From Thermoplasmata archaeon (GTDB lineage: Archaea; Thermoplasmatota; Thermoplasmata; Methanomassiliicoccales; Methanomethylophilaceae), in the NCBI GenBank assembly GCA_015063285.1, contig SUST01000005.1, positions 20,063 to 84,062 of the forward strand: a DNA stretch of 64,000 nucleotides. The letters are read 5' to 3'. The notes below the pieces were generated by a model. That model worked only from the letters and a program-made list of their open reading frames with translations. It was not told where the DNA came from and ran no database searches. Shown here one piece after another: positions 1-64,000 of this stretch; the first letter of the stretch is position 1, and every line of letters begins with the position of its first letter. The translations under genes were made by a program, and so were the position numbers.

Positions 1-1987
1 CCGGAGCTTTTCCGCTGCCACCGTCTATGTCGTAGTACACATAGTGTCCCTCTTTCCATTGGGCTACGAAAGTGATGTCTGATTCGCCCATTGTGATGGT
101 TTGGCCTTTCTCATAGACCTTTCCATCCCACAGCCATCCTTTGAAGAGATACCCCTCCCTGGTCCCGGTGTAGTCATAGACGGCGAACTCATACCCTTCA
201 AAGTAATATGTTGGAATGGGGACCGTGCCCTTACCTTCGGCCTGATCGTATGTGACCTTGTGTTCCTTGGTCTCTCCCTGTTCGGCAACCATGACGCGAT
301 TTGTATTTTCCTTTAATTTGAAAGTATGGCCCAGGAAATCAGCGCTGCTAAAGTCCGTGATCTTTGTTATCCCATCTGATTTGTAGAACTCATAGTCAGT
401 CTGGGGATAGGGGAATTGGAAGGCAGTGTTGGAAATGCCCTTACACTCTTTACTCACCGTCAACTTTTTCAGATCGAAATTAAACGCATCCCCTCCGATA
501 CTGCTTACATTGGATGACAGGATCAAGTAATCCACCACCGCTGTGCAATTTCTAAACGCAGAACCACCCACTGTCGTTATATTTATAGAAATCACGAGTT
601 CTCCCGCAGTCTGTGTACCTTTTCCATCATAAAACTTACAAGAGCTGAAAGCACTATCATTGATGGTTGTAACGGAATCAGAGATCACGTGCTTCACACT
701 TTTTCCATCCTTATATTCTCCATAGAAGGTGCTACACTGAAAAGCTGTACTGCTGATCGTTGTTACGCTGCAGGGTATGTACAGTACCCCGTGGAATATG
801 GCATATTTGTAGAGATTGCTTTGGATTCTTTTAGTGCTATCCGGTATTTCCAAACCGCCCTTGAATTCACTATGGGAAAAAGGCTCGGTCACACCTATTA
901 AATCGGCATTCACTGTCAGCTTATTGAATACACATTTCCCGAATGCGGAAGCGCCCATTCTTTGCACACCATTCGGTATCATAAGATCGGGCGGATTATC
1001 ATTGGCTTTATAACAATTGTAGAAAGCATGATTCTCTATCGTCTTCAAGGTTCCTGGTATCACTGGCGTTCCTGTGAAAGTAGATCCATTGAAAGCATGT
1101 TCGCCGATAAATTCGATGTGCCCTGGAAATTTGAATTCGCATAAGAAAGGGACGTTCTCGAATGCATGTTCGCCGATATACAACACTGAATCAGAAAGAG
1201 TGAGACTATTGAATTTGCAGCCGGTAAATGCATACGCTCCTATTTTTTCGAGAGAATAGGGCGTCTTGAGCGTTTCAGTAAAGCGACAGTTCTCGAACGC
1301 CCTGTCTTCGATGTTGATCAACTCCTCTGGAAGACTGAGGGTGCCGGTCAATCCACTGCATGCATTGAATGCATATTGACTGATTGTTGTGATATTCTGT
1401 GGGAAAGTAAGAGATCCGGTCAACGCGCTGCAATTGGCGAATGCATATGCTCCTATCGACTCAAGACTAGTGAGGTTTTGTAGTTGTAGATTACCCAGTT
1501 GTACGCAATCTTTGAACGCGTAATCTCCGATGGATTGTATTTGATCTGCTCCGCCGAACCCGATGGTTGTAACATTTTCGAGTCCGAAGAATGCATACGC
1601 TCCTATAGTGATCGCTCCAAGCCCGACAGTGATCTTAGTGATTTTTGATTTGTATGTGTCGCTCTTCCACGGAGCGGGGTTGTCAGCGGTGTAATCCGCC
1701 ATATATCCGTTGTCCCCATCTTCTTTAGTTATCTCTAAGAGGTAATCGTCCGTGGGCTCTGTTGTTTCTGTAATATCTTTGAGTTCCCAGTGGAGTCCTC
1801 CGCAGGTTCCTGACGGAAGGTCACCATCCGCATTGGTCTGTCCAGGGTATATCAGCGACGATGCTATCATCGCAAATATCGCCAGGATCGCAATCCCTGT
1901 CAGCATGCGCTTGTACTCAGCGGCCGTCCGGCCACCAGGTTTCCCAGCTGTTCTCCTTTTTGGGTGCGATAGGACTCTTTCATTCAT
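1..1987 (-). CDS. BspA-type leucine-rich-repeat (LRR_5) surface protein with Listeria-Bacteroides (InlB B) repeat; runs off left edge
   Basis: Not in the ORF track; translated by hand. ATG at 1987, open to the window edge. N-terminus MNERVLSHPKRRTAGKPGGRTAAEYKRMLTGIAILAIFAMIASSLIYPGQTNADG has a hydrophobic signal segment. Many I(G/S)xxAFxxC repeats (IGAYAFFG, IGDYAFKDC, IGEHAFEN, IENHAFYNC), then KVTYDQAEGKG...YLFKGWLWDGKVYEKGQTITMGESDITFVAQWK. Confidence 0.85.
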   Translation of the reverse strand, partial: MNERVLSHPKRRTAGKPGGRTAAEYKRMLTGIAILAIFAMIASSLIYPGQTNADGDLPSGTCGGLHWELKDITETTEPTDDYLLEITKEDGDNGYMADYTADNPAPWKSDTYKSKITKITVGLGAITIGAYAFFGLENVTTIGFGGADQIQSIGDYAFKDCVQLGNLQLQNLTSLESIGAYAFANCSALTGSLTFPQNITTISQYAFNACSGLTGTLSLPEELINIEDRAFENCRFTETLKTPYSLEKIGAYAFTGCKFNSLTLSDSVLYIGEHAFENVPFLCEFKFPGHIEFIGEHAFNGSTFTGTPVIPGTLKTIENHAFYNCYKANDNPPDLMIPNGVQRMGASAFGKCVFNKLTVNADLIGVTEPFSHSEFKGGLEIPDSTKRIQSNLYKYAIFHGVLYIPCSVTTISSTAFQCSTFYGEYKDGKSVKHVISDSVTTINDSAFSSCKFYDGKGTQTAGELVISINITTVGGSAFRNCTAVVDYLILSSNVSSIGGDAFNFDLKKLTVSKECKGISNTAFQFPYPQTDYEFYKSDGITKITDFSSADFLGHTFKLKENTNRVMVAEQGETKEHKVTYDQAEGKGTVPIPTYYFEGYEFAVYDYTGTREGYLFKGWLWDGKVYEKGQTITMGESDITFVAQWKEGHYVYYDIDGGSGKAP

Positions 1988-1998
1988 GTTTCAGCCCC

Positions 1999-3582
1999 TC
2001 AGAATCCCAATCCGTCCAGGAAGTAGTCCATATAGGTGTTCTTCTCGTATATGGTCCAGGTCTTTACGGACATACCGTTCAGTATCTCGATCTGGTTGCC
2101 CTTGTCATCGATCAGGGCCTGATCATCGAAGGATACTCTGATCTTGAAGAACGCACCCTCTTTGGTAATGGTGGCATCGTCCGCGATGGAGTGTATCTTT
2201 CCGTTAACGCATCCGAACTCGGTCTGCAGGAGCCCATCGACGGTGAATCTGCATTCCTGTCCGACTGCAAGCCTTACCCTGTCATGGGCGTTGACGACCA
2301 TCTCGATCTGCTTGTCCGAACCGCTGTTGATGTTACCGATGGCCGCTCCGGTCTGCACATAGGAACCAACTTCGATATCCAGGTCATAGTGGACCGTTCC
2401 GGTGTTCGCCGCCTTTATGGTATACTTCGCGATGTTCGCTTCAGCCGAAGCGATCTGCGCCTTGAGCTGGACAGTCTGGTCCTTGGCATTGCTGTTCTCG
2501 CTTCTAATCGATGAAAGATACTTCAGCTTCACATACTCCTGCTTGTTGTCCAGATTGTTCTGGTTGTATTCGGAGAGGTATTGATTGAACAGATCGTAGA
2601 ATTCGACTTCTACCGGCTCCGTGGAACTGCCTATGAAAGGATTGGAAGTGGTATCCCTATTGAGGGAGTTGATCATGGTATCGATCCTCTCAAGCCTGTC
2701 CTCCGCCTTTTCGCCCTGTTTTACGTATGAGTCGTATTGAATAAGCTCTTTTTCCAGATTGGCCTTCGTGTTGTACCAAGTATTGTAGAAGTCCTTAATG
2801 GTGCTCATTTTGTAATAGGTGCCGTATTCAGGGATAAAAGAAGCGTCAATACATAACTGATAGAAATCGGCATAGATTTCATAGAAGTCCTTCTCCGATG
2901 ACCTAACGAACGGATTGTTGCCCGGACCCGGTTCAGAGGCCGCGGCCAGAAGTCTGTTGATCTTGCTTATCTTTTCCACACTGGCATTGTATAGCTCCTG
3001 ATACATGAGTCCGCTTTTGATGTCCTTCTCTGCAGAGGTCTTCTGGGAATACAGATTGTTGAGATATTTCATGCGTACAGTTTCTTTCTGATCCGCATAT
3101 GTCGTCTGTTCGAGTTCGTTCTCGTACGACTTCATCATCTCATAGAACTCCCTCTCGTCTCCCATGTTGACGAATGGATTCGGTTTGTCGTTCTCGACCG
3201 CATCCATGAATTCGCTGATAAGGGACAGTCTGTTCTCATAGTGCTTCAGCGAATTCTCGTAATTCCTGCGTTCCGCCTCTGCGACGGAAGAATCCAGCAC
3301 GAAGAGGATGTCATCCTTTGCTACAAGATCTCCTTCTCTCGCATACACCTCTATTATGGTGCCTGCGACATCGTTGGTGATGGATTTCACTCCAGAATCG
3401 ACCACGATCCCGGAGTTCTCCACCTCTTCGGCCTTGACGGCCGTGCACGACCATACCGCGACCCCTATGAGGATCAGTACTATGATTAGTATGGTATAGT
3501 ACATGAACTTCGGGGGATTGCGCATGTAGAATAGGCGGCTGTCCTTCAGTCCCTGAAGCTTGTAATCCCCCAAAGTTGCCAT
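1999..3582 (-). CDS. HlyD-family membrane-fusion (adaptor) protein, elongated
   Basis: N-terminal TM, lipoyl half motifs (VAGTIIEVYAREGDLVAKDDILFVLD; IKAANTGTVH), coiled-coil centre, beta-barrel C-terminus (GQECRFTVDG...GKIHSIADDA...GMS). Confidence 0.85.
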   Translation of the reverse strand: MATLGDYKLQGLKDSRLFYMRNPPKFMYYTILIIVLILIGVAVWSCTAVKAEEVENSGIVVDSGVKSITNDVAGTIIEVYAREGDLVAKDDILFVLDSSVAEAERRNYENSLKHYENRLSLISEFMDAVENDKPNPFVNMGDEREFYEMMKSYENELEQTTYADQKETVRMKYLNNLYSQKTSAEKDIKSGLMYQELYNASVEKISKINRLLAAASEPGPGNNPFVRSSEKDFYEIYADFYQLCIDASFIPEYGTYYKMSTIKDFYNTWYNTKANLEKELIQYDSYVKQGEKAEDRLERIDTMINSLNRDTTSNPFIGSSTEPVEVEFYDLFNQYLSEYNQNNLDNKQEYVKLKYLSSIRSENSNAKDQTVQLKAQIASAEANIAKYTIKAANTGTVHYDLDIEVGSYVQTGAAIGNINSGSDKQIEMVVNAHDRVRLAVGQECRFTVDGLLQTEFGCVNGKIHSIADDATITKEGAFFKIRVSFDDQALIDDKGNQIEILNGMSVKTWTIYEKNTYMDYFLDGLGF

Positions 3583-4043
3583 CAGATTACCTCGTTGAAA
3601 ATATCGGCGACGAATTCCTTGCCTTCCTCGGCGGGGTTCAGAACAGTGTAGAACACCGATCCGAGGGTAAGGTCGTGCTCGAATGCATAGACCTGCATCT
3701 TAGAGTATGCCATGATCATTTTGTCAATAGGTCCGGTGTATCTTGCCATGAGGCATTTCTCGAGCCTGATCTTGGGTTCGAAACTGTAGGGGTTGGCAAC
3801 ATTCGCGGGCGCCTCCTTGAGTTGGATGAGCATTTCGGAGTCGTGGGTAGACTCCTTGCCCATGATCTTTGTCGTGTCACGGACGATAAGGGGTCCGTAG
3901 GGTTTCAGGTTCTCCTTCTTCAGATAGGACTCGAACATCTTGGCCGATTTCTGGATGGTATCCTCATCGATGCCTTCCAGTATCCTGGAGATGACGTTGT
4001 TGAATGTCACGTTCTTGTCTTCTGCGATTTTTATCTCATTCAT
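3582..4043 (-). CDS. GyrI-like / DUF5085-like small effector-binding protein
   Basis: 153 aa with GPLI...CLMARYTG...AYSKMQVYAFEHDL pattern typical of the GyrI-like fold; overlaps both neighbours. Confidence 0.55.
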   Translation of the reverse strand: MNEIKIAEDKNVTFNNVISRILEGIDEDTIQKSAKMFESYLKKENLKPYGPLIVRDTTKIMGKESTHDSEMLIQLKEAPANVANPYSFEPKIRLEKCLMARYTGPIDKMIMAYSKMQVYAFEHDLTLGSVFYTVLNPAEEGKEFVADIFNEVI

Positions 4044-6348
4044 ATGTTATTTCTCCTATTTCGTCTAAATCGTTTGTTTTCTTTTCTTCCGAAGTTATTT
4101 CAGCCTTATCCACGGAAGGATCTTCGTATCCTATCGTGGTCTCATCTCTCTCCATGATCCTGGTCTCTTCGGACTTCTTCTCTCCGACGTTGATCTCGCC
4201 GGTCTGTGTGGACCATAGTTCGTAATATGCGCCGCGGAGCGCCAGAAGTTCATCGTGCGTTCCAGATTCGACAACCTTTCCAGAATCCATCATGTAGATC
4301 CTGTCGCAGTTGCGGATGGTACTGAGCCTGTGGGCTATGATGAGCATCGGGCAGTCCGCCAGCTTTTTGAATATGAGGTCGAAGGTTGTCTTCTCCGTGA
4401 CGTAGTCCATGTTGCTGGTGGCTTCGTCCATTATGAGGAAGTCCGGGTTTCTGAGGATGGCCCTTGCCAGGATCAGCCTCTGTTTCTCTCCTCCCGACAG
4501 TCCTCCGCCTGTCTCATCGAGGAAGGTGTCGTATCCCGCTGGGAGTCTTTTTATGAATTCGGTACAGCCCGCGATTTCGCACGCCCTGTCCATCTCTTCC
4601 TTGCTGGAGTACCCTCCGAGAAGCAGGTTCTCACGCAGAGAACCGCTGAATGTCCTGATGTCCTGGGGGACGCATCCTATGCGTTTCCTCAGAGAGAACG
4701 AGTCTATCTCCTCGATGTTGCGTCCGTTGACCTTTACGGTACCGGACTGGGGGCTGTAGAACTTGAGTATGAGCTTGGACAGGGTAGTCTTGCCGCATCC
4801 TGACCTTCCGACAATCGCAATCTTCTCGCCTTTGCCGATATGGATGTTTACGCCTTCGAGCACTGGGGGCCTTGTTCCGTACCCAAATGTCACGTCGCAA
4901 ACCTCGATGTCCTCGATGGGGTCCTCAAGCAGGTCCTTTCCGTCCTCGATCTCGTTCTCTTCGTCGATGTCGTAGATCTCTGAGAGACGTTTCAGCGAGA
5001 TGTCCGCTTCCTGGATGCTCAGCTGCATCCCTATGAGCCTGCCTATGGGGTCGATGAAGTATCCCGCCAGTGATGTGAATGCCATGAGAGTACCGAGTGT
5101 GATGCTGCCCTGTATTGTGAGATATCCTCCGAAAAGGATCAATGCAAGATTGCCTATGTTCGTTATGGCTCCTGAAAGGGATGATTGGATGTTGTTCAGC
5201 ACCCCTCCGTCAAACTGTATGCGGAGTGACTTGATGAACTCGGTCTCGATCTTTTCCATTGAGTGTTCCTCGGAGACATTGGTTTTGATCGTTGCGACAT
5301 TGTTCAGTGATTCGATGATCTGGGAGTTGAGCCTCGCATTCTGTTCCATCGATTTCCTGTTCAGTTTTTTGTAAGGTGCCCTGAACGCGAACATCAGAAC
5401 ACTGCTCAGGATGGCCATTATCAGGACAATCCAGAACAGATCTATGGATTGGAAGGCCAGCACCACACCGACAATTATGACCATGGCGGCATCGATGACG
5501 ACCGTCAGAGCAGTGTTGGTTAGAATGTCTTTGACGGTTCCCGCGTCCTGGAATCTGGTGACGATGTCTCCAGTCCTTCTGGATTCGAAGAACCTGATAG
5601 GGAGTTTGAAAACGTGGTCGAAGTATCCCAGCATGAGAGGGATGTCGACCTTCTGCGAAAGGTAGAGGACCATGTGCGACCTAAATGCAGAAACGATGAT
5701 GTTCGTACAGACAATCGCAATCAGAACTATACCGAACAGCAGCAGTTGATTGTCCTCCTGGTAGGGGATGATCTCATCCACCAGAGTCTTGTTGAACATC
5801 GCTATCAGGATACCGAAGATAGTGATCAGGACGGACATGATGATGGCCATGATGAAAAGACCTTTGTGTGCCCTCATCATCTTGGAGAATGTGCCGAACA
5901 GCGTTCTGCTCTTCTCCCTGGTCTTTATGAATTCTTCCTTCGGGACCATCATTATGAGTCCGCCGTCGAAGTCCTCATTGAACTCATCCAATGTTTTCTT
6001 GACGACTTTACCCGTGTCCGGATCCATGTAGAAGACTCTGTTCCTCTTTATGCTGTAAACTGCCACATAGTGGGCGGTTCCGTCCTCACGCACCAGTCTG
6101 GCGATGGCAGGGAGTGTGAAGTCGTCATGGGCAAAAGAATCCGAACTGATGTAGATGGGTCTGGAATCGAACCCAAGGGATTGCAGCCCTTTGTTGAGTC
6201 CATCGATCGTGGTTCCGTAAGCATCGGTACCCATGATGTCTCTCAGTTGGGCGATTGTGACATACTTGCCGTAGTATGAGCATATGCTTACTACGCAAGC
6301 AACTCCGCAATCGGAAGAATCATGCTGTTCGACGCACGGTATCTTCAA
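4036..6348 (-). CDS. Peptidase C39-containing ABC transporter (PCAT)
   Basis: QHDSSDCGVAC (catalytic Cys), AHYVAVY (His), DPD (Asp); TM domain; Walker A GRSGCGKTT, LSGGEKQR signature, Walker B LIMDE, H-loop IAHRLST. Confidence 0.95.
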   Translation of the reverse strand: MKIPCVEQHDSSDCGVACVVSICSYYGKYVTIAQLRDIMGTDAYGTTIDGLNKGLQSLGFDSRPIYISSDSFAHDDFTLPAIARLVREDGTAHYVAVYSIKRNRVFYMDPDTGKVVKKTLDEFNEDFDGGLIMMVPKEEFIKTREKSRTLFGTFSKMMRAHKGLFIMAIIMSVLITIFGILIAMFNKTLVDEIIPYQEDNQLLLFGIVLIAIVCTNIIVSAFRSHMVLYLSQKVDIPLMLGYFDHVFKLPIRFFESRRTGDIVTRFQDAGTVKDILTNTALTVVIDAAMVIIVGVVLAFQSIDLFWIVLIMAILSSVLMFAFRAPYKKLNRKSMEQNARLNSQIIESLNNVATIKTNVSEEHSMEKIETEFIKSLRIQFDGGVLNNIQSSLSGAITNIGNLALILFGGYLTIQGSITLGTLMAFTSLAGYFIDPIGRLIGMQLSIQEADISLKRLSEIYDIDEENEIEDGKDLLEDPIEDIEVCDVTFGYGTRPPVLEGVNIHIGKGEKIAIVGRSGCGKTTLSKLILKFYSPQSGTVKVNGRNIEEIDSFSLRKRIGCVPQDIRTFSGSLRENLLLGGYSSKEEMDRACEIAGCTEFIKRLPAGYDTFLDETGGGLSGGEKQRLILARAILRNPDFLIMDEATSNMDYVTEKTTFDLIFKKLADCPMLIIAHRLSTIRNCDRIYMMDSGKVVESGTHDELLALRGAYYELWSTQTGEINVGEKKSEETRIMERDETTIGYEDPSVDKAEITSEEKKTNDLDEIGEITYE

Positions 6349-6549
6349 ACAAACCCCTCACTAAATCGAATCACGTTTAGGGGCGTTGTTTTATTTAAAT
6401 AAAGTTAATCTTTAATCAGCATTTGAATAAACCAGGCAATATCTGGTCAGGCTTCTATGCAATCCTGCCCATTCAATGCATTATTTCGATCTTTCCTGAT
6501 AAAATAGGTAGAAATGACAATCGATTTTGTAAGTAAAAAATCAGAAATG

Positions 6550-6654
6550 CGGGTGGCCTCACCTCCGAAGGAGGGTGGAGATGAGGCCTTCACCGATCTG
6601 TCCCGACAAGGCAAGTTGTGGTAGTAGGGCCAGTTCAATGACGCGGCACACCCG
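6550..6654. ncRNA. Candidate structured intergenic RNA (unassigned)
   Basis: Closing helix CGGGTG (6550-6555)/CACCCG (6649-6654); GGCCTCA (6555-6561)/TGAGGCC (6582-6588); hairpin CCTCC-GAA-GGAGG; GC-rich island inside AT-rich intergenic DNA. Confidence 0.3.
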
Positions 6655-6790
6655 TTCTTTTTAATGGAATCATATGCCGTTAATACTATTAGGACTACTC
6701 CATTAAAAAAGGTAACGTAAAAATTTGTTTGTTAAGTATTACTTTTTGCTCGAAAAAGTATGTTCATTCGAACTATTTTGGGAAAAGGAG

Positions 6791-6814
6791 CCCTCCCCGT
6801 TTGAAAGGGGAAGG
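6791..6814 (-). terminator. Hairpin downstream of mtaB
   Basis: ccctcccc/ggggaagg imperfect stem just past the mtaB stop, followed by a pyrimidine run on the minus strand. Confidence 0.4.
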
Positions 6815-6838
6815 TAAGTGGTTTTAGTGAGCTACGAC

Positions 6839-8242
6839 TCAGAGGTCGTAGTTCTTGAGGTTGAAGTTGGGGACGATGTCCTTGAACTCTTTGGTTGCCC
6901 ACTCTACGAACTTGTCGGTGTCGTCGGGGAGGGCTGTGAGCTTCTTGTGGATGTCCTGGAGGGTCTCGAGCTGCTTGACAGTGAGTGCGAGTTCCTTGGA
7001 CTCGTATCCTTTGAGGAGGATCTCTGCTGCCTTGACTCCGGCTGCCTTGGACCTGAGGTACAGGTCGTTTCCGTTCTCGGCGATGGCCTGTCCGATCTCG
7101 TATGCGTGGTCGTAGGCGAGGATGTATGCCTCGGGTCCTCTGTATCTGTCAGCGTACATGTACAGGTCCCTGAGGGTCTTCTCCTGCTTGAGCTGGATGG
7201 CGGTGTTCATCAAAGCTGCCTCGTATCCGATGGATCCGAACCAGCACTGGACGGAGGTTCCTCCGAACTCGGGGTGATACTCGACAGACTCGTTGGACCA
7301 GAGGTCACAGCACTGTGCAATGAGGTTACCCTGAAGATCGCAGTGTGCGCACTGGCAGTTCTTTCCCTCCTGGGTGGTGGGCTTTCCGGCGATTGCCTTG
7401 ACGATGGGTCCCTCGTAACCGCAGTCTTTGTCGGGTCCGAGTGCTCCGCATTCCCATGCGCAGAGAGTCCTTGCGGCTGAGATTGCACGGGTGACTGCAG
7501 AGAAGGTCCTCTGAACATCCTGGTCCATCATTCCGCCGGCCATGAACATGGAAACGTTCGCACCGGAACAGTTGGTGTCTCCGCCAGGTGTGCTGTGGTT
7601 CTTCTTACAGATGTCGACCATCTGTGACCAGCACCAGGTCATGTCGATGGATCCGAGGTAACCTACTCCGAAGAGGAAGGCGACGATGTCTCCGTTCGTG
7701 ACTGCGTAGTCTGCGAATTCCTTTCCACCGACAGACTCGACGGACAGGTTGTCGCATCCGTTCTCACATGCGATGTCGCAGCACTCGAAGAACTTCTCGG
7801 GGTATGCGTGGGCCTCGTCCATTCCGGGCCTGAGTCCGTGGTCGGCCTCACGCTGGTCGGGGATGGTCTGCCTGGTACCGCAGTTGAGTCCGTACTCCTC
7901 GTGGTACTTCTCACACATCTCTTCCTGTCCGGCAACGACGGGTGCGGACAGCTTTGCCTGGTTCATCTGGGAGACCCACTCGGTCTCAAGCTGTACGTTG
8001 GGGAATCCGACGGTGATTGCCCTGTCGAGGATATCCTTTGTGATGTAGTCGACGTACTCTTTTCTGAGTCTCTCGGGGTCCTTCTCGGTTCCGGGCCTGG
8101 GAGCGTAGTTGATCTCAGGAACGACGTATCCTGCACCGAGTTTGAGTCCGAATCCGTATGTAACGGGCTGTTTTGCGTGTCCGAATACCATGTCGTCTGC
8201 GCAGTCATATGCCATCTTTGTGTATCTTGTAACTGTTGCCAT
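6839..8242 (-). CDS. mtaB: Methanol:corrinoid methyltransferase MtaB
   Basis: Characteristic motifs GLKLGAGYVVPEINYAPRPG, ESVGGKE, GDTNCSGAN, GKDCGYEG-like, CAHCDLQGNL, DLWSNES; 467 aa; adjacent to corrinoid protein. Confidence 0.95.
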   Translation of the reverse strand: MATVTRYTKMAYDCADDMVFGHAKQPVTYGFGLKLGAGYVVPEINYAPRPGTEKDPERLRKEYVDYITKDILDRAITVGFPNVQLETEWVSQMNQAKLSAPVVAGQEEMCEKYHEEYGLNCGTRQTIPDQREADHGLRPGMDEAHAYPEKFFECCDIACENGCDNLSVESVGGKEFADYAVTNGDIVAFLFGVGYLGSIDMTWCWSQMVDICKKNHSTPGGDTNCSGANVSMFMAGGMMDQDVQRTFSAVTRAISAARTLCAWECGALGPDKDCGYEGPIVKAIAGKPTTQEGKNCQCAHCDLQGNLIAQCCDLWSNESVEYHPEFGGTSVQCWFGSIGYEAALMNTAIQLKQEKTLRDLYMYADRYRGPEAYILAYDHAYEIGQAIAENGNDLYLRSKAAGVKAAEILLKGYESKELALTVKQLETLQDIHKKLTALPDDTDKFVEWATKEFKDIVPNFNLKNYDL

Positions 8243-8243
8243 C

Positions 8244-9026
8244 TCACTGACCTCCTACGATGCTGTCCCACTCTTCTCTGATTCTCTTCCAGTCGTATCC
8301 CTGCCTGATCTTCTCTGCGATCAAGGGGGTCTGGGGTGCCTTCTCGGAGTAGATTCCTAGGTCGTAAGAGTTGGCGTACTCCCTGTTGACTGCTCCACCG
8401 CATCCCATCAGGGGGATGTTGATTCCCTTCTCCATGAGCATCTTTGCCTCTGTGGGGAATGCGGACATGGTGGTGGTCATGAGTGCTGTTCCGCTGGCGA
8501 AGAGGGGCTTGACCTCCTCTACCTTTGCAACGAAGTCGACGATAGGTACGTCACGTCCCATATCGATGACATCGTATCCTGAGGACCTGACCATCACTGC
8601 TGCGATGTTCTTACCGATGTCGTGGGGGTCTCCCTCTGCCGCGTGCATGACGACGGATCCCTTGGACTCACGTCCTCCGGGGACCTGCTTCTCTGCGATT
8701 GCGATTCCGATCTCCATGGTCTTTGCGGCCATCATGATCTCGGGGAGGAAGTAGACGTGCTCTGCGTACAGTTTTGCGACGCATTCCATTCCAGCGACGA
8801 GTCCGTTGTTGATGATGTCGAGAGGCTCCCTTACCTTCAGAGCCTCCATTACAGTAGGTCCTACTGTCTTGAATTTCATATGAAGAACTTCTTCTGCTAC
8901 CTTTCTGAAAACCTCATCTGTAGGTAACATCTTCTCTGCCATTTCCTCAGGCGTCAATGTGACCTGCATGTCCACATCGTAACGTTTGAGGACTTTTGTG
9001 AAATCCGCTCCTTCCTTGCTTAGCAT
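8244..9026 (-). CDS. mtaC: Methanol corrinoid protein MtaC
   Basis: B12-binding motif AEGDPHDIGKNI (DxHxxG), SGTALMTTT, GGAV; cap domain; operon with mtaB. Confidence 0.92.
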   Translation of the reverse strand: MLSKEGADFTKVLKRYDVDMQVTLTPEEMAEKMLPTDEVFRKVAEEVLHMKFKTVGPTVMEALKVREPLDIINNGLVAGMECVAKLYAEHVYFLPEIMMAAKTMEIGIAIAEKQVPGGRESKGSVVMHAAEGDPHDIGKNIAAVMVRSSGYDVIDMGRDVPIVDFVAKVEEVKPLFASGTALMTTTMSAFPTEAKMLMEKGINIPLMGCGGAVNREYANSYDLGIYSEKAPQTPLIAEKIRQGYDWKRIREEWDSIVGGQ

Positions 9027-9296
9027 TTTACCACCTTTGTTAGGTTGGATGTATCAAAGCAAGGGTACTTTATAACCCGTTTCAAAATCGAATCTGTGAA
9101 AGCAGATTATAACATTTATAAAGGTTTGGTTAAAACATCCTGGATGATACATTCATCCACCCCCAAAAAATATTGATTTAGTCATCAAACTGCTGGCTTG
9201 CAAAACAACAGGGGTTTAAGCCAAATCTTAACACATGATAAGACCTATGTATAATTGGAAACATATATGTATAATACAATTATTATACAAATCATA

Positions 9297-10808
9297 ATGT
9301 CTTCCATTGTTTACCTTCGGAATTTGAAGACCAATACTATATATGCATATCTCAACGAATCAGTGTGGGATCCTGAAAAGAAGAAGTGTGTAAACAAGAG
9401 AAAGTGCATCGGCCACCTGGATCCTGAAACGGGAGAGATAGTCCCTAACAGGAAGGTAAGGACAAGGGAGTACCCCAGGGTCAAAGGTCATTTCATCTGC
9501 GACATGTTCGACAATATTTCGAAGAACATCAGCCTGTCCGAGACGTTATCTTTGTGTTTCCCTGATAATTGGAAGAAGATAATGTCTGTCGCATATTATC
9601 TCGCTGCGGAAGGGGGCGAACTCCAGTTTTGTAAGCAATGGTCGATAAACAACAAGACGCCCTACAATCAGCCTCTGACACCCAACGTGATCAACGAACT
9701 GCTTGGGAGCATCTCGTCCAACGGGATCTCCCTGTTCTTCACATTATGGAGGCTACGCATACAGCCTGACGAAACATATGTGACTTCTATCGATTTCACC
9801 GAGACAAACTATAACATATCAGATTATATCAGAACCCAGAACATAGAACTGGGAAATCTGAGCAACAGGATGAAGATGGAAATATACTTCGCTACTAAGG
9901 GTAACACGCCCTTATGTTATCAATTATCAAATATGGCGACCGGGCGCAAATTCGGGGATTACGATGTCAGCCCTGCCAGTTTCACGAAGCTATCTTCATT
10001 CCTGGATGAGGAGTTGGGCGAACCGATCGATCCTTCCTTGATTGCGTATGCAAAGAGCAACCTCATCGTCCGTACCCGTCCAGACAATGAATTCGTCAGT
10101 GAGATCATCGAGAAGGCCGAGCCCACGATGACCAACCCTGAGAATTACAGGACCCTGTTCGGTACCCCACTATTCATCGAGACATTCATGCATCATGTGA
10201 ATGGGAAGAAGTTCTATGTCCATGTCTTCTTCGATCCGAACAAGGCTGTCGGCGATCTGTCCACATTCATCTCCATAGTCAACATGTGCAAATACGAATT
10301 GGAGACGGGGAGGGAGAATGAAATCCACAAGGATCTGTATGAACGCTATCTCATTGTGGACGAAGAGAACGGGAAGACAGTCGTGGAGCATAACAGTGAG
10401 GCCATCCTCCATCATAACAAGTTCCTTGGTTATTCGGCCATCATTTCAAATTTCACTAGGAATCCGTCGACTGCGATGGTCCCATTCATCCAGAGAAGGA
10501 CCATCACCAACATGTTCGAGAACATGTACAATGAGTACGATACCTCATCGTTGAACCTGTTCAGCGAAGTGAATCATCTGAGCCGTATCTTCATCCAGTT
10601 TATCGCACTGATCCTGAGGATGGCATCCGAGAACATCATGAACGATAAGAAGCTGAACAAGACGCTGACCTACAAGGAGCTGATTGCTGAGCTGAGGTCG
10701 ATCAAGACGGTAAACGTCCCGAAATTGAAGAAACCTCTGCAGACCGAACTGAGTGACACTCAGTTCCGTATCCTGAATGCATTCAACATCGATTATGATG
10801 TGGAGTGA
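9297..10808 (+). CDS. IS1634/IS4-like transposase-derived protein, catalytic motifs degenerate
   Basis: N-terminus YAYLNESVWDPEKKKCVNKRKCIGHLDPETGEIVP and C-terminus RIFIQFIALIL...LQTELSDTQFRILNAF match IS1634-type transposases; DDE motif positions eroded. Start placed at ATG 9297 (the track begins at TTG 9255). Confidence 0.7.
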   Translation: MSSIVYLRNLKTNTIYAYLNESVWDPEKKKCVNKRKCIGHLDPETGEIVPNRKVRTREYPRVKGHFICDMFDNISKNISLSETLSLCFPDNWKKIMSVAYYLAAEGGELQFCKQWSINNKTPYNQPLTPNVINELLGSISSNGISLFFTLWRLRIQPDETYVTSIDFTETNYNISDYIRTQNIELGNLSNRMKMEIYFATKGNTPLCYQLSNMATGRKFGDYDVSPASFTKLSSFLDEELGEPIDPSLIAYAKSNLIVRTRPDNEFVSEIIEKAEPTMTNPENYRTLFGTPLFIETFMHHVNGKKFYVHVFFDPNKAVGDLSTFISIVNMCKYELETGRENEIHKDLYERYLIVDEENGKTVVEHNSEAILHHNKFLGYSAIISNFTRNPSTAMVPFIQRRTITNMFENMYNEYDTSSLNLFSEVNHLSRIFIQFIALILRMASENIMNDKKLNKTLTYKELIAELRSIKTVNVPKLKKPLQTELSDTQFRILNAFNIDYDVE

Positions 10809-11039
10809 TCAGCAGTATGTGGTTTTGTCGCTGTCGAGGACCTCGTTCCAGAGCCTGATGGTCTCTTGAGCATCTTCTTCATCCATTATCTGGATGGCGA
10901 ATCCTGCATGGATGACGGCCCACATGCCCACTTCGGCCTCGACCATGGATACGTTGGCCTTCCTGGTGACGCCGCCGAAATCGACGTCCGCCATATCGTT
11001 CTCGATCTTCACAATCTTACCGGGAATTGCTAGACACAT
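10809..11039 (-). CDS. hypC: Hydrogenase maturation chaperone HypC
   Basis: MCLAIPGK signature, VIHAGFAI. Confidence 0.95.
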   Translation of the reverse strand: MCLAIPGKIVKIENDMADVDFGGVTRKANVSMVEAEVGMWAVIHAGFAIQIMDEEDAQETIRLWNEVLDSDKTTYC

Positions 11040-11043
11040 GGTA

Positions 11044-11415
11044 TCACTCTGTCATGATCTTGAGGATCGCCTCTGCAGGCTGTCCGTCAGTGGCTGTGAG
11101 GGCCTCGATGGCCTTCTCCCTGTCGCATCCTGTCTGACTCATGACAAGGTCCACATCGGACGAGGCAAAATCGACTGTAGGTGCGGATTCCTCCTGACCG
11201 CCCGAACTGAGGGGTCTGACGGTTTCGGGGCCTGAGATCTGATAGCTCTTGGAGCCTCCCATCTCGACGCAGACGACATCAGCACCCTTGAGGACAATCT
11301 CGTTGGTCTTTGTCCTGATGACAACTTCGACAACATCGTTGATGCTGTTCTGCTTGATGCCCATCTGCTTCATGGCCTTCTGCATCTGGCGAGGGTTGAT
11401 CTTCATTCCGCCCAT
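11044..11415 (-). CDS. nac: Nascent polypeptide-associated complex protein
   Basis: NPRQMQKAMKQMG, SYQISG, C-terminal UBA-like DVDLVMSQTG...AEAILKI. Confidence 0.92.
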   Translation of the reverse strand: MGGMKINPRQMQKAMKQMGIKQNSINDVVEVVIRTKTNEIVLKGADVVCVEMGGSKSYQISGPETVRPLSSGGQEESAPTVDFASSDVDLVMSQTGCDREKAIEALTATDGQPAEAILKIMTE

Positions 11416-11445
11416 ATTACTCCCTCATTGAGTCCTATTTTATAT

Positions 11446-12624
11446 TTATAGCGAAGACACGACCGCTTCCTTCAAAGCTTTCAGCACATCGTCAGCTTTT
11501 GATGTATCGGGGACCCCTCCCTGGGAGAAGTCCGGTTTGCCTCCGCCCCTTCCTCCGAATTGAGAAAGAACATCGCCCAGGGTCTTCTTGCAGTCTACAG
11601 CCTTGCAGCCGGATGCCAGCATCACAGAGAGCGTCTCCGATACGGACACAAATATAGCAACGCCTCCCTTGGACCTGATGGATTCCATGGTGTCGTTCAG
11701 TACGTTCCTGTCCCCTCCGGGGATGATGGCAGCATATATCTCCGTTCCTTTGATATTCTCGGACACCAGATTCTTCACGATCTGTTTGGTGGCATCCTTG
11801 AGCAGCCTGTCTTTCAGCTCGGAGCCGTGCTTCATGTTGGCCACGGCCTTGGCCGCATCCTCGTTCTTGCACCCTATGACGTCGATGACCTCCAGTGCGA
11901 TGTTGGAAAGCCCTATGGCCGCTTTCTTGGCCGCCTCTCCGACCTTGAAATGGATCTCGTACCCATCCTTTCCGGCTTTGACCTTACGGTCCACGACCAG
12001 CATCCCCAATTCGGAAGTCTCCAAGACATGGACTCCGCTGCATGCGGAATAATCGATGTCCCCGATCGCCACGACGGTTATCTCCTCGTCCTCGCCGATC
12101 CTGTCAAGTTTTATCCTGACCTTCTCAAGTTCAGGGTCGTCCCTGTCCATGATGATGTGCGTGATGGACAGGTTGTCGGCAATCGCCTTGTTGGCAAAGT
12201 CCTCTGCAGCCCTTATCTGGTCCCATGTGAGGTCCTGGTTTACGATGACGTATTTCGTTTCGGGGGAGATGAAGATCTTCACGATGCCGAGCCCCTCGCA
12301 CTGCCTTTGCAGCGAACCGAACAGGAGGTGTTCGCCGGTATGCCCCTGCATGAGATCGTAGCGTCTGTCCCAATCCACTTGGCACCAGACGATCTCCCCG
12401 ACCTTTAGGTCGTTACCCGGACACTTATGTACGATATCGTTGTCCTTGTTGTAGAAGACCTCCGTGACCTTGCAGTTGTGGATCATTCCCGTATCGCAGA
12501 CCTGTCCGCCCCCTCCGGGGTAGAACGCGGTGCAGTCCAGGATAACATCGTCTCCGTTAACGGAGACTACGTGCGCCTCGAAATCGAAAATGTATCCGTC
12601 ATGTCTGAAGATCTCGTCAGTCAT
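11446..12624 (-). CDS. alaX: Alanyl-tRNA editing protein (AlaX) with C-terminal DHHA1 domain
   Basis: TAFYPGGGGQVCDTG, HTGEH and CSGVH zinc motifs, C-terminal GRGGGKPDFSQGG. Confidence 0.88.
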   Translation of the reverse strand: MTDEIFRHDGYIFDFEAHVVSVNGDDVILDCTAFYPGGGGQVCDTGMIHNCKVTEVFYNKDNDIVHKCPGNDLKVGEIVWCQVDWDRRYDLMQGHTGEHLLFGSLQRQCEGLGIVKIFISPETKYVIVNQDLTWDQIRAAEDFANKAIADNLSITHIIMDRDDPELEKVRIKLDRIGEDEEITVVAIGDIDYSACSGVHVLETSELGMLVVDRKVKAGKDGYEIHFKVGEAAKKAAIGLSNIALEVIDVIGCKNEDAAKAVANMKHGSELKDRLLKDATKQIVKNLVSENIKGTEIYAAIIPGGDRNVLNDTMESIRSKGGVAIFVSVSETLSVMLASGCKAVDCKKTLGDVLSQFGGRGGGKPDFSQGGVPDTSKADDVLKALKEAVVSSL

Positions 12625-12731
12625 CGTATCTGTCCGGACGAACAGGTCCGAGTAATAAAAATAAGTCGTTTGGAAAAAGTTTTCTGTGTCCCCTGCATAG
12701 AGACACAGGATCGCCTCCCGGCGTATCGGGG

Positions 12732-13973
12732 TTATCCTATCGACGTGTTGCGGTAGATAAATTCCACGATAACCGGGGTGCCGTTGGATTCGGTCATGAT
12801 CGCGAAGACCATTATTCCCGTTTCCGAATTGTAGCTTCCGAAACCTCCTCCGGTCATGGGGACCTTGCCATCCACCAGTCCTTGGAAGACACAGTATACG
12901 AAGTATTCTGCCGGAGCCTGCGTGTGCATCGAGAAACCATACATCTTGACATCATATTTGCCATAGACCCCTATGAAGTGTCCAGGGGTGTAGAAGGCAG
13001 TGCCGTAGGTCCTTTCGAACGAAACGGTTCCCGTCGCGCCGAGTTTGGAGACCCCTGCTTTCGTGAAGACGGTGGTGTCGATCAACTCCAGATCCATTCC
13101 TGTCGTGAACACAGGTTTCTCTATTTTGGGCAAGGAGGCATCATAGACCTGGGTGTAATTCCTCTGGGCCGAGATCAGTCCCTCGATGCTTGCGGTATCG
13201 GACGTATCCACGGCCGACATGGTTATGGTGCTTCCGTTGTAGGTGAGGCTCCACATGATGTCGGTGTCATCGAGCACCAGCGCCAGGAGATATCCTGTAG
13301 TCTTGTCGAAATCTATGATGACTCCAGCCAGGGACTTGGTGGAGATGGCCGTACCTACAGACTGCTCCATCTCGCCCTTGAATATCGGGCCGCTGTTCTC
13401 CAGCATGTAGAGGCTCTTACCTCTGAGCTCAGCTGTCGTGGTGTCGGACACTGCGCCTCCGTCATGGAGAACCCATTTCTGATGGGGGATTTGGTAATCC
13501 CAATCCAGCCATGTCGGGACTATGTTGTTCTTGGTATACACGCTTGAACTGATGTATGTCTGCAAGGTCGAGCTTTTAGATATGAATATCTCGTTCACCA
13601 CGATGCATTCGCCGTAGCAGGTGGAGATGCTCAGGAACGATCCGTTCTCAGCCTCGTAACTCCACATTATACGGTCCCCGGCACGGAATGCCAGGAATTC
13701 ATACCCTCTCTGGGAGCATATTAGATAGTGCTTCGGGTCAGCCGTGTACTCCGTGTATTCACGAATGGTCAGGTCGTTCGACGCGAATGTGGTCGTGATC
13801 TTCGCTCCGTCGTAGTAACCCTTCGTCTCTGTCTGATGCCACAATCCTTCTGCAGAGGCCCCCGAAACCGGGCCTGTCTTCTCATCCTCGCCGGTGTTCG
13901 CACAGAGTGCAATCACCACACAGGCCACGAGGGTGACCGTTACCAGAGCTATCTTGGATTTGTCGGAGATCAT
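12732..13973 (-). CDS. Secreted/membrane-anchored hypothetical protein (beta-rich)
   Basis: N-terminal hydrophobic anchor (IALVTVTLVACVVIALCA); S/T/G/Y-rich; 4-bp overlap with mscS. Confidence 0.65.
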   Translation of the reverse strand: MISDKSKIALVTVTLVACVVIALCANTGEDEKTGPVSGASAEGLWHQTETKGYYDGAKITTTFASNDLTIREYTEYTADPKHYLICSQRGYEFLAFRAGDRIMWSYEAENGSFLSISTCYGECIVVNEIFISKSSTLQTYISSSVYTKNNIVPTWLDWDYQIPHQKWVLHDGGAVSDTTTAELRGKSLYMLENSGPIFKGEMEQSVGTAISTKSLAGVIIDFDKTTGYLLALVLDDTDIMWSLTYNGSTITMSAVDTSDTASIEGLISAQRNYTQVYDASLPKIEKPVFTTGMDLELIDTTVFTKAGVSKLGATGTVSFERTYGTAFYTPGHFIGVYGKYDVKMYGFSMHTQAPAEYFVYCVFQGLVDGKVPMTGGGFGSYNSETGIMVFAIMTESNGTPVIVEFIYRNTSIG

Positions 13974-14905
13974 GATTTCGCCTCCATTGCCGTTGCTCTC
14001 TTCTCATCCCTTATGTAGAAGTCGGGACCTCCGTTGGGTAGCATTCCATGTTCGCGCAGCGTTCTGGAGACATTCCTTATGAGGTCGCTGACCACGTCGT
14101 CATAGTAGTGGACGTCGTCCAGATATGCCTGAAGTTTTGTCCTCACTCCGTCCTGGTCGAATTCCATGAACTGGACGTTCGGTTTGGGCAGACTTCCGTC
14201 GATCACGATATGGTCCACGCCGTATGCGGAGGACTTCAATAGTTCATAGAGTTCGTCAAGGTCCATGCTTTCGACTTTGAAGTGCATGATGAGGTCTATG
14301 CAGTAGCTCTTGGCATCAGCCGTCATGTTGCGGACCACGGATTGTGCGACCACATCGTTCGGCATGATGACGATCTCCGCGTTCTCCATGCTCATGAATG
14401 TGGTCGTCATCATACCTATCGACTGAACGATCAGCCTGGTATCGCTGTCGCGTAGACGGACTACATCGCCGGTCTTTAGACTGCGCGTGAGCATGATGCC
14501 GAATCCGCTGAAGAACTGCTGCAGAGTGGACTGGGCACCGAATGAGATTGCTAATCCCACGATTCCCAAACTGGTGACGATGACCATCAGATTGACTCCG
14601 AAGTTGTCCATGATAACGTAGGTAAATGACAGGATGATCACCAGATTCATCATGACCGATAGGATCGGGTACACAGACGATTTGGACCCGTCCGTTGTGG
14701 AGTCGTCTATCCAACCAAGGACCCTGATCAGGACCAGTCTGGCGACCAGCAGGACGATGAAACAGAAAATCACCATCATTATTGTGTACACGATGTAGTT
14801 GAATATCGTGATGCTGTAGGGGGACATACCTAGAATGCGTGCGCATTCGGCCAGCCCCAATATCAGGATGAGGACGAAAATTGCCCTTCCTGTATCGAAC
14901 TTCAT
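13970..14905 (-). CDS. mscS: Small-conductance mechanosensitive channel MscS family
   Basis: SLGIVGLAISFGAQSTLQQFFSG TM3 motif, GDVVRL, IVIMPN. Confidence 0.9.
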   Translation of the reverse strand: MKFDTGRAIFVLILILGLAECARILGMSPYSITIFNYIVYTIMMVIFCFIVLLVARLVLIRVLGWIDDSTTDGSKSSVYPILSVMMNLVIILSFTYVIMDNFGVNLMVIVTSLGIVGLAISFGAQSTLQQFFSGFGIMLTRSLKTGDVVRLRDSDTRLIVQSIGMMTTTFMSMENAEIVIMPNDVVAQSVVRNMTADAKSYCIDLIMHFKVESMDLDELYELLKSSAYGVDHIVIDGSLPKPNVQFMEFDQDGVRTKLQAYLDDVHYYDDVVSDLIRNVSRTLREHGMLPNGGPDFYIRDEKRATAMEAKS

Positions 14906-15930
14906 AATTCCTCATCCTCCTTGAGATACTTGCGCACGATCAGCGGTATGAGTTTCAGGCCGATCAGATACGCCAAGCAGACGAAAGCGATCATCGTGAT
15001 CAGAGCGGAGAACCAGGATTGCCCGAATATCCACGGAAGGTCGTTCTCGAAGTATCCGAAGAAACGGTTGTAGTTGTCATCGCTTATGATGTCGGATTTG
15101 ACAGACACTGAAAGCACATTCGATGCATCGGATTCGATGACCATCCCCCTTTCAGGGTCGTTTATCATTATCTTGAAGGAAATGTCGTAATCATCCTCTT
15201 CCGCGTACTGGTCAACACCTATGTTCATCAGACAGTAGCCCAGTTCTTCAGCTTTGAGAAGCACTCTCTGCCCTTCCGGGAACGTTATCGAGATCTCTTT
15301 GCTGACGTCGGGGTAGACGTAGACGACTATCGATCTATCCTTCAGTGTGTTCTTGACGTCCAGATACAGCGAAGCCGATTCGCCGGCGTTGATCTCCATC
15401 ACACCTATCGAGGAGGAGATCGAGACATCGTCCGCTTGGGCATAATAGATGCCTTTGGAATTGGTTACATGGATATTGATCGGTACAGAGGATATCGCAG
15501 ATTCGTCAGGTGAAATGTTCGTCGGGTCGTGGGATCTGAATCTGAATGAGAAATCGTATGCATCCACATCGCATTCTACGGAGGGGGAGATGTTCGCTCT
15601 GAAGTATCCGCTGCCTCCTCCTTTCAGATATGTTCTGTCTCCGGGGGATCCATCCTCGCTCTCTGTAAAGGTCAGGAGAATGTCGCCGTAGGTCTTCAGC
15701 GGTTCGATGTATACAACACGGTCGCTCGAACCAGTGTTATACAGATCGAAGTAGATTGCGCTGGTTTCCCCCAACTCGACCGACAGGTCGAGTGTAGAAG
15801 CCGTTACTGTGATGCCATCCATCTCGGCGATATGGTCGGCATCTGTTTCGGAGACCGGCACTGACAATAAGCCAAAAATCGCAAATGCGACGACAAGCAG
15901 TGCGGTGACTCTTCCGCTTGGTATGCTCAT
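14902..15930 (-). CDS. Secreted protein with two Ig-like repeats and C-terminal TM
   Basis: Signal peptide; duplicated domain (ITVTASTLDLSVELGETSAIYFDLYN...YDFSFRFRSHDP and VSISSSIGVMEINAGESASLYLDVKN...YDISFKIMINDP); C-terminal TM; ATGA overlap with mscS. Confidence 0.7.
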   Translation of the reverse strand: MSIPSGRVTALLVVAFAIFGLLSVPVSETDADHIAEMDGITVTASTLDLSVELGETSAIYFDLYNTGSSDRVVYIEPLKTYGDILLTFTESEDGSPGDRTYLKGGGSGYFRANISPSVECDVDAYDFSFRFRSHDPTNISPDESAISSVPINIHVTNSKGIYYAQADDVSISSSIGVMEINAGESASLYLDVKNTLKDRSIVVYVYPDVSKEISITFPEGQRVLLKAEELGYCLMNIGVDQYAEEDDYDISFKIMINDPERGMVIESDASNVLSVSVKSDIISDDNYNRFFGYFENDLPWIFGQSWFSALITMIAFVCLAYLIGLKLIPLIVRKYLKEDEEL

Positions 15931-16045
15931 ATGAACAAATCTTTTTATTAGTATTTAACAAGGTTTAGGATACCAGAAAACTGACGCGTGCCCTTTTGTT
16001 TTTATAGGTCCTTATTAGTAGCGTGCGATTGTAAGAGGCGCTCTT

Positions 16046-17866
16046 ATGAGAAGAACAAACACCTGTGGTGAACTAAGAATTTCCGATCTCGGAAAGAAGG
16101 TATGCCTACAGGGTTGGGTCAGGTTTTCCAGGGACCACGGCGGAGTACAATTCATCGATCTCGCCGACAGGTACGGAATAACACAGGTCGTTTTCGACCC
16201 TGAGGACCTCCCTGCAGGAACAGATGCGAAGCAGCTTGAAGCGGTTATCAACACCTTCACACGCGAATGCGTCATATCCGTCGACGGAATCGTTAGGAAT
16301 AGGGTAGAGGGCACAGAGGATGCCAGGAACCCCACGGGAAAGATAGAGGTTCTCATCACCGGAGCGGAGCTGCTCAACACGTGTGCCATCCCTCCATTCG
16401 AGATCGGAGATCAGAAAGAGGGAGTTCTCCCCAACGAGGACACCAGACTGAAGTACAGATATCTGGACCTCAGGAGGACCGAGATGATCCAGGCCATGGT
16501 GTTCAGGAGCAAGCTCGTACACCTGGCCAGGCAGTATCTCGAGCAGAACGGTTTCCTCGAGATCGAGACTCCCATTCTGGGAAGGTCCACTCCTGAAGGA
16601 GCAAGGGATTACATCGTCCCCTCAAGGATACACCCCGGAACGTTCTATGCGCTGCCCCAGTCGCCTCAGCAGTTCAAGCAGATGCTCATGGTCGCTTCCA
16701 TGGACCGCTACTACCAGGTGGCAAGGTGCTTCCGTGACGAGGATTCCAGGAAGGACCGTCAGCCCGAGTTCACACAGCTGGACCTAGAGATGTCATTCGT
16801 GGACATGAAGGACATCCAGGACATGATGGAAGGGCTGATGTCATACATCTGGAAAGGATTGTACAACGAGGAACTCAAGACTCCCTTCCCCCACATCGCA
16901 TACCGCGATGCGATGGAGAGGTTCGGTTCCGACAAGCCCGATATGAGATACGGACTCGAGTTCGTGAAGCTGACAGAAGTCGTCAAGGACGCTCCCTACA
17001 AGATCTTCCAGAACATCTTGGCCAACGGCGGAATCGTCGCAGGTATCAACCTGAAGGCGGACGTCGCCGGCGACAAGGTCGGAAGGAACGATGTCGACCG
17101 TTACATCGCATACGCGAAGAAGGTCGGACTGGGAGGACTCACATGGATGAGGTGCGTCAACGGTCAGTTGGAATCCAACATCGTGAAGTACTTCACACCT
17201 GAGATCCTGGACAACATCAAGAAGACCATGGGTGCCGAGGAAGGGGACCTAATATTCATCATCGCAGGACCCTGGAAGGCAACATACGAGAGCGGAGGAT
17301 TCCTCAGGAAGAAGATCGCTGAGGACCTCGGACTAGTCCCCGAGAACGAATTCCAATTCTTCTGGATGGACCAGTGCCCCATGTTCGAGATCGACCCCGT
17401 GTCCGGAAAGTATGACGCATTCCACCACCCGTTCGTCCTTCCCGAGAACGATCTGGATGACGATTACGTCGGAGGAGCCTGTTTCGACCTCTGTCTGAAC
17501 GGAAACGAGCTCGGATCCGGTTCACTCCGTATCCACAACGCCGAGAAACAGATCGAGGTCTTCCACAAGCTCGGTCTGGACGATGAGAGGATCGAGAGGA
17601 ACTTCGGATACTTCGTCGAGATGCTCAGTTACGGTGCACCTCCCCATGGAGGTATCGCCATCGGTATCGACAGGATATGCGCTATCCTGCTCAACAAGGA
17701 TTCCATCAGGGACGTCATCGCATTCCCCAAGAACAAGAGGGCAGTGTCCCTCCTGGACGGTTCCCCGTCCAAGGTCGATGACGACAAGCTCGAGGAGCTG
17801 CAGATCATCTCCCTCGCAGGAGAGGACCTGGATCTCTCAGAGTACGAAGACACTCCTGAGGAGTGA
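16046..17866 (+). CDS. aspS: Aspartyl-tRNA synthetase, bacterial type with GAD insert, likely non-discriminating
   Basis: RDHGG, YALPQSPQQFKQMLMV, QVARCFRDED, GAPPHGGIAIGIDR; 606 aa with GAD domain. Confidence 0.95.
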   Translation: MRRTNTCGELRISDLGKKVCLQGWVRFSRDHGGVQFIDLADRYGITQVVFDPEDLPAGTDAKQLEAVINTFTRECVISVDGIVRNRVEGTEDARNPTGKIEVLITGAELLNTCAIPPFEIGDQKEGVLPNEDTRLKYRYLDLRRTEMIQAMVFRSKLVHLARQYLEQNGFLEIETPILGRSTPEGARDYIVPSRIHPGTFYALPQSPQQFKQMLMVASMDRYYQVARCFRDEDSRKDRQPEFTQLDLEMSFVDMKDIQDMMEGLMSYIWKGLYNEELKTPFPHIAYRDAMERFGSDKPDMRYGLEFVKLTEVVKDAPYKIFQNILANGGIVAGINLKADVAGDKVGRNDVDRYIAYAKKVGLGGLTWMRCVNGQLESNIVKYFTPEILDNIKKTMGAEEGDLIFIIAGPWKATYESGGFLRKKIAEDLGLVPENEFQFFWMDQCPMFEIDPVSGKYDAFHHPFVLPENDLDDDYVGGACFDLCLNGNELGSGSLRIHNAEKQIEVFHKLGLDDERIERNFGYFVEMLSYGAPPHGGIAIGIDRICAILLNKDSIRDVIAFPKNKRAVSLLDGSPSKVDDDKLEELQIISLAGEDLDLSEYEDTPEE

Positions 17867-17874
17867 GAAACATT

Positions 17875-18831
17875 TCAGGGCCTTCGGGCCCTTTCTTCTG
17901 ACTTTTTCAATCTGTATCCAGCTGTTATCGAGAGTATAGGCAGTTCGATCAAAGGTGCGATTACAAGCACCAAAAGCAGCAATGTGGATTCAGGGAACGC
18001 GGCCACTGCGATCGCCAAAGACAGCGGCGAGTTCCTAGCCATGCTGGTGAATATCAGCGATGTGGTATCGGCGGTATCGAACTTCTGGACTTTGGCGACG
18101 GATCCAGCGACTATGTAATTCACCAGGAAGAAAGCGAGTAACGGCATGATCAGCATCAGGAATAGATTCAGGTTGTCCATCAGTTCTTCGCTCTGTGAAG
18201 CGAACATCGCCATGATCGCCAGGCAAAGGAAGAATAGCTGGAGATTGTCCCCGTTATTGTTCATGGCATTCCCAAATCTCTCGAACAGGGACAGTCTGGG
18301 CATCAGTGCTTTTACGATCACCGCCGCCGTAAGAGGGATTACGAGGACGATGACCATGCTTGTCAGGAGTCCAGGAATATCCATAGATATCTGCGTGTTG
18401 AAGAACAGCACAAGATAGACGGGCATCAGGACTATCTGTAATACGAGGTTCAGAGGCAGCAGTGCACTGCTCAGAGGCACATTTCCTTTTGCCGCAGCAG
18501 TGAAGACCAGATACCAGTCTGTACAGGGTGTTACGAGCAGCATCAGCAGTCCGATCCTTACGTCAATATCGGTGAAGAGCAGCCCCAAGATTATGGAGAA
18601 TATAGGGGTCCAGATGAAGTTGATGAGGACGGCGGACAATGTGAAACGTTTGTTGGAGAACGACTTTCCAATGTCACGTATGCTCACGCACATGAACACG
18701 GAGAAGAGCATGACCATCAGGAACGGTTCTATGAGCTGCGATGCATCACCGCAGTCGAACAGTAAGCCTGCCACCAGACCGATTATCGCTGCTGAAAGCA
18801 TGATCAGCGGATGCAGGAATGCGTTGTCCAT
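17875..18831 (-). CDS. ACR3/SBF (arsenite or bile acid:Na+ symporter) family transporter
   Basis: About 10 TM; VTPCTDWYLVFT, GNVPLS, ARNSPLSLAIA, PLIELP motifs. Confidence 0.85.
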   Translation of the reverse strand: MDNAFLHPLIMLSAAIIGLVAGLLFDCGDASQLIEPFLMVMLFSVFMCVSIRDIGKSFSNKRFTLSAVLINFIWTPIFSIILGLLFTDIDVRIGLLMLLVTPCTDWYLVFTAAAKGNVPLSSALLPLNLVLQIVLMPVYLVLFFNTQISMDIPGLLTSMVIVLVIPLTAAVIVKALMPRLSLFERFGNAMNNNGDNLQLFFLCLAIMAMFASQSEELMDNLNLFLMLIMPLLAFFLVNYIVAGSVAKVQKFDTADTTSLIFTSMARNSPLSLAIAVAAFPESTLLLLVLVIAPLIELPILSITAGYRLKKSEERARRP

Positions 18832-18898
18832 GGTAATGGAGCGATTCCTGAGATAATAAAGGTGGTCAGTTATATTCTACTACTGACCTTCACTAAGT

Positions 18899-19312
18899 AT
18901 GGAAAACAAGAATATCATTGCTATAATCGTCGTGATTCTTGCCATCGAGGTCATTTTGGCAGGTTTAGTGATCCATGTAATGTTAGATGACAGCGGCAGT
19001 GGAGATGAGGACGCATTCACGCTGTATATCGGGCTCAATGATTCAGTAACGCATGAGGACTACGACCCTGATGTAGCCGCGGAATGGATCGACGAAATCG
19101 TTCTAAAGTATTCGGATGGTCTCACTCGTTATTTGGCAAACGGGGCATACACTTATGATGATGGAACCGTCACTCACGAGAATTCGCTGGTGTACATTCT
19201 CGTCGGAGTTTCAATTGACGATATCCATAAGATATGCGACGAGGTAAAGGAGAAACTTCATCAGTCATCCATTCTTATCACGGTGGAAAAGAAGGCCTCA
19301 GTGTTTTATTAA
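18899..19312 (+). CDS. Membrane-anchored DUF3574-like protein
   Basis: N-terminal TM, then FTLYIGLND...GLT...ANGAY...ENSL...LHQSSILI. Confidence 0.55.
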   Translation: MENKNIIAIIVVILAIEVILAGLVIHVMLDDSGSGDEDAFTLYIGLNDSVTHEDYDPDVAAEWIDEIVLKYSDGLTRYLANGAYTYDDGTVTHENSLVYILVGVSIDDIHKICDEVKEKLHQSSILITVEKKASVFY

Positions 19313-19342
19313 AGGGAAAGGGGCCAGCAGCCCCATCCCGTT

Positions 19343-19855
19343 TCAAAGGAAGGTGACGGTCTCATTCAGTGGTTTCCTGGAAGCATGCATCGGACCGGGC
19401 ATGCAGTCATCCGCGGGGTATCCGAGGGGGAGAAGGTTGTAGACTGTCTCGTCGTCAGGGAGGTTGAACGCCTCTTTGACCTTCTCGGGGTCGAACCAAC
19501 CTACCCAGCAGGTACCAAGTCCTAGGGCATGTGCCTGGAGCATCATCTCATCGGTGACGATGGCAGCATCGGTCTCTCCGCGGTTCAGTTTTGAGAAATG
19601 GCTGATCCATTCCAGTTCCTTCTTCATTGCGATGATGAGGACGATAGGAGCATCGAAATGCATGCACCATTCTTTGTCAAACTTCTTTCTCTGTTCCGGG
19701 GATTTGACCACATATACATGTTGACCTTGCATGTTCTTCGCGGTGGGGGCCAATCTTCCAGCCTCAAGTATCTTCTGAAGCTTCTCATCTTCGACGGGTT
19801 TGTTGCTGTATTTCCTGACCGAATATCTGGACTTGATCACGTCTTCGAATTGCAT
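19343..19855 (-). CDS. Nitroreductase family protein
   Basis: RYSVRKYS, APTAKNMQ, LGLGTCWVG, LPLGYP, RKPL. Confidence 0.92.
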   Translation of the reverse strand: MQFEDVIKSRYSVRKYSNKPVEDEKLQKILEAGRLAPTAKNMQGQHVYVVKSPEQRKKFDKEWCMHFDAPIVLIIAMKKELEWISHFSKLNRGETDAAIVTDEMMLQAHALGLGTCWVGWFDPEKVKEAFNLPDDETVYNLLPLGYPADDCMPGPMHASRKPLNETVTFL

Positions 19856-19909
19856 GAGGAGTTATCTGCAGTTCAGGATAAAATGCCATCTTCGTTACTG
19901 CAAGAACTG

Positions 19910-21250
19910 TCAGAATCTGGCTTCGATCAGTTTCTTGGCCGCTTCTACTACCTCTGCCGAGGAGTATTTTCCTCCGGTCTGCCTCATGACGTATCCGATG
20001 ACCTGGTTGGCAGCTTTGTCGTTCTTCTGGTAATCTGTGACGATCCTAGGGTTCTCATCCAGGAATCCGTTAATCAGTGTCTCCAATCCAGCGGAATCCT
20101 CCTGAGCAGCTGCAGCGTCTTGTCCGGTCATGTAGGATTTGATCTCAATGGCGCATTGGGTGTCGGTTATCTTGCCGTCGGCGAAGTCTTTGATGAGCTC
20201 TTTCAGTTTACCGAGGTCGGTCACGCCGCGTTCCTCCATAGCACGCCAGTTGGCGCTGATGGGGCCGCCTACCCATTTGATGGCGTTGGGTGTCCCGAAT
20301 TCCTTGGCGATATCCTCGAATAAGACTGCGAGATCCATAGAGGTGTTAACGAGCTGTTTCGCCATCTTAGGGTCGAGCTTGTACTGCGAGGTTATTCTCA
20401 GGATCATGTTCTGAGGACTCTCAGAGATCTTGATGGAATCGGCAAGTTCTTTGATGTGATAGACTCCAAGATCGGGTTCGTCGATGTAGCCGTACTGGTC
20501 CTCGAACTCCTTGACCCTCATGCTTATGGTCACATCCCTGTCGGGGTCGTATCTCCTGGTCTCCCTGACGATCTTCTTCTTGGCCTTGATCATGGCGATC
20601 TGCCTGACCATCTCCGAGTGGAGCGCCTTCTCGGCGTTCTTTAGACCGCTGACGTTCTTGATCTCCACCCTTTCCGTTCCGACGGAGATGTTGCAGTCGC
20701 ATTTGACCTCCCATTCAAGGTCGTCGGGGATGTTTAGCAAATGCCTGATGTCACCAATCATCTGGGTAAGGAACTGTCTGGCCTCGGCAGGGGTGGCGAT
20801 ATCGGGTTCTGTGACTATCTCTGCCAGCGGGATTCCCGATCTGTTGTAATCGACGAGGGATGTCAGGTCGGCGGTCCTCTTGGTGCTGCCGGGGTCTTCC
20901 TCGATATGGATCCTGGTGATCCTGATGGGCTTCTTCCCATCGAGGTAGTAGACTCCCCTCTCTCCGATGGGGTTGTCGTATTGTGTGATCTGGACGCTCT
21001 TGGACATGTCGGGGTAGAAGTATGTCTTCCTTGCGAACCATGTGGTGTCGTTGACCTCGCAGTTGAGCATTTTCGCTATCATGATTCCGTAGATCAGCAC
21101 CTGCTTGTTGAGGACAGGTCTGGATCCCGGCATCCCCAGGCATGTGGGGCACACATATGTGTTGGGGAATTCGCAGTCTGCTGTGGGGCAGGAGCAGAAC
21201 ATCTTCGATTTGGTTGGGAGCTGCACATGGCATTCCAATCCGATCTTCAT
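19910..21250 (-). CDS. gatB: Asp-tRNA(Asn)/Glu-tRNA(Gln) amidotransferase subunit B
   Basis: IGLECHVQL, CPTCLGMPG, RKTYFYPD, HIEEDPG, DYNRSGIPLAEIVTEPD. Confidence 0.95.
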   Translation of the reverse strand: MKIGLECHVQLPTKSKMFCSCPTADCEFPNTYVCPTCLGMPGSRPVLNKQVLIYGIMIAKMLNCEVNDTTWFARKTYFYPDMSKSVQITQYDNPIGERGVYYLDGKKPIRITRIHIEEDPGSTKRTADLTSLVDYNRSGIPLAEIVTEPDIATPAEARQFLTQMIGDIRHLLNIPDDLEWEVKCDCNISVGTERVEIKNVSGLKNAEKALHSEMVRQIAMIKAKKKIVRETRRYDPDRDVTISMRVKEFEDQYGYIDEPDLGVYHIKELADSIKISESPQNMILRITSQYKLDPKMAKQLVNTSMDLAVLFEDIAKEFGTPNAIKWVGGPISANWRAMEERGVTDLGKLKELIKDFADGKITDTQCAIEIKSYMTGQDAAAAQEDSAGLETLINGFLDENPRIVTDYQKNDKAANQVIGYVMRQTGGKYSSAEVVEAAKKLIEARF

Positions 21251-22575
21251 ATGGACACCTCCGGTCTCTTCAGATCGAACTGCTTCTCCCAGTCCTCCGC
21301 TATCGAGAACAGGATGTCCTCGTTCCAGTGGTCGGCCACGAACTGCATCCCGACCGGCATACCTTCCGAATCGTATCCGCAGGGTACGGACAGGTGAGGG
21401 GTACCGGCGATGTTTGCGGGAACGGTGAGATAATCTGCTTTGTATGATTCCAGAGCGGACATCTTGGAGATGTCGTCGAATCTGGGTGCGGTGAATGGCA
21501 TTGTGGGGGCCAACACGGCGTCATGGGTTTCTAGGACCCTCTTGTAATCGTTTATGACGACCTGCCTGACCTCTCTGGCCTTGGCGTAATGCCTTCCTCC
21601 GAATCCGGCCATACGTGCGTAGGTTCCCAGCAGGATCCTCCTCTTCGCTTCGTCTCCGAAGTATTTGGAACGGACCTCTGTGAAATAGTCGTCGAATTTC
21701 AGGGAGTGGTCGCCTTCCTGGTGGCCGTATCTCATCCCGACATATCTTGCGAGGTTGGTGGATGCTTCGGATGTGGCCAGGATGTAGTAGGCGGGCATGG
21801 CGTATTTCAGCGAGGGCATGTCCACATAGTCCACATCGATTCCTATGCTCTTCAGTGCTTCAAGGGCATCCTTGAAGATCGATTCGACCTCTTTGGACAA
21901 TCCCTCGATGCCTTCTTTGGGCACGGCGACGGATTTCATCTTTCTGTAATCGGTCTTGAAATCTGGCTGGGCCATAGATGTCGGATCCCTTTCGTCCTTG
22001 CCGGCGATGATCTGCATGTACTTCTTGAGGTCAGTGGCCTTCTGGGAGAGCACACCTATCTTGTCCAATGAGTTACCGTAGTCGATCAGTCCGTGTCTGG
22101 ATACGCGTCCGTAGGTGGGTGCGATTCCGTAGACTCCGCAGAATGATGCGGGGCAGCAGATGGAACCTCCCGTGGAGACTCCGAGGGACATATGGTCCTC
22201 GATGACCGATGCCGCGCAGGCGGAACCTCCGGACGATCCTCCGCAGGCCCTGTTCAGGTCATAGGGGTTCCTCGGAATCTCGAATCCCGAGTTGGTGGAG
22301 AATGTACCAAAACCGAACTCGTCCATGTTGGTCTTTCCGACGAGTTTGCCTCCGGCCTCTCTGAGTTTGGAAATGCATGTAGCATCGAACACCGGGTGGT
22401 ATCCCTCGAGGATCCTGGATCCGGCGCAGGCCTCCATGTCGTAGGATGTGAGGTTATCTTTTGCTGAGAAGAGGAACTTGGCATCGCCTGCGACGATGTC
22501 GTCTGACATGGCGTGGAACATCTGATACTTGGCGTTGATGGCCTTCAGGTCCTTCATGACGCTATCCATGCTCAT
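21247..22575 (-). CDS. gatA: Amidotransferase subunit A
   Basis: GKTNMDEFG, GGSSGGS, STGGSICCPAS amidase signature, RRILLGT. Confidence 0.95.
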   Translation of the reverse strand: MSMDSVMKDLKAINAKYQMFHAMSDDIVAGDAKFLFSAKDNLTSYDMEACAGSRILEGYHPVFDATCISKLREAGGKLVGKTNMDEFGFGTFSTNSGFEIPRNPYDLNRACGGSSGGSACAASVIEDHMSLGVSTGGSICCPASFCGVYGIAPTYGRVSRHGLIDYGNSLDKIGVLSQKATDLKKYMQIIAGKDERDPTSMAQPDFKTDYRKMKSVAVPKEGIEGLSKEVESIFKDALEALKSIGIDVDYVDMPSLKYAMPAYYILATSEASTNLARYVGMRYGHQEGDHSLKFDDYFTEVRSKYFGDEAKRRILLGTYARMAGFGGRHYAKAREVRQVVINDYKRVLETHDAVLAPTMPFTAPRFDDISKMSALESYKADYLTVPANIAGTPHLSVPCGYDSEGMPVGMQFVADHWNEDILFSIAEDWEKQFDLKRPEVSI

Positions 22576-22844
22576 GACAGCCTGGGCCCCCTTACGTACC
22601 TGTCGTATGTGTCCATGTCCTTGAGGAGCTCATCCGCATCGTACTCGACCTTGGGCTCGTCCTCTCTGGTGATATCCTGCACCAGAATAGGATTCACTCC
22701 GCGCTCGCTGCACTCGGGTGCCTCGTTGAGCAACTCGAAGTAACTGAGGATGTCCCCGAGATCCTTGCAGTATCTCTCGGCCTCCTCGTCGGTCAGGGCC
22801 AAATGGGCGAACTTCGCCACGTCTCTAACGGTCTTCACATCCAT
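22572..22844 (-). CDS. gatC: Amidotransferase subunit C
   Basis: VAKFAHLAL...REDEP...YVRGPR; coupled to gatA. Confidence 0.9.
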   Translation of the reverse strand: MDVKTVRDVAKFAHLALTDEEAERYCKDLGDILSYFELLNEAPECSERGVNPILVQDITREDEPKVEYDADELLKDMDTYDRYVRGPRLS

Positions 22845-22886
22845 AACTAGACCTTCGGCGGTCTATCGGACTTATAATAAAAAACA

Positions 22887-23465
22887 TTACGCGCGTTTTT
22901 TTACGAATACGAACCCGTAGAGAGTTATCCTCCCTTCCTTGAAGGAGAATGACTCGCCGAAACTCTCGAAATACTTCTGCAGACCTATTCCGAGCGTGGA
23001 TACAGAGGGCATGAGCATGTCCGGGAACCTACAGGGTTCGGGGTAGGCGCATTTTCCGCAGTACAGGCAAGGTCCATCCATGAACCCTTGGCATTTTTCG
23101 CCGTTGTCCCTGAGCTTCATGACGAATCTCCTGATTCCGCGCTGCATATCTTCTGTGACCTCATGGAGGAGTTCGGCATCATGGTAATCTATCTCGAAGA
23201 CACGGCTGATGATGACGACGTAGTCCATCTCCCTGTAGAATGCAGGAACGTCCCTTTTCGCACCTGGATTGCAGCCCCAGTTCGTATCGAAGGTGCCGCA
23301 TTTGTTCTCCTTGCATTTGCTGAACGCGATATCGTAGCTCTCCTGTTCGTATTCAGGGACAGGGGCCTTGATGATCCTGTAGTTCTCGAAATCTTTGAGG
23401 CTTGCGACGGACTTCCATGTCTCCATGATGAAAATATCGGCATACTTACCATAAAAAGGGTTCAT
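22887..23465 (-). CDS. DUF2284 family predicted metal-binding protein
   Basis: Cys clusters CKENKCGTFDTNWGCNP and GPCLYCGKCAYPEPCRFP...PSVSTLGI. Confidence 0.75.
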   Translation of the reverse strand: MNPFYGKYADIFIMETWKSVASLKDFENYRIIKAPVPEYEQESYDIAFSKCKENKCGTFDTNWGCNPGAKRDVPAFYREMDYVVIISRVFEIDYHDAELLHEVTEDMQRGIRRFVMKLRDNGEKCQGFMDGPCLYCGKCAYPEPCRFPDMLMPSVSTLGIGLQKYFESFGESFSFKEGRITLYGFVFVKKRA

Positions 23466-23606
23466 ACGGTTTGTCTTAAGAATTGTTAATAGAAGGTAAT
23501 GGGCAGAGTTGAGCGATCGTCAACGGACAGCACTTTGGGTTTCAGAAGTTCATATACTGCCTTTTTTCCCGAAAGACCTTTATTATGTGGACGTTTAGAA
23601 CATCGC

Positions 23607-24122
23607 ATGGCAGCAGCTGCTACACCCGAGAAACAACTCGCCGCAGGAATGAAGGCGATGGAAGAAGGAGACTTCAAGAAGGCATATTCGTCTTTCAAGA
23701 AGCTTGTGGTCGAGTTCCCTGACAACGCAGAGTGTTGGTTCTACAAGGCCGAATGCGGGAACTACGCATCAGGAATGTTCGGGGCCAAGGCGGATGTGGA
23801 CGAGATCATCGATGCTTACAAGAAGGCAATGGAGCTCGATCCCGAGCGCGCAGATTACTATCAGGCATACGGTTTGTTCTGCATCTCCGTACAGAAGTAT
23901 GATGAGGCTGAGAAGGCATATTGCGAAGCAGCGGAGATCGACGAATCCCTGTCATCGTCTCTCTACTCAGAGTTCGCCATTGAATACTTCAACAACGTCA
24001 TGGCGCAGTACGGTGAGATCATGGAGGATCCCAAAGCCCGTGCGCCTTATGCGAAGAAGGCACTCCAGTATATGCTGAAGGCATTGGATCTGGATGCCGA
24101 AGAAGCCAAATCCCTTCTGTGA
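23607..24122 (+). CDS. Tetratricopeptide repeat protein
   Basis: TPR-like helices (AECWFYKAE, YKKAMELDPERADYYQAYG); start moved to ATG 23607. Confidence 0.75.
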   Translation: MAAAATPEKQLAAGMKAMEEGDFKKAYSSFKKLVVEFPDNAECWFYKAECGNYASGMFGAKADVDEIIDAYKKAMELDPERADYYQAYGLFCISVQKYDEAEKAYCEAAEIDESLSSSLYSEFAIEYFNNVMAQYGEIMEDPKARAPYAKKALQYMLKALDLDAEEAKSLL

Positions 24123-24161
24123 TTCAAAATCATTCAAAAAATGCGGGGAAATCCCCGCATT

Positions 24162-24614
24162 TCAATCTTTGCTTTCTGCCGAAAACTGTCCGAGGATCTC
24201 GTACAGGAGGTCGTGAAGCAGTTTTCCCTTTTCCGGAGACAGATTTACGCACGATGCCATTCTTCCAGGTACGCTGAGTGCTCTGTCGCGCAGCTCCATT
24301 CCTTTTGGAGTGACGGATACTATGAGTGTCCTCTCATCCTCTTTGGAACGGTTGCGTGTAACATAACCCTTGGATTCAAGGTTTTTTAGCATTGGAGAGA
24401 GTGTCCCCGAATCGAGGAAGAGTCTGTCCCCCAGGCTGTTGACCGACGACGATCCCTGCTCCCAAAGAACCATCATCGCGATGTATTGGGTGTAGGTAAT
24501 ATCAAGTTCGTCTAGCATCGGACGGTAACGCCTGACGATCTCCTTTGCACAGGCGTACAGCGGGAAGCAGACCTGGTTCTCCAGTTTCAGGCAGGCGTAT
24601 GGATCCTCGGTCAT
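24162..24614 (-). CDS. ohrR: MarR/OhrR family transcriptional regulator
   Basis: LKLENQVCFPLYA (OhrR Cys motif), LDSGTLSPMLK, RNRSKEDER. Confidence 0.85.
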   Translation of the reverse strand: MTEDPYACLKLENQVCFPLYACAKEIVRRYRPMLDELDITYTQYIAMMVLWEQGSSSVNSLGDRLFLDSGTLSPMLKNLESKGYVTRNRSKEDERTLIVSVTPKGMELRDRALSVPGRMASCVNLSPEKGKLLHDLLYEILGQFSAESKD

Positions 24615-24617
24615 GGT

Positions 24618-25091
24618 TCAGAGCAACCCTTTGATGTCTTTCTCGATCTTCTCGGGAGTCTCGGTGGGACCGTAGCGGTCGACTACATTTCCTTCGCGGT
24701 CGACGAGGAACTTGGTGAAATTCCACTTGATCTTCTTACCGAGCATGCTGCCCTTCTGAGATTTCAGGTAGGTGTACAGAGGTGCTTCATTGTCTCCGTT
24801 GACCTCAATCTTCGAGAACTGGCGGAAGGTAGTGTTGTATTTCATCTGGCAGAATTCGACGATCTCTTCATCGGATCCCGGTGCCTGGTTGCCGAACTGG
24901 TTGCAGGGGAAGTCGAGGATCTCGAATCCATCCTTCTGATAGGTGTCGTACAGTTTCTGGAGTCCTTCGTACTGAGGGGTGAAACCGCATCCGGTAGCGG
25001 TGTTGACTATGAGCAGTACTTTTCCCTTGTATTCGGAGAGGCTGACGTCCTCTCCTTTCGCGTCTTTCATCGTGTAGTCGTATATTCCCGT
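24618..25091 (-). CDS. btuE: Glutathione peroxidase family (Cys-type) peroxiredoxin
   Basis: [37 protein letters not shown]; in-frame conserved GIYDYT extension back to ACG at 25091 (first ATG at 25070). Confidence 0.9.
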
Positions 25092-25202
25092 AATACCACC
25101 TTAATTTGATACAATTATATTGTATACAATTTAATTATTTAAACCTAATGAAATGGAGAAAAACCGAAGAAGAAGAGGTTTGGAAAGGGATTTGATGTGT
25201 GA

Positions 25203-26177
25203 TCAGTAGTATGGAGGCTGCTGCTGGTAGGGGTCCTGCTGCATGTTTGCGGGGACGCGGATTCCCATCCAGGTGAACAGGCTGCATTGGAACATGGTAA
25301 CGTGCTGAACGTTGGATCTCACATATTTGTTCATCACCAGGGATGCGGCGACACCGAGTACGATTGCTGCAACTCCCAGTACGATGATCAGGATGAAGTT
25401 TCCATTGTCCACATACGGGGCCAGTCCCTTGTTGATCATCGGTAGTGCTGCCGTGAGGATCGTACACACTCCGGATACGACCGAGAACATTGGTATGAAT
25501 ATGCTAACCACTCCGATGCCGATCGAGAGGATACCAAAAATCAGGATGAACAGTCCGTTCTTATCCCCGATTCCGAAAGAGATGAGTGTCTGCAGCGAGT
25601 CTGTGTCTGGATTGTTGATCAGTCCGATTGCGCAGATTGCTACAACCGTCATAACGAATGCACCTATCGACATCACCATTCCTACGAAACGGAGATTCTT
25701 GTTGTTGTTGGGTGCTCCGTAAAGGTAGGTCATAGGCAGTTTCTGCCCGGGCTGGTTAGGATAGGGTGCCGCCCCGTAAGGCTGTTGGCCATACATGGGT
25801 TGCTGATATTGCTGGGGAGGAGCCTGTTGGTAAGGCTGATATTGCTGCTGGTACGGGTCTTGTGGTTGTGCAGACTGGTAAGGCTGTTGTTGATATGGCT
25901 GTTGCATTGGAGCCTGCTGATACGGTTGCTGTTGCTGGTAAGGCTGTTGGTCGTATGTAGGCTGCTGATACGGTTGCTGTTGCTGCTGGACAGGGGGTGC
26001 CTGACTGTAATAATTCGCATTGGGGTCGTATGCTCCGATGCGTTCCACCTCGTTGTTAACGGTTGGGTTGTTTCCCATCTGAGGTTCTACAGGTGCAGGC
26101 GGCAGTTCAGCCCCGCAGTTGAAACAGAAACGATTTCCTGCCGGATTGTCTGATCCGCAATTACCGCAGAATGTCAT
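25203..26177 (-). CDS. Zinc-ribbon membrane protein with Gln/Pro/Tyr-rich linker
   Basis: CGNCGSDNPAGNRFCFNCGAEL ribbon, QQPYQQ repeats, about 4 C-terminal TM helices. Confidence 0.8.
   Translation of the reverse strand: MTFCGNCGSDNPAGNRFCFNCGAELPPAPVEPQMGNNPTVNNEVERIGAYDPNANYYSQAPPVQQQQQPYQQPTYDQQPYQQQQPYQQAPMQQPYQQQPYQSAQPQDPYQQQYQPYQQAPPQQYQQPMYGQQPYGAAPYPNQPGQKLPMTYLYGAPNNNKNLRFVGMVMSIGAFVMTVVAICAIGLINNPDTDSLQTLISFGIGDKNGLFILIFGILSIGIGVVSIFIPMFSVVSGVCTILTAALPMINKGLAPYVDNGNFILIIVLGVAAIVLGVAASLVMNKYVRSNVQHVTMFQCSLFTWMGIRVPANMQQDPYQQQPPYY
25780..26000 (-). repeat. Low-complexity coding repeat (QQPYQQ units)
   Basis: Repeated tacggttgctg/gctgttg units encoding QQPYQQ. Confidence 0.75.
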
Positions 26178-26256
26178 TATGAATCCTCTGATTCCCCCAT
26201 TATTAACGCGTTATAATAATTATTGGGAATCGTGATTTCCGTGATCTGCAGATGAT

Positions 26257-26517
26257 TCAGTTCGATACGGTATTATCTTTTTCCACAGAGAGGATGATGA
26301 CACGGTCCCCGTCCTCGATGCAGTACAGATTGTACCTGCCTACGCTGTACATCAGATAATCCTGGAGGTCCCCATGGAGCCTTGTCGCGAAGGAAACGGG
26401 GTTGCAGCATCCCTGCAGATGTGAGACGATCCATCCCATGATGTCGGTCACATCCTCCTTCGTTAGGTTATCTAGCTGACCTTTCGCTCTTTTGGATATG
26501 TGGACATCACAGATCAT
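26257..26517 (-). CDS. RelE/ParE-like toxin fold, degenerate
   Basis: HISKRAKGQLDNL...WIVSHLQGCCNP...LHGDLQDY.MYSVGRYNLYC...VIILSV aligns with the RelE/StbE pattern; directly downstream of antitoxin-like gene. Confidence 0.65.
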   Translation of the reverse strand: MICDVHISKRAKGQLDNLTKEDVTDIMGWIVSHLQGCCNPVSFATRLHGDLQDYLMYSVGRYNLYCIEDGDRVIILSVEKDNTVSN

Positions 26518-27085
26518 AGCCGTTCATCACCTCCTCCAGAGTGTATGTGGTCTGATCGTTCGCGAAGACGTTGTAAGCATTGTCGGCTGATTTCCTGGCG
26601 AATTCCATCCTGAGTTTTTCCATGGCCGCCTTCTTCATGAAATCTTCGACGGTCGTTTTGTTGAACTGTGCGTAAGCGGATAGGAGTGCCGATTCATGTT
26701 TGGAAATGTGAACGGTGAATGCCTCAGTATCTTCTTTGGGTTTCTCTGTTTGAGGAGCGGGTGTCTCCTGGGGCTTTTCGACAAAGTTAGCAGACTGATA
26801 GCTCTGAATCGGAGAGGGCTGTGCAGGCTGGTATGGTTGCTGATATCCCTGCGGTTGCTGCTGGACTGGAGGTTCTTGGCGGTACACATACTGTGCGGGC
26901 GCCTGATTCTGGTAATTAGGCTGAACCTGATTGGGTCCAGGATAGTATTGGCCTCCCTGTGCCCCGTTCTGGGGGTAGTATGCGTTCCCCGGCGCCTGGT
27001 TGTATATGTCGAGTTCTGCTCCGCATCTTTGGCAGAAGCGGTTGCCAGGCATGTTGTCCAAACCACAGTTCCTACAGTATGACAT
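26507..27085 (-). CDS. Zinc-ribbon + Q/P linker fused to RelB/DUF6290-like RHH antitoxin domain
   Basis: MSYCRNCGLDNMPGNRFCQRCGAEL; C-terminus FTVHISKHESALLSAYAQFNKTTVEDFMKKAAMEKL...TYTLEEV; start placed at ATG 27085. Confidence 0.7.
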   Translation of the reverse strand: MSYCRNCGLDNMPGNRFCQRCGAELDIYNQAPGNAYYPQNGAQGGQYYPGPNQVQPNYQNQAPAQYVYRQEPPVQQQPQGYQQPYQPAQPSPIQSYQSANFVEKPQETPAPQTEKPKEDTEAFTVHISKHESALLSAYAQFNKTTVEDFMKKAAMEKLRMEFARKSADNAYNVFANDQTTYTLEEVMNGYDL

Positions 27086-27181
27086 GTTACCAGTCTCTCC
27101 GACCTTAAGGCAGGATATAAACCTTGTTAGGATTCGTTTCACAAAAATGCAAACATTTTCATTCGAAATTGAAAAAAAAGA

Positions 27182-27259
27182 TGGTAGCGAGGAGTCGATT
27201 TGAACGACCGGTCTCCGGGTTATGAGCCCGACGGGATATCCTGGCTACCCCACCTCGCT
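27182..27259 (-). tRNA. tRNA-Met (initiator), anticodon CAT, CCA encoded
   Basis: AGCGAGGTGGGGTAGCCAGGATATCCCGTCGGGCTCATAACCCGGAGACCGGTCGTTCAAATCGACTCCTCGCTACCA: A1-U72 pair and three G-C pairs in the anticodon stem. Confidence 0.95.
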
Positions 27260-27337
27260 ATAACCAACTCTAAGTAAGTGTATTATAAAACGTTTTTGTG
27301 AGTCCAATTTCTAAAAGGTATGCGCGTTCCGAATGCA

Positions 27338-28858
27338 TCACACAGGGATCTGTCTGTCCATCTGGATTGTGGATTCCGTTATGTTCTCCATTGTTTCGAA
27401 ATAATCTATGAAAGCCTGGAGCGAATCCCCGCAGACGGTATATTCGAGACCGATGAACGTGTTGTTCCCATCTCCGCCCGTTGCTATGAAGTCGGTGGTC
27501 ACCAAGGAGAATTTGTCATCGTCTCCTACGGTTTTTCCTTTCACTTCAATGGAAACGACGCGGGATCCCGGCTCTTTCGTTGCATCGTATTTCACGGTCA
27601 TCCCTGAAATTTGTATGAAGCCGCCGAACACCTCTCCTAGATGGCTGTAGGAGAACTCCATAAGGTTTCTGAGGTCCTTTCCTGTGACCTCCAGCAGCCA
27701 AAGTGTATTCAGGAACGGGTTGACATCATAGGCATCATGGACTATGACGTCCCCCGGTTCTATGCTGATGCGGATCGCTCCACCGTTTATTATCCCGATG
27801 TCCGCACCACTGGCTAAGCGGAGAGTATCCGCAACCAGGTCGCCCAGATTTGTCTCCTTGGTCCTGACGTCTCCACGTTCTCCGTTAAGGAATATGTCGG
27901 TGTGGCCGATCTTACCCTTGAGGATCTCTTCGATCTTATCCTTTTCAATCTCAATCGCATCATCGACGACCTTGACATCGATCTTCTCTCCCCTGTACAG
28001 CTCGGCGGTTATCTCGCCGCTGGTTACCGTGACCATCCCGACATATGTGTTATTGCATCCTGTGCTAGCTATCGTGGTGTCGCTCGGGATGAGATCGATG
28101 CTGCCGTCGCAGACCTTGCCATATTCCATTTCCGTATGGCTGTGGCCATCGATGAAGAGGTCGATACCGTCAACTCTGCTGCATATTTCATCGGAATTCA
28201 CCGTGGAGCTTCTATCTACACCGATATGCCCGAGGGCAACGATGAAATCCACATCCATATCGTTGAGAATGTCGATCATGCGTTCGGATGCCTCGAACGG
28301 ATCGGTGACCACACTGTCCCCCATGCATCCTGCTTTGACATCTCTCTCGGTATCAGGCGTCAGAAGTCCGAAGAACCCGACCCTCTTACCGTTCTTCTCC
28401 AACACTATGTACTCGGGGAAGATGCTCTCGCCGCTGGACTTGTAAATCAGATTTGAGCAGATGATGGGGTAGTTCAGGTTGGATAGGTCCTCGAGCATGA
28501 CATCGATCGAGTAGTCGAATTCATGGTTGCCCGGTATGCCCACATCGTATCCGACGGTATTCATGACATTAATCGATGATTCCCCCAGGGACAGTGTTCC
28601 GTAGGCACTGCCCTGTATGAAGTCGCCAGCATCAACCAGGAATACGGTCTTGCCTTCAGCCTCGTTAGAGTCTTTGAGCGCTTTGACGGTCGAGAATCCG
28701 ACACCGCCCTCGTTACCATAATGGCAGTGGGTGTCGTTCGTGTGAATGATCATGAAATCGTCTGAATCGGATCCTTCTCCGTTATAGGCGATGAAAGAAG
28801 CGAAAAGTACGGCGATTACGCACACGGTCACAATAAGGGCGATTCTGGAATTCTTCAT
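27338..28858 (-). CDS. Secreted bifunctional metallophosphatase/5'-nucleotidase
   Basis: HTNDTH, DAGD, GNHEFD, GHSH motifs; C-terminal NGGAIR, DFIATGGDG; N-terminal TM. Confidence 0.92.
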   Translation of the reverse strand: MKNSRIALIVTVCVIAVLFASFIAYNGEGSDSDDFMIIHTNDTHCHYGNEGGVGFSTVKALKDSNEAEGKTVFLVDAGDFIQGSAYGTLSLGESSINVMNTVGYDVGIPGNHEFDYSIDVMLEDLSNLNYPIICSNLIYKSSGESIFPEYIVLEKNGKRVGFFGLLTPDTERDVKAGCMGDSVVTDPFEASERMIDILNDMDVDFIVALGHIGVDRSSTVNSDEICSRVDGIDLFIDGHSHTEMEYGKVCDGSIDLIPSDTTIASTGCNNTYVGMVTVTSGEITAELYRGEKIDVKVVDDAIEIEKDKIEEILKGKIGHTDIFLNGERGDVRTKETNLGDLVADTLRLASGADIGIINGGAIRISIEPGDVIVHDAYDVNPFLNTLWLLEVTGKDLRNLMEFSYSHLGEVFGGFIQISGMTVKYDATKEPGSRVVSIEVKGKTVGDDDKFSLVTTDFIATGGDGNNTFIGLEYTVCGDSLQAFIDYFETMENITESTIQMDRQIPV

Positions 28859-28923
28859 CGGTTTGTAATGATGTTAAGCGTTTAAAAGAATGGGCGAGGG
28901 CATGAGCCCTCTGGAAAGTGATT

Positions 28924-29256
28924 TCAGAAGAATTTCTTCAGGAACATGAGGTCGTCGATCTTTCCTTTGATTTGGATCTTCTTCATGACGAACGCCCTCA
29001 TGGGCCTGAGGGTCCCGTCGATGAGTGCCTGAAGGTTCTCAGGTGTGGTGATGAGGGTGATGTCTGCTTCCTGAAGGAGCACAGGTGTGAAGTCGTAGAT
29101 CTGTGCGTTCTTCAGCTTCATGGAGTACGCTTCGCTGCCCAGGTCGATGTTGATGGTCTTCACTAGAGGTTCGATCTCCTTCTTGACATTGGGATCCTTC
29201 TCCATCTTTCTGTGGAACTTGTCAATCATCTCTTGGATTTGCGGTTGCATCGTCAT
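28924..29256 (-). CDS. SCP2 sterol/lipid-binding domain protein
   Basis: ADITLITTPENLQALIDGTLRPMRAFVMKKIQIKG; start at ATG 29256 after a GGTGA RBS. Confidence 0.8.
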   Translation of the reverse strand: MTMQPQIQEMIDKFHRKMEKDPNVKKEIEPLVKTINIDLGSEAYSMKLKNAQIYDFTPVLLQEADITLITTPENLQALIDGTLRPMRAFVMKKIQIKGKIDDLMFLKKFF

Positions 29257-29263
29257 TTGTTTC

Positions 29264-29908
29264 TCACCAATCATCGAGTCTTGTGTTTTTCCTTTTCGCC
29301 AGTGAATCCCTGACCGGTTCCCAGGAGGTTCTCACATGAGGAGGGGCCTTCCCGTTCTTCTTTATCCAATCATAGATGAAATTCATAGTCTTGGAATCGC
29401 TGGGATAGCCGCTTCCGATATCCTCTCCGAATTCCTTCCTTATTTCTTCCATCATGCGGTCTCTCGTTACTTTTGCTACGATGGACGCTGCCGATACTAT
29501 GGGGTATGTGTCATCGGCTTTATGCTTTGCTATTATTTCCACATCTTTTCCGACCTTTGCATATAGGCGATCGGTAAAAGAGGATTCGTTGATATCTGGG
29601 CAGTCGGCGAGAATCTGGACTGTATCCCATTTAGATACACCTTCGGCGAACATGTTGAGCTCTATCTCGTTAAGTGAGATGCTCTTTCTCTGTTCGTCTA
29701 TCTCCTCGGAGGAAACGATGACGGTGCACCAATGGTCCGCAACAGAAATGATCTCATCGTACATCCTCTCGCGCGTCTTCGGCGTGAGCTTCTTGGAGTC
29801 CTTCACGCCTATGTTCTTCAGTTCCTTATCCGATTCAACGTAAACGACGCCTACGACGAGCGGGCCCATCACTGAACCCCTTCCAGCTTCGTCTACTCCG
29901 CAGAACAT
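29264..29908 (-). CDS. rnhB: Ribonuclease HII
   Basis: GVDEAGRG, DSKKL, KADDTYPIVSAASIVAKVTRD, GSGYPSD. Confidence 0.95.
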   Translation of the reverse strand: MFCGVDEAGRGSVMGPLVVGVVYVESDKELKNIGVKDSKKLTPKTRERMYDEIISVADHWCTVIVSSEEIDEQRKSISLNEIELNMFAEGVSKWDTVQILADCPDINESSFTDRLYAKVGKDVEIIAKHKADDTYPIVSAASIVAKVTRDRMMEEIRKEFGEDIGSGYPSDSKTMNFIYDWIKKNGKAPPHVRTSWEPVRDSLAKRKNTRLDDW

Positions 29909-29973
29909 AGTATTCCAACCGAATCGGTTGTAGGCACACATAGTTTTAAAGTAGTTCGGTATTGGAAGGTCTG

Positions 29974-30858
29974 ATGACGCTCAAATGTGATCTTCAGTAC
30001 GGCAAAGGGGATGCTGAGTACAAGCTTACCCGTGTTGGAGTCAAAGGTGTACGCAAACCCATCCTCGTCCAGAGGGAGGGAATTAACGGTACGCTCAACC
30101 ATATCCTGAACTGCAGCATCGACATCTATGTCGACTTGCCCGGGGACCAGAAAGGCTCCCATATGTCAAGGAACGTAGAGGTACTGAACGAGATCGTGGA
30201 GGAGTCCGTCAAGAAACCCATCACGGCCATCGAGGATGTGGCCGCAGACATCTGCAGGAAGCTCATGGTCCACCACGAGTATGCGAAAGAGGGTGAGGTT
30301 CACATCGAGGCAGAATACTTCCGTGCATCCAAGACGCCTCTTGGGAAGGATACATTCGAGTCGTATACGCTCCTGTCAGGAGGACATATCGAGCGTGACG
30401 GGGAGATCACGAAGATGGTCGGAGTCGAGGTCATAGGGATGACCGCATGTCCCTGCGGACAGCAGACGGTCACCGAGATGCTGGAGATTCAGAGCGAGCA
30501 TCCTGTTATGACTCACAACCAGAGGAATGTGGTCACTCTGATGGTTTATCTGCCCGAGGACAGGTCTGTGGAAGCCAACGATCTGATCGACCTTGTGGAA
30601 GCATCCTTCTCGTCGCCAACATACGAGCTTCTGAAGAGGCCGGACGAGGGACAGGTCATCATCAATGCACACTCCAACACGAAGTTCGTGGAGGACGTCG
30701 TCAGAGCCGTTCTGGACAACTTCGTCAAGAAATATCCTGACCTTCCGGATGATGTGTTTGTAGACGTCATCAGCGATTCAGAGGAATCCATCCACAAGCA
30801 CGACGCATTCGCAGAGAGGGAAGCGACACTTGGCGAGCTCCGTCAGGAGAACCAGTGA
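29974..30858 (+). CDS. mptA: GTP cyclohydrolase MptA (FolE2 family)
   Basis: KGSHMSRN, GMTACPC, THNQR, KFVEDVVR, ESIHKHDA. Confidence 0.92.
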   Translation: MTLKCDLQYGKGDAEYKLTRVGVKGVRKPILVQREGINGTLNHILNCSIDIYVDLPGDQKGSHMSRNVEVLNEIVEESVKKPITAIEDVAADICRKLMVHHEYAKEGEVHIEAEYFRASKTPLGKDTFESYTLLSGGHIERDGEITKMVGVEVIGMTACPCGQQTVTEMLEIQSEHPVMTHNQRNVVTLMVYLPEDRSVEANDLIDLVEASFSSPTYELLKRPDEGQVIINAHSNTKFVEDVVRAVLDNFVKKYPDLPDDVFVDVISDSEESIHKHDAFAEREATLGELRQENQ

Positions 30859-30912
30859 GCATCTCTCAAAAACTGATTATTGATATAATTATAAAATGGG
30901 AGGGGGGCAGGA

Positions 30913-31689
30913 TCACTCCTGTCCTTCCTCATATTCATCAAGTTTCTCATCCAGTACCGATATGTCGGAAACATAAACGTCCGGAGGACATTCAAGATCA
31001 TCCAGACATCCAACCCAATAAACGACAAGTCCGGGTCCGAACAGTTGGGTATAGGGGATCAGCTGTTTTCTGGAGTTGTACTTGAACTCGGTGTTGTCCC
31101 CGAAGGATGCCTTGCTCTCTACCCAGCAAATCTTGTGACCCTTGTAAACCATGGGGCGGTCCAGAAGGCAGTCGGGGGTCTTGGTGAACTCCACATCGCT
31201 GTCCCTGAGGTCGTTCTCCGTACGGTAGGTGACGCCCTGGCCATCAAGCCATTGGTGGGCAAGGTCCTCGCCCCAGATGCCTCTCTCCCTCTGCCTGTCG
31301 TTGGCGGCGGGCGAGTATACGATATCGTTCTCTATGGCCTCACGGATCTCATCCGCGACCTCGGGACTCTCCAACGAATCGGGGTCGTTGATGGCCGCCC
31401 AGAAGTCCTTCTTGGATGTCCCGTCCTCTAAGAAGATAAACATCGCCGTGAGAATCGGAGGGAATCTGTACTTGTTCGACAGGTCCATGATCGTCTTCCC
31501 CTTATGCCACTCTTTGAGCATGCGGGGGGTGTTCTGCTTTACGATGTAGAACCTCTTCTTCACTTCCCTGCTGGTCTTCTGTGTGTAGAGTGTGTCCAGC
31601 AGCCTGTCGTCGTACCGGCCTTTATGGGCTTCGATATCGGCGGGTGTCCTCAGGCTGTTGTACAGTTCCTTGTACTCTGCATACTCCAC
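30913..31689 (-). CDS. TPD-domain (CDIN1/C15orf41-like) PD-(D/E)XK nuclease-fold protein
   Basis: KTPDCLL...ICWVESKASFG...QLIPYTQLFGPGLVVYW. Confidence 0.75.
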   Translation of the reverse strand: MEYAEYKELYNSLRTPADIEAHKGRYDDRLLDTLYTQKTSREVKKRFYIVKQNTPRMLKEWHKGKTIMDLSNKYRFPPILTAMFIFLEDGTSKKDFWAAINDPDSLESPEVADEIREAIENDIVYSPAANDRQRERGIWGEDLAHQWLDGQGVTYRTENDLRDSDVEFTKTPDCLLDRPMVYKGHKICWVESKASFGDNTEFKYNSRKQLIPYTQLFGPGLVVYWVGCLDDLECPPDVYVSDISVLDEKLDEYEEGQE

Positions 31690-31693
31690 GGTA

Positions 31694-33046
31694 TCACTGT
31701 GCGAGGTTTCTGCAGAGGTCTTCCACTGCAGAGATGACGACGTCCTTTACCATGGATGTAGGCGGGCAGTAGGCGTTCTCGGAGCGGACGAGGAAGTCCT
31801 CAGCGGTTATTCCGTTGATGACGGCGGACGTCAGCCAATCGATACGGCCGGTCGCTTCCTCTCCTGCGATGATCTGAGCTCCGATGATCCTGTGGGATGT
31901 CCTGTCTGCGAGGACCTTGACGATGAGTTCCTTTCCGCCAGGATAGTACCTTGCACGGGTGAGACCCTTCGCCTTTCCTTCTGCGACATCGACACCATAC
32001 CAAGATGCGAGCCCCTGTGAGAGTCCAGTACCGGCGATCTGCTTCTCGCCGATGAAGCTGACCCATGGGCTGGCGACCGGTCCGAAGAGCTTCTTGTCCT
32101 TGCAGACGGCGTTGTTTCCTGCCACGGCTCCCTGCTTGACTGCGGTGGATCCGAGTTGACTCATGGTCGCTCCGTTCATGACGGCAGATTCGCACTGCAC
32201 CAGATCTCCGGCCACATAGATATCGGGGACGAGTCTGCCCCTCTTATAAGGCTGGAGTGTGGGTGCTACGATCACGGCGTTGAGCTGTCCGATATCGAAT
32301 CCCAAGGCCTTGGGGATGTCGAGGTTGGCACGGACGCCGGTCGCGAATATCATGACCTCGCAGGGGTACTCCTTGCCATCCGCTGTGACGCTGGTGACTT
32401 TGTCCGTACCGTTGACTGCTTGGATGGGGGCTTTCATCACGAATTTGATTCCCATATCCTCGAGGTGCTTCTGGATGTCGTCGGCCATGTCCTTGTCCGC
32501 GATACGGGGGATGACTTGATTCATCATCTCGACGACGGTGACGTCCTTCCCCATATCCTTGAATGCCACAGCGAGCTCGAGTCCGATGACGCCTGCTCCT
32601 CCGATGACGACATTCTTCGCATCTTTCAGTGCTTTCTGGATGTTCTTTCCGTCCCTGACCGTCCTCACGATGAAGACGTTCTTCAGGTTGGTGCCTTCGA
32701 TAGGTGGAACGAATACCTTTCCTCCGGTTGCGATCACAAGTGAGTCGTATGCGTATGCTTTTCCGCCTGCTGTGACGGTCTTGGCAGCATCATCCACGGA
32801 TTCGACAGCAGTCTTTGTGAACACCTTTATCCCGCGCTCCTTCTCGTAGAAGTCGGGGGTGTGCATGACTATGTCGGTCCAATTGCTCTTCCCCTCGATA
32901 CCCCACGGGATAGCGCAAGGGGAGTATGCGACATCTTCGTCTTCTGTGAAGACCGTGATCTCGCATTCAGGGTCTTTCGCCCTGGCGGTAGAGGCCGCTG
33001 TCATTCCTGCGGCTCCTGAACCGATTACAATGATTTTCTTAGCCAT
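31694..33046 (-). CDS. FAD-dependent pyridine nucleotide-disulfide oxidoreductase (CoA-disulfide reductase/NADH oxidase family)
   Basis: GSGAAG, YSPCAIP redox Cys, GAGVIGLE, VAGD, dimerisation domain with AYCPP. Confidence 0.88.
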   Translation of the reverse strand: MAKKIIVIGSGAAGMTAASTARAKDPECEITVFTEDEDVAYSPCAIPWGIEGKSNWTDIVMHTPDFYEKERGIKVFTKTAVESVDDAAKTVTAGGKAYAYDSLVIATGGKVFVPPIEGTNLKNVFIVRTVRDGKNIQKALKDAKNVVIGGAGVIGLELAVAFKDMGKDVTVVEMMNQVIPRIADKDMADDIQKHLEDMGIKFVMKAPIQAVNGTDKVTSVTADGKEYPCEVMIFATGVRANLDIPKALGFDIGQLNAVIVAPTLQPYKRGRLVPDIYVAGDLVQCESAVMNGATMSQLGSTAVKQGAVAGNNAVCKDKKLFGPVASPWVSFIGEKQIAGTGLSQGLASWYGVDVAEGKAKGLTRARYYPGGKELIVKVLADRTSHRIIGAQIIAGEEATGRIDWLTSAVINGITAEDFLVRSENAYCPPTSMVKDVVISAVEDLCRNLAQ

Positions 33047-33193
33047 TAGGCTCCTCCGTTTTTCCGTAATCTCCGGCTATATAATAACTATTTGAAAGGG
33101 GGATTTTTTGTCCACTGATTTCATCGGTTTGACGCTTGATTCAGGTCGAAAAAGGTTATAACATACACGGGCATACTAAGCGCAGGTACCCAG

Positions 33194-34186
33194 ATGAAAG
33201 AGAAGAGATCACCGTCGGAGCTAGAAGCCTGTTGGAAAGAGGGCGATATGGCCGGCGGAGAGAAGGTGAGGGCGATGGTCATGATCATGCGCACCAACGG
33301 TTGCTGTTGGGTGAAGCATGGGGGTTGCACCATGTGCGGATACAGGGAAGCCTCGCTGATGAATGTCACGCCCGACGATCTCTTGAAGCAGCTGGAGCAG
33401 GCCAAGGGCAAATACAAGGACGAGCCGTTCGTCAAGATGTACACCTCGGGAAGCTTCCTAGATGATAACGAGGTGCCCCCGCAGGTCCGCGAGACCATCT
33501 TCGATACTTTCAAGGACTGTAAGCGTCTCCTCTTCGAGAGCCGTCCCGAGTTCATCACACCGGATGTTGTCGGCAGTCTTCCGAAGAACATCACAGTTGC
33601 CCTGGGATTGGAGAGTTCCGACCCCGAGGTGCTCAGGACATCGGTCCATAAGGGATTCACGCCGGATGACATCAAGCGCGCGGGCGAGCTCCTGAAGGAT
33701 AACGGTCTGGGGGTCAGGACGTACCTTCTCCTGAAGCCTCCTTTCATGACAGAGAGGATGGCGATCGAGGACTCTGTGAATTCTGCCAGGTTCGCCGATC
33801 ACTTCTCGGATGAGATATCTGTCAACCCTCTAAACGTTCAGAGGGCGACCTATGTGGAGCGTCTTTGGAAGAGAGGGGAGTTCAGATCCCCATGGATCTG
33901 GTCGCTCATCGAGGTCTTCAAACAGCTTCACGGTACCGTCAACGCACGCCTCATGTCCTCACCTTCGGGAGGGGGAGCGATGAGGGGCGTCCATAACTGC
34001 GGAGAGTGCGATCAAAGGGCACTCGATGCGATAGAGAAATTCAGTTACTCGCAGGACATCAAGGATTTGAATGTGACCTGCAAATGCATCTCCAAATGGG
34101 AGGCGTACATGAGGTCCGAGACCATTCTCGGGTCACCCGCCGACCTTGAAAGGGATTTCGAAAACGAGTTAGTTCTTAGGATGTGA
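33194..34186 (+). CDS. raSEA: Archaeosine biosynthesis radical SAM protein RaSEA
   Basis: RTNGCCWVKHGGCTMCGY, YTSGSFLD, FESRPEF, YLLLKPPF, PWIWS, HNCGECD. Confidence 0.88.
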   Translation: MKEKRSPSELEACWKEGDMAGGEKVRAMVMIMRTNGCCWVKHGGCTMCGYREASLMNVTPDDLLKQLEQAKGKYKDEPFVKMYTSGSFLDDNEVPPQVRETIFDTFKDCKRLLFESRPEFITPDVVGSLPKNITVALGLESSDPEVLRTSVHKGFTPDDIKRAGELLKDNGLGVRTYLLLKPPFMTERMAIEDSVNSARFADHFSDEISVNPLNVQRATYVERLWKRGEFRSPWIWSLIEVFKQLHGTVNARLMSSPSGGGAMRGVHNCGECDQRALDAIEKFSYSQDIKDLNVTCKCISKWEAYMRSETILGSPADLERDFENELVLRM

Positions 34187-34521
34187 AATGGATGGATTAC
34201 GACATCAAGAAAGGATGGTTTAAGAACATCGAAGGAGACAAGCTGGCACAGTTGATGGAAGAGACCTTTGGAAACGTCAAGAAGGACGGGGACAAGTTCG
34301 TATCATCCTACGGTGTCATGGAGACGATCGAGGTCACAGTGATCAGCAAGGACAAGATGGACATCACAACGAAGAACATCCCCGATGCTAAGAACTGTTC
34401 CGACGATGAGATCCTCGACAGCAAGAAGAAGCTCAACGTCTTTGCAGAGAAGGCTACCGGATTCAACGCCAAGGCCCGTATGAAGAGGGCCCAGAAGAAG
34501 GCGAAGGACGGAGAGCTGTAA
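34183..34521 (+). CDS. Conserved archaeal protein (DUF5611-like)
   Basis: YDIKKGWFKNI...FAEKATGFNAKARMKRAQK. Confidence 0.65.
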   Translation: MKWMDYDIKKGWFKNIEGDKLAQLMEETFGNVKKDGDKFVSSYGVMETIEVTVISKDKMDITTKNIPDAKNCSDDEILDSKKKLNVFAEKATGFNAKARMKRAQKKAKDGEL

Positions 34522-34566
34522 ACTTTCACGCCCTCGCTCTCTTATTATTATAGACGCGAGGGCAAC

Positions 34567-34577
34567 TTTATATATAA
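34567..34577 (+). promoter_or_regulatory. TATA box for ribosomal protein cluster
   Basis: TTTATATATAA about 200 nt upstream of the rpl3 start. Confidence 0.55.
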
Positions 34578-34769
34578 CCTATCTATACGACATTTTGGAT
34601 TGGACAAAATAGTGTCCGACCAGACGCACCGGGCAATGCGGTTGCATCCCACGTCTGCTTCGTATGCAAATGCTTCTGGAAGCGAATATGGCGTCACGGT
34701 CGGAGCATTAAGACGTTCGTCTGATAAATCGCGAGGTTAGCGAAGAGACCCTCGCAGGTATGTGAAAAT

Positions 34770-35768
34770 ATGCCACAAAGAAGACGTCCACAGAAAGGAT
34801 CTAGGGCATTCGGCCCTAGGAAGAGAGCGCAGTCTCAAACACCGAGGCTTGACTCTTGGCCCGAGATCAGCGGAGCCCCTAAAATCCAGGGCTTTGCCGG
34901 ATACAAGGCAGGAATGACACACGCGTTCGTCGTTGACAAGCGCGGAAAGAGCACCACCTCCGGAATGGAGATTCAGGTGCCCGTGACAGTCGTTGAGATT
35001 CCCCCGATGAAGATCGCGGCAGTCAGATTCTACGAGAGCAGCATCGTCGGTCTTAAGACAGCAGGAGAGGTCTGGGCAAAGGACCTCGACCCGCTTCTCG
35101 ACAGGCGCCTCAACGTACCCAAGAACCACGAGGAAGCGACTTTTGCAAGGTATGACGGACTGGACATCGAGGATGTCCGTGTACTCGCCTACACCCAGCC
35201 CAAGATCGTCTCCGGAGTACCCAAAAAGGTACCCGACCTCATGGAGCTCAGGATCGGAGGAGGAACCATCGATGAGAGGGTAGCATACGCAAAGCAGATA
35301 CTCGGTACCGAGGTCAACTTCACTGACTTCGCCCCTGAGGGAGCACTTGTCGATGTCATCGCAGTGACCAAGGGTAAGGGATTCCAGGGAGTTACCAAGA
35401 GGTGGGGAGTCAAGCTCCTGTCTCACAGGAACAGCAAGCACCGCCGCGGAATCGGTAACCTCGGTCCTAAGAGACCCGGATACGTCAGATCGACAGTTCC
35501 CGGATCCGGACAGATGGGATACCACCAGAGAACCGAGTTCAACAAGAAAGTCGTCAAGGTCGGTACCGACGGCGCAGAGGTAACCCCCAAGGGAGGATTC
35601 CTCAACTACGGAGAGGTTAGGAACAACTACATCCTCGTTCACGGCTCCGTACCCGGACCCACCAAGAGGCTCATCAGATTCAGAGATGCAACCAGGCTTC
35701 CCAAGAAGGCCGAGACCGAGGCATTGGATGTTACCTATGTCTCCGTCGAATCAAAGCAGGGGGCATGA
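34770..35768 (+). CDS. rpl3: 50S ribosomal protein L3
   Basis: GFAGYKAGMTH, KGKGFQG, GQMGYHQRTE. Confidence 0.97.
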   Translation: MPQRRRPQKGSRAFGPRKRAQSQTPRLDSWPEISGAPKIQGFAGYKAGMTHAFVVDKRGKSTTSGMEIQVPVTVVEIPPMKIAAVRFYESSIVGLKTAGEVWAKDLDPLLDRRLNVPKNHEEATFARYDGLDIEDVRVLAYTQPKIVSGVPKKVPDLMELRIGGGTIDERVAYAKQILGTEVNFTDFAPEGALVDVIAVTKGKGFQGVTKRWGVKLLSHRNSKHRRGIGNLGPKRPGYVRSTVPGSGQMGYHQRTEFNKKVVKVGTDGAEVTPKGGFLNYGEVRNNYILVHGSVPGPTKRLIRFRDATRLPKKAETEALDVTYVSVESKQGA

Positions 35769-35772
35769 GTAA

Positions 35773-36549
35773 ATGGCAACCACAAATGTTTATGGAGTAA
35801 ACGGTGGAGTCGCTGGAACCGTCGAGGTCCCCGAAGCGTTCGCTACCCCCTACAGGCCTGACATCATCAAGAAAGCGGTCCTGGCTGCAGCAGCAAACGG
35901 CAGACAGCCCTACGGACCCGGAGCAAGGTCTGGAATGAGGCACGCGGTCAGTTTCCGCGGAAAGGGAACCGGATCTGCACGTAACCAGAGGATCCACGGA
36001 CTCGGAAAGGCCGGAGAGTCACCCAACAACGTATCTGGAAGGAGGGCACACCCGCCACTCCCCGAGAGGATTTGGGCTCAGAAGGTCAACAAGAAAGAAG
36101 CAAAGATAGCACGCGCATCCGCACTCGCAGCAACAGGCTGTGCGGACTGTGTCAAGGCACGCGGCCACCAGTTCGACGACAACGTGTCCTTCCCCATCGT
36201 CATCGAGGATTCACTCAACGACGTCAAGGAGACATCCGCAGTCATCGACCTCTTCGAGAAGATCGGAATCGGCTACGACCTCGACCGTGCAAAGGAAGGA
36301 CGCAAGATCCGTGCAGGAAGGGGAACAATGAGGAACAGAAAGTACCGCACCCCCGTCTCCGTATTGGTCGTCGTCGCTGACGACGAGAGGAACGCACCCA
36401 TCTTCAAGAGCGCAGCGAACATCCCCGGAGTAACCGTTGAGGAAGTCAAGACACTCAATACCAGCATCCTTGCACCCGGAGGAGACGCAGGAAGGCTCAC
36501 TGTCTACACCAAGGCAGCCATCGACGCTATCGGAGGTTGGACACAATGA
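35773..36549 (+). CDS. rpl4: 50S ribosomal protein L4
   Basis: PYRPDIIKKAV, GRRAHPP, LAPGGDAGRL. Confidence 0.96.
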   Translation: MATTNVYGVNGGVAGTVEVPEAFATPYRPDIIKKAVLAAAANGRQPYGPGARSGMRHAVSFRGKGTGSARNQRIHGLGKAGESPNNVSGRRAHPPLPERIWAQKVNKKEAKIARASALAATGCADCVKARGHQFDDNVSFPIVIEDSLNDVKETSAVIDLFEKIGIGYDLDRAKEGRKIRAGRGTMRNRKYRTPVSVLVVVADDERNAPIFKSAANIPGVTVEEVKTLNTSILAPGGDAGRLTVYTKAAIDAIGGWTQ

Positions 36550-36827
36550 AGCAGAGTGATGTTCTCATCAGGCCGTTCGTCACTGAGAAGTCGACGAACC
36601 ACATGACCGGAACCCCTACACAGGACTTCAAGGACGGAAACAAGATCGAGTTCATCGTCAACAGGAATGCTGACAAGCAGATGATCAAGACCGTCTTCGA
36701 AGAGCGTTTCGAAGTCAAAGTAGACAAAGTCTGGACAAGAATCCAGAAGGACGGAAAGCACGCCATCATCAAGCTCGCAGACGGATACTCTGCAGAGGAT
36801 GTTGGTATGAGAGTCGGAGTCTTCTGA
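36546..36827 (+). CDS. rpl23: 50S ribosomal protein L23
   Basis: PFVTEKS, IEFIV, KHAIIKLADG; position in cluster. Confidence 0.93.
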   Translation: MKQSDVLIRPFVTEKSTNHMTGTPTQDFKDGNKIEFIVNRNADKQMIKTVFEERFEVKVDKVWTRIQKDGKHAIIKLADGYSAEDVGMRVGVF

Positions 36828-36838
36828 GGTGAGTGATT

Positions 36839-37534
36839 ATGGGAAAAAGATTGATACCAATGAGAAGGGGTCGCGGAACCTCTTTGTACCGCTCACCCAG
36901 CCACAGGCACGTTGACGACGTCAGGCTCCCCGCATTCAGCGAGGGAACCGCGGTCATCAAGGACCTGATTCAGGCACCCGGAAGGACATGCCCTCTCGCT
37001 GTCCTCGATGTGAACGGAAAGACTGACTACCAGCTGGCGGTCGAGGGAACCAAGGTCGGACAGACAATCGTCATCGGCGGAACCCAGGTCGCAGCAGGAA
37101 ACATCACAGCACTCGCGAACATCCCTGAGGGAACCCCCGTGCACAACGTCGAGGCAAGGCCCGGCGACGGTGGAAAGTTCGTGAAGACCGCCGGATCCTC
37201 CGGAACAGTCGTTTCGAGGGGAGACAAGGTCATGGTCCTCATGCCCTCTGGAGCCATCAAAGAGTTCAGCCCCAACTGCCGTGCCGCAATCGGTATCGTA
37301 GCTGGTGGCGGAAGGGGAGACAAGCCCCTTGCGAAAGCAGGTAAGAACGTTCTGACACTCAGGTCCAGGTCCAAGGCACCCTTCAAGACGAAGGGAGTCG
37401 CAATGAACCCTGTCGACCACCCCCACGGAGGAGGTAGCCACGCCCACGTCGGAGGACCCAACTGTCAGAAGAGAACAGCATCGCCTGGTCAGAAGGTAGG
37501 ATTCCTGCCTCCTAAGAAGAAAATAAGGATGTGA
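36839..37534 (+). CDS. rpl2: 50S ribosomal protein L2
   Basis: [27 protein letters not shown]. Confidence 0.97.
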
Positions 37535-37539
37535 TTGCA

Positions 37540-38001
37540 ATGGGAAAGAAGATTATTGCAGGATCGGCAAAAGCCTCGAGGAGGAAGTCCAGGAAGAAGG
37601 CATCGGCAATCCAGGCACGCAGGAAGAAGGAGTTCCTGTTCCGCGGATTCACGATGGAAGAGCTTCTCGCAATGCCTTTCGATGAGGTTCTCGGACTTCT
37701 GCCCGCTAGGGCCAGAAGGACATACCTCCGCGGCCTCAACTACGAGCAGCAGCTTCTGTTCGACAACCTGAAGGATGCAACCGCACCCGTCAGGACACAC
37801 CGCAGGGATTTGCCTATCATACCCCAGTTCGTGGGAAAGACCGTCAGTGTATACAACGGTCGTGAGTTCAAAGACGTAGAGATCAAGCCCGAGATGATCG
37901 GTTGTTTCATCGGAGAGTTCGTCCAGACAAGGAAACTTCCAGTGCACTCCGGACCCGGAGTCGGTGCAACCAGGTCGTCCAAGTTCATGCCGTTGAAGTG
38001 A
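37540..38001 (+). CDS. rps19: 30S ribosomal protein S19
   Basis: [29 protein letters not shown]. Confidence 0.97.
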
Positions 38002-38011
38002 GGTGTCAGAT

Positions 38012-38464
38012 ATGGTAAATTCAGGATATACTGCAGTAGCTGACCCCGACACGACCGCAAAGGCACTCGGAAGGGAGATGCCCGTCTCCCCCAAGTTCGC
38101 CCGCGAGGTCGCCGGAATGATACGCGGAATGAAGGTCGAGACCGCACAGCAGGCTCTCGAGGAAGTGATCGAGAAGAAGAGGCCCGTTCCCCTTAAGAGA
38201 TACAATAAGAGAGTATCTCACAAGGCAGGAGTCGGACCCGGAAGATACCCCGTGAAGGCGGCAAAGGCAATCCTCGGAGTGCTCGACAGCGCAGCAGCGA
38301 ACGCCGAGTACAAGGGATTGGACGTCTCCAACATGGCCATCGCGACGATATCCGTCTCCAGAGGACGCGTCATCCCCGGACACATGCCCAGGGCACACGG
38401 ACGTGCAACCGAGTGGAACCAGGATACCATCAACGTGGAAGTCATCATCCAGGAGGTTGAGTGA
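38012..38464 (+). CDS. rpl22: 50S ribosomal protein L22
   Basis: SPKFAREVA, GRYPVKAA, PRAHGRA. Confidence 0.97.
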   Translation: MVNSGYTAVADPDTTAKALGREMPVSPKFAREVAGMIRGMKVETAQQALEEVIEKKRPVPLKRYNKRVSHKAGVGPGRYPVKAAKAILGVLDSAAANAEYKGLDVSNMAIATISVSRGRVIPGHMPRAHGRATEWNQDTINVEVIIQEVE

Positions 38465-38465
38465 A

Positions 38466-39149
38466 ATGGCAGCAGAGAGAAAGATCGTTGCCGAGCACGT
38501 ACGCAGGGTCCTGCTCAAGGAGTACCTCATGAAAGAGGTAAGCCGCGCAGGATTCGGAGGACTCGACGTCCAGAGGACACCCATGGGAACCCGTGTAATC
38601 CTCACGACAGAGAGGCCCGGGCTCGTCATCGGAAGGCGCGGTCAGACCATCAAGAATCTGACCCAGGTAATTGAGGAGCAGTTCGGCTTCGACAACCCTC
38701 AGATCGAGGTCCAGGAAGTCGAGAACGCAAGCCTCAACGCACAGATAATGGCTGAGAAGCTGGCCTTCTCCCTTGAGAGGGGATGGCACTTCCGCAGAGC
38801 AGGACACTCCACGGTCCGCAGGATCATGGATGCCGGAGCTCGCGGATGCTACATCATCGTGGCAGGAAAGCTCTCCGGTCAGAGGCACAGAACCGAGAAG
38901 TTCAAAGAGGGTAACATCAAGTTCTGCGGAGACACCAAGGCCCAGTTCATCGAGCACGGCTATGCCGTTGCAAAGCTGAAGATGGGAGTCATCGGAGTCA
39001 CCGTCGAGATCATGGTGAAGGACGCGAAGATGCCCGCTGACATCACAGTCTTGAACAAGACTGAGGCAGCAGCGGTCCTTCCCGACCTCTTCGCCGCACC
39101 CAAGGTCGAGGCCCCTGTCGAGGCCGAGACGACCGAGGAGGTGCAGTGA
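38466..39149 (+). CDS. rps3: 30S ribosomal protein S3
   Basis: ERPGLVIGRRG KH domain, HFRRAGHS, GVIGVTV. Confidence 0.97.
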   Translation: MAAERKIVAEHVRRVLLKEYLMKEVSRAGFGGLDVQRTPMGTRVILTTERPGLVIGRRGQTIKNLTQVIEEQFGFDNPQIEVQEVENASLNAQIMAEKLAFSLERGWHFRRAGHSTVRRIMDAGARGCYIIVAGKLSGQRHRTEKFKEGNIKFCGDTKAQFIEHGYAVAKLKMGVIGVTVEIMVKDAKMPADITVLNKTEAAAVLPDLFAAPKVEAPVEAETTEEVQ

Positions 39150-39150
39150 T

Positions 39151-39354
39151 ATGGCAGCCCTTAAAACAGCAGACATCAGGAACATGTCCGTCGAGGAGCG
39201 CAACCAGAAACTGAAGGAGCTCCGCGACGAACTGATGCACGAGAGGGGAGTCTCCGCTATGGGAGGTGCACCCTCGAGTCCAGGAGCCATCAAGGCTCTC
39301 AGGCTCAACATCGCTCGCATCCTGACCGTCCAGAAGGAGGAGGAAAAGATCTGA
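39151..39354 (+). CDS. rpl29: 50S ribosomal protein L29
   Basis: LKELRDELM...IARILT. Confidence 0.93.
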
Positions 39355-39653
39355 TGGCTGAGATTTGCTCAGTATGTGGATTGCCTAAGGAGCTGTGCAT
39401 GTGCGAGGAGATCGCACGTGAGCAGCAGACTGTAAGGATCTCGGTCGACAGCCGCAGGTACGGAAAGATGGTCACAGTCATCGACGGGATCGATGAGAAT
39501 GACATCGACATCGCGGACCTGGCAAAACAGCTGAAGAACAAATGCGCCGCCGGCGGAACATACAAGGACGGACGCATCGAACTCCAGGGGGATCACAAGA
39601 AAAGGGTGAAAGCCGTCCTGGAGGAAATGGGATTCCGCACAGAGGTAAGATGA
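39354..39653 (+). CDS. Translation initiation factor aIF-1 (SUI1)
   Basis: [28 protein letters not shown]. Confidence 0.93.
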
Positions 39654-39904
39654 GAGATAATATCTTCATGAGGACTGAATTCATCGGTCTGGACGTGGAA
39701 GTGCTGTCTACACCATACTCGGGAATAACCGGTAAGGTGGTCGACGAGACCAAAAACACGTTTACCATCGATTCGGCCGGAACTGAGAGAATGGTACCCA
39801 AGCCAGGCAATGAGTTCAGATTCACGTATGAAGGCAAAACAATCGACATCATCGGATCAAGGATAGTTTACCGACCAGAGGACAGAATCAAAAAGGTTAG
39901 GTGA
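39650..39904 (+). CDS. rnp1: Ribonuclease P protein subunit Rpp29/Pop4
   Basis: EFIGLDVEV...[10 protein letters not shown]...RPEDRIKK; ATG at 39650. Confidence 0.92.
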
Positions 39905-39909
39905 ATAAT

Positions 39910-40242
39910 ATGACAGCAAAAATCAAGGACATCGGAATCGACGTCGTCCCTCCAACTTCGGAGTGCAATGACCCCAACTGCCCCTTCCATGGGACACTTT
40001 CGGTCAGGGGACAGACGATCGACGGAGTAGTTGCCACGGTCAGGATGAACAAGACCGTAGTCGTAGAGCGCAACTACATGAGATACATGCACAAGTACGA
40101 GAGATACGAGAAGAAGTCCAGCAGGTACGTTGCACACGCAGCACCCTGCCTCGGACTGAAGGTCGGCGACAGGGTCACCATCGCGGAATGCAGGCCCCTG
40201 GCGAAGACAGTGTCTTTCGCAGTCATCGAGAAGAAGGAGTGA
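39910..40242 (+). CDS. rps17: 30S ribosomal protein S17
   Basis: CNDPNCPFHG, ECRPLAKT. Confidence 0.96.
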   Translation: MTAKIKDIGIDVVPPTSECNDPNCPFHGTLSVRGQTIDGVVATVRMNKTVVVERNYMRYMHKYERYEKKSSRYVAHAAPCLGLKVGDRVTIAECRPLAKTVSFAVIEKKE

Positions 40243-40247
40243 TTCAA

Positions 40248-40646
40248 ATGAAGGGAATTGCCGGAAACCAGACAAGAGGACTTCAGAACGGATCCCAGCT
40301 CGATGTCATCGACAACACGGGAGCAAAGGTAATCGAGATCATCACGGTCCCCGGTTACCACGGAACAGCAAGGAGGGTCCCCAGCGCAGGCGTCGGGGAT
40401 CTCGTAATCGCATCGGTTAAGAAGGGAACACCTGCCATGAGGAGACAGATCGTATTCGCGGTCATCGTCCGTCAGAGGCGCCCCATCAGGAGACCCGATG
40501 GAACCATGGTCTTCTTCGAGGACAACGCGGCCGTCATCACGACCGACACCGGAGAAGTCAAGGGAACAGACATCAAAGGCCCTGTAGCGAGAGAGGCAGC
40601 CGAGAGGTGGCCCCGTGTGTCCGCTACCGCGAGCACTATCATCTGA
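40248..40646 (+). CDS. rpl14: 50S ribosomal protein L14
   Basis: DNTGAK, FEDNAAV, KGPVAREAAERW. Confidence 0.97.
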   Translation: MKGIAGNQTRGLQNGSQLDVIDNTGAKVIEIITVPGYHGTARRVPSAGVGDLVIASVKKGTPAMRRQIVFAVIVRQRRPIRRPDGTMVFFEDNAAVITTDTGEVKGTDIKGPVAREAAERWPRVSATASTII

Positions 40647-40656
40647 GGTGTGAGAA

Positions 40657-41028
40657 ATGGTAAGCAGCAAAGCAAGGACACAGAGGAAAGCACAGGCCAA
40701 CGCGACCGCACACGTCAAGAGGAAGATGCTCTCCGCACACCTCAGCGACGACCTCCGTGAGAAATACGGAAGGCGCGCAGCAAGGGTTTGCAAGGGAGAC
40801 ACCGTCGTCGTCGTTCGCGGAAACGAGGATATCAGGAACATCGAGGGTAAGGTCGTCAACGTCTACACCAAGACCGGACGCGTCGCAATCGAAGGCGTCA
40901 CGATCAAGCAGGCAGACGGAACCGAGACCGAGCGCCCCATCCACGCATCCAACCTGGTGATCACAAAGCTGAACACCGAGGACGCATGGAGGATGGATTC
41001 ACTGTCTAAGAAGGAGGCTAAAGAATGA
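40657..41028 (+). CDS. rpl24: 50S ribosomal protein L24
   Basis: SAHLSDDLREKYG, GDTVVVVRG, PIHASNL. Confidence 0.96.
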   Translation: MVSSKARTQRKAQANATAHVKRKMLSAHLSDDLREKYGRRAARVCKGDTVVVVRGNEDIRNIEGKVVNVYTKTGRVAIEGVTIKQADGTETERPIHASNLVITKLNTEDAWRMDSLSKKEAKE

Positions 41029-41729
41029 GCGACCACATGAAGAGATTGGCAGCGCCCAGGTCATGGCCCCTGAAGAGGAAGGCAAGCGTCTTCATCACGA
41101 AGCAGAACGCAGGAGCACACTCCGTCGAGGACTCCATGGCAGCTGTCGTCGTACTCAGGGACATGATCGAAGCATGTGACACCGCCAGAGAAGCTAAGAG
41201 GATCATCGGAAACCGCGAGTTGTTCGTGAACGGCAAGGCCGTCAAGGACCCCAAGGCACCGATCGGATTCATGGACGCGGTTTCCATCCCCAAGATGGAC
41301 CTTTACTACCGCATGTTCATCACCAACAAGGGAAAGCTCACACTCGTCCCCATCTCCAAGGATGAGGCAGCGTGGGGTCTCTACAAGATCCAGGACAAGA
41401 CCGTCGTCAAGGACGGAAAATTCCAGCTTAACCTCAGCGGTGGAAGGAACATCGTATTGGATAAGAACGACTACAAGTGCAACGACACCCTGAAGGTGGA
41501 GTACGAGGGACAGAAGGTCCTCGAGTGCTACCCCTTCGCAGCTGGAAGCACCGTCCTGATCAAGGAAGGAGCACAGTCCGGTAAGATCAAGACCGTCAAA
41601 GAGGTCCAGATCATCCGCGGATCCGCACCCAACGTCGTTGTATTCTCCGACGACACCCAGACAATCCTGGACAACTGCTTCATCATCGGAGCAGACAAGC
41701 CCGCGATCACACTGGAGGCATCCGAATGA
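41025..41729 (+). CDS. rps4e: 30S ribosomal protein S4e
   Basis: HMKRLAAPRSW, PIGFMD. Confidence 0.95.
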   Translation: MSDHMKRLAAPRSWPLKRKASVFITKQNAGAHSVEDSMAAVVVLRDMIEACDTAREAKRIIGNRELFVNGKAVKDPKAPIGFMDAVSIPKMDLYYRMFITNKGKLTLVPISKDEAAWGLYKIQDKTVVKDGKFQLNLSGGRNIVLDKNDYKCNDTLKVEYEGQKVLECYPFAAGSTVLIKEGAQSGKIKTVKEVQIIRGSAPNVVVFSDDTQTILDNCFIIGADKPAITLEASE

Positions 41730-42235
41730 GCACAATGAGAGATCTCCACGTGGAGAAAGTTGTTGTGAACATCGGAGTCGGAGAGGCAGGAGAGAGGCTC
41801 GCAAAGGCAGAGAAGGTCCTCGAGATGGTGACCAAGCAGAAGCCCGTCGAGACACTCTCCAAGACCGTCAACAGGGACCTCGGAATCCGTGAGGGAATGC
41901 CTCTCGGATGCAAGGTCACCCTCAGGGGCGACGCAGCCGTTGACTTCGTCAAGCAGGCTCTCTCCATCAGAGAGATGCGTGTACCCGAGTACTCCTTCGA
42001 CAAGGAGGGCAACATGTCCTTCGGTATCTCCGATTACACTGACTTCGAGGGTATGAAATACGACCCCGAGATCGGAATCTTCGGAATGGATATCAGCGTC
42101 GTCCTCAGGAGACCCGGAAACAGGATCACCCAGAGGGCCCTCCTCAAGAGGAGGATCCCCAAGTCCCACCGCGTTGGACGCGATGAGGCGATCCAGTACA
42201 TGAAAGACAACTTCCAGATTGAGGTGGTCCAGTGA
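41726..42235 (+). CDS. rpl5: 50S ribosomal protein L5
   Basis: [28 protein letters not shown]. Confidence 0.97.
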
Positions 42236-42393
42236 AAGAGAACACACAGAAACCCAAGAAACAGTTCGGAAGATCCATTGGATGCACCCGCTGCGGACGC
42301 CGCAGAGGAATCATCAGGAGATACGGAATGCATCTGTGCCGCCAGTGCTTCAGGGACATGGCCCCAGAGCTTGGTTTCAAGAAGTATTCGTGA
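42232..42393 (+). CDS. rps14: 30S ribosomal protein S14 (type Z)
   Basis: Not in the track; GTG start, [36 protein letters not shown]. Confidence 0.95.
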
Positions 42394-42403
42394 GGTGTCA
42401 TAA

Positions 42404-42793
42404 ATGCAGAGCGATCCACTTAATGACGCAATGTGCGTAATAAAGAACGCATCCGTCAACGGAAAGTCTGACTGTACAATCGAGCCGTCCTCCAAGCTCA
42501 TCGGCCGTGTGCTGAAGGTTATGCAGGACGCAGGTTACATCAGTCAGTTCGAATACGTTGAGGATGGAAAGGCAGGCAAATTCCACGTCATGCTCGATGG
42601 AGCGATCAATGACTGTGGTGTAATCAAACCCAGGTACTCCGTCAAGGTCACCGATGTCGAGAAGGTCGAGGCAAGGTTCTTGCCCGCCCAGGACTTCGGA
42701 CTCCTGATCATGACGACCACCGCAGGTGTGATCACCCAGGAGCGCGCTAAAGAGCTCGGAATCGGCGGAAAACTGTTAGCCTATGTGTATTGA
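42404..42793 (+). CDS. rps8: 30S ribosomal protein S8
   Basis: DPLNDA, GGKLLAYVY. Confidence 0.97.
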   Translation: MQSDPLNDAMCVIKNASVNGKSDCTIEPSSKLIGRVLKVMQDAGYISQFEYVEDGKAGKFHVMLDGAINDCGVIKPRYSVKVTDVEKVEARFLPAQDFGLLIMTTTAGVITQERAKELGIGGKLLAYVY

Positions 42794-42802
42794 GGAATAT
42801 AG

Positions 42803-43354
42803 ATGACAATAGCAGGGAAAATCGAAAGCACCATCGCTATCCCCGGTGGGGTATCCGTCACATACGACGCAGGTACCATGAAGGTCAAAGGACCTAAGGG
42901 AGAATTAAGCAGAAACTTCGCGTACCCTAACATAAGTATTGCCGTCGGAGAGGGAGAAGTCAGCGTCAGCTGCGAGTATCCGAGAGTCAAGGACAAGGCC
43001 ATGGTTGGAACCTTTGTCGCTCACATCAAGAACATGATTGTGGGTGTCACAGAGGGATTCAAGTATGACCTCAAGATCGTTTTCTCTCACTTCCCGATGA
43101 AAGTTGCAGTGAAAGGCGACCGCGTTGAGATCAACAACTACATGGGAGGCCACGCACCCCGTTACGCAAACATCGTAAAGGGATGCACCGTCAAGATCTC
43201 CGGCCAGGATGTCACCGTAGAGGGAATCGACATCGAGGCCTGCGGTCAGACTGCAGCCAACATGGAGAAGGCAACACAGAGGAGAGGCTTCGATAAGAGG
43301 GTCTTCGAGGACGGTATCTACATCGTCGGCAAATCACACAAGGTGAGACAATGA
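42803..43354 (+). CDS. rpl6: 50S ribosomal protein L6
   Basis: VKGPKGEL, SHFPM, DKRVFEDGIY. Confidence 0.97.
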   Translation: MTIAGKIESTIAIPGGVSVTYDAGTMKVKGPKGELSRNFAYPNISIAVGEGEVSVSCEYPRVKDKAMVGTFVAHIKNMIVGVTEGFKYDLKIVFSHFPMKVAVKGDRVEINNYMGGHAPRYANIVKGCTVKISGQDVTVEGIDIEACGQTAANMEKATQRRGFDKRVFEDGIYIVGKSHKVRQ

Positions 43355-44061
43355 CCGTGAAAGATTTCAAGGATCTCCGTGGAATGACGGACGGCAACAT
43401 CGAGGAGCTCAAGACCATCGGAATCAACACCGTGGACGAGCTCAAGGCAGCGGTCAACGACGATGTGAAGGTCAAGGAGGTCATCAAGACCCTGTCCGGA
43501 GTCGGACCCAAGACCGTCGCAAACTGGAAGGCAGCATTCGATGGAGAGGCTCCCGCAAAGGCAGAGCCCGCCAAGAAGGAACCCGCCAAGAAGGAACCCG
43601 TCAAGGAAGAGGAGCCCGAGACAGCAGTCGTCGAGGCAACCGAGACCGAGTACGTGGTCAAGAAGAAGGCCGAGATCGATGACGAGACCGCAGATGCACT
43701 CGCAAAGAGGGCACTGATCTCCGGAAGGAGGCCCGCATTCAAGAGGCAGGAATGGTTCAGATACGCAAAGTTCAAGGACTCGACCTGGAGGAAGCCCAAG
43801 GGAATCCACTCCAAGATGAAGAGGAGGCTCAAGAGGCGCGGACCCATCGTGGACATCGGTTTCCGTGGACCCGCATCCGTCAGGGGACTTCACCCGACTG
43901 GATTCGAAGAGGTTCTCGTCTACAACGTAGACAACCTTGACAAGATCGATCCCAAGAAGCAGGCGATCCGTATCGGCGGAACCGTCGGAACGAAGAAGAG
44001 AATGGCAATCGAGGACAGGGCCGACGAGCTCGGAATCAGGATCCTCAACAGGATGGTGTGA
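43351..44061 (+). CDS. rpl32e: 50S ribosomal protein L32e with N-terminal HhH extension
   Basis: FKRQEW, WRKPKGIHSK, RGLHPTG; N-terminal LSGVGPKT HhH motif. Confidence 0.95.
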   Translation: MTVKDFKDLRGMTDGNIEELKTIGINTVDELKAAVNDDVKVKEVIKTLSGVGPKTVANWKAAFDGEAPAKAEPAKKEPAKKEPVKEEEPETAVVEATETEYVVKKKAEIDDETADALAKRALISGRRPAFKRQEWFRYAKFKDSTWRKPKGIHSKMKRRLKRRGPIVDIGFRGPASVRGLHPTGFEEVLVYNVDNLDKIDPKKQAIRIGGTVGTKKRMAIEDRADELGIRILNRMV

Positions 44062-44063
44062 GC

Positions 44064-44522
44064 ATGTCCGATCTGAAGAACCAGAGAAGAATGGCCGCAG
44101 AAATCCTGAAGTGCGGTGAGAACAGGGTCTGGATGAACCCGGACAAACTCGAGGAGATCGAGGACTGCATCACCCGCGCAGACGTCCGCACAGCTATCGC
44201 ATCCGGTCTGATCAAGGCCAAGCCCAAGAATGGAACATCCAAGGGAAGGATAAGATACGTGCAGGGACAGAAGGCCAGCGGAAAGAGGAAGGGACCCGGA
44301 TCCAGGAAGGGAACGGCGAACGCCCGTGTCCGCGACAAGGAGCGCTGGATGGCGACCATCAGGCCCATCCGTGACGAGCTGAAGACCCTCAGGGCTGACG
44401 GCAAGATCACACCCTCCGTGTACAGGCTCTACTACAGGAAGGCCAAGGGAGGAATGTTCAAGTCCCGCAGGCACCTTAAGCAGCACATGATTGCTGCTGG
44501 ACACCTCAAGGAGGAGATCTGA
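44064..44522 (+). CDS. rpl19e: 50S ribosomal protein L19e
   Basis: QRRMAAEILKCG, GPGSRKG. Confidence 0.97.
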   Translation: MSDLKNQRRMAAEILKCGENRVWMNPDKLEEIEDCITRADVRTAIASGLIKAKPKNGTSKGRIRYVQGQKASGKRKGPGSRKGTANARVRDKERWMATIRPIRDELKTLRADGKITPSVYRLYYRKAKGGMFKSRRHLKQHMIAAGHLKEEI

Positions 44523-45022
44523 TGGCAACAGGACCTAGATACAAAGTTGCGTTCCGCAGAAGAAGGGAACTCCGTACCGACTACTACACCCGTAAGAAGC
44601 TCCTCACAGCGAGAGAGACCAGGGCCGTCGTAAGGAGGTCCAACAAGAACATCACCATCCAGTTCGCGGATTTCGCGATGGAGGGTGACAAGATCATCGC
44701 TTCCGCATCCACAAAGGAGCTGAAGGCAATGGGATGGGAGTACTCCTGTTCATCCATTCCTGCAGCATACCTCGTCGGATACCTCGCAGGTAAGAGAGCG
44801 GTGAAAGAAGGCATCGAGTACGCAGTGCTCGACATAGGCATGCAGCACGTCCAGCACGGCGGAGTCCTCTTCGCCACAGTTGCCGGAATGACCGATGCCG
44901 GACTCGAAGTACCCCACAGCGACGACGTTCTCCCCGAGGAGGACAGGCTGAAGGGAAAGCACATTGATGACGGAATCGAGGCTGCAATCGACAGCATCAA
45001 ACAGAAGATGGAGGCTGATTAA
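44522..45022 (+). CDS. rpl18: 50S ribosomal protein L18
   Basis: RRRRELRTDY, PAAYLVG, AVLDIG. Confidence 0.96.
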   Translation: MATGPRYKVAFRRRRELRTDYYTRKKLLTARETRAVVRRSNKNITIQFADFAMEGDKIIASASTKELKAMGWEYSCSSIPAAYLVGYLAGKRAVKEGIEYAVLDIGMQHVQHGGVLFATVAGMTDAGLEVPHSDDVLPEEDRLKGKHIDDGIEAAIDSIKQKMEAD

Positions 45023-45023
45023 A

Positions 45024-45704
45024 ATGACTGACTGGGTTCCTAAAACAAGACTCGGACAGATGGTTCTCAACGGCGAGATCACCACAATGAGCGACGCCCT
45101 GGCGACCAAACTGCCTCTCCGTGAGCCCGAGATCGTGGACATTCTGCTCCCCGACCTGCAGGACGAAGTCATCGACCTGAACATGGTTCAGAGGATGACC
45201 GACTCCGGTAGGAGGGTCAGGTTCGCCGTTACCTGTATCGTCGGTAACGGTGACGGTTTCATCGGCTACGGAAGGGCCAAGGGAAAAGAGGTCGGACCTT
45301 CCATCAAGAAGGCTATCGACAATGCTAAGCTGAACATAATCGAGATCAAGAGGGGCTGCGGTTCCTGGCAGTGCGGTTGCGGAAACCCCCACAGCCTGCC
45401 TTTCGAGGTCACTGGATCCACCGGATCCGTCACCGTGACCCTGAAGCCCGCACCCCGCGGAGTGTCTCTCGCAGTAGGAGACGTCGCGAAGAGTCTGCTG
45501 ACCCTCGCCGGTGTCCACGATGCATGGGGATTCGCCAGAGGCAACACGAAGACAAAGGTCAACTACGCGATGGCGACCTTTGAGGCTCTCAAGATGACAT
45601 CCCGCATGAGGGTCACCGACGAGCAGGCGAAGTCGCTGAACATCGTTTCCGGACCTACTGGAATCAAGTTCGCCGAGACCGATATCGACGCAGAGGAGGA
45701 ATGA
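45024..45704 (+). CDS. rps5: 30S ribosomal protein S5
   Basis: WVPKTRLG, QRMTDSGRR, GCGSWQC, PAPRG. Confidence 0.97.
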   Translation: MTDWVPKTRLGQMVLNGEITTMSDALATKLPLREPEIVDILLPDLQDEVIDLNMVQRMTDSGRRVRFAVTCIVGNGDGFIGYGRAKGKEVGPSIKKAIDNAKLNIIEIKRGCGSWQCGCGNPHSLPFEVTGSTGSVTVTLKPAPRGVSLAVGDVAKSLLTLAGVHDAWGFARGNTKTKVNYAMATFEALKMTSRMRVTDEQAKSLNIVSGPTGIKFAETDIDAEEE

Positions 45705-46171
45705 AGATGACATACTGTGTTATCCGTGTCCGCGGTCAGCCCGATGTCAACTACAACATCGAGTACACCATGGGCCTCCTCGGCCTGAACAAGGTCAACA
45801 ACTGTGCCGTCATCCCCGAGAACCCCTCCACAAAGGGAATGCTGCAGGTAATCAAGGATTACTGCACATGGGGAGAGATCGACGAGTCCACACTCGCCGC
45901 ACTTATCCGTGCACGCGGAAAGGTCGTAGGCGACGAAGCCATCACCGACGAGTACCTCAAAGAGCACTCCGAGTTCGCTTCAGTCTACGAGTTCGCCAAG
46001 GCGATCATTGAGAACAACTACAAGATGAGGGATGTTGAGGGCGTCAAGCCCATCTTCCGTCTCCACCCTCCCGTCAAGGGATACGAGGGCAACAAGCGCT
46101 CGTTCAAGAACGGTGGAGCCCTTGGATACAGGGGAGAGAAGATCAACGAGCTCGTCAACAGGATGATCTGA
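45701..46171 (+). CDS. rpl30: 50S ribosomal protein L30
   Basis: VIRVRG, FRLHPP, GALGYRG. Confidence 0.96.
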   Translation: MKMTYCVIRVRGQPDVNYNIEYTMGLLGLNKVNNCAVIPENPSTKGMLQVIKDYCTWGEIDESTLAALIRARGKVVGDEAITDEYLKEHSEFASVYEFAKAIIENNYKMRDVEGVKPIFRLHPPVKGYEGNKRSFKNGGALGYRGEKINELVNRMI

Positions 46172-46181
46172 GGTGTGAGAA

Positions 46182-46604
46182 ATGCCAAGCAGAACCAAGA
46201 AATTCAGGGGATACAGGACACACGGACGTGGAAAGAAGTCCGGACGTGGAGCAGGTATCATCGGTGGACACGGTATGGCCGGATACGGCAAGACCGGGAA
46301 GATCGGTATGCTGAAGGAGGACAGGAACTACTTCGGGCGCCACGGTTTCAAGAGACCTCAGTGCACTGTCGAGGCGAACCGCACGATCAACGTCGGCGAA
46401 CTGTCGGAGAAGATCGAGACCTTCGTCAGCATGGGATTCGCTTCCAAGGAGGGAGACGCCTACAAGCTCGACCTCACGGAAGCCGGCATCGATAAGCTGC
46501 TCGGAAACGGAAACATCGATTTCGCAGTCAATGTGACCGTAGATTCCGTATCCGAGAAGGCCCGCGAGAAGATCGAGGCAGCAGGCGGATCGATCGCTGA
46601 GTGA
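46182..46604 (+). CDS. rpl15: 50S ribosomal protein L15
   Basis: RGYRTHG, FGRHGF, KIEAAGG. Confidence 0.96.
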   Translation: MPSRTKKFRGYRTHGRGKKSGRGAGIIGGHGMAGYGKTGKIGMLKEDRNYFGRHGFKRPQCTVEANRTINVGELSEKIETFVSMGFASKEGDAYKLDLTEAGIDKLLGNGNIDFAVNVTVDSVSEKAREKIEAAGGSIAE

Positions 46605-46627
46605 GGATATCGGGAAGGTAGAAAGAG

Positions 46628-48154
46628 ATGGAAGAGACACAAAGTCTGCTCTATAAGATAAAACCGATTTCGGACAGGCTGCCCTCCGTCAAGAGGCCTG
46701 AAGGCCACGTGCACTTCAGGACGAAGATGATGTGGGTAGTGGTGATACTGGTCATCTACTTCGTAATGACCAACGTTTACCTATACGGGCTGGACCGCGA
46801 GTCCATGCTCGACATGTTCGCACAGTACAGGACTATCATGGCAGGAGCTTCCGGATCGCTACTGCAGCTCGGTATCGGACCGATCGTCACAGCTTCGATC
46901 ATCATGCAGCTGTTCGTCGGTGCAAAAATCATCAAACTGGACCTCACGAAGCGCGATGACAAGGCTTGTTATCAGTCTGTCCTCAAGCTGCTGGTAATCG
47001 TGATGATCATCTTCGAGGCCATCCCGCAGGTCGCGGGATACCTCTCCCCCTCTGACGGACTCACGTCCGCCATTGGAGGACTCGGAGGAAGGCTCATCCT
47101 GATTCTCCAGCTGTTCGTGGGTTCGTATATCATCTTCATGATGGATGAGGTGGTGTCCAAGTGGGGTATCGGAAGCGGTATTTCGCTGTTCATCGCCGCA
47201 GGAGTCGCACAGCAGTTGTTCACAGGTACATTCAACTGGGAGACTGTCTCCATGGGAACAATGGATGTTCCCGCAGGAACCATCCCCAGAGCGTTGTATT
47301 ATGCGTTCACGCTGTCCCCGGACGAGATGTCCTCATGGGGTTACGAGAGCCTCTTCTTGGGTGCTCCGAACCCGGTCATCGCGTTGGTAGGAACATTGCT
47401 GATCTTCTTCGTGGTCGCGTATCTCGAGTCCACACGTATCGAGTTGCCGTTATCGCACGGTAACGCGAGAGGTGCCCGCGGACGCTATCCGATCAAGCTG
47501 CTCTACGCAAGCAACATTCCCGTCATTCTGATGTCGGCATTGCTCGCTATCGTGAGCATGGTTGCATTGCTGCTCTATAGCAACAGCTTCCTCAGCGGAA
47601 TCCCGTTCCTAGGACACAACGGAGCGATCGGTTACTTCGAGGATGGTTCGACCACTGCCGCGGCAGGATTGGCATGGTATCTGTCAGCACCGACAGGTCT
47701 GTCAAGTTGGCTGATGCCTATTGTTGATCCTTCGACTTATGGAGACGGTATACACGGACCGTTGCAGCACATAGCCCACGTTCTGGTGTACTTCACCGTG
47801 ATGGTCATGGGTTCAATCCTGTTCGCTAAGTTCTGGGTGGAGACGACAAACCTCGGTCCCGAGGCAGTCGCGAAGCAGATCCAGAAGAGCGGTATGCAGA
47901 TGCCCGGATTCCGTCGCGACCCGCGTGTACTGAAGCGTGTGCTCGAGAGGTATATCCCGACCATCACGATAATGTCCGGAGCAATAGTCGGGGCCCTTGC
48001 AGCCTTCGCCGATATGATCGGAACTACAGGAAATGCAAGCGGAACCGGAGTGCTTCTGACTGTCGGTATCATCATCCACTTCTACGAGGCCATGGGCCGC
48101 GAGCAGATGATGGAGATGAACCCCATGATGAGGGGATTCTTCGGCGGAGAGTGA
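46628..48154 (+). CDS. secY: Preprotein translocase subunit SecY
   Basis: LGIGPIVTASII, GIGSGISLFI, YASNIP, GTGVLLTV. Confidence 0.97.
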   Translation: MEETQSLLYKIKPISDRLPSVKRPEGHVHFRTKMMWVVVILVIYFVMTNVYLYGLDRESMLDMFAQYRTIMAGASGSLLQLGIGPIVTASIIMQLFVGAKIIKLDLTKRDDKACYQSVLKLLVIVMIIFEAIPQVAGYLSPSDGLTSAIGGLGGRLILILQLFVGSYIIFMMDEVVSKWGIGSGISLFIAAGVAQQLFTGTFNWETVSMGTMDVPAGTIPRALYYAFTLSPDEMSSWGYESLFLGAPNPVIALVGTLLIFFVVAYLESTRIELPLSHGNARGARGRYPIKLLYASNIPVILMSALLAIVSMVALLLYSNSFLSGIPFLGHNGAIGYFEDGSTTAAAGLAWYLSAPTGLSSWLMPIVDPSTYGDGIHGPLQHIAHVLVYFTVMVMGSILFAKFWVETTNLGPEAVAKQIQKSGMQMPGFRRDPRVLKRVLERYIPTITIMSGAIVGALAAFADMIGTTGNASGTGVLLTVGIIIHFYEAMGREQMMEMNPMMRGFFGGE

Positions 48155-48158
48155 TTGA

Positions 48159-48899
48159 ATGGCTAACCCAGGCAGTCCCGGAAACGTACAGCCACCTGCG
48201 ATGAACAACTCATCAATGTCGAGGATGCTCATCACAATGCTGGTAGTCATGGCAGTGTCCATGATCACCGTGCAGTTCAGGATGGAAATCGGGGGCGCAC
48301 TGGATTATGTGTTCAGGATTCTGGCGTTCACAGACAGCACGGGTACTCCCCAGTACCCGATGATCTCTATCATGCTTGTCTGTACGATCGCCATCCTGAT
48401 CACCACCGTCATAAGGAGCCTCATGCAGGACCCTCTTGAGATGGCTAGGAACCAGCAGGTCCAGAGCGATTTCAACAGGGAACTCCGTCAGGCCAGGATA
48501 GAGAACAATCTCTTCAAGATGAAGAAGCTCGAAGAGATGCAGCCTCAGATGATGGAAGCATCGATGAAGCAGAGCACCGACATGATGAAGGTGCTCCCTG
48601 TCACCATGGTGATCTTCATCCCGATTATCGCTTGGGCATGGTACTTCGTCAACACCGGAACGGTCGACGACCCCGGTGCGTACTTCAGTCCCACGAACAG
48701 GCCGATCATTGAGCTCCCTTGGTGCGGGAACGTTGACCTCACGGGTTCAGTGTTCCTCGGTATGCCTCTTTGGCTGATCCTCTACATGATGGTAACATTG
48801 CCTATCGGACAGGTCGAGAACAGACTGATCAGACTCTATCTCCTCAAGAAGGAGCTTAAGAGGATGGATGCAGAAGTTCACAGAGCTGAGATCGAATGA
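48159..48899 (+). CDS. DUF106 / EMC3-YidC-like membrane insertase family
   Basis: TM segments flanking a coiled-coil (ELRQARIENN...QPQMM); canonical location after secY. Confidence 0.8.
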   Translation: MANPGSPGNVQPPAMNNSSMSRMLITMLVVMAVSMITVQFRMEIGGALDYVFRILAFTDSTGTPQYPMISIMLVCTIAILITTVIRSLMQDPLEMARNQQVQSDFNRELRQARIENNLFKMKKLEEMQPQMMEASMKQSTDMMKVLPVTMVIFIPIIAWAWYFVNTGTVDDPGAYFSPTNRPIIELPWCGNVDLTGSVFLGMPLWLILYMMVTLPIGQVENRLIRLYLLKKELKRMDAEVHRAEIE

Positions 48900-49429
48900 T
48901 AATAACCATAAGCGGTCCTCCCGGATCCGGGAAGACGACCGCCTGCAGCAAACTGTCGGAAAGACTCGGACTCGAAGCAGTTGTCTTCGGAAAGATCTTC
49001 CGCCAGCTTGCTGCAGAAAAAAACCTTTCTTTGGGTGAGCTCGGCGATTTGGCCGAGAAGGACCCTTCTATTGACAGTATGATAGACGGAAGGATTCTGG
49101 AGATTGCCAGGAACAACCCGGACATCATACTAGAATCAAGATTATCCGCATACATGTGTGTGCGCAACGGGATTCCCGCTTTCAAAGTGTACATCGATGC
49201 CAGCCCCGAGGTCCGTATGAGCCGGATCGGGGTGCGCGAGGGCGAAACGGTCGAAGAGGCCTGCGCCAAGACATTGGACAGGCAGAGGTCCGAGGCGAAG
49301 CGCTATAAGATGTACTATGACATCGATATCGAGGACAGGAGCGTCTACGACCTGATCATCAACACGGACGACTTGGATCCGGACCAGGTTGTGGAAATGA
49401 TCATCGAAGGCGTGAAGGGATTGAATTGA
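48896..49429 (+). CDS. cmk: Cytidylate kinase (archaeal type)
   Basis: ISGPPGSGKTT, ESRL, RYKMYYDID. Confidence 0.92.
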   Translation: MIITISGPPGSGKTTACSKLSERLGLEAVVFGKIFRQLAAEKNLSLGELGDLAEKDPSIDSMIDGRILEIARNNPDIILESRLSAYMCVRNGIPAFKVYIDASPEVRMSRIGVREGETVEEACAKTLDRQRSEAKRYKMYYDIDIEDRSVYDLIINTDDLDPDQVVEMIIEGVKGLN

Positions 49430-50424
49430 TCGTCAAGGATCCGAATGCGATACCCGATAAGTGGGGGAAGAAACCCTCAGATCGTTCTGTAGGGGAGTTG
49501 CTGAAAGGCGGCGTGATAATCCTTGATAAGCCTTCAGGACCCACCTCCCATCAGGCCACAGCCTGGGTCAGGGATGCGCTCAAAGCGGATAAGGTGGGAC
49601 ACGGAGGTACGCTCGACCCATACGTCAGCGGGGTGCTGCCGGTTACGTTGGGAAAGGCCACTCGTCTTACGGACATCGTCCTTTCCTCCGACAAGGAATA
49701 CATCTGTCTGATGAGACTTCACGGCGACCGTCCGGAGGACAGGATAAGGAAGGTCTTCTCCGAATTCGTGGGGAAGATCTATCAGCTGCCGCCTGTAAGG
49801 TCATCCATCAAACGCCAGCTGAGGATACGCACCATCAAGGAGCTGGAGATCCTGGACATCAAAGGAAGGGATGTCCTGTTCAGGATGGAATGCGATGCAG
49901 GCACCTACGCCAGGACTCTCTGTGTGGATATCGGAGACGTACTAGGATGCGGAGCGAACATGGTCGAGCTCAGACGTACCCGTTCAGGCAAGATGACGGA
50001 GGCCCGCGCCCACACGCTTCACGACATCAAAGATGCATATGTATTCTGGCAGCAGAACGGCCGTGAGGATTGGCTGAGGAGCATGATAATGCCCATGGAG
50101 GTATTAGTCGAACCACTGCCCAAAGTCGTCGTCAAGGCCACGGCAGTGGATGCCGTATGCCACGGCGCCGATCTGAACATCCAGGGTATCCATATGCTCG
50201 ATGAGGACATTCGCAAGAATGCCCTCGTCGCTATGATGACAGCAAGAGGGGAGCTCATAGCTATCGGTAAGATGGCGATGTCGACCTCCAAGATCATGGC
50301 GACCTCGCAGGGAAAAGCCGTGGACACCGAGAGGGTGTTCATGGACGAGGGACATTATCCCAAGATGTGGAAGTACTCCACGGACCTTGAGGAACTGAAG
50401 ACCGAACCCGAGTTCCTTTACTGA
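49426..50424 (+). CDS. cbf5: H/ACA RNA-guided pseudouridine synthase Cbf5
   Basis: LDKPSGPTSHQ, GHGGTLDP, GTYART, PUA domain. Confidence 0.95.
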   Translation: MIVKDPNAIPDKWGKKPSDRSVGELLKGGVIILDKPSGPTSHQATAWVRDALKADKVGHGGTLDPYVSGVLPVTLGKATRLTDIVLSSDKEYICLMRLHGDRPEDRIRKVFSEFVGKIYQLPPVRSSIKRQLRIRTIKELEILDIKGRDVLFRMECDAGTYARTLCVDIGDVLGCGANMVELRRTRSGKMTEARAHTLHDIKDAYVFWQQNGREDWLRSMIMPMEVLVEPLPKVVVKATAVDAVCHGADLNIQGIHMLDEDIRKNALVAMMTARGELIAIGKMAMSTSKIMATSQGKAVDTERVFMDEGHYPKMWKYSTDLEELKTEPEFLY

Positions 50425-50499
50425 GATCTTTTCTTCCGAATCAGGGCCACGCCCCAATAATTACTATATCTGACGGATGCGATTCAGAGGTCGATCGTC

Positions 50500-50838
50500 A
50501 TGTCGTTTTTCGATAAGAGGACACAGGTCTACGGCCCGGAGACATTCGTCGTCGGGGAGTTCGATCCCACCGCGGACGGCTTGTACCGTAACGTGTACCC
50601 TGTCGAGCTGACGGTCAAACCAAACCATGTGCTGTATGTCAGCGTCAAGGCTGACAACCCCGTTGATATCGTCATAGCGAAAGAGGATGGGTCAGCGGTC
50701 CAGCACAAGGATAAGCAGAAGGAAATCGTGATGGGGCCGTTCCCCACGGAGAAGCACAGGAGCATGGGTGTGATCCTCGGTGTGTTCCGCGGCGATAAGT
50801 CCACAGTGACACTCGAAGCGTGGATGGAGAGGAAATGA
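50500..50838 (+). CDS. Conserved hypothetical protein (small beta-sandwich)
   Basis: ATG start, host-like codon usage, ATGA overlap with next gene. Confidence 0.7.
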   Translation: MSFFDKRTQVYGPETFVVGEFDPTADGLYRNVYPVELTVKPNHVLYVSVKADNPVDIVIAKEDGSAVQHKDKQKEIVMGPFPTEKHRSMGVILGVFRGDKSTVTLEAWMERK

Positions 50839-51932
50839 AGATCACGAAGACAGAGGAGAAGAAGGTCACCTTCGACGGAGATGTCAAGAGGATAAACCTC
50901 CTCCGTAAGAACGACACGATAGTAGGGCTTCTGTTCCTGGGATTGCTAGCAGTATCATTCATTGCCTTCCTGGTGCTGGCCGGGACAGAGGAATTCACAG
51001 TTTATACCGCATTGCCGGTCATGGCCCTGCCGTTCTTCGTCATCGGAGTGATATTCTATGTCGTGAACCGCAGGTTCATAGCCGCTGGAGTGATCCTGGT
51101 ATTGTCCCTCATCGCGTACCTCATAATGCCTGACAGCGTCCTGTTCATACTGTACCTGTTGGTATGTGCAGAGGGTGTGGCGATGGTAGTCGAGATCTTC
51201 CAGAGGCTGATCTTCTATGAGATCCTATCAAGGATAGAACAGGTCAATGTGAAGGAGAAGATGGACATCATCGACAAGATAATCGTATTCTTCTTCAACA
51301 TCCCTGTCGATCTGGACACCCGTAATCTGAAGATAGAGGCCGATCTTTCCAGGAACAAGCTGCCGGTGAATGACATGATCTCCTGCATGATCATCTCCGT
51401 GCTCTTCTGCATGTTCCTGTGGATCTATGTGGTCCTCAATCCTCTGGTCACCTGGGATACCAAGGGCGTTCCGATCTACACCTTCACCATCATCCTGTAC
51501 ATCTCTGCTGCAGTCATGCCTTGGACGGTATTCAGCACCGTGAACGCCAGGATCGAGAGCGACTATCGTTCGTTCAAGCTGTACGACGGTTTCATGGAGA
51601 CCTTCAAGAGGATGTTCCTGCCGGCATTTGCCGCGGTCGTGTTCCTGATCTTTGCATTGTATACAGGGCCGGAGAATCTGTTCTATATACTGATGTCCCT
51701 GGTCATGATCATAGTCATGACCATCTTCACATCTGCGATGTATTTCACCAGCAATGAGCTGGGCATGGTGAATGACATCCTTGACAAATGGGGAGAATTC
51801 CATCCCACGGAGATCTACTCCGGATTCGATTCTGTCCGCAGGAAATCATCTTACAACGATGATATCCCCGGTACACCCAGAAGGAGTCCCTCGGAGTGCT
51901 TCGCTGTCGATCTCAAATCTCGGGTCCGTTGA
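50835..51932 (+). CDS. Polytopic membrane hypothetical protein
   Basis: Multiple hydrophobic segments; start placed at ATG 50835. Confidence 0.7.
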   Translation: MKITKTEEKKVTFDGDVKRINLLRKNDTIVGLLFLGLLAVSFIAFLVLAGTEEFTVYTALPVMALPFFVIGVIFYVVNRRFIAAGVILVLSLIAYLIMPDSVLFILYLLVCAEGVAMVVEIFQRLIFYEILSRIEQVNVKEKMDIIDKIIVFFFNIPVDLDTRNLKIEADLSRNKLPVNDMISCMIISVLFCMFLWIYVVLNPLVTWDTKGVPIYTFTIILYISAAVMPWTVFSTVNARIESDYRSFKLYDGFMETFKRMFLPAFAAVVFLIFALYTGPENLFYILMSLVMIIVMTIFTSAMYFTSNELGMVNDILDKWGEFHPTEIYSGFDSVRRKSSYNDDIPGTPRRSPSECFAVDLKSRVR

Positions 51933-52356
51933 ACTTCTGATTGAGACGGCCGGGTGAAGCCAGAGAGTTGATGATTGGTAGGAATACCTGACCGGATGAC
52001 ATTCCTGGGGTCTTGTTGAGACCTATGAGTTCGGGCTCATGGTAGTTGGTGATGATGACCTGATATCTCTGGACGTCCTTCTCGATCTCGACCACGGGAA
52101 CCTCAAGTGCCTTGAGAATGTCCAGCGTTGTGTCGGCCATCGATTGGATCTGCTCCGGTGTGATGTCGTCGCTGAGCCTTATGAAGAATGTGTGTTCCAG
52201 CGTCTGTGCGTTGAAAAGGTATTCGACCTCGGAGGCCTGAAGGATCTCCTTGAAGAGCTTCCCTTTTTCATCATCAGGGGTCAGTTCAAGCATTCCTTTC
52301 TTCCATGTTTCGGGAATATCGATGTAAATCGCTTCTTTTCCGAGGATCTTCCACAT
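51913..52356 (-). CDS. Hypothetical protein
   Basis: 147-aa ORF with host-like composition; short convergent overlap with the upstream gene. Confidence 0.55.
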   Translation of the reverse strand: MWKILGKEAIYIDIPETWKKGMLELTPDDEKGKLFKEILQASEVEYLFNAQTLEHTFFIRLSDDITPEQIQSMADTTLDILKALEVPVVEIEKDVQRYQVIITNYHEPELIGLNKTPGMSSGQVFLPIINSLASPGRLNQKFNGPEI

Positions 52357-52386
52357 GATTGGTGGATGATTGAGGAGGTATAAGGC

Positions 52387-52911
52387 TCAATCGTTTTCAC
52401 GGTACTTGAAGTGATATTCATAACTATTATCGATCGGTCTGAGGAAACAAAGCCTGATCCACCATTTTATCGGGGGCAGTTCCGTCATGGGCGGTATGTA
52501 ATACGACCTGACGGAAGGGATCATGAGTATGAGGATGGAGATCGCAGAGAAGAGGATAATCTCTTCAAAGGACAGGAGGTTTATGAAATCATCCCCAAGG
52601 TACTGATAGGTGAGGTTTGCCAGGACCATGAAGACTATGGATCTTATCGACGCTCTCCACGCATACCTGTCGGCGGATGGCAATCCGAACATCGTCTTGA
52701 TCAGTAGGACTGAGGATATTATGGACATCGCGATCATCGTAAGGATTTGTACCTCTTCTGCCAGGTCCAATTCTGTATAGGGATCAATGATGAATGTCGC
52801 TATGGAGAAGACAATGAGATTACGCAGGATTGCGAAAGCTATGAACACCTCCACGACGAGCAGGATCGGTGGCATGCCGATCGCTTCCCTGAGTTTTCTC
52901 ATCACACCCAT
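52387..52911 (-). CDS. Small membrane hypothetical protein
   Basis: About 4 TM segments; start placed at ATG 52911 to avoid overlap with the divergent gene. Confidence 0.6.
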   Translation of the reverse strand: MGVMRKLREAIGMPPILLVVEVFIAFAILRNLIVFSIATFIIDPYTELDLAEEVQILTMIAMSIISSVLLIKTMFGLPSADRYAWRASIRSIVFMVLANLTYQYLGDDFINLLSFEEIILFSAISILILMIPSVRSYYIPPMTELPPIKWWIRLCFLRPIDNSYEYHFKYREND

Positions 52912-52954
52912 GTTGGCGATATCAATATCTATGTATAGAAAAATTAACCGACTC

Positions 52955-53824
52955 ATGGGCATTCCTGGCGCGGATAGGTTTTTGAACTGTGTTCTTCACC
53001 GCAGCGACAGGGATGTGGTTTTGAGCTTTGTGGTTACGATCATCGCAGTTATCGGGGTTCCTGGACTCATCGTATGGGAGTTAGCTTCGATATATTTGGA
53101 ATATGAAGTTGTCCCTCATAGCATTGTCGAATTCTACATCTACACCCTTTTCATGAGTATCCTGATAGCTTTCTTTTCATTCTGGCTGGTGTTTGCGCTT
53201 CACCGCCATCATGAACGAGATGTCGAGTGGGAAGCATCCTTGACGGAGTACGCTGAGGGGCAGGGTAAGAACACCATCGCGATGGAGGCCCTCACCAAGG
53301 AGATGGACAGGATCGTGAATCCTAGAGTCTTCTGGATAGCCCTCGTTTTGTTCGTGATAATAGTCATTTCCAATCTTCTCCAGGGAATCTTCTACCTCTT
53401 CATGTCAGATGAGCTAGTTTTCATACTGGAGAGTTTTACCATTGCTTATGTGGCTTTATCAATGAGTCTGATAGACCTTTATGTTTTGGACAGGATACAA
53501 AAGATAGACTCCATACAGAGCAGATTCACTCAGTCCTTCTCGGATTCCATGGTCAACGAGGTTCCCGTTATCGGTACTATGAACGAGAGGAAGAAGCAGC
53601 ATCTGTGGCCCCATGCATTACTGATGGCAGTCACCCTCGGTTTGTACGGATTATTCTTCATTATCTGGGTAGCCCACACGATGAACGATCACATTAAGAA
53701 ACAGTGGACCTATGAGCGTGAAGTTGTGGAATGGATGATGGCAAAGGATAATGTGGATTCCATAGATGTAAGCATCACTCCCAGGAAACTGAATCTTCTT
53801 GAGAAAATCTACCGTTTCGTATAA
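52955..53824 (+). CDS. Membrane hypothetical protein
   Basis: TM segments with an internally repeated H..RD/H.KKQW.YE motif; start at ATG 52955. Confidence 0.65.
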   Translation: MGIPGADRFLNCVLHRSDRDVVLSFVVTIIAVIGVPGLIVWELASIYLEYEVVPHSIVEFYIYTLFMSILIAFFSFWLVFALHRHHERDVEWEASLTEYAEGQGKNTIAMEALTKEMDRIVNPRVFWIALVLFVIIVISNLLQGIFYLFMSDELVFILESFTIAYVALSMSLIDLYVLDRIQKIDSIQSRFTQSFSDSMVNEVPVIGTMNERKKQHLWPHALLMAVTLGLYGLFFIIWVAHTMNDHIKKQWTYEREVVEWMMAKDNVDSIDVSITPRKLNLLEKIYRFV

Positions 53825-53952
53825 CTATCAACATACGCCTAGCAGGTATGTTTCTGAGGAAAATTATCTAAATACCTGACGGTCTCGGCATTAGGCATCC
53901 TCTAAGGAACACGCGCGTTATTTTATAAAGAATCACGAGATAACCCGCATTC

Positions 53953-55074
53953 ATGCCAGAGGAATTCACCGTTACCCCATGGGAGGTCAAGGGCGAGATC
54001 GACTACGATCTTCTGATGCAGAAGTTCGGTACCAGCCCCATAGACGACGCTCTCCTGGATAGGCTGTCCGGTTATGGAGATCTGCACCCGATGCTCAAAC
54101 GCGGCATCTTCTACACCCACAGGGACATGCTCTGGCTGCTCAACGAGTACGACAAGGGGAACAGGTTCACCATCTACACCGGAAGGGGACCATCCGGGAA
54201 CACCCATCTCGGACACCTTATGCCCTGGATGTTCAATAAATGGATGCAGGATACATTCGGTGTCAACATGATCTTCCAGATGACGAACGATGAGAAGTTC
54301 CTGTTCAAGGACCTCACTCTGGAAGACACAACATCTATGGCCTACCAGAACGCACTCGACTTCATAGCGTTGGGATTCGATCCCAAGAAGACCAAGATCA
54401 TAGTCAACACGAAGAACATAGACAAGCTGTACCCTGTGGCGCTGAGCGTGGCAAAGAAAATCACGTTCTCTACTGCGAAGGCGGTCTTCGGTTTTGACAA
54501 TTCAACGAATATCGGTTCGATATTCTTCACAGCGATGCAGTCTGCACCCGCATTCCTGCCGTCGGTGGATGCCGGCAAACAGGTGCCTGTGGTCATCCCC
54601 TGCGGAATCGATCAGGACCCGCACTTCAGGGTCTGCAGGGACGTAGCTCCGGGATTGGGATTCCCCAAACCCTCCCTCATATGCTGCAAGATGATGCCGG
54701 GCCTTTCCGGAGGGGACAAGATGTCCTCATCCGACGAGAACGCCACCATTTACACCACCGACACCCCCAAGCAGGTGAAGAAGAAGGTCGGAAGGGCGTT
54801 CACCGGCGGTTGCGTCAGCGTAGAGGAGCAGAGGGAGAAGGGAGGCAATCCCGAGGTCTGCGCTGTCTTCAAGTACAATTATTTCATGTTCGAGCACAGC
54901 GACGAGGAGCTCAACGAGCTCGCTCGCAAGTGCCGCAACGGAGAGATCCTCTGCGGGGAGTGCAAGATGTGCCTCACGCAGAAGATCAACGTCTTCCTCG
55001 AGGAACATCAGGACAAGAGGGAGAAGGCGAAGGATGTCATCGCCGATATGGCGTACGATGGTTTCGAATGGTGA
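53953..55074 (+). CDS. trpS: Tryptophanyl-tRNA synthetase (archaeal type)
   Basis: YTGRGPSGNTHLGH, GIDQDPHFR, KMSSS. Confidence 0.96.
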   Translation: MPEEFTVTPWEVKGEIDYDLLMQKFGTSPIDDALLDRLSGYGDLHPMLKRGIFYTHRDMLWLLNEYDKGNRFTIYTGRGPSGNTHLGHLMPWMFNKWMQDTFGVNMIFQMTNDEKFLFKDLTLEDTTSMAYQNALDFIALGFDPKKTKIIVNTKNIDKLYPVALSVAKKITFSTAKAVFGFDNSTNIGSIFFTAMQSAPAFLPSVDAGKQVPVVIPCGIDQDPHFRVCRDVAPGLGFPKPSLICCKMMPGLSGGDKMSSSDENATIYTTDTPKQVKKKVGRAFTGGCVSVEEQREKGGNPEVCAVFKYNYFMFEHSDEELNELARKCRNGEILCGECKMCLTQKINVFLEEHQDKREKAKDVIADMAYDGFEW

Positions 55075-55078
55075 TCTC

Positions 55079-56599
55079 ATGGTCGACGCAGAGATTCTGG
55101 AAGGATTGAGCTATAACGAGAAGAAGCTGCTGCTTGCACTTAATGCATGCAATGGTGTCGCCTCTCCGGCGGACCTTATAACCGGCGGACAGTTCGCTCT
55201 GGAAGTGGAGATCATGAATGCGGCCTCATGGCTTGAGTCCAAGGGGCTGGCGAAGATCAATGAGGAATCTGAGAAGTTCATCATACTCACTGACGAATCC
55301 ATAATCAAGTCAGGTCTGCCCGAGAGGGTCGCTATCAAAGCTATTGATGCGGCCGGCGGGAAGATAGACATGGATGCCTTGGCCGCCCAGATGACAGGCG
55401 GAATGGATAAGGTAGCAGTAGGATGGCTGAAGAGGAAGGCCTTAGCCGACATAGTTACCGAAGGGGATGTGAAATATCTCGTCCTCACCGACAAGGGAAA
55501 GGAAGCATTGGGCATCGAGATGCCTGAGGAAGCACTCCTCGCAAAGCTCTCTCAGAACCCCGTATCCGAGGAGGATGCGGACAAGAATGCGGTCAAGGAT
55601 CTGAAGGGAAGGAAGGGGATAATCGGTGAGAAGGTTGTCACCACCAGGACACTTGCCCTTACGGATCTTGGAAAGGAGTACGCAGGTTCAGGCCTCGAGC
55701 TCAAACCTCAGATAACGGAGATCACTGACCGTCTCATCCAATCGGGAGAATGGAAGAATGCCGAGTTCAGGAAATATGATATCCAGACCTTCGCACCCTC
55801 GATCGTACCGGCTAAGAAGCACCCGCTGTCCAGACTCGGAGCGCAGATCAGGAGGATGTTCACCGACATGGGATTCACCGAGATGTCATCCGAATACGTC
55901 CAGCCCTCATTCTGGAATCTGGATGTGCTCTTCACGCCTCAGGACCACCCTGCAAGGGACCTTCAGGACACATTCTATCTTTCCAATCCTAAATCCATCC
56001 ACATCGATGATGAGGAACTGGTCGAGAAGATCAGGAACATCCACGAGAACGGAGGGGACACGGGTTCCACCGGATGGGGAGGAAAATGGTCCAGGGAGAT
56101 GGCTGAATCGGCTCTCCTGAGGACTCATAGCACATGCTCGAGCATCAGGTACATCGCAGCTCATCCGGATGCTCCGCAGAAGGCATTCTCCATCTCCAGG
56201 ATATTCAGGAACGAATCCATCGATTCGACACACCTTCCTGAATTCACTCAAATCGAAGGTATCGTCATCGATGAGAATGCGGATTTCGACATGCTCATCT
56301 CCTTGATCAAGGAGTTCTACGACAAGATGGGATTCGATCAGGTTCGCATCCGTCCCGCTTACTTCCCCTATACCGAGCCTTCGCTCGAGATAGAGGTATT
56401 CTTCAACGGGAAATGGATGGAGCTCGGGGGAGCAGGTATGTTCAGGCCCGAGGTATTGGCGCCTTTCGGAGTCAAGACACCCGTTCTTGCATGGGGATTC
56501 GGATTCGAGAGACTGGCCATGCTCAAATGGGACATCAGGGACATCAGGGATCTGTACATCTCAGACCTGGATTCCTTGAAGAAGAACACTGTTTTCTGA
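55079..56599 (+). CDS. pheS: Phenylalanyl-tRNA synthetase alpha subunit
   Basis: QDHPARDLQDTFY, LRTHST, FRNESIDSTHLPEF, YFPYTEPS, GFGFERL. Confidence 0.96.
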   Translation: MVDAEILEGLSYNEKKLLLALNACNGVASPADLITGGQFALEVEIMNAASWLESKGLAKINEESEKFIILTDESIIKSGLPERVAIKAIDAAGGKIDMDALAAQMTGGMDKVAVGWLKRKALADIVTEGDVKYLVLTDKGKEALGIEMPEEALLAKLSQNPVSEEDADKNAVKDLKGRKGIIGEKVVTTRTLALTDLGKEYAGSGLELKPQITEITDRLIQSGEWKNAEFRKYDIQTFAPSIVPAKKHPLSRLGAQIRRMFTDMGFTEMSSEYVQPSFWNLDVLFTPQDHPARDLQDTFYLSNPKSIHIDDEELVEKIRNIHENGGDTGSTGWGGKWSREMAESALLRTHSTCSSIRYIAAHPDAPQKAFSISRIFRNESIDSTHLPEFTQIEGIVIDENADFDMLISLIKEFYDKMGFDQVRIRPAYFPYTEPSLEIEVFFNGKWMELGGAGMFRPEVLAPFGVKTPVLAWGFGFERLAMLKWDIRDIRDLYISDLDSLKKNTVF

Positions 56600-57787
56600 T
56601 TCGGCCCTTTCTTTCAGGGCGAGGAGGGAAGCCCTCCTCTTCATATTCCTTGTGAATGAAACCGCCGCATCGATCAGGATGCTGGCGGCACAGTATTCCC
56701 TCATACATATCTGAGCAGTCGCTTCATACATCAGCAGCTCATCGAGACGGAAGACGCAGCCTTCCGATATCATGCGCTCCTTGGTCCTTTCCAGACATTC
56801 TATCGTATCTTCGAAATGACTCGTCTCCAAAAGGCACATCCCAAGCACGAGTCCGGTGTCAACATCTCCGTTGTAATGGTATCTGGCCAACGTCAGTGCC
56901 TCTTCGGATTGGCTTCTCTTGAGAAGCAGTTCGCATCTCAGACCTCTTCCTTTCGGAGGATCTATATGCAGAAGCTTTGCAGAAAGGTTGTCTGCCATCT
57001 GCAAGTCGTCAACCTCCAAGGCGATCCTGGTCGCAGTCTCGATGATGTCCGAACGTTCGGATCTCAAGGCCAGAGCTCCTAGCGAATTAGACAGATCTTG
57101 ATCGGGGTTGTCCATGAGCATATACTTTTGGTTCCTGGCGATTCTCATTGCCTCTCTGTCCCTGAACGAACTCACCAGATGATGGAGCCTTTCCTTGATG
57201 TCAGCATCGTGGTCCATGCACCAATCGGCCGCTTTGCTATGCCATCTTCTGATCTCTATAGGGGAGGCCTCGGTGATGATGATCTTCCTGATGCTGTCCT
57301 TCATTACCGCATAGCTTTGCCTGATGATCGGAACAAGCGGAGATTCCAAAGGCACATCTTCTTTTCTGACTTTTACACGCAGTACTGCCATGCACCCGAG
57401 GTCGTCCATCCTGTCCCCTGTTATTCGTCTGATGTCCTCCAATCTGTACCTGTCTATGCCCTTCACGAGGTCCTCTACATCCGTTCCGCTCTCTTTCAGT
57501 TCTTTCACTCTGGCCTTGAACAGGTTCTTCCCGCATTCGCTGAGAAGATATATCTTCCTCTTAGCGGATCTGTTTGAATCCTTGATCGAGGAGAGGCCAA
57601 CGATGATCTCGTTGTTCTCTTCCATCCTTCTCAGGATGATGTTGGAATGGCCGCGGGATACCCCTATGCCCATGGCTATCCCATCTTGGGTTATCTCGAA
57701 AGGTGCATCGAATTCGATATCGGATCTGATGTAATTGTATCTGAAAAGGTGTGCAGATATCCTGTCGTGGTTGGTTATTTCCTTCAT
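56561..57787 (-). CDS. Winged-HTH plus TPR-like helical-repeat protein
   Basis: ITQDGIAMGIGVSRGHSNIILRRM wHTH; alpha-helical repeat C-terminus. Confidence 0.65.
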   Translation of the reverse strand: MKEITNHDRISAHLFRYNYIRSDIEFDAPFEITQDGIAMGIGVSRGHSNIILRRMEENNEIIVGLSSIKDSNRSAKRKIYLLSECGKNLFKARVKELKESGTDVEDLVKGIDRYRLEDIRRITGDRMDDLGCMAVLRVKVRKEDVPLESPLVPIIRQSYAVMKDSIRKIIITEASPIEIRRWHSKAADWCMDHDADIKERLHHLVSSFRDREAMRIARNQKYMLMDNPDQDLSNSLGALALRSERSDIIETATRIALEVDDLQMADNLSAKLLHIDPPKGRGLRCELLLKRSQSEEALTLARYHYNGDVDTGLVLGMCLLETSHFEDTIECLERTKERMISEGCVFRLDELLMYEATAQICMREYCAASILIDAAVSFTRNMKRRASLLALKERAESENSVLLQGIQV

Positions 57788-57818
57788 TGACCCGAATGCA
57801 TTATCGTAGGTTATAATC

Positions 57819-57848
57819 TGTCCTCGACATTCTAAGGTTTTTAGATGT
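57819..57848. repeat. 30-bp direct repeat, copy 1
   Basis: TGTCCTCGACATTCTAAGGTTTTTAGATGT; identical copy at 58172-58201. Confidence 0.95.
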
Positions 57849-57877
57849 AGTGGTAATGATTAACGAATCGTCCGATG

Positions 57878-57886
57878 TTTTATAAA
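57878..57886 (+). promoter_or_regulatory. TATA box, putative antisense RNA promoter
   Basis: TTTTATAAA about 24-32 nt upstream of GGACGCAGA at 57910. Confidence 0.45.
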
Positions 57887-57920
57887 CCGGGCACTCAATT
57901 TATAATTAAGGACGCAGAGT

Positions 57921-57938
57921 AGACCCCCGAAGGGGTCT
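57921..57938 (-). terminator. UUCG-capped hairpin after small ORF
   Basis: Minus strand AGACCCC-TTCG-GGGGTCT, 19 nt after the peptide stop codon. Confidence 0.55.
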
Positions 57939-57957
57939 TGGTTTATTATGGAATGAA

Positions 57958-58050
57958 TCATCTCAGAAACTCAGACAGCGTCCGAATTACTGAGAGGACC
58001 AGAAGTGCTTTGGGAATACGCGGCTTCTGGTCCTTGCCTACATCAGGCAT
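57958..58050 (-). CDS. 30-aa amphipathic peptide, type I toxin-like
   Basis: GGAGGTG SD (58064-58058), 7-nt spacer, ATG 58050; MPDVGKDQKPRIPKALLVLSVIRTLSEFLR, TGA at 57960-57958. Confidence 0.65.
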   Translation of the reverse strand: MPDVGKDQKPRIPKALLVLSVIRTLSEFLR

Positions 58051-58171
58051 TTATTAACACCTCCTGTAGCTATAGGACAGAGAGACGGAAACCCATCACT
58101 TCCAGGAAATCTGTCATGTGACGGATTTCCTTCTGCGTCCAGAACCATACTATCTGAGCGTGTAAATAAGG

Positions 58172-58201
58172 TGTCCTCGACATTCTAAGGTTTTTAGATG
58201 T
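58172..58201. repeat. 30-bp direct repeat, copy 2
   Basis: Identical to 57819-57848. Confidence 0.95.
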
Positions 58202-58230
58202 TTCATATTCTAACGGAAAGCGAATGATTT

Positions 58231-59100
58231 TTGTCCATGTACTATATCGGCAGGATGATGTCTAGGCTCTTGGTATGCAGTCTGCCCGATATTCCGTCGG
58301 TGAAAATGAAGGAATCCCTCCTGAAGATGCATGAGTGGGAGGATCTGGGATCCAAAGGCGAACTATCTTTCTTGTCGTTCGGAGAAACGGTCATGGTGAC
58401 CATCCCGGACATGCACATCTACCATGAGGGTCTTGACAGGGAAGTGGAGGAATTCGGTGTAAAGGTGGACGAGGTGATCGTCATGTCCAAGCATTCAGCG
58501 AAGAGCGGAAGGCCGGCGTTGACTGCGCATCCCATCGGAAACTATCATGAGAACCAATACGGGGGGAAGGAAGGAGCCCTTGTGAAGGCCAATCCTCCTC
58601 TTATGACCGATGCGCTTCGTGGCATAGTGAAGATGAACGATATGCCTGAGAACCAACTGTGCTTCGAGGTCACCCATCACGGTCCGTGGCTGGATAAACC
58701 TACTTTCTACATAGAGGTCGGAAGCGTTCAGGAACAGTGGGAGAACAAGCATGCGGCGGATATATTGGCACATGTGATAGACGGATTGGATCCGCATCCC
58801 GAATATCCTACGGCTGTGGGCATGGGCGGAGGGCATTATGCTCCGAGATTCACCGAGGTGGCGCTGAATCACAAGGTCAATTTCGGCCACATGATACCCA
58901 ACTATCAGATCGAAGGAAGGGACGACGAGGATATCGTCAGGATGCTCAGGTTGGCCTGCGAGGCATCGGATACAAAACTCGTGTATCTTCACAGGAAGTC
59001 CATGAAGAAGCCCGAGGAGAGGCGGATGTCCGCCTTGATAGAATCCTCCGGTTTCGAACAGATCTCCTCGGCAGATCTGGAGAAGTTCAGTGAGAATTGA
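58231..59100 (+). CDS. dtdA: D-aminoacyl-tRNA deacylase (archaeal DTD2/GEK1 type)
   Basis: SKHSAKSG, LTAHPIGN, EVTHHGP, EVGS, GGGHYAPRF; true start may be ATG 58255 or 58258. Confidence 0.92.
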   Translation: MSMYYIGRMMSRLLVCSLPDIPSVKMKESLLKMHEWEDLGSKGELSFLSFGETVMVTIPDMHIYHEGLDREVEEFGVKVDEVIVMSKHSAKSGRPALTAHPIGNYHENQYGGKEGALVKANPPLMTDALRGIVKMNDMPENQLCFEVTHHGPWLDKPTFYIEVGSVQEQWENKHAADILAHVIDGLDPHPEYPTAVGMGGGHYAPRFTEVALNHKVNFGHMIPNYQIEGRDDEDIVRMLRLACEASDTKLVYLHRKSMKKPEERRMSALIESSGFEQISSADLEKFSEN

Positions 59101-59767
59101 CGAACGTTCCGTTGATCTTCTTTCCAAGGATCGCGTTCCTCAGTTCGTCGAGGTTCCTCCCGTCAATTATGAGGATGTCCATCCTGTTCTCCTTGGCCAG
59201 TTTGACTCCGAGAGGATCAAAGACGCTGGATTTCGATGCCCCGTGCTCCTTGTAGACTATGTCTCCGAGCTCATCGATGGTCATGGACGTTATCTTCTTT
59301 GCATCAGGGTTCTTGCGGGGGTCGTCCGTGTAGACCGCGTCCACGGAGGTTCCGTTGACTATCCTGTCTGCTTTCATCGCAGCTGCCAGCATGGATGAGA
59401 CGGCATCGGTGGTGTGTCCGGGGACTGTACCCCCCATAACAACGATCTTTCCAGGCGCGGACGCTCTCGCGGTCTCCTCCACATCGCCTGTGACGGTATC
59501 GGGCATATCGCCGAGGGCAAGGCTCAGGAGCTGGGCGTTCATCCTCGTGGCGGCTATCCCCAGGATATCCTGTGCGTAAGTGTCTCCTCCGAGGTCCTTA
59601 GCTATACCTGCATAATACCTCGCCGTCTTTCCGCCGCCGCAGACCACTGCGACCTGGACCTCTTTGGACACCTCCTTGAGCATGTCCGCGAGTTTGCGGA
59701 TGAATTCAGCATCGTTCTCGCCGGGTACGAGGATGGAACCTCCGATTGAAACTACGACCTTGTCCAT
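59087..59767 (-). CDS. pyrH: Uridylate kinase
   Basis: VSIGGS, VCGGGKTAR, GGTVPGHTTDAV, TSVDAVYTDDP. Confidence 0.95.
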   Translation of the reverse strand: MDKVVVSIGGSILVPGENDAEFIRKLADMLKEVSKEVQVAVVCGGGKTARYYAGIAKDLGGDTYAQDILGIAATRMNAQLLSLALGDMPDTVTGDVEETARASAPGKIVVMGGTVPGHTTDAVSSMLAAAMKADRIVNGTSVDAVYTDDPRKNPDAKKITSMTIDELGDIVYKEHGASKSSVFDPLGVKLAKENRMDILIIDGRNLDELRNAILGKKINGTFVNSH

Positions 59768-59893
59768 GTGATTACCGACCATCTAATGGACTGGACCAAT
59801 ATGAACGTGTCGCACGGACCGGATGTGGCCTTATAGAGAAACGCGCTCATACGTGCGCAATATTTATAAGAGGGGCATCAATGGAAGTCGCAG

Positions 59894-61141
59894 GTGGATT
59901 ATATGGCAGATATCAACACTGAGAACTCTGAGGACAGAGCGAAGTACGATTTCAAGAAGGATATGCAGGAGATCATGAACTACAGGGGAAGGGGAACCGA
60001 ACTCATTTCCTGTTACGTTCCCGAGAACAAACCGATCTCCGATGTCATGGCATATCTCAGGAACGAGCAGTCGCAGGCATCCAACATCAAGTCCAAGACT
60101 ACGATGAAGAATGTCACCAGCGCAATCGATTCCATCGCCTCTCGACTCAAGACTTTCAAACAGGCACCGCCGAACGGTATCGTCATATTCTGCGGAGAGG
60201 TCCCGCGCGCAGGGGACCAGACCAAGATGGTTCAGTACGTCATCCACCCGCCTGAGGCCATCACCGCTTTCCTTTACAGATGCGACTCGGACTTCTTCAC
60301 CGAGCCCCTAGAGTCCATGATGCTGGACAAGAAGTGTTACGGACTCATCACCATAGACAGGTCAGAAGCGACCCTAGGTCTTCTGAACGGAAGCAGGATC
60401 CAGGTGCTCAAGCACTTCGATTCGTTGGTTCCCAGTAAGCACCACCAGGGAGGTCAGTCATCCGTCCGTTTCGAGAGGCTGATCGAGATTGCGGCACATG
60501 AGTTCTTCACCAAGGTGGCGGACAACTGTACCGAATACTTCCTCAACAGACCGGAACTGCTCGGAATCCTCGTCGGGGGACCCGGCTACACCAAGGAGTT
60601 CTTCGTCAAGGAGGAATACCTGCACCACGAGCTCAGGAAGAAGGTCGTCACGCCTCTGGTAGATACTGGTTATACGGATGAATCGGGACTCAGGGAACTG
60701 GTCCAGAACTCTCAGAATATCCTCACAGGTCTGCAGCTTTCCAGAGAGAAGGTGTTCATGCAGAGGCTCTTTACGGAGATCAGGAAGGCCGACGGAGGCC
60801 TGTCCGCTTACGGAGAGGAGGAGGTCCGCAACGCCCTCGCAGCAGGAGCGGTAGACATGGTACTTCTGAGCGAGGCCATCAAGAAGAGGCGCATCACCGT
60901 TCAATGTCAGGCAGGACATGTGCACGAGCTCACTGTCCAGGATTCAGAGGGCAAGTTCCAATGTCCGGAGTGCGGTGCGAATGCCCAGGTCATAAACGAT
61001 GAGGATTTCATCGACGACATATTCAACAAAGCGGAGGCATTCAGCACCCGCGTCCAGCTGATCTCTCCCGATTCGGAGGAGGGAGACATGCTCCTGAAAG
61101 CATTCGGAGGGGTAGCAGCGCTCCTCAGGTACAAGATGTGA
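59894..61141 (+). CDS. prf1: Peptide chain release factor aRF1
   Basis: ASNIKS (NIKS), YRCD, GGQS motif; C-terminal zinc-ribbon insertion. Confidence 0.96.
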   Translation: MDYMADINTENSEDRAKYDFKKDMQEIMNYRGRGTELISCYVPENKPISDVMAYLRNEQSQASNIKSKTTMKNVTSAIDSIASRLKTFKQAPPNGIVIFCGEVPRAGDQTKMVQYVIHPPEAITAFLYRCDSDFFTEPLESMMLDKKCYGLITIDRSEATLGLLNGSRIQVLKHFDSLVPSKHHQGGQSSVRFERLIEIAAHEFFTKVADNCTEYFLNRPELLGILVGGPGYTKEFFVKEEYLHHELRKKVVTPLVDTGYTDESGLRELVQNSQNILTGLQLSREKVFMQRLFTEIRKADGGLSAYGEEEVRNALAAGAVDMVLLSEAIKKRRITVQCQAGHVHELTVQDSEGKFQCPECGANAQVINDEDFIDDIFNKAEAFSTRVQLISPDSEEGDMLLKAFGGVAALLRYKM

Positions 61142-61143
61142 TT

Positions 61144-62907
61144 ACGATGACAATCATGGATGATTTCCAGAACGAGATCCGCACAAAGGTCTCGGCGGCA
61201 CTGAAGGATATGGGTTCGGAAGGAATCGATTTCGTGGTGGAGGCCTCCACCATGGAAGGGGTGGACATGGCCGTCCCCTGTTTCCCTCTCGCCAAGGCCC
61301 TCAGGAAAGTCCCTCAGGCCATCGCAGACGAACTGGCGACGAAGATCCAGCCCGCGGGACTGATTTCCAAGGTATCCTCTGTCAACGGATTCCTCAATTT
61401 CAACATCGACCCGGCATCCCTGATCAAGTCCACCTTGGACGAGATCATCAGGTGCGGTCCTTGCTACGGTTCCATGCCCTCATCGGGTATCAGGTACAAT
61501 GTGGAGCACACCTCCACGAACCCTACCGGACCCATCCATGTCGGAAGGGCCCGCAACCCGATCATCGGAGATACTCTGGCCAGATGTCTCAAGAGGTGCG
61601 GTCACCAGGTCGAGACTGAATACTACGTCAACGATGTAGGAAAGCAGGTCGTCGTTCTGACATGGGGAGTCAACAACGTATCCGACGAGGATGCGGCAAA
61701 GAATTCCGAAGAGCACATGAAGGAGATCGGCCAGAATGAGAAGGAGAGGGACAAGACCGACCATAAGCTGGTTGCGAAATACCGTGTGGCCAACAAGAGG
61801 ATGGAGTCCGATCCCGCTGTGCAGGAAGAGATCTCCGACATGATGAGGAGATTCGAGCAGGGCGACAAGGAGGTCATCGATACCGTCAGACACACTGCCG
61901 AGATCATGCTGGATGGACTCAGGGAGACACTAGGTCAGATCAATGTCGTCCTGGACAGGTACACATGGGAATCGCAGTACATCGCAGACGGTTCGGCAAA
62001 GGCCATCGTCGAGAAGCTCAAATCCTCCAAATACGCGGGTCAGACGGACGACGGTGCATGGTTCGTAGATCTGAAGGATTTCGGTGTCCAGGGAAAGAAT
62101 ACCAAATTCACATTCACCAGATCCGACGGTACCACGCTGTACACCACCCGTGATCTCGCATACCATCAGGACAAGTTCACTAGAGCGGATCGTCTCATCG
62201 ACGTCCTCGGAGAGGACCAGAAGCTTGGTTCCAAACAGCTGTGCTCCGCGTTGGAGATAATGGGATACGACAGGCTTCCAGAACCGCTCTTCTACGCATT
62301 CGTATCACTGCCGGAAGGAAAGATGTCCACCAGGAAGGGAGTCGTCGTCTATCTGGACGATCTCATCGACGAGGCAGTCGCCCGTGCTTACGAGGAGATT
62401 AAGTCGAGGCGTGCGGAGATGCCCGAGGACAAGATGAGGGAGATCGCAAAGGTCGTCGGAGTCGCAGCCGTCAGATTCAACATAATTCGCGTCCAGCCGG
62501 AGAAGCAGTTCGTGTTCAAATGGGAGGATGCCCTCAATTTCGATGGTAACTCCGGACCTTATCTGCAGTACGTGCATGCCAGGGCCTGCACAATGCTGAA
62601 GAAGGCAGGTTCATTCGAGCACGATACCGATGCATCCAAGTTCGTCGAGCCTTCGGAGATCAATCTGATCAAGATCCTCTCGAAGTACGAGGAGGTCCTC
62701 AGGGCAGCAGGAAACGAGAAGCGCGTCCACATGCTCCCCGCATACGGACACGAGCTTGCCAGTGCATTCAACCAGTATTATGCCGCCGTATCTATCCTCA
62801 ACTCCAACGACAAGAGGAATGCTAGGCTAACCCTCGTAGAATGCGCCAAGACCGTCCTGGCCGATGTCCTGGATTGTCTGGGAATGGGTGCTCCCGAGGA
62901 GATGTGA
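61144..62907 (+). CDS. argS: Arginyl-tRNA synthetase
   Basis: EHTSTNPTGPIHVGRARN (HIGH-like), YTTRDLAY, KMSTRKG, GPYLQYVHAR. Confidence 0.96.
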   Translation, partial: TMTIMDDFQNEIRTKVSAALKDMGSEGIDFVVEASTMEGVDMAVPCFPLAKALRKVPQAIADELATKIQPAGLISKVSSVNGFLNFNIDPASLIKSTLDEIIRCGPCYGSMPSSGIRYNVEHTSTNPTGPIHVGRARNPIIGDTLARCLKRCGHQVETEYYVNDVGKQVVVLTWGVNNVSDEDAAKNSEEHMKEIGQNEKERDKTDHKLVAKYRVANKRMESDPAVQEEISDMMRRFEQGDKEVIDTVRHTAEIMLDGLRETLGQINVVLDRYTWESQYIADGSAKAIVEKLKSSKYAGQTDDGAWFVDLKDFGVQGKNTKFTFTRSDGTTLYTTRDLAYHQDKFTRADRLIDVLGEDQKLGSKQLCSALEIMGYDRLPEPLFYAFVSLPEGKMSTRKGVVVYLDDLIDEAVARAYEEIKSRRAEMPEDKMREIAKVVGVAAVRFNIIRVQPEKQFVFKWEDALNFDGNSGPYLQYVHARACTMLKKAGSFEHDTDASKFVEPSEINLIKILSKYEEVLRAAGNEKRVHMLPAYGHELASAFNQYYAAVSILNSNDKRNARLTLVECAKTVLADVLDCLGMGAPEEM

Positions 62908-62909
62908 GG

Positions 62910-63407
62910 ATGGAGATCCGTCCGCTGAAGGTCAAGGACATCCAGAGCGTCCGCGATCTGGAGATCTCCTGCATCAAGGAGTATTTCGCAGCCACTATCG
63001 AGAATAAATGGGAGGAGCTGCCGCAGGAATGGAAGGATAACCTCGGGGCGAGCAGCAAGAACCATTTCAAGGCCTATCTGGACAGCGGAGTGAGCTTCGT
63101 TGCCGTAGAGGATGATGAGGTCATAGGATTCATCTTCGCCCAGATCCTTCACCACATCTGCGATGAGGATAACCTCCTCTGGATAGAGAACATGGGTGTC
63201 CATCCTTACTTCAGGCGCAACATGATCGGATATCAGCTTCTGAGGGAATGCGTCAAGAAAGGACGCGAGATGGGATGCACTGTCGCCCACGCCATGATTC
63301 AGGAGGACAACGCTCCTTCGATCCTTCTTCACAAGAAGGTCGGTTTCTTCATGGACAGGCGTGAAGTCGCTCTCATGGATCTCAGGGATCCCAAATTGAA
63401 ATTGTGA
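62910..63407 (+). CDS. GNAT family N-acetyltransferase
   Basis: IENMGVHPYFRRNMIGYQLL acetyl-CoA motif; NAPSILLHKKVGF. Confidence 0.88.
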   Translation: MEIRPLKVKDIQSVRDLEISCIKEYFAATIENKWEELPQEWKDNLGASSKNHFKAYLDSGVSFVAVEDDEVIGFIFAQILHHICDEDNLLWIENMGVHPYFRRNMIGYQLLRECVKKGREMGCTVAHAMIQEDNAPSILLHKKVGFFMDRREVALMDLRDPKLKL

Positions 63408-63436
63408 AAAAATAGGCGGGTTTCCCCGCCTTAAAA

Positions 63437-64000
63437 TCATTTCTTCTTCTTAGAGGCCAGATATCTCTGCCTCTCGGTCTTTGCCGCTGAAGGTGCGCTC
63501 TCCTTAGCAGGAGCGGTTTTCTTTGCCTGTTTCTCGGCCTCGATCTGCTCGAAGGTGAGGGTGTTTTTCTCCTTCTTGGGCGCCATACGGGATTTGTACA
63601 CGACGAACGCGATTATGAGGATCACGACTACGATGATCGCTCCGTAGAGGGCGGGGTTACTCCAGATGGAGCTCGTGTAGGAAACGTCGAAGAAGATGTC
63701 GTTGTAGCTCATTCCGTTTGAGAATGTTATCTTCATGTGAGCCTGGGATGAATCCTTGTCGTAGGAGAAAGGAATCTCCAAACTGTGCGTTCCAACGCTG
63801 AATGAATAGCGTCCCTCGGACACCAGCTTGCCGTTTCCACTGTCGTAGATGGATATCGTACATGTGTAGTTCTTCTCGACATTGTAGTCAAGGACAAGCG
63901 TTATGGTGCTGCCCCTCTCCATGGAAATCGAGTTCCCGTTTTCCAATGTTATGTAGTTGATGTCTGCACCGTCAACGTCTGCGGGTACGAACATGGCGAA
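63437..64000 (-). CDS. Secreted Ig-like protein with C-terminal TM anchor; begins beyond right edge
   Basis: Beta-rich ectodomain, TM (ALYGAIIVVVILIIAFVVY), basic tail; frame open at the window edge. Confidence 0.7.
   Translation of the reverse strand, partial: FAMFVPADVDGADINYITLENGNSISMERGSTITLVLDYNVEKNYTCTISIYDSGNGKLVSEGRYSFSVGTHSLEIPFSYDKDSSQAHMKITFSNGMSYNDIFFDVSYTSSIWSNPALYGAIIVVVILIIAFVVYKSRMAPKKEKNTLTFEQIEAEKQAKKTAPAKESAPSAAKTERQRYLASKKKK

What the first reader, a model, noticed from the sequence alone, without database searches (positions are those of the whole stretch)
1..6348. Type I secretion-like operon (PCAT + GyrI-like + HlyD adaptor + LRR adhesin) in an archaeon
Seen in sequence: four tightly coupled genes (8-bp overlap, 1-bp TGATG overlap, 11-bp gap). 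The C39 catalytic Cys/His/Asp are intact. No small double-glycine bacteriocin precursor and no TolC are present; the only co-operonic candidate cargo is a large BspA-LRR/InlB-repeat protein. Established knowledge: PCAT-HlyD pairs export bacteriocins or proteins in bacteria, and Methanomassiliicoccus luminyensis is reported to have a double-membrane-like envelope. Inference: a horizontally acquired, dedicated export route for a host-interaction adhesin.
Basis: partly seen in the sequence, partly recalled or inferred. Interest (0 to 1): 0.72.

Follow-up and report, generated by a model that had tools for sequence, protein, structure and literature searches.

The report
Bacteriocin-like peptide export locus in methanogen
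A gut methanogen carries and transcribes a Clostridium-type gene set for cutting and exporting small glycine-rich, probably membrane-damaging peptides, so the neighbouring adhesin gene is a bystander or helper, not the exported cargo.

Summary
The four tightly coupled minus-strand genes are real. They are a PCAT with intact Q8/C14/H93/D109, a GyrI-fold DUF5085-like protein, an LcnD/HlyD-type adaptor, and an LRR_5/Flg_new surface protein cut by the window edge.

The window truncates the locus. On 100%-identical public contigs, four tandem genes follow the LRR gene, 1.1-2.4 kb beyond window position 1. They encode 92-104-aa peptides with a double-glycine leader and a Gly/Ala-rich hydrophobic core.

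The order PCAT, DUF5085-like, adaptor is kept in every locus long enough to show it (17 of the 18 found: Methanomethylophilaceae, Methanoplasma, Methanocorpusculum, many Clostridium species) and on Clostridium and Bacillus plasmids. Most also carry GG-leader genes.

The LRR gene occurs only in Methanomethylophilaceae, at variable positions. It has a Sec-type signal peptide and a C-terminal membrane anchor.

Characterised DUF5085 proteins (TipE, ExiAB) are cytoplasmic neutralisers of glycine-zipper type VII toxins. A sister family here is wired to a PCAT, which suggests a pre-export holdase or immunity role (inferred).

The machinery is under purifying selection and is transcribed in faecal metatranscriptomes, with the peptide genes deepest. 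This is a new variant of a known kind.

The parts
4036..6348 (-). Peptidase-containing ABC transporter (PCAT), 770 aa from a TTG start: C39 protease domain (res 3-138), six-TM ABC_membrane domain (165-434), nucleotide-binding domain (497-645), acidic about 55-aa C-terminal tail
   Evidence: Pfam C39 100.7, ABC_membrane 153 and ABC_tran 116 bits. NCBIfam TIGR01193 'peptide cleavage/export ABC transporter' scores 591 bits against a cutoff of 524, while TIGR01846 HlyB type scores 443 against 725. Full-length alignment to PCAT1 4RY2, with Q8/C14/H93/D109 on the columns taken to be the catalytic ones. The TTG start is supported by ATG starts at the same position in L015 and L016. dN/dS is 0.06-0.11.
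3582..4043 (-). DUF5085-like, GyrI-fold soluble protein of 153 aa: proposed cytoplasmic neutraliser or holdase for the glycine-rich peptides before export
   Evidence: The only Pfam hit is PF16895 DUF5085, at 28 bits against a cutoff of 30, covering profile positions 2-130 of 141. The AlphaFold2 model has pLDDT 90.5 and a duplicated strand-helix-strand-strand layout. Foldseek finds GyrI-like proteins at E 6e-6 to 1e-3. The gene always sits between the PCAT and the adaptor in the loci that show the junction. dN/dS is 0.10-0.14. The role is inferred from TipE and ExiAB (PMC10434224, PMC12744356).
1999..3582 (-). HlyD/LcnD-family membrane-fusion (accessory) protein of 527 aa: N-terminal TM helix (about 25-47), lipoyl-like beta domain, about 287-residue helical domain with three NPF-tipped modules, C-terminal beta-barrel
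   Evidence: Pfam HlyD_3, HlyD_D23 and Biotin_lipoyl_2. The best NCBIfam hit is TIGR01000 'bacteriocin secretion accessory protein' at 111 bits, below its cutoff. Precomputed hits LcnD_C and Beta-barrel_AprE. The AlphaFold2 model has pLDDT 82. Foldseek finds EmrA, MacA, AcrA, HlyD and Spr0693. The long form carries about 170 extra residues compared with the 350-375-aa forms elsewhere.
1..1987 (-). First 662 codons of a 973-aa surface protein (BspA-type LRR_5 repeats plus five Flg_new/List-Bact repeats). It has a Sec-type signal peptide and, beyond the window, a C-terminal TM anchor. It is co-transcribed with the adaptor but is not the PCAT cargo.
   Evidence: LRR_5 205 bits. Full length from L001: LRR_5 202 bits, Flg_new 117 bits in 5 stretches. 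The N-terminus reads ...KRMLTGIAILAIFAMIASSLIYPGQTNA|DGD and the C-terminus ...FLIPIAVAAGAVAALMIGISIVRRP. There is no leader-HMM hit. One RNA contig spans window 1337-4226, across the 11-bp gap. dN/dS is 0.56.
6354..6404 (-). Candidate promoter and ribosome-binding region of the operon: TATA-like CTTTATTTAAATAA (6404-6391) and GAGGGG (6359-6354), 5 nt before the TTG start at 6348
   Evidence: Read from the sequence. Metatranscriptome contigs end at 6354 (X4) and 6349 (X5). No RNA covers 6385-6688, although mtaB just upstream is 5-10 times deeper. The promoter assignment is inferred, not mapped.

Best explanation
Window 1-6348 holds the processing, export and self-protection half of a four-part peptide-secretion module of clostridial type. 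The module now resides in a gut or rumen Methanomethylophilaceae archaeon.

The substrates are four paralogous precursors of 92-104 aa. They are encoded just beyond the window's left edge (L001 14705-15984). Each has a 26-27-residue double-glycine leader (...MPTNYVDMSxxEMEFDGG) followed by a 66-78-residue Gly/Ala-rich hydrophobic core rich in glycine-zipper-like motifs, beginning WSWK.

Proposed sequence of events:
1. The precursors are made in the cytoplasm, probably from their own promoter and at a higher level than the machinery.
2. The DUF5085-like GyrI-fold protein binds their hydrophobic glycine-rich part. This keeps them soluble and harmless to the producer's own membrane.
3. The C39 domain of the PCAT recognises the leader and cuts after GG, and the ABC core exports the mature peptide.
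4. The LcnD/HlyD-type adaptor, anchored by one TM helix, assists as in Gram-positive class II bacteriocin systems. No outer-membrane partner is needed because this family has a single membrane.
5. Outside the cell, the peptides insert into and depolarise or permeabilise the membranes of competitors, most plausibly bacteria.

The LRR/Flg_new protein is exported separately by Sec and anchored by its C-terminal helix.

Shown: gene content, order, catalytic residues, folds, leader conservation, synteny, purifying selection and transcription.
Inferred: binding by the DUF5085-like protein, cleavage and export, toxicity and target.
For: 1. Cargo genes exist. Four tandem GG-leader genes, each with an AGGAGG-like ribosome-binding site, lie on contigs 100% identical to the window.
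2. Conserved module. PCAT, DUF5085-like gene and adaptor lie in that order in 17 of the 18 loci from the species-representative genomes (L029 begins after the PCAT) and on two plasmids. A leader HMM finds (L/M)x(L/M)PxxYV(D/E)xxxxEMEY(V)DGG proteins next to the module in 12 of the 14 bacterial loci (13 counting L018 at E 0.13) and 2 of the 5 archaeal GTDB loci, plus L001-L003, L005 and L009.
3. Canonical leader. The clostridial leaders place hydrophobic residues at -4/-7/-12/-15 and Glu at -8 (read).
4. The PCAT is a full, catalytically intact member of TIGR01193.
5. The middle gene has a GyrI-like fold, and DUF5085 is its only Pfam match. Characterised DUF5085 proteins TipE and ExiAB are soluble cytoplasmic proteins that neutralise glycine-zipper membrane toxins before T7SS export.
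6. The mature peptides are 29-47% Gly+Ala. Three of the four have GxxxG motifs (up to 5), and all four have 9-19 [GAS]xxx[GAS] motifs.
7. Selection. dN/dS is 0.06-0.26 for the three machinery genes, but 0.24-0.87 for the peptides and 0.56 for LRR.
8. Expression. Two faecal metatranscriptomes carry contigs over the whole operon. The peptide-gene contigs are 3-4 times deeper than the transporter contigs, while a DNA run is flat.
9. A single-membrane envelope is reported for the family's type species.
Against: - No experiment. Toxicity, cleavage and DUF5085-like binding are all inferred.
- The DUF5085 match is below Pfam's threshold (28 against 30 bits), and only 20 of 117 family representatives hit it at E<=1e-3. 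The family is a sister of DUF5085, not a member.
- The archaeal leaders are one residue shorter than the canonical pattern, with hydrophobics at -4/-6/-11/-14.
- The peptides hit no bacteriocin model.
- No membrane immunity gene is seen in the archaeal locus, unlike the C. tertium locus.
- The Methanocorpusculum locus and one Methanomethylophilaceae locus have no GG-leader gene beside the module.
- The RNA evidence comes from assembled contigs of unstranded-looking metatranscriptomes, which may contain DNA.
- Adjacency of an LRR gene in every Methanomethylophilaceae locus is not explained by this model.
Confidence: 0.72

Rival explanations
1. One reading: the PCAT-adaptor pair is a dedicated export route for the co-operonic LRR adhesin.
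For: An 11-bp gap separates the adaptor and LRR genes, and they are co-transcribed. An LRR gene lies next to the module in all Methanomethylophilaceae loci examined. No other LRR paralogue lies in the remaining 62 kb of the window. A 'GG' occurs at residues 18-19 of the LRR protein.
Against: The LRR protein has a Sec-type signal peptide and a C-terminal TM anchor in all paralogues. It gives no match to the leader HMM. The early GG is not conserved in the L014 paralogues. The LRR gene is absent from the Methanoplasma, Methanocorpusculum and all bacterial loci, and is upstream of the PCAT in L015. Genuine GG-leader substrates are present. From my own knowledge, a 973-aa repeat protein is far larger than known PCAT substrates.
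Confidence: 0.04
2. The GG-leader peptides are exported as described, but they are not toxins. They would be signalling pheromones or self-assembling surface or membrane proteins.
For: PCATs also export pheromones such as ComC and Rtg peptides (PMC7018657, listed). No membrane immunity gene lies in the archaeal locus. An earlier survey of archaeal C39/GG islands left 'bacteriocin-like toxin or quorum-sensing' open (PMC6393860).
Against: No sensor kinase or regulator lies in the locus. Mature parts of 66-78 very hydrophobic residues are unlike short soluble pheromones. The features match conflict systems: multiple diverging paralogues, high dN/dS, displaced cassettes each followed by a small multi-TM ORF in C. 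tertium, and a partner family (DUF5085) known only as a toxin neutraliser.
Confidence: 0.13
3. The DUF5085-like protein is not a peptide neutraliser. It would be a small-molecule-binding GyrI-like sensor or drug-sequestering protein, or a purely structural accessory of the transporter.
For: The closest solved structures bind small molecules: BmrR, CTR107, CtaZ and the albicidin-resistance protein. The Pfam DUF5085 score is sub-threshold. A recent study places the TelE glycine-rich region on a membrane subunit rather than on TipE (bioRxiv 10.64898/2026.03.12.711312).
Against: The gene has a fixed position, with overlapping coding ends, between the PCAT and the adaptor across two domains of life. 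It has no DNA-binding domain. It co-occurs with hydrophobic glycine-rich GG-leader proteins. DUF5085 is the only Pfam family that recurs in its relatives.
Confidence: 0.2
4. The locus is a decaying relic of horizontal transfer with no present function in the archaeon.
For: Distribution among archaea is patchy. L009 shows fragmented genes. GC is somewhat lower (0.46-0.50) than in much of the window.
Against: Reading frames are intact in several lineages down to 73% DUF5085-like identity. Purifying selection is strong. Catalytic residues are intact. The locus is transcribed in vivo.
Confidence: 0.03

Closest known systems
Gram-positive class II (especially two-peptide IIb) bacteriocin loci with a PCAT and an LcnD/ComB-type accessory protein (LcnC/LcnD, ComA/ComB; PCAT1-CtA of Clostridium thermocellum)
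   Same: A C39-ABC exporter that aligns over its full length with PCAT1 and ComA. A single-TM HlyD-family accessory protein whose best NCBIfam hit is 'bacteriocin secretion accessory protein'. Several tandem GG-leader precursors with Gly/Ala-rich hydrophobic mature parts. No outer-membrane component.
   Different: The host is an archaeon. A DUF5085-like cytoplasmic protein is a fixed third component. The mature parts are long (66-78 aa in archaea, about 80-110 aa in Clostridium). The archaeal leader is one residue shorter than the canonical spacing. The peptides match no bacteriocin model. No membrane immunity gene lies in the archaeal locus.
T7SSb glycine-zipper LXG toxins with DUF5085 cytoplasmic immunity proteins: TelE-TipE (S. 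gallolyticus) and EsxX-ExiA/ExiB (S. aureus)
   Same: A soluble GyrI-fold protein of about 150 aa is encoded beside a glycine-zipper-type membrane-active polypeptide that must be kept harmless before export.
   Different: The export machine is a PCAT rather than EssC/T7SSb. The toxin is a small GG-leader peptide, not the C-terminal domain of a roughly 500-aa LXG protein. There is one DUF5085-like gene rather than a heterodimeric pair. The sequence falls just outside Pfam PF16895.
Caulobacter crescentus Cdz contact-dependent inhibition system (CdzAB type I exporter, CdzC/CdzD glycine-zipper proteins, CdzI immunity; PMC5380434)
   Same: An ABC exporter plus a HlyD-family adaptor secretes small (84-86 aa) glycine-zipper bacteriocin-like proteins encoded in the same cluster.
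   Different: Cdz works in a diderm, and its proteins stay on the outer membrane. It has a three-TM immunity protein and no DUF5085-like gene. Its signal region is described as resembling the signals of secreted RTX proteins, not a GG leader. Sequence relationship to Cdz was not tested here.
Classical type I secretion (HlyB-HlyD-TolC)
   Same: An ABC exporter with an N-terminal C39-type domain and a membrane-fusion protein of the same fold.
   Different: The HlyB-type and HlyD-type NCBIfam models are far below their cutoffs (443 against 725; 108 against 209 bits). The C39 domain here is catalytically intact. There is no TolC, and the family's type species has a single membrane. The cargo carries N-terminal GG leaders rather than C-terminal signals.
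Archaeal C39-peptidase / double-glycine-leader islands predicted by comparative genomics (Makarova, Wolf and Koonin 2019, PMC6393860, Fig. 2E)
   Same: An archaeal locus with a C39 peptidase and several duplicated GG-leader proteins, read as a bacteriocin-like toxin or quorum-sensing system.
   Different: That report is a general example without experiments. I could not establish the organism or whether the family is the same. No DUF5085-like component, clostridial relatives or methanogen host are mentioned in the passages read.

Membership tests
PCAT (peptide cleavage/export ABC transporter, NCBIfam TIGR01193) | N-terminal C39 cysteine-protease domain with oxyanion Gln and catalytic Cys/His/Asp | tested here: met
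   Pfam Peptidase_C39 100.7 bits. Q8/C14/H93/D109 align with the PCAT1 4RY2 columns that I equate from memory with Q15/C21/H99/D115, assuming a 3-residue tag offset. This requires the TTG start, which ATG-starting orthologues support.
PCAT (peptide cleavage/export ABC transporter, NCBIfam TIGR01193) | Type-1 exporter transmembrane domain plus nucleotide-binding domain, and a whole-protein score above the curated cutoff | tested here: met
   ABC_membrane 153 bits and ABC_tran 116 bits. TIGR01193 scores 591.4 bits against a cutoff of 523.85.
PCAT (peptide cleavage/export ABC transporter, NCBIfam TIGR01193) | Cognate double-glycine-leader substrates encoded nearby | tested here: met
   Four such genes lie on the identical contig L001 at 14705-15984, outside the window. 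The same leader family lies next to the module in 12 of the 14 bacterial loci (13 with L018 at E 0.13) and in 2 of the 5 archaeal GTDB loci.
PCAT (peptide cleavage/export ABC transporter, NCBIfam TIGR01193) | Leader cleavage coupled to ATP-driven export | not testable with these tools
   Needs biochemistry or genetics.
Classical type I secretion system (HlyB/HlyD/TolC) | HlyB-type ABC protein and HlyD-type adaptor above the family cutoffs | tested here: not met
   TIGR01846 scores 443 bits against a cutoff of 725.55. TIGR01843 scores 108 bits against 208.65.
Classical type I secretion system (HlyB/HlyD/TolC) | Outer-membrane channel (TolC-like) and a diderm envelope | tested here: not met
   No such gene lies in the locus or its flanks on L001. 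M. alvi, the type species of the family, has one membrane and no wall (PMC10673518). The rest of the genome was not searched.
Double-glycine-leader (class II bacteriocin-type) precursors | N-terminal leader of about 15-30 residues ending in GG (or GA/GS) | tested here: met
   The leaders are 26-27 residues and end in DGG. Some orthologues end in DGS.
Double-glycine-leader (class II bacteriocin-type) precursors | Hydrophobic residues at -4, -7, -12 and -15, and Glu at -8 | tested here: inconclusive
   The clostridial relatives fit exactly (V-4, M-7, E-8, I-12, Y-15). All archaeal leaders lack one residue, giving F/Y-4, M/I-6, M/L-11 and Y-14 (read).
Double-glycine-leader (class II bacteriocin-type) precursors | Match to a curated bacteriocin model (e.g. 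Pfam PF10439 Bacteriocin_IIc) | tested here: not met
   The four peptides and six relatives give no significant Pfam or NCBIfam hit. One of the 120 listed relatives carries PF10439.
Double-glycine-leader (class II bacteriocin-type) precursors | Antimicrobial activity and a dedicated immunity gene | not testable with these tools
   Activity is untested. No small TM ORF lies in the archaeal locus. Candidate multi-TM ORFs follow each GG-protein gene in C. tertium.
DUF5085 (Pfam PF16895; TipE, ExiA/ExiB) | Score above the Pfam gathering threshold | tested here: not met
   The score is 28.0 bits against 30. Clostridial relatives score 19.6-20.4 bits or nothing. Of 117 representatives of the family, 20 hit PF16895 at E<=1e-3, the best at 8e-8.
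DUF5085 (Pfam PF16895; TipE, ExiA/ExiB) | Soluble protein of about 150 aa with a GyrI-like duplicated SHS2 fold | tested here: met
   The AlphaFold2 model has pLDDT 90.5 and a beta-alpha-beta-beta layout twice over. Foldseek finds the BmrR C-domain, CTR107, SbmC/GyrI and SOUL. No hydrophobic segment is visible in the sequence.
DUF5085 (Pfam PF16895; TipE, ExiA/ExiB) | Encoded beside a glycine-zipper membrane toxin, which it binds and neutralises in the cytoplasm | tested here: inconclusive
   Co-location with Gly/Ala-rich GG-leader proteins is met in most loci.
DUF5085 (Pfam PF16895; TipE, ExiA/ExiB) | Type VIIb secretion / LXG context | tested here: not met
   Pfam found only a PCAT and a HlyD-family adaptor as export genes in the window locus, and the same two genes flank it in all related loci. 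The other ORFs of those loci were not scanned for EssC or LXG.
Membrane-fusion (periplasmic adaptor) protein family | Lipoyl-like, alpha-helical hairpin and beta-barrel domains, anchored by one N-terminal TM helix | tested here: met
   Pfam HlyD_3, HlyD_D23 and Biotin_lipoyl_2. AlphaFold2 secondary structure. Foldseek finds EmrA, MacA, AcrA, HlyD and Spr0693 at E down to 5e-14.

The most novel reading that the evidence does not exclude
Wall-less gut methanogens use a bacterially derived weapon against bacteria. The PCAT exports very hydrophobic glycine-zipper peptides that stay associated with the cell surface, as CdzC/D do. The co-transcribed, always-adjacent LRR/Flg_new fibrillar adhesin brings target cells into contact, making an adhesin-assisted, contact-dependent killing system in an archaeon. 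The producer needs no membrane immunity protein because its ether-lipid membrane, or the lack of a bacterial receptor, makes it insensitive. Independently of the adhesin, the DUF5085-like family would be a general 'pre-export neutraliser' shared by two unrelated secretion routes (T7SSb and PCAT).
Probability: 0.15. Interest if true: 0.85.

Novelty: new variant of a known kind. Interest (0 to 1): 0.6.

Why it matters
Evidence that archaea attack bacteria is still scarce. A 2025 study calls it 'scant' (PMC12352652, abstract). Here a host-associated methanogen lineage carries a complete, selected and expressed peptide-toxin-type export module shared with Clostridia. That gives a concrete, testable candidate for how methanogens compete in the gut and rumen.

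For bacteria, it defines a widespread but unannotated four-gene module. There are at least 414 peptide clusters and 307 DUF5085-like representatives, all labelled 'hypothetical'. The module links the newly characterised DUF5085 immunity fold to PCAT-dependent bacteriocins.

It also shows how a window edge and a mis-called start codon can hide the real nature of a locus. Metagenome gene calls begin at an internal ATG and so delete the catalytic cysteine.

Tried and rejected
- Exact look-up of the 770-aa PCAT found nothing. Public gene calls start at an internal ATG (732-734 aa) or elsewhere. The adaptor protein was used instead.
- The 63-aa ORF with an internal 'FGG' in the 490-bp gap upstream of the PCAT (window 6447-6638) was considered as a precursor. 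It was rejected: no leader-HMM hit and no RNA cover.
- 'GKPGG' at residues 15-19 of the LRR protein was considered as a cryptic GG site. It was rejected: no leader match, and it is not conserved in the L014 paralogues.
- Pfam and NCBIfam scans of the peptides gave nothing significant.
- PDB sequence searches with the DUF5085-like profiles gave only a marginal hit to a GyrI-like effector-binding protein (E 0.7) and no TipE/ExiAB entry.
The related MAG locus L013 was used at 88% likeness instead.
- No GG-leader gene was found beside the module in L015 or L017. L014 and L019 end too early to tell.
- Literature searches found no paper linking DUF5085 to ABC exporters, no bacteriocin report for Methanomassiliicoccales, and no occurrence of the leader string.
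- The bacterial sigma-70 promoter and terminator scan was not used, because the host is an archaeon.

Full report
**1. What is in the window**

Four co-directional minus-strand ORFs fill the region.
- 4036-6348: 770 aa from a TTG start.
- 3582-4043: 153 aa.
- 1999-3582: 527 aa.
- 1-1987: 662 codons that run off the window.

Pfam assigns Peptidase_C39 + ABC_membrane + ABC_tran to the first. It assigns HlyD_3, HlyD_D23 and Biotin_lipoyl_2 to the third, and LRR_5 + Flg_new to the fourth. The second has one sub-threshold hit, DUF5085, at 28 bits against a cutoff of 30.

NCBIfam places the first protein in TIGR01193, 'peptide cleavage/export ABC transporter' (591 bits, cutoff 524). It does not reach the HlyB-type type I model (443 bits, cutoff 725). 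The best hit for the third protein is 'bacteriocin secretion accessory protein', below cutoff.

The PCAT aligns end to end with PCAT1 (4RY2). Q8, C14, H93 and D109 lie on the columns that I equate with the oxyanion Gln and catalytic Cys/His/Asp of PCAT1. That equation uses native numbering recalled from memory and an assumed 3-residue tag offset in the PDB chain.

This depends on the TTG start. A GAGGGG motif 5 nt upstream supports it, as do orthologues that begin with ATG at the same residue. Metagenome gene callers used an internal ATG (732-734 aa), which would remove the catalytic Cys.

The flanking genes are mtaB/mtaC, NAC and hypC, and beyond the window isopentenyl-phosphate kinase and polyprenyl synthase. 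These mark a methyl-reducing methanogen.

**2. The window cuts the locus**

The 527-aa protein is found on public contigs. Window 1-13582 is 100% identical to two of them, L001 and L002.

On these contigs the LRR gene is 973 aa long. It has LRR_5 repeats, five Flg_new repeats, and the C-terminal anchor ...FLIPIAVAAGAVAALMIGISIVRRP.

After a 187-bp gap come four tandem genes of 97, 92, 95 and 104 aa.
- Each has its own AGGAGG-like ribosome-binding site.
- Each starts with ...M(K/L)(M/L)PT(N/S)Y(V/L)(D/E)M(S/T)xx(E/D)(M/L)(E/Q)(F/Y)DGG followed by WSW(K/G).
- Each continues with 66-78 residues that are 29-47% Gly+Ala. Three of the four have GxxxG motifs (up to five), and all have 9-19 [GAS]xxx[GAS] motifs.

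These are double-glycine-leader precursors with glycine-zipper-like hydrophobic cores. They lie 1.1-2.4 kb beyond window position 1. A leader HMM finds nothing in the window.

**3. The conserved unit**

I searched one genome per species with a profile of the 153-aa protein. This returned 18 loci:
- three Methanomethylophilaceae MAGs (73-84% identity);
- a Candidatus Methanoplasma MAG (41%);
- a Methanocorpusculum MAG (39%);
- eleven Clostridium or Clostridia loci (33-35%);
- a Ruminococcus and a Facklamia locus.

In every locus long enough to show it, the order is PCAT, then the DUF5085-like gene, then the adaptor. L029 begins after the PCAT.

A leader HMM finds proteins beginning ...LQLPNSYVEIDRDEMEYVDGG directly after the adaptor in ten of the bacterial loci. 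The exceptions are:
- Facklamia L030, where they lie between the PCAT and the DUF5085-like gene;
- C. paridis L018, which has only a weak match (E 0.13);
- Ruminococcus L029, which has only a divergent match upstream (E 1e-4);
- L019, a 3.4-kb contig that ends too early to tell.

Archaeal-type leaders lie near the module in L005, L009, L013 and L016.

The same four genes lie on a 38-kb Clostridium estertheticum plasmid from bovine faeces and on large Bacillus thuringiensis plasmids. RefSeq names the middle gene and the peptide gene 'hypothetical protein'.

The clostridial leader fits the canonical double-glycine pattern exactly: hydrophobic at -4, -7, -12 and -15, and Glu at -8. All archaeal leaders lack one residue between the GG-proximal and distal parts, giving -4, -6, -11 and -14.

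A profile search for the peptide family finds at least 414 clusters. Every one that carries a name is called 'hypothetical', and one of the 120 listed carries Bacteriocin_IIc. A full HMMER scan for the 153-aa family finds 307 representatives.

**4. The LRR gene is not part of the conserved unit**

It is present only in Methanomethylophilaceae. There is one copy after the adaptor in the window genome, L005 and L013. Two large paralogues follow the adaptor in L014. Two copies lie upstream of the PCAT in L015, and fragments lie upstream in L009. It is absent from the Methanoplasma, Methanocorpusculum and all bacterial loci.

All paralogues have a charged N-region, a hydrophobic stretch of about 20 residues, and a small-residue cleavage-type site. 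In the window protein this reads ...KRMLTGIAILAIFAMIASSLIYPGQTNA|DGD. All also have a C-terminal helix followed by RRP, RKS or RRR. None matches the leader HMM.

This is the anatomy of a Sec-exported, membrane-anchored surface protein. M. alvi is described as having Flg_new adhesin-like proteins that may form its surface fibrils (PMC10673518).

One thing remains unexplained. An LRR gene neighbours the module in every Methanomethylophilaceae lineage seen, although the other 62 kb of the window contain no paralogue and M. alvi has only six such genes.

**5. The middle gene**

The AlphaFold2 model is confident (pLDDT 90.5) and shows two strand-helix-strand-strand units. Foldseek's best matches are GyrI-like proteins: CTR107, EcmrR and BmrR effector domains, CtaZ, SbmC/GyrI and SOUL.

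Pfam's only recurrent match for the family is DUF5085. It hits 20 of 117 representatives at E<=1e-3, and two hit GyrI-like. Scores for the window protein and its clostridial relatives are below the threshold. I therefore call it DUF5085-like, a sister family.

The literature on DUF5085 is recent and consistent.
- TipE of Streptococcus gallolyticus neutralises the glycine-zipper pore-forming LXG toxin TelE (PMC10434224).
- ExiA/ExiB of Staphylococcus aureus are soluble cytoplasmic GyrI-like proteins. They bind the glycine-zipper region of EsxX and prevent toxicity from inside the producer (PMC12744356).
- A 2026 preprint shows TipE within a soluble pre-secretion complex, but it questions which TelE segment TipE binds.

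All twelve papers that mention DUF5085 appear to concern type VII secretion loci. I found none linking it to an ABC exporter.

By analogy, I propose that the window protein holds the Gly/Ala-rich peptides in the cytoplasm until the PCAT takes them. This step is inferred.

**6. The adaptor**

The model shows one N-terminal TM helix, a lipoyl-like domain, a helical region of about 287 residues, and a beta-barrel. It matches EmrA, MacA, AcrA, HlyD and the pneumococcal Spr0693.

The Methanomethylophilaceae form (527-530 aa) contains three modules, each tipped by an NPF...EFY motif, at about residues 135, 223 and 314. The Methanoplasma, Methanocorpusculum and clostridial forms (350-375 aa) have one such module. 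What the tripled helical domain does in a wall-less cell is unknown.

**7. Evolution**

In a neighbour-joining tree of full-length PCATs from these loci, the archaeal sequences form one clade (bootstrap 100). This clade stands next to the Clostridium clade (bootstrap 79), with Facklamia as root. Methanocorpusculum groups with Methanoplasma (bootstrap 69).

Several facts favour transfer from Bacillota into archaea and then between archaeal orders: the patchy archaeal distribution, plasmid carriage in Bacillota, and different insertion sites. The insertion sites seen are:
- beside mtaCB and a 5S rRNA gene in the window genome;
- beside glycolytic genes in L014;
- a transposase upstream in L007.

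The direction is not proven, and the sampling was biased towards loci that contain the middle gene.

The machinery genes are under purifying selection, with dN/dS 0.06-0.26. The peptides (0.24-0.87) and the LRR gene (0.56) evolve faster.

Compared with L013, nucleotide identity jumps from 78-82% over PCAT and the DUF5085-like gene to 96-99% over the adaptor. The jump falls exactly at the gene boundary, which marks a recombination junction.

**8. Expression**

Two faecal metatranscriptomes hold contigs covering window 1 (X5) or 944 (X4) up to 6349 or 6354.
- There is nothing over 6385-6688.
- Depth over mtaB is 5-10 times higher.
- One RNA contig runs from the DUF5085-like gene through the adaptor into the LRR gene.

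On the related locus L013, contigs over the peptide genes are 3-4 times deeper than those over the transporter genes. A DNA run from the same kind of sample is flat.

A TATA-like TTTATAAA lies in the gap before the first peptide gene, and another (CTTTATTTAAATAA) lies about 45 nt before the PCAT start.

These are assembled contigs, so depth is only a rough guide and DNA carry-over cannot be excluded. The empty intergenic region argues for RNA.

**9. Comparison with known systems**

The closest match in mechanism is the Gram-positive class II bacteriocin apparatus: PCAT, LcnD/ComB-type accessory protein and GG-leader peptides.

The closest match for the extra component is the T7SSb TelE-TipE and EsxX-ExiAB pairing.

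The closest match for small glycine-zipper proteins exported by an ABC/HlyD pair is the Caulobacter Cdz system. Its proteins stay on the cell surface and kill by contact (PMC5380434).

The locus is not a classical HlyB/HlyD/TolC system.

C39 plus GG-leader islands in archaea were noted once as 'bacteriocin-like toxin or quorum-sensing' (PMC6393860). From memory, they also appear in a 2019 mBio survey of archaeal conflict systems by the same group. I did not check that paper.

I found no report of this four-gene module, of its DUF5085-like component outside T7SS, or of bacteriocin-type loci in Methanomassiliicoccales.

**10. Verdict**

The locus is best read as a horizontally shared, PCAT-dependent export system for glycine-zipper peptides, with a DUF5085-like cytoplasmic partner. 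It is active in gut methanogens.

It is a new variant of a known kind, of moderate to good interest. The untested link to the adjacent adhesin is the most novel possibility left open.

Noticed in passing
window 2083-6582 compared with L013: Nucleotide identity to the related MAG is 78-82% across PCAT and the DUF5085-like gene, then jumps to 96-99% across the adaptor gene. The jump falls exactly at the gene boundary (window about 3582), while the flanks are 85-99%. This marks a recombination junction inside the operon.
   Followed up: partly
window 1999-3582 (adaptor protein residues about 99-385): The Methanomethylophilaceae adaptor has a tripled helical module. NPF...EFY...KYL motifs lie at residues about 135, 223 and 314, and about 287 residues are helical in the AlphaFold2 model. 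All other hosts have a single module and 350-375 aa. The reason is unknown.
   Followed up: partly
window 6232-6348: Public metagenome gene calls start the PCAT at an internal ATG (732-734 aa). This removes the first 38 residues, including the catalytic Cys14. The TTG start at 6348 with GAGGGG upstream restores a complete C39 domain.
   Followed up: yes
L001 16189-16310 (about 2.6 kb beyond window position 1): A lone 5S rRNA gene (Rfam 83.9 bits) lies between the last peptide gene and the isopentenyl-phosphate kinase gene. It forms the far border of the island.
   Followed up: partly
L022 (Clostridium tertium) 11700-18100: Five genes or gene fragments with the GG leader lie in a row. Two are preceded by fragments of the adaptor gene, and three are followed by a small multi-TM ORF. 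This looks like displaced toxin-immunity cassettes, as seen in polymorphic toxin loci.
   Followed up: partly
L031 (C. estertheticum plasmid pCF007-D) and L032 (B. thuringiensis plasmid pBTHD521-5): The same PCAT, DUF5085-like, adaptor and GG-leader-protein module is plasmid-borne in Bacillota. In one case it sits next to a Cry8-type toxin gene. RefSeq annotates the middle and peptide genes as hypothetical.
   Followed up: partly
window 6839-9026: The mtaB and mtaC genes (methanol:corrinoid methyltransferase and its corrinoid protein) are the most deeply covered part of the region in both faecal metatranscriptomes, 5-10 times the neighbouring operon.
   Followed up: no
window 9255-10808 (+): A 517-aa ORF between hypC and mtaC has no Pfam match and is conserved in L013. 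By eye its N-terminus resembles IS1634-type transposases, but nothing supports that here.
   Followed up: partly
L009 (metagenome contig, 64% identical DUF5085-like gene): This locus is fragmented. The PCAT is split into several ORFs, and there is a second DUF5085-like gene plus adaptor fragments. The GG-leader genes lie on the opposite strand about 2 kb away, between ilvD and rpsJ. This is either a decaying or rearranged copy or an error-rich assembly.
   Followed up: no
window 27185-27259 (-): This is the only Rfam match in the 64-kb window at gathering threshold: one tRNA gene.
   Followed up: no
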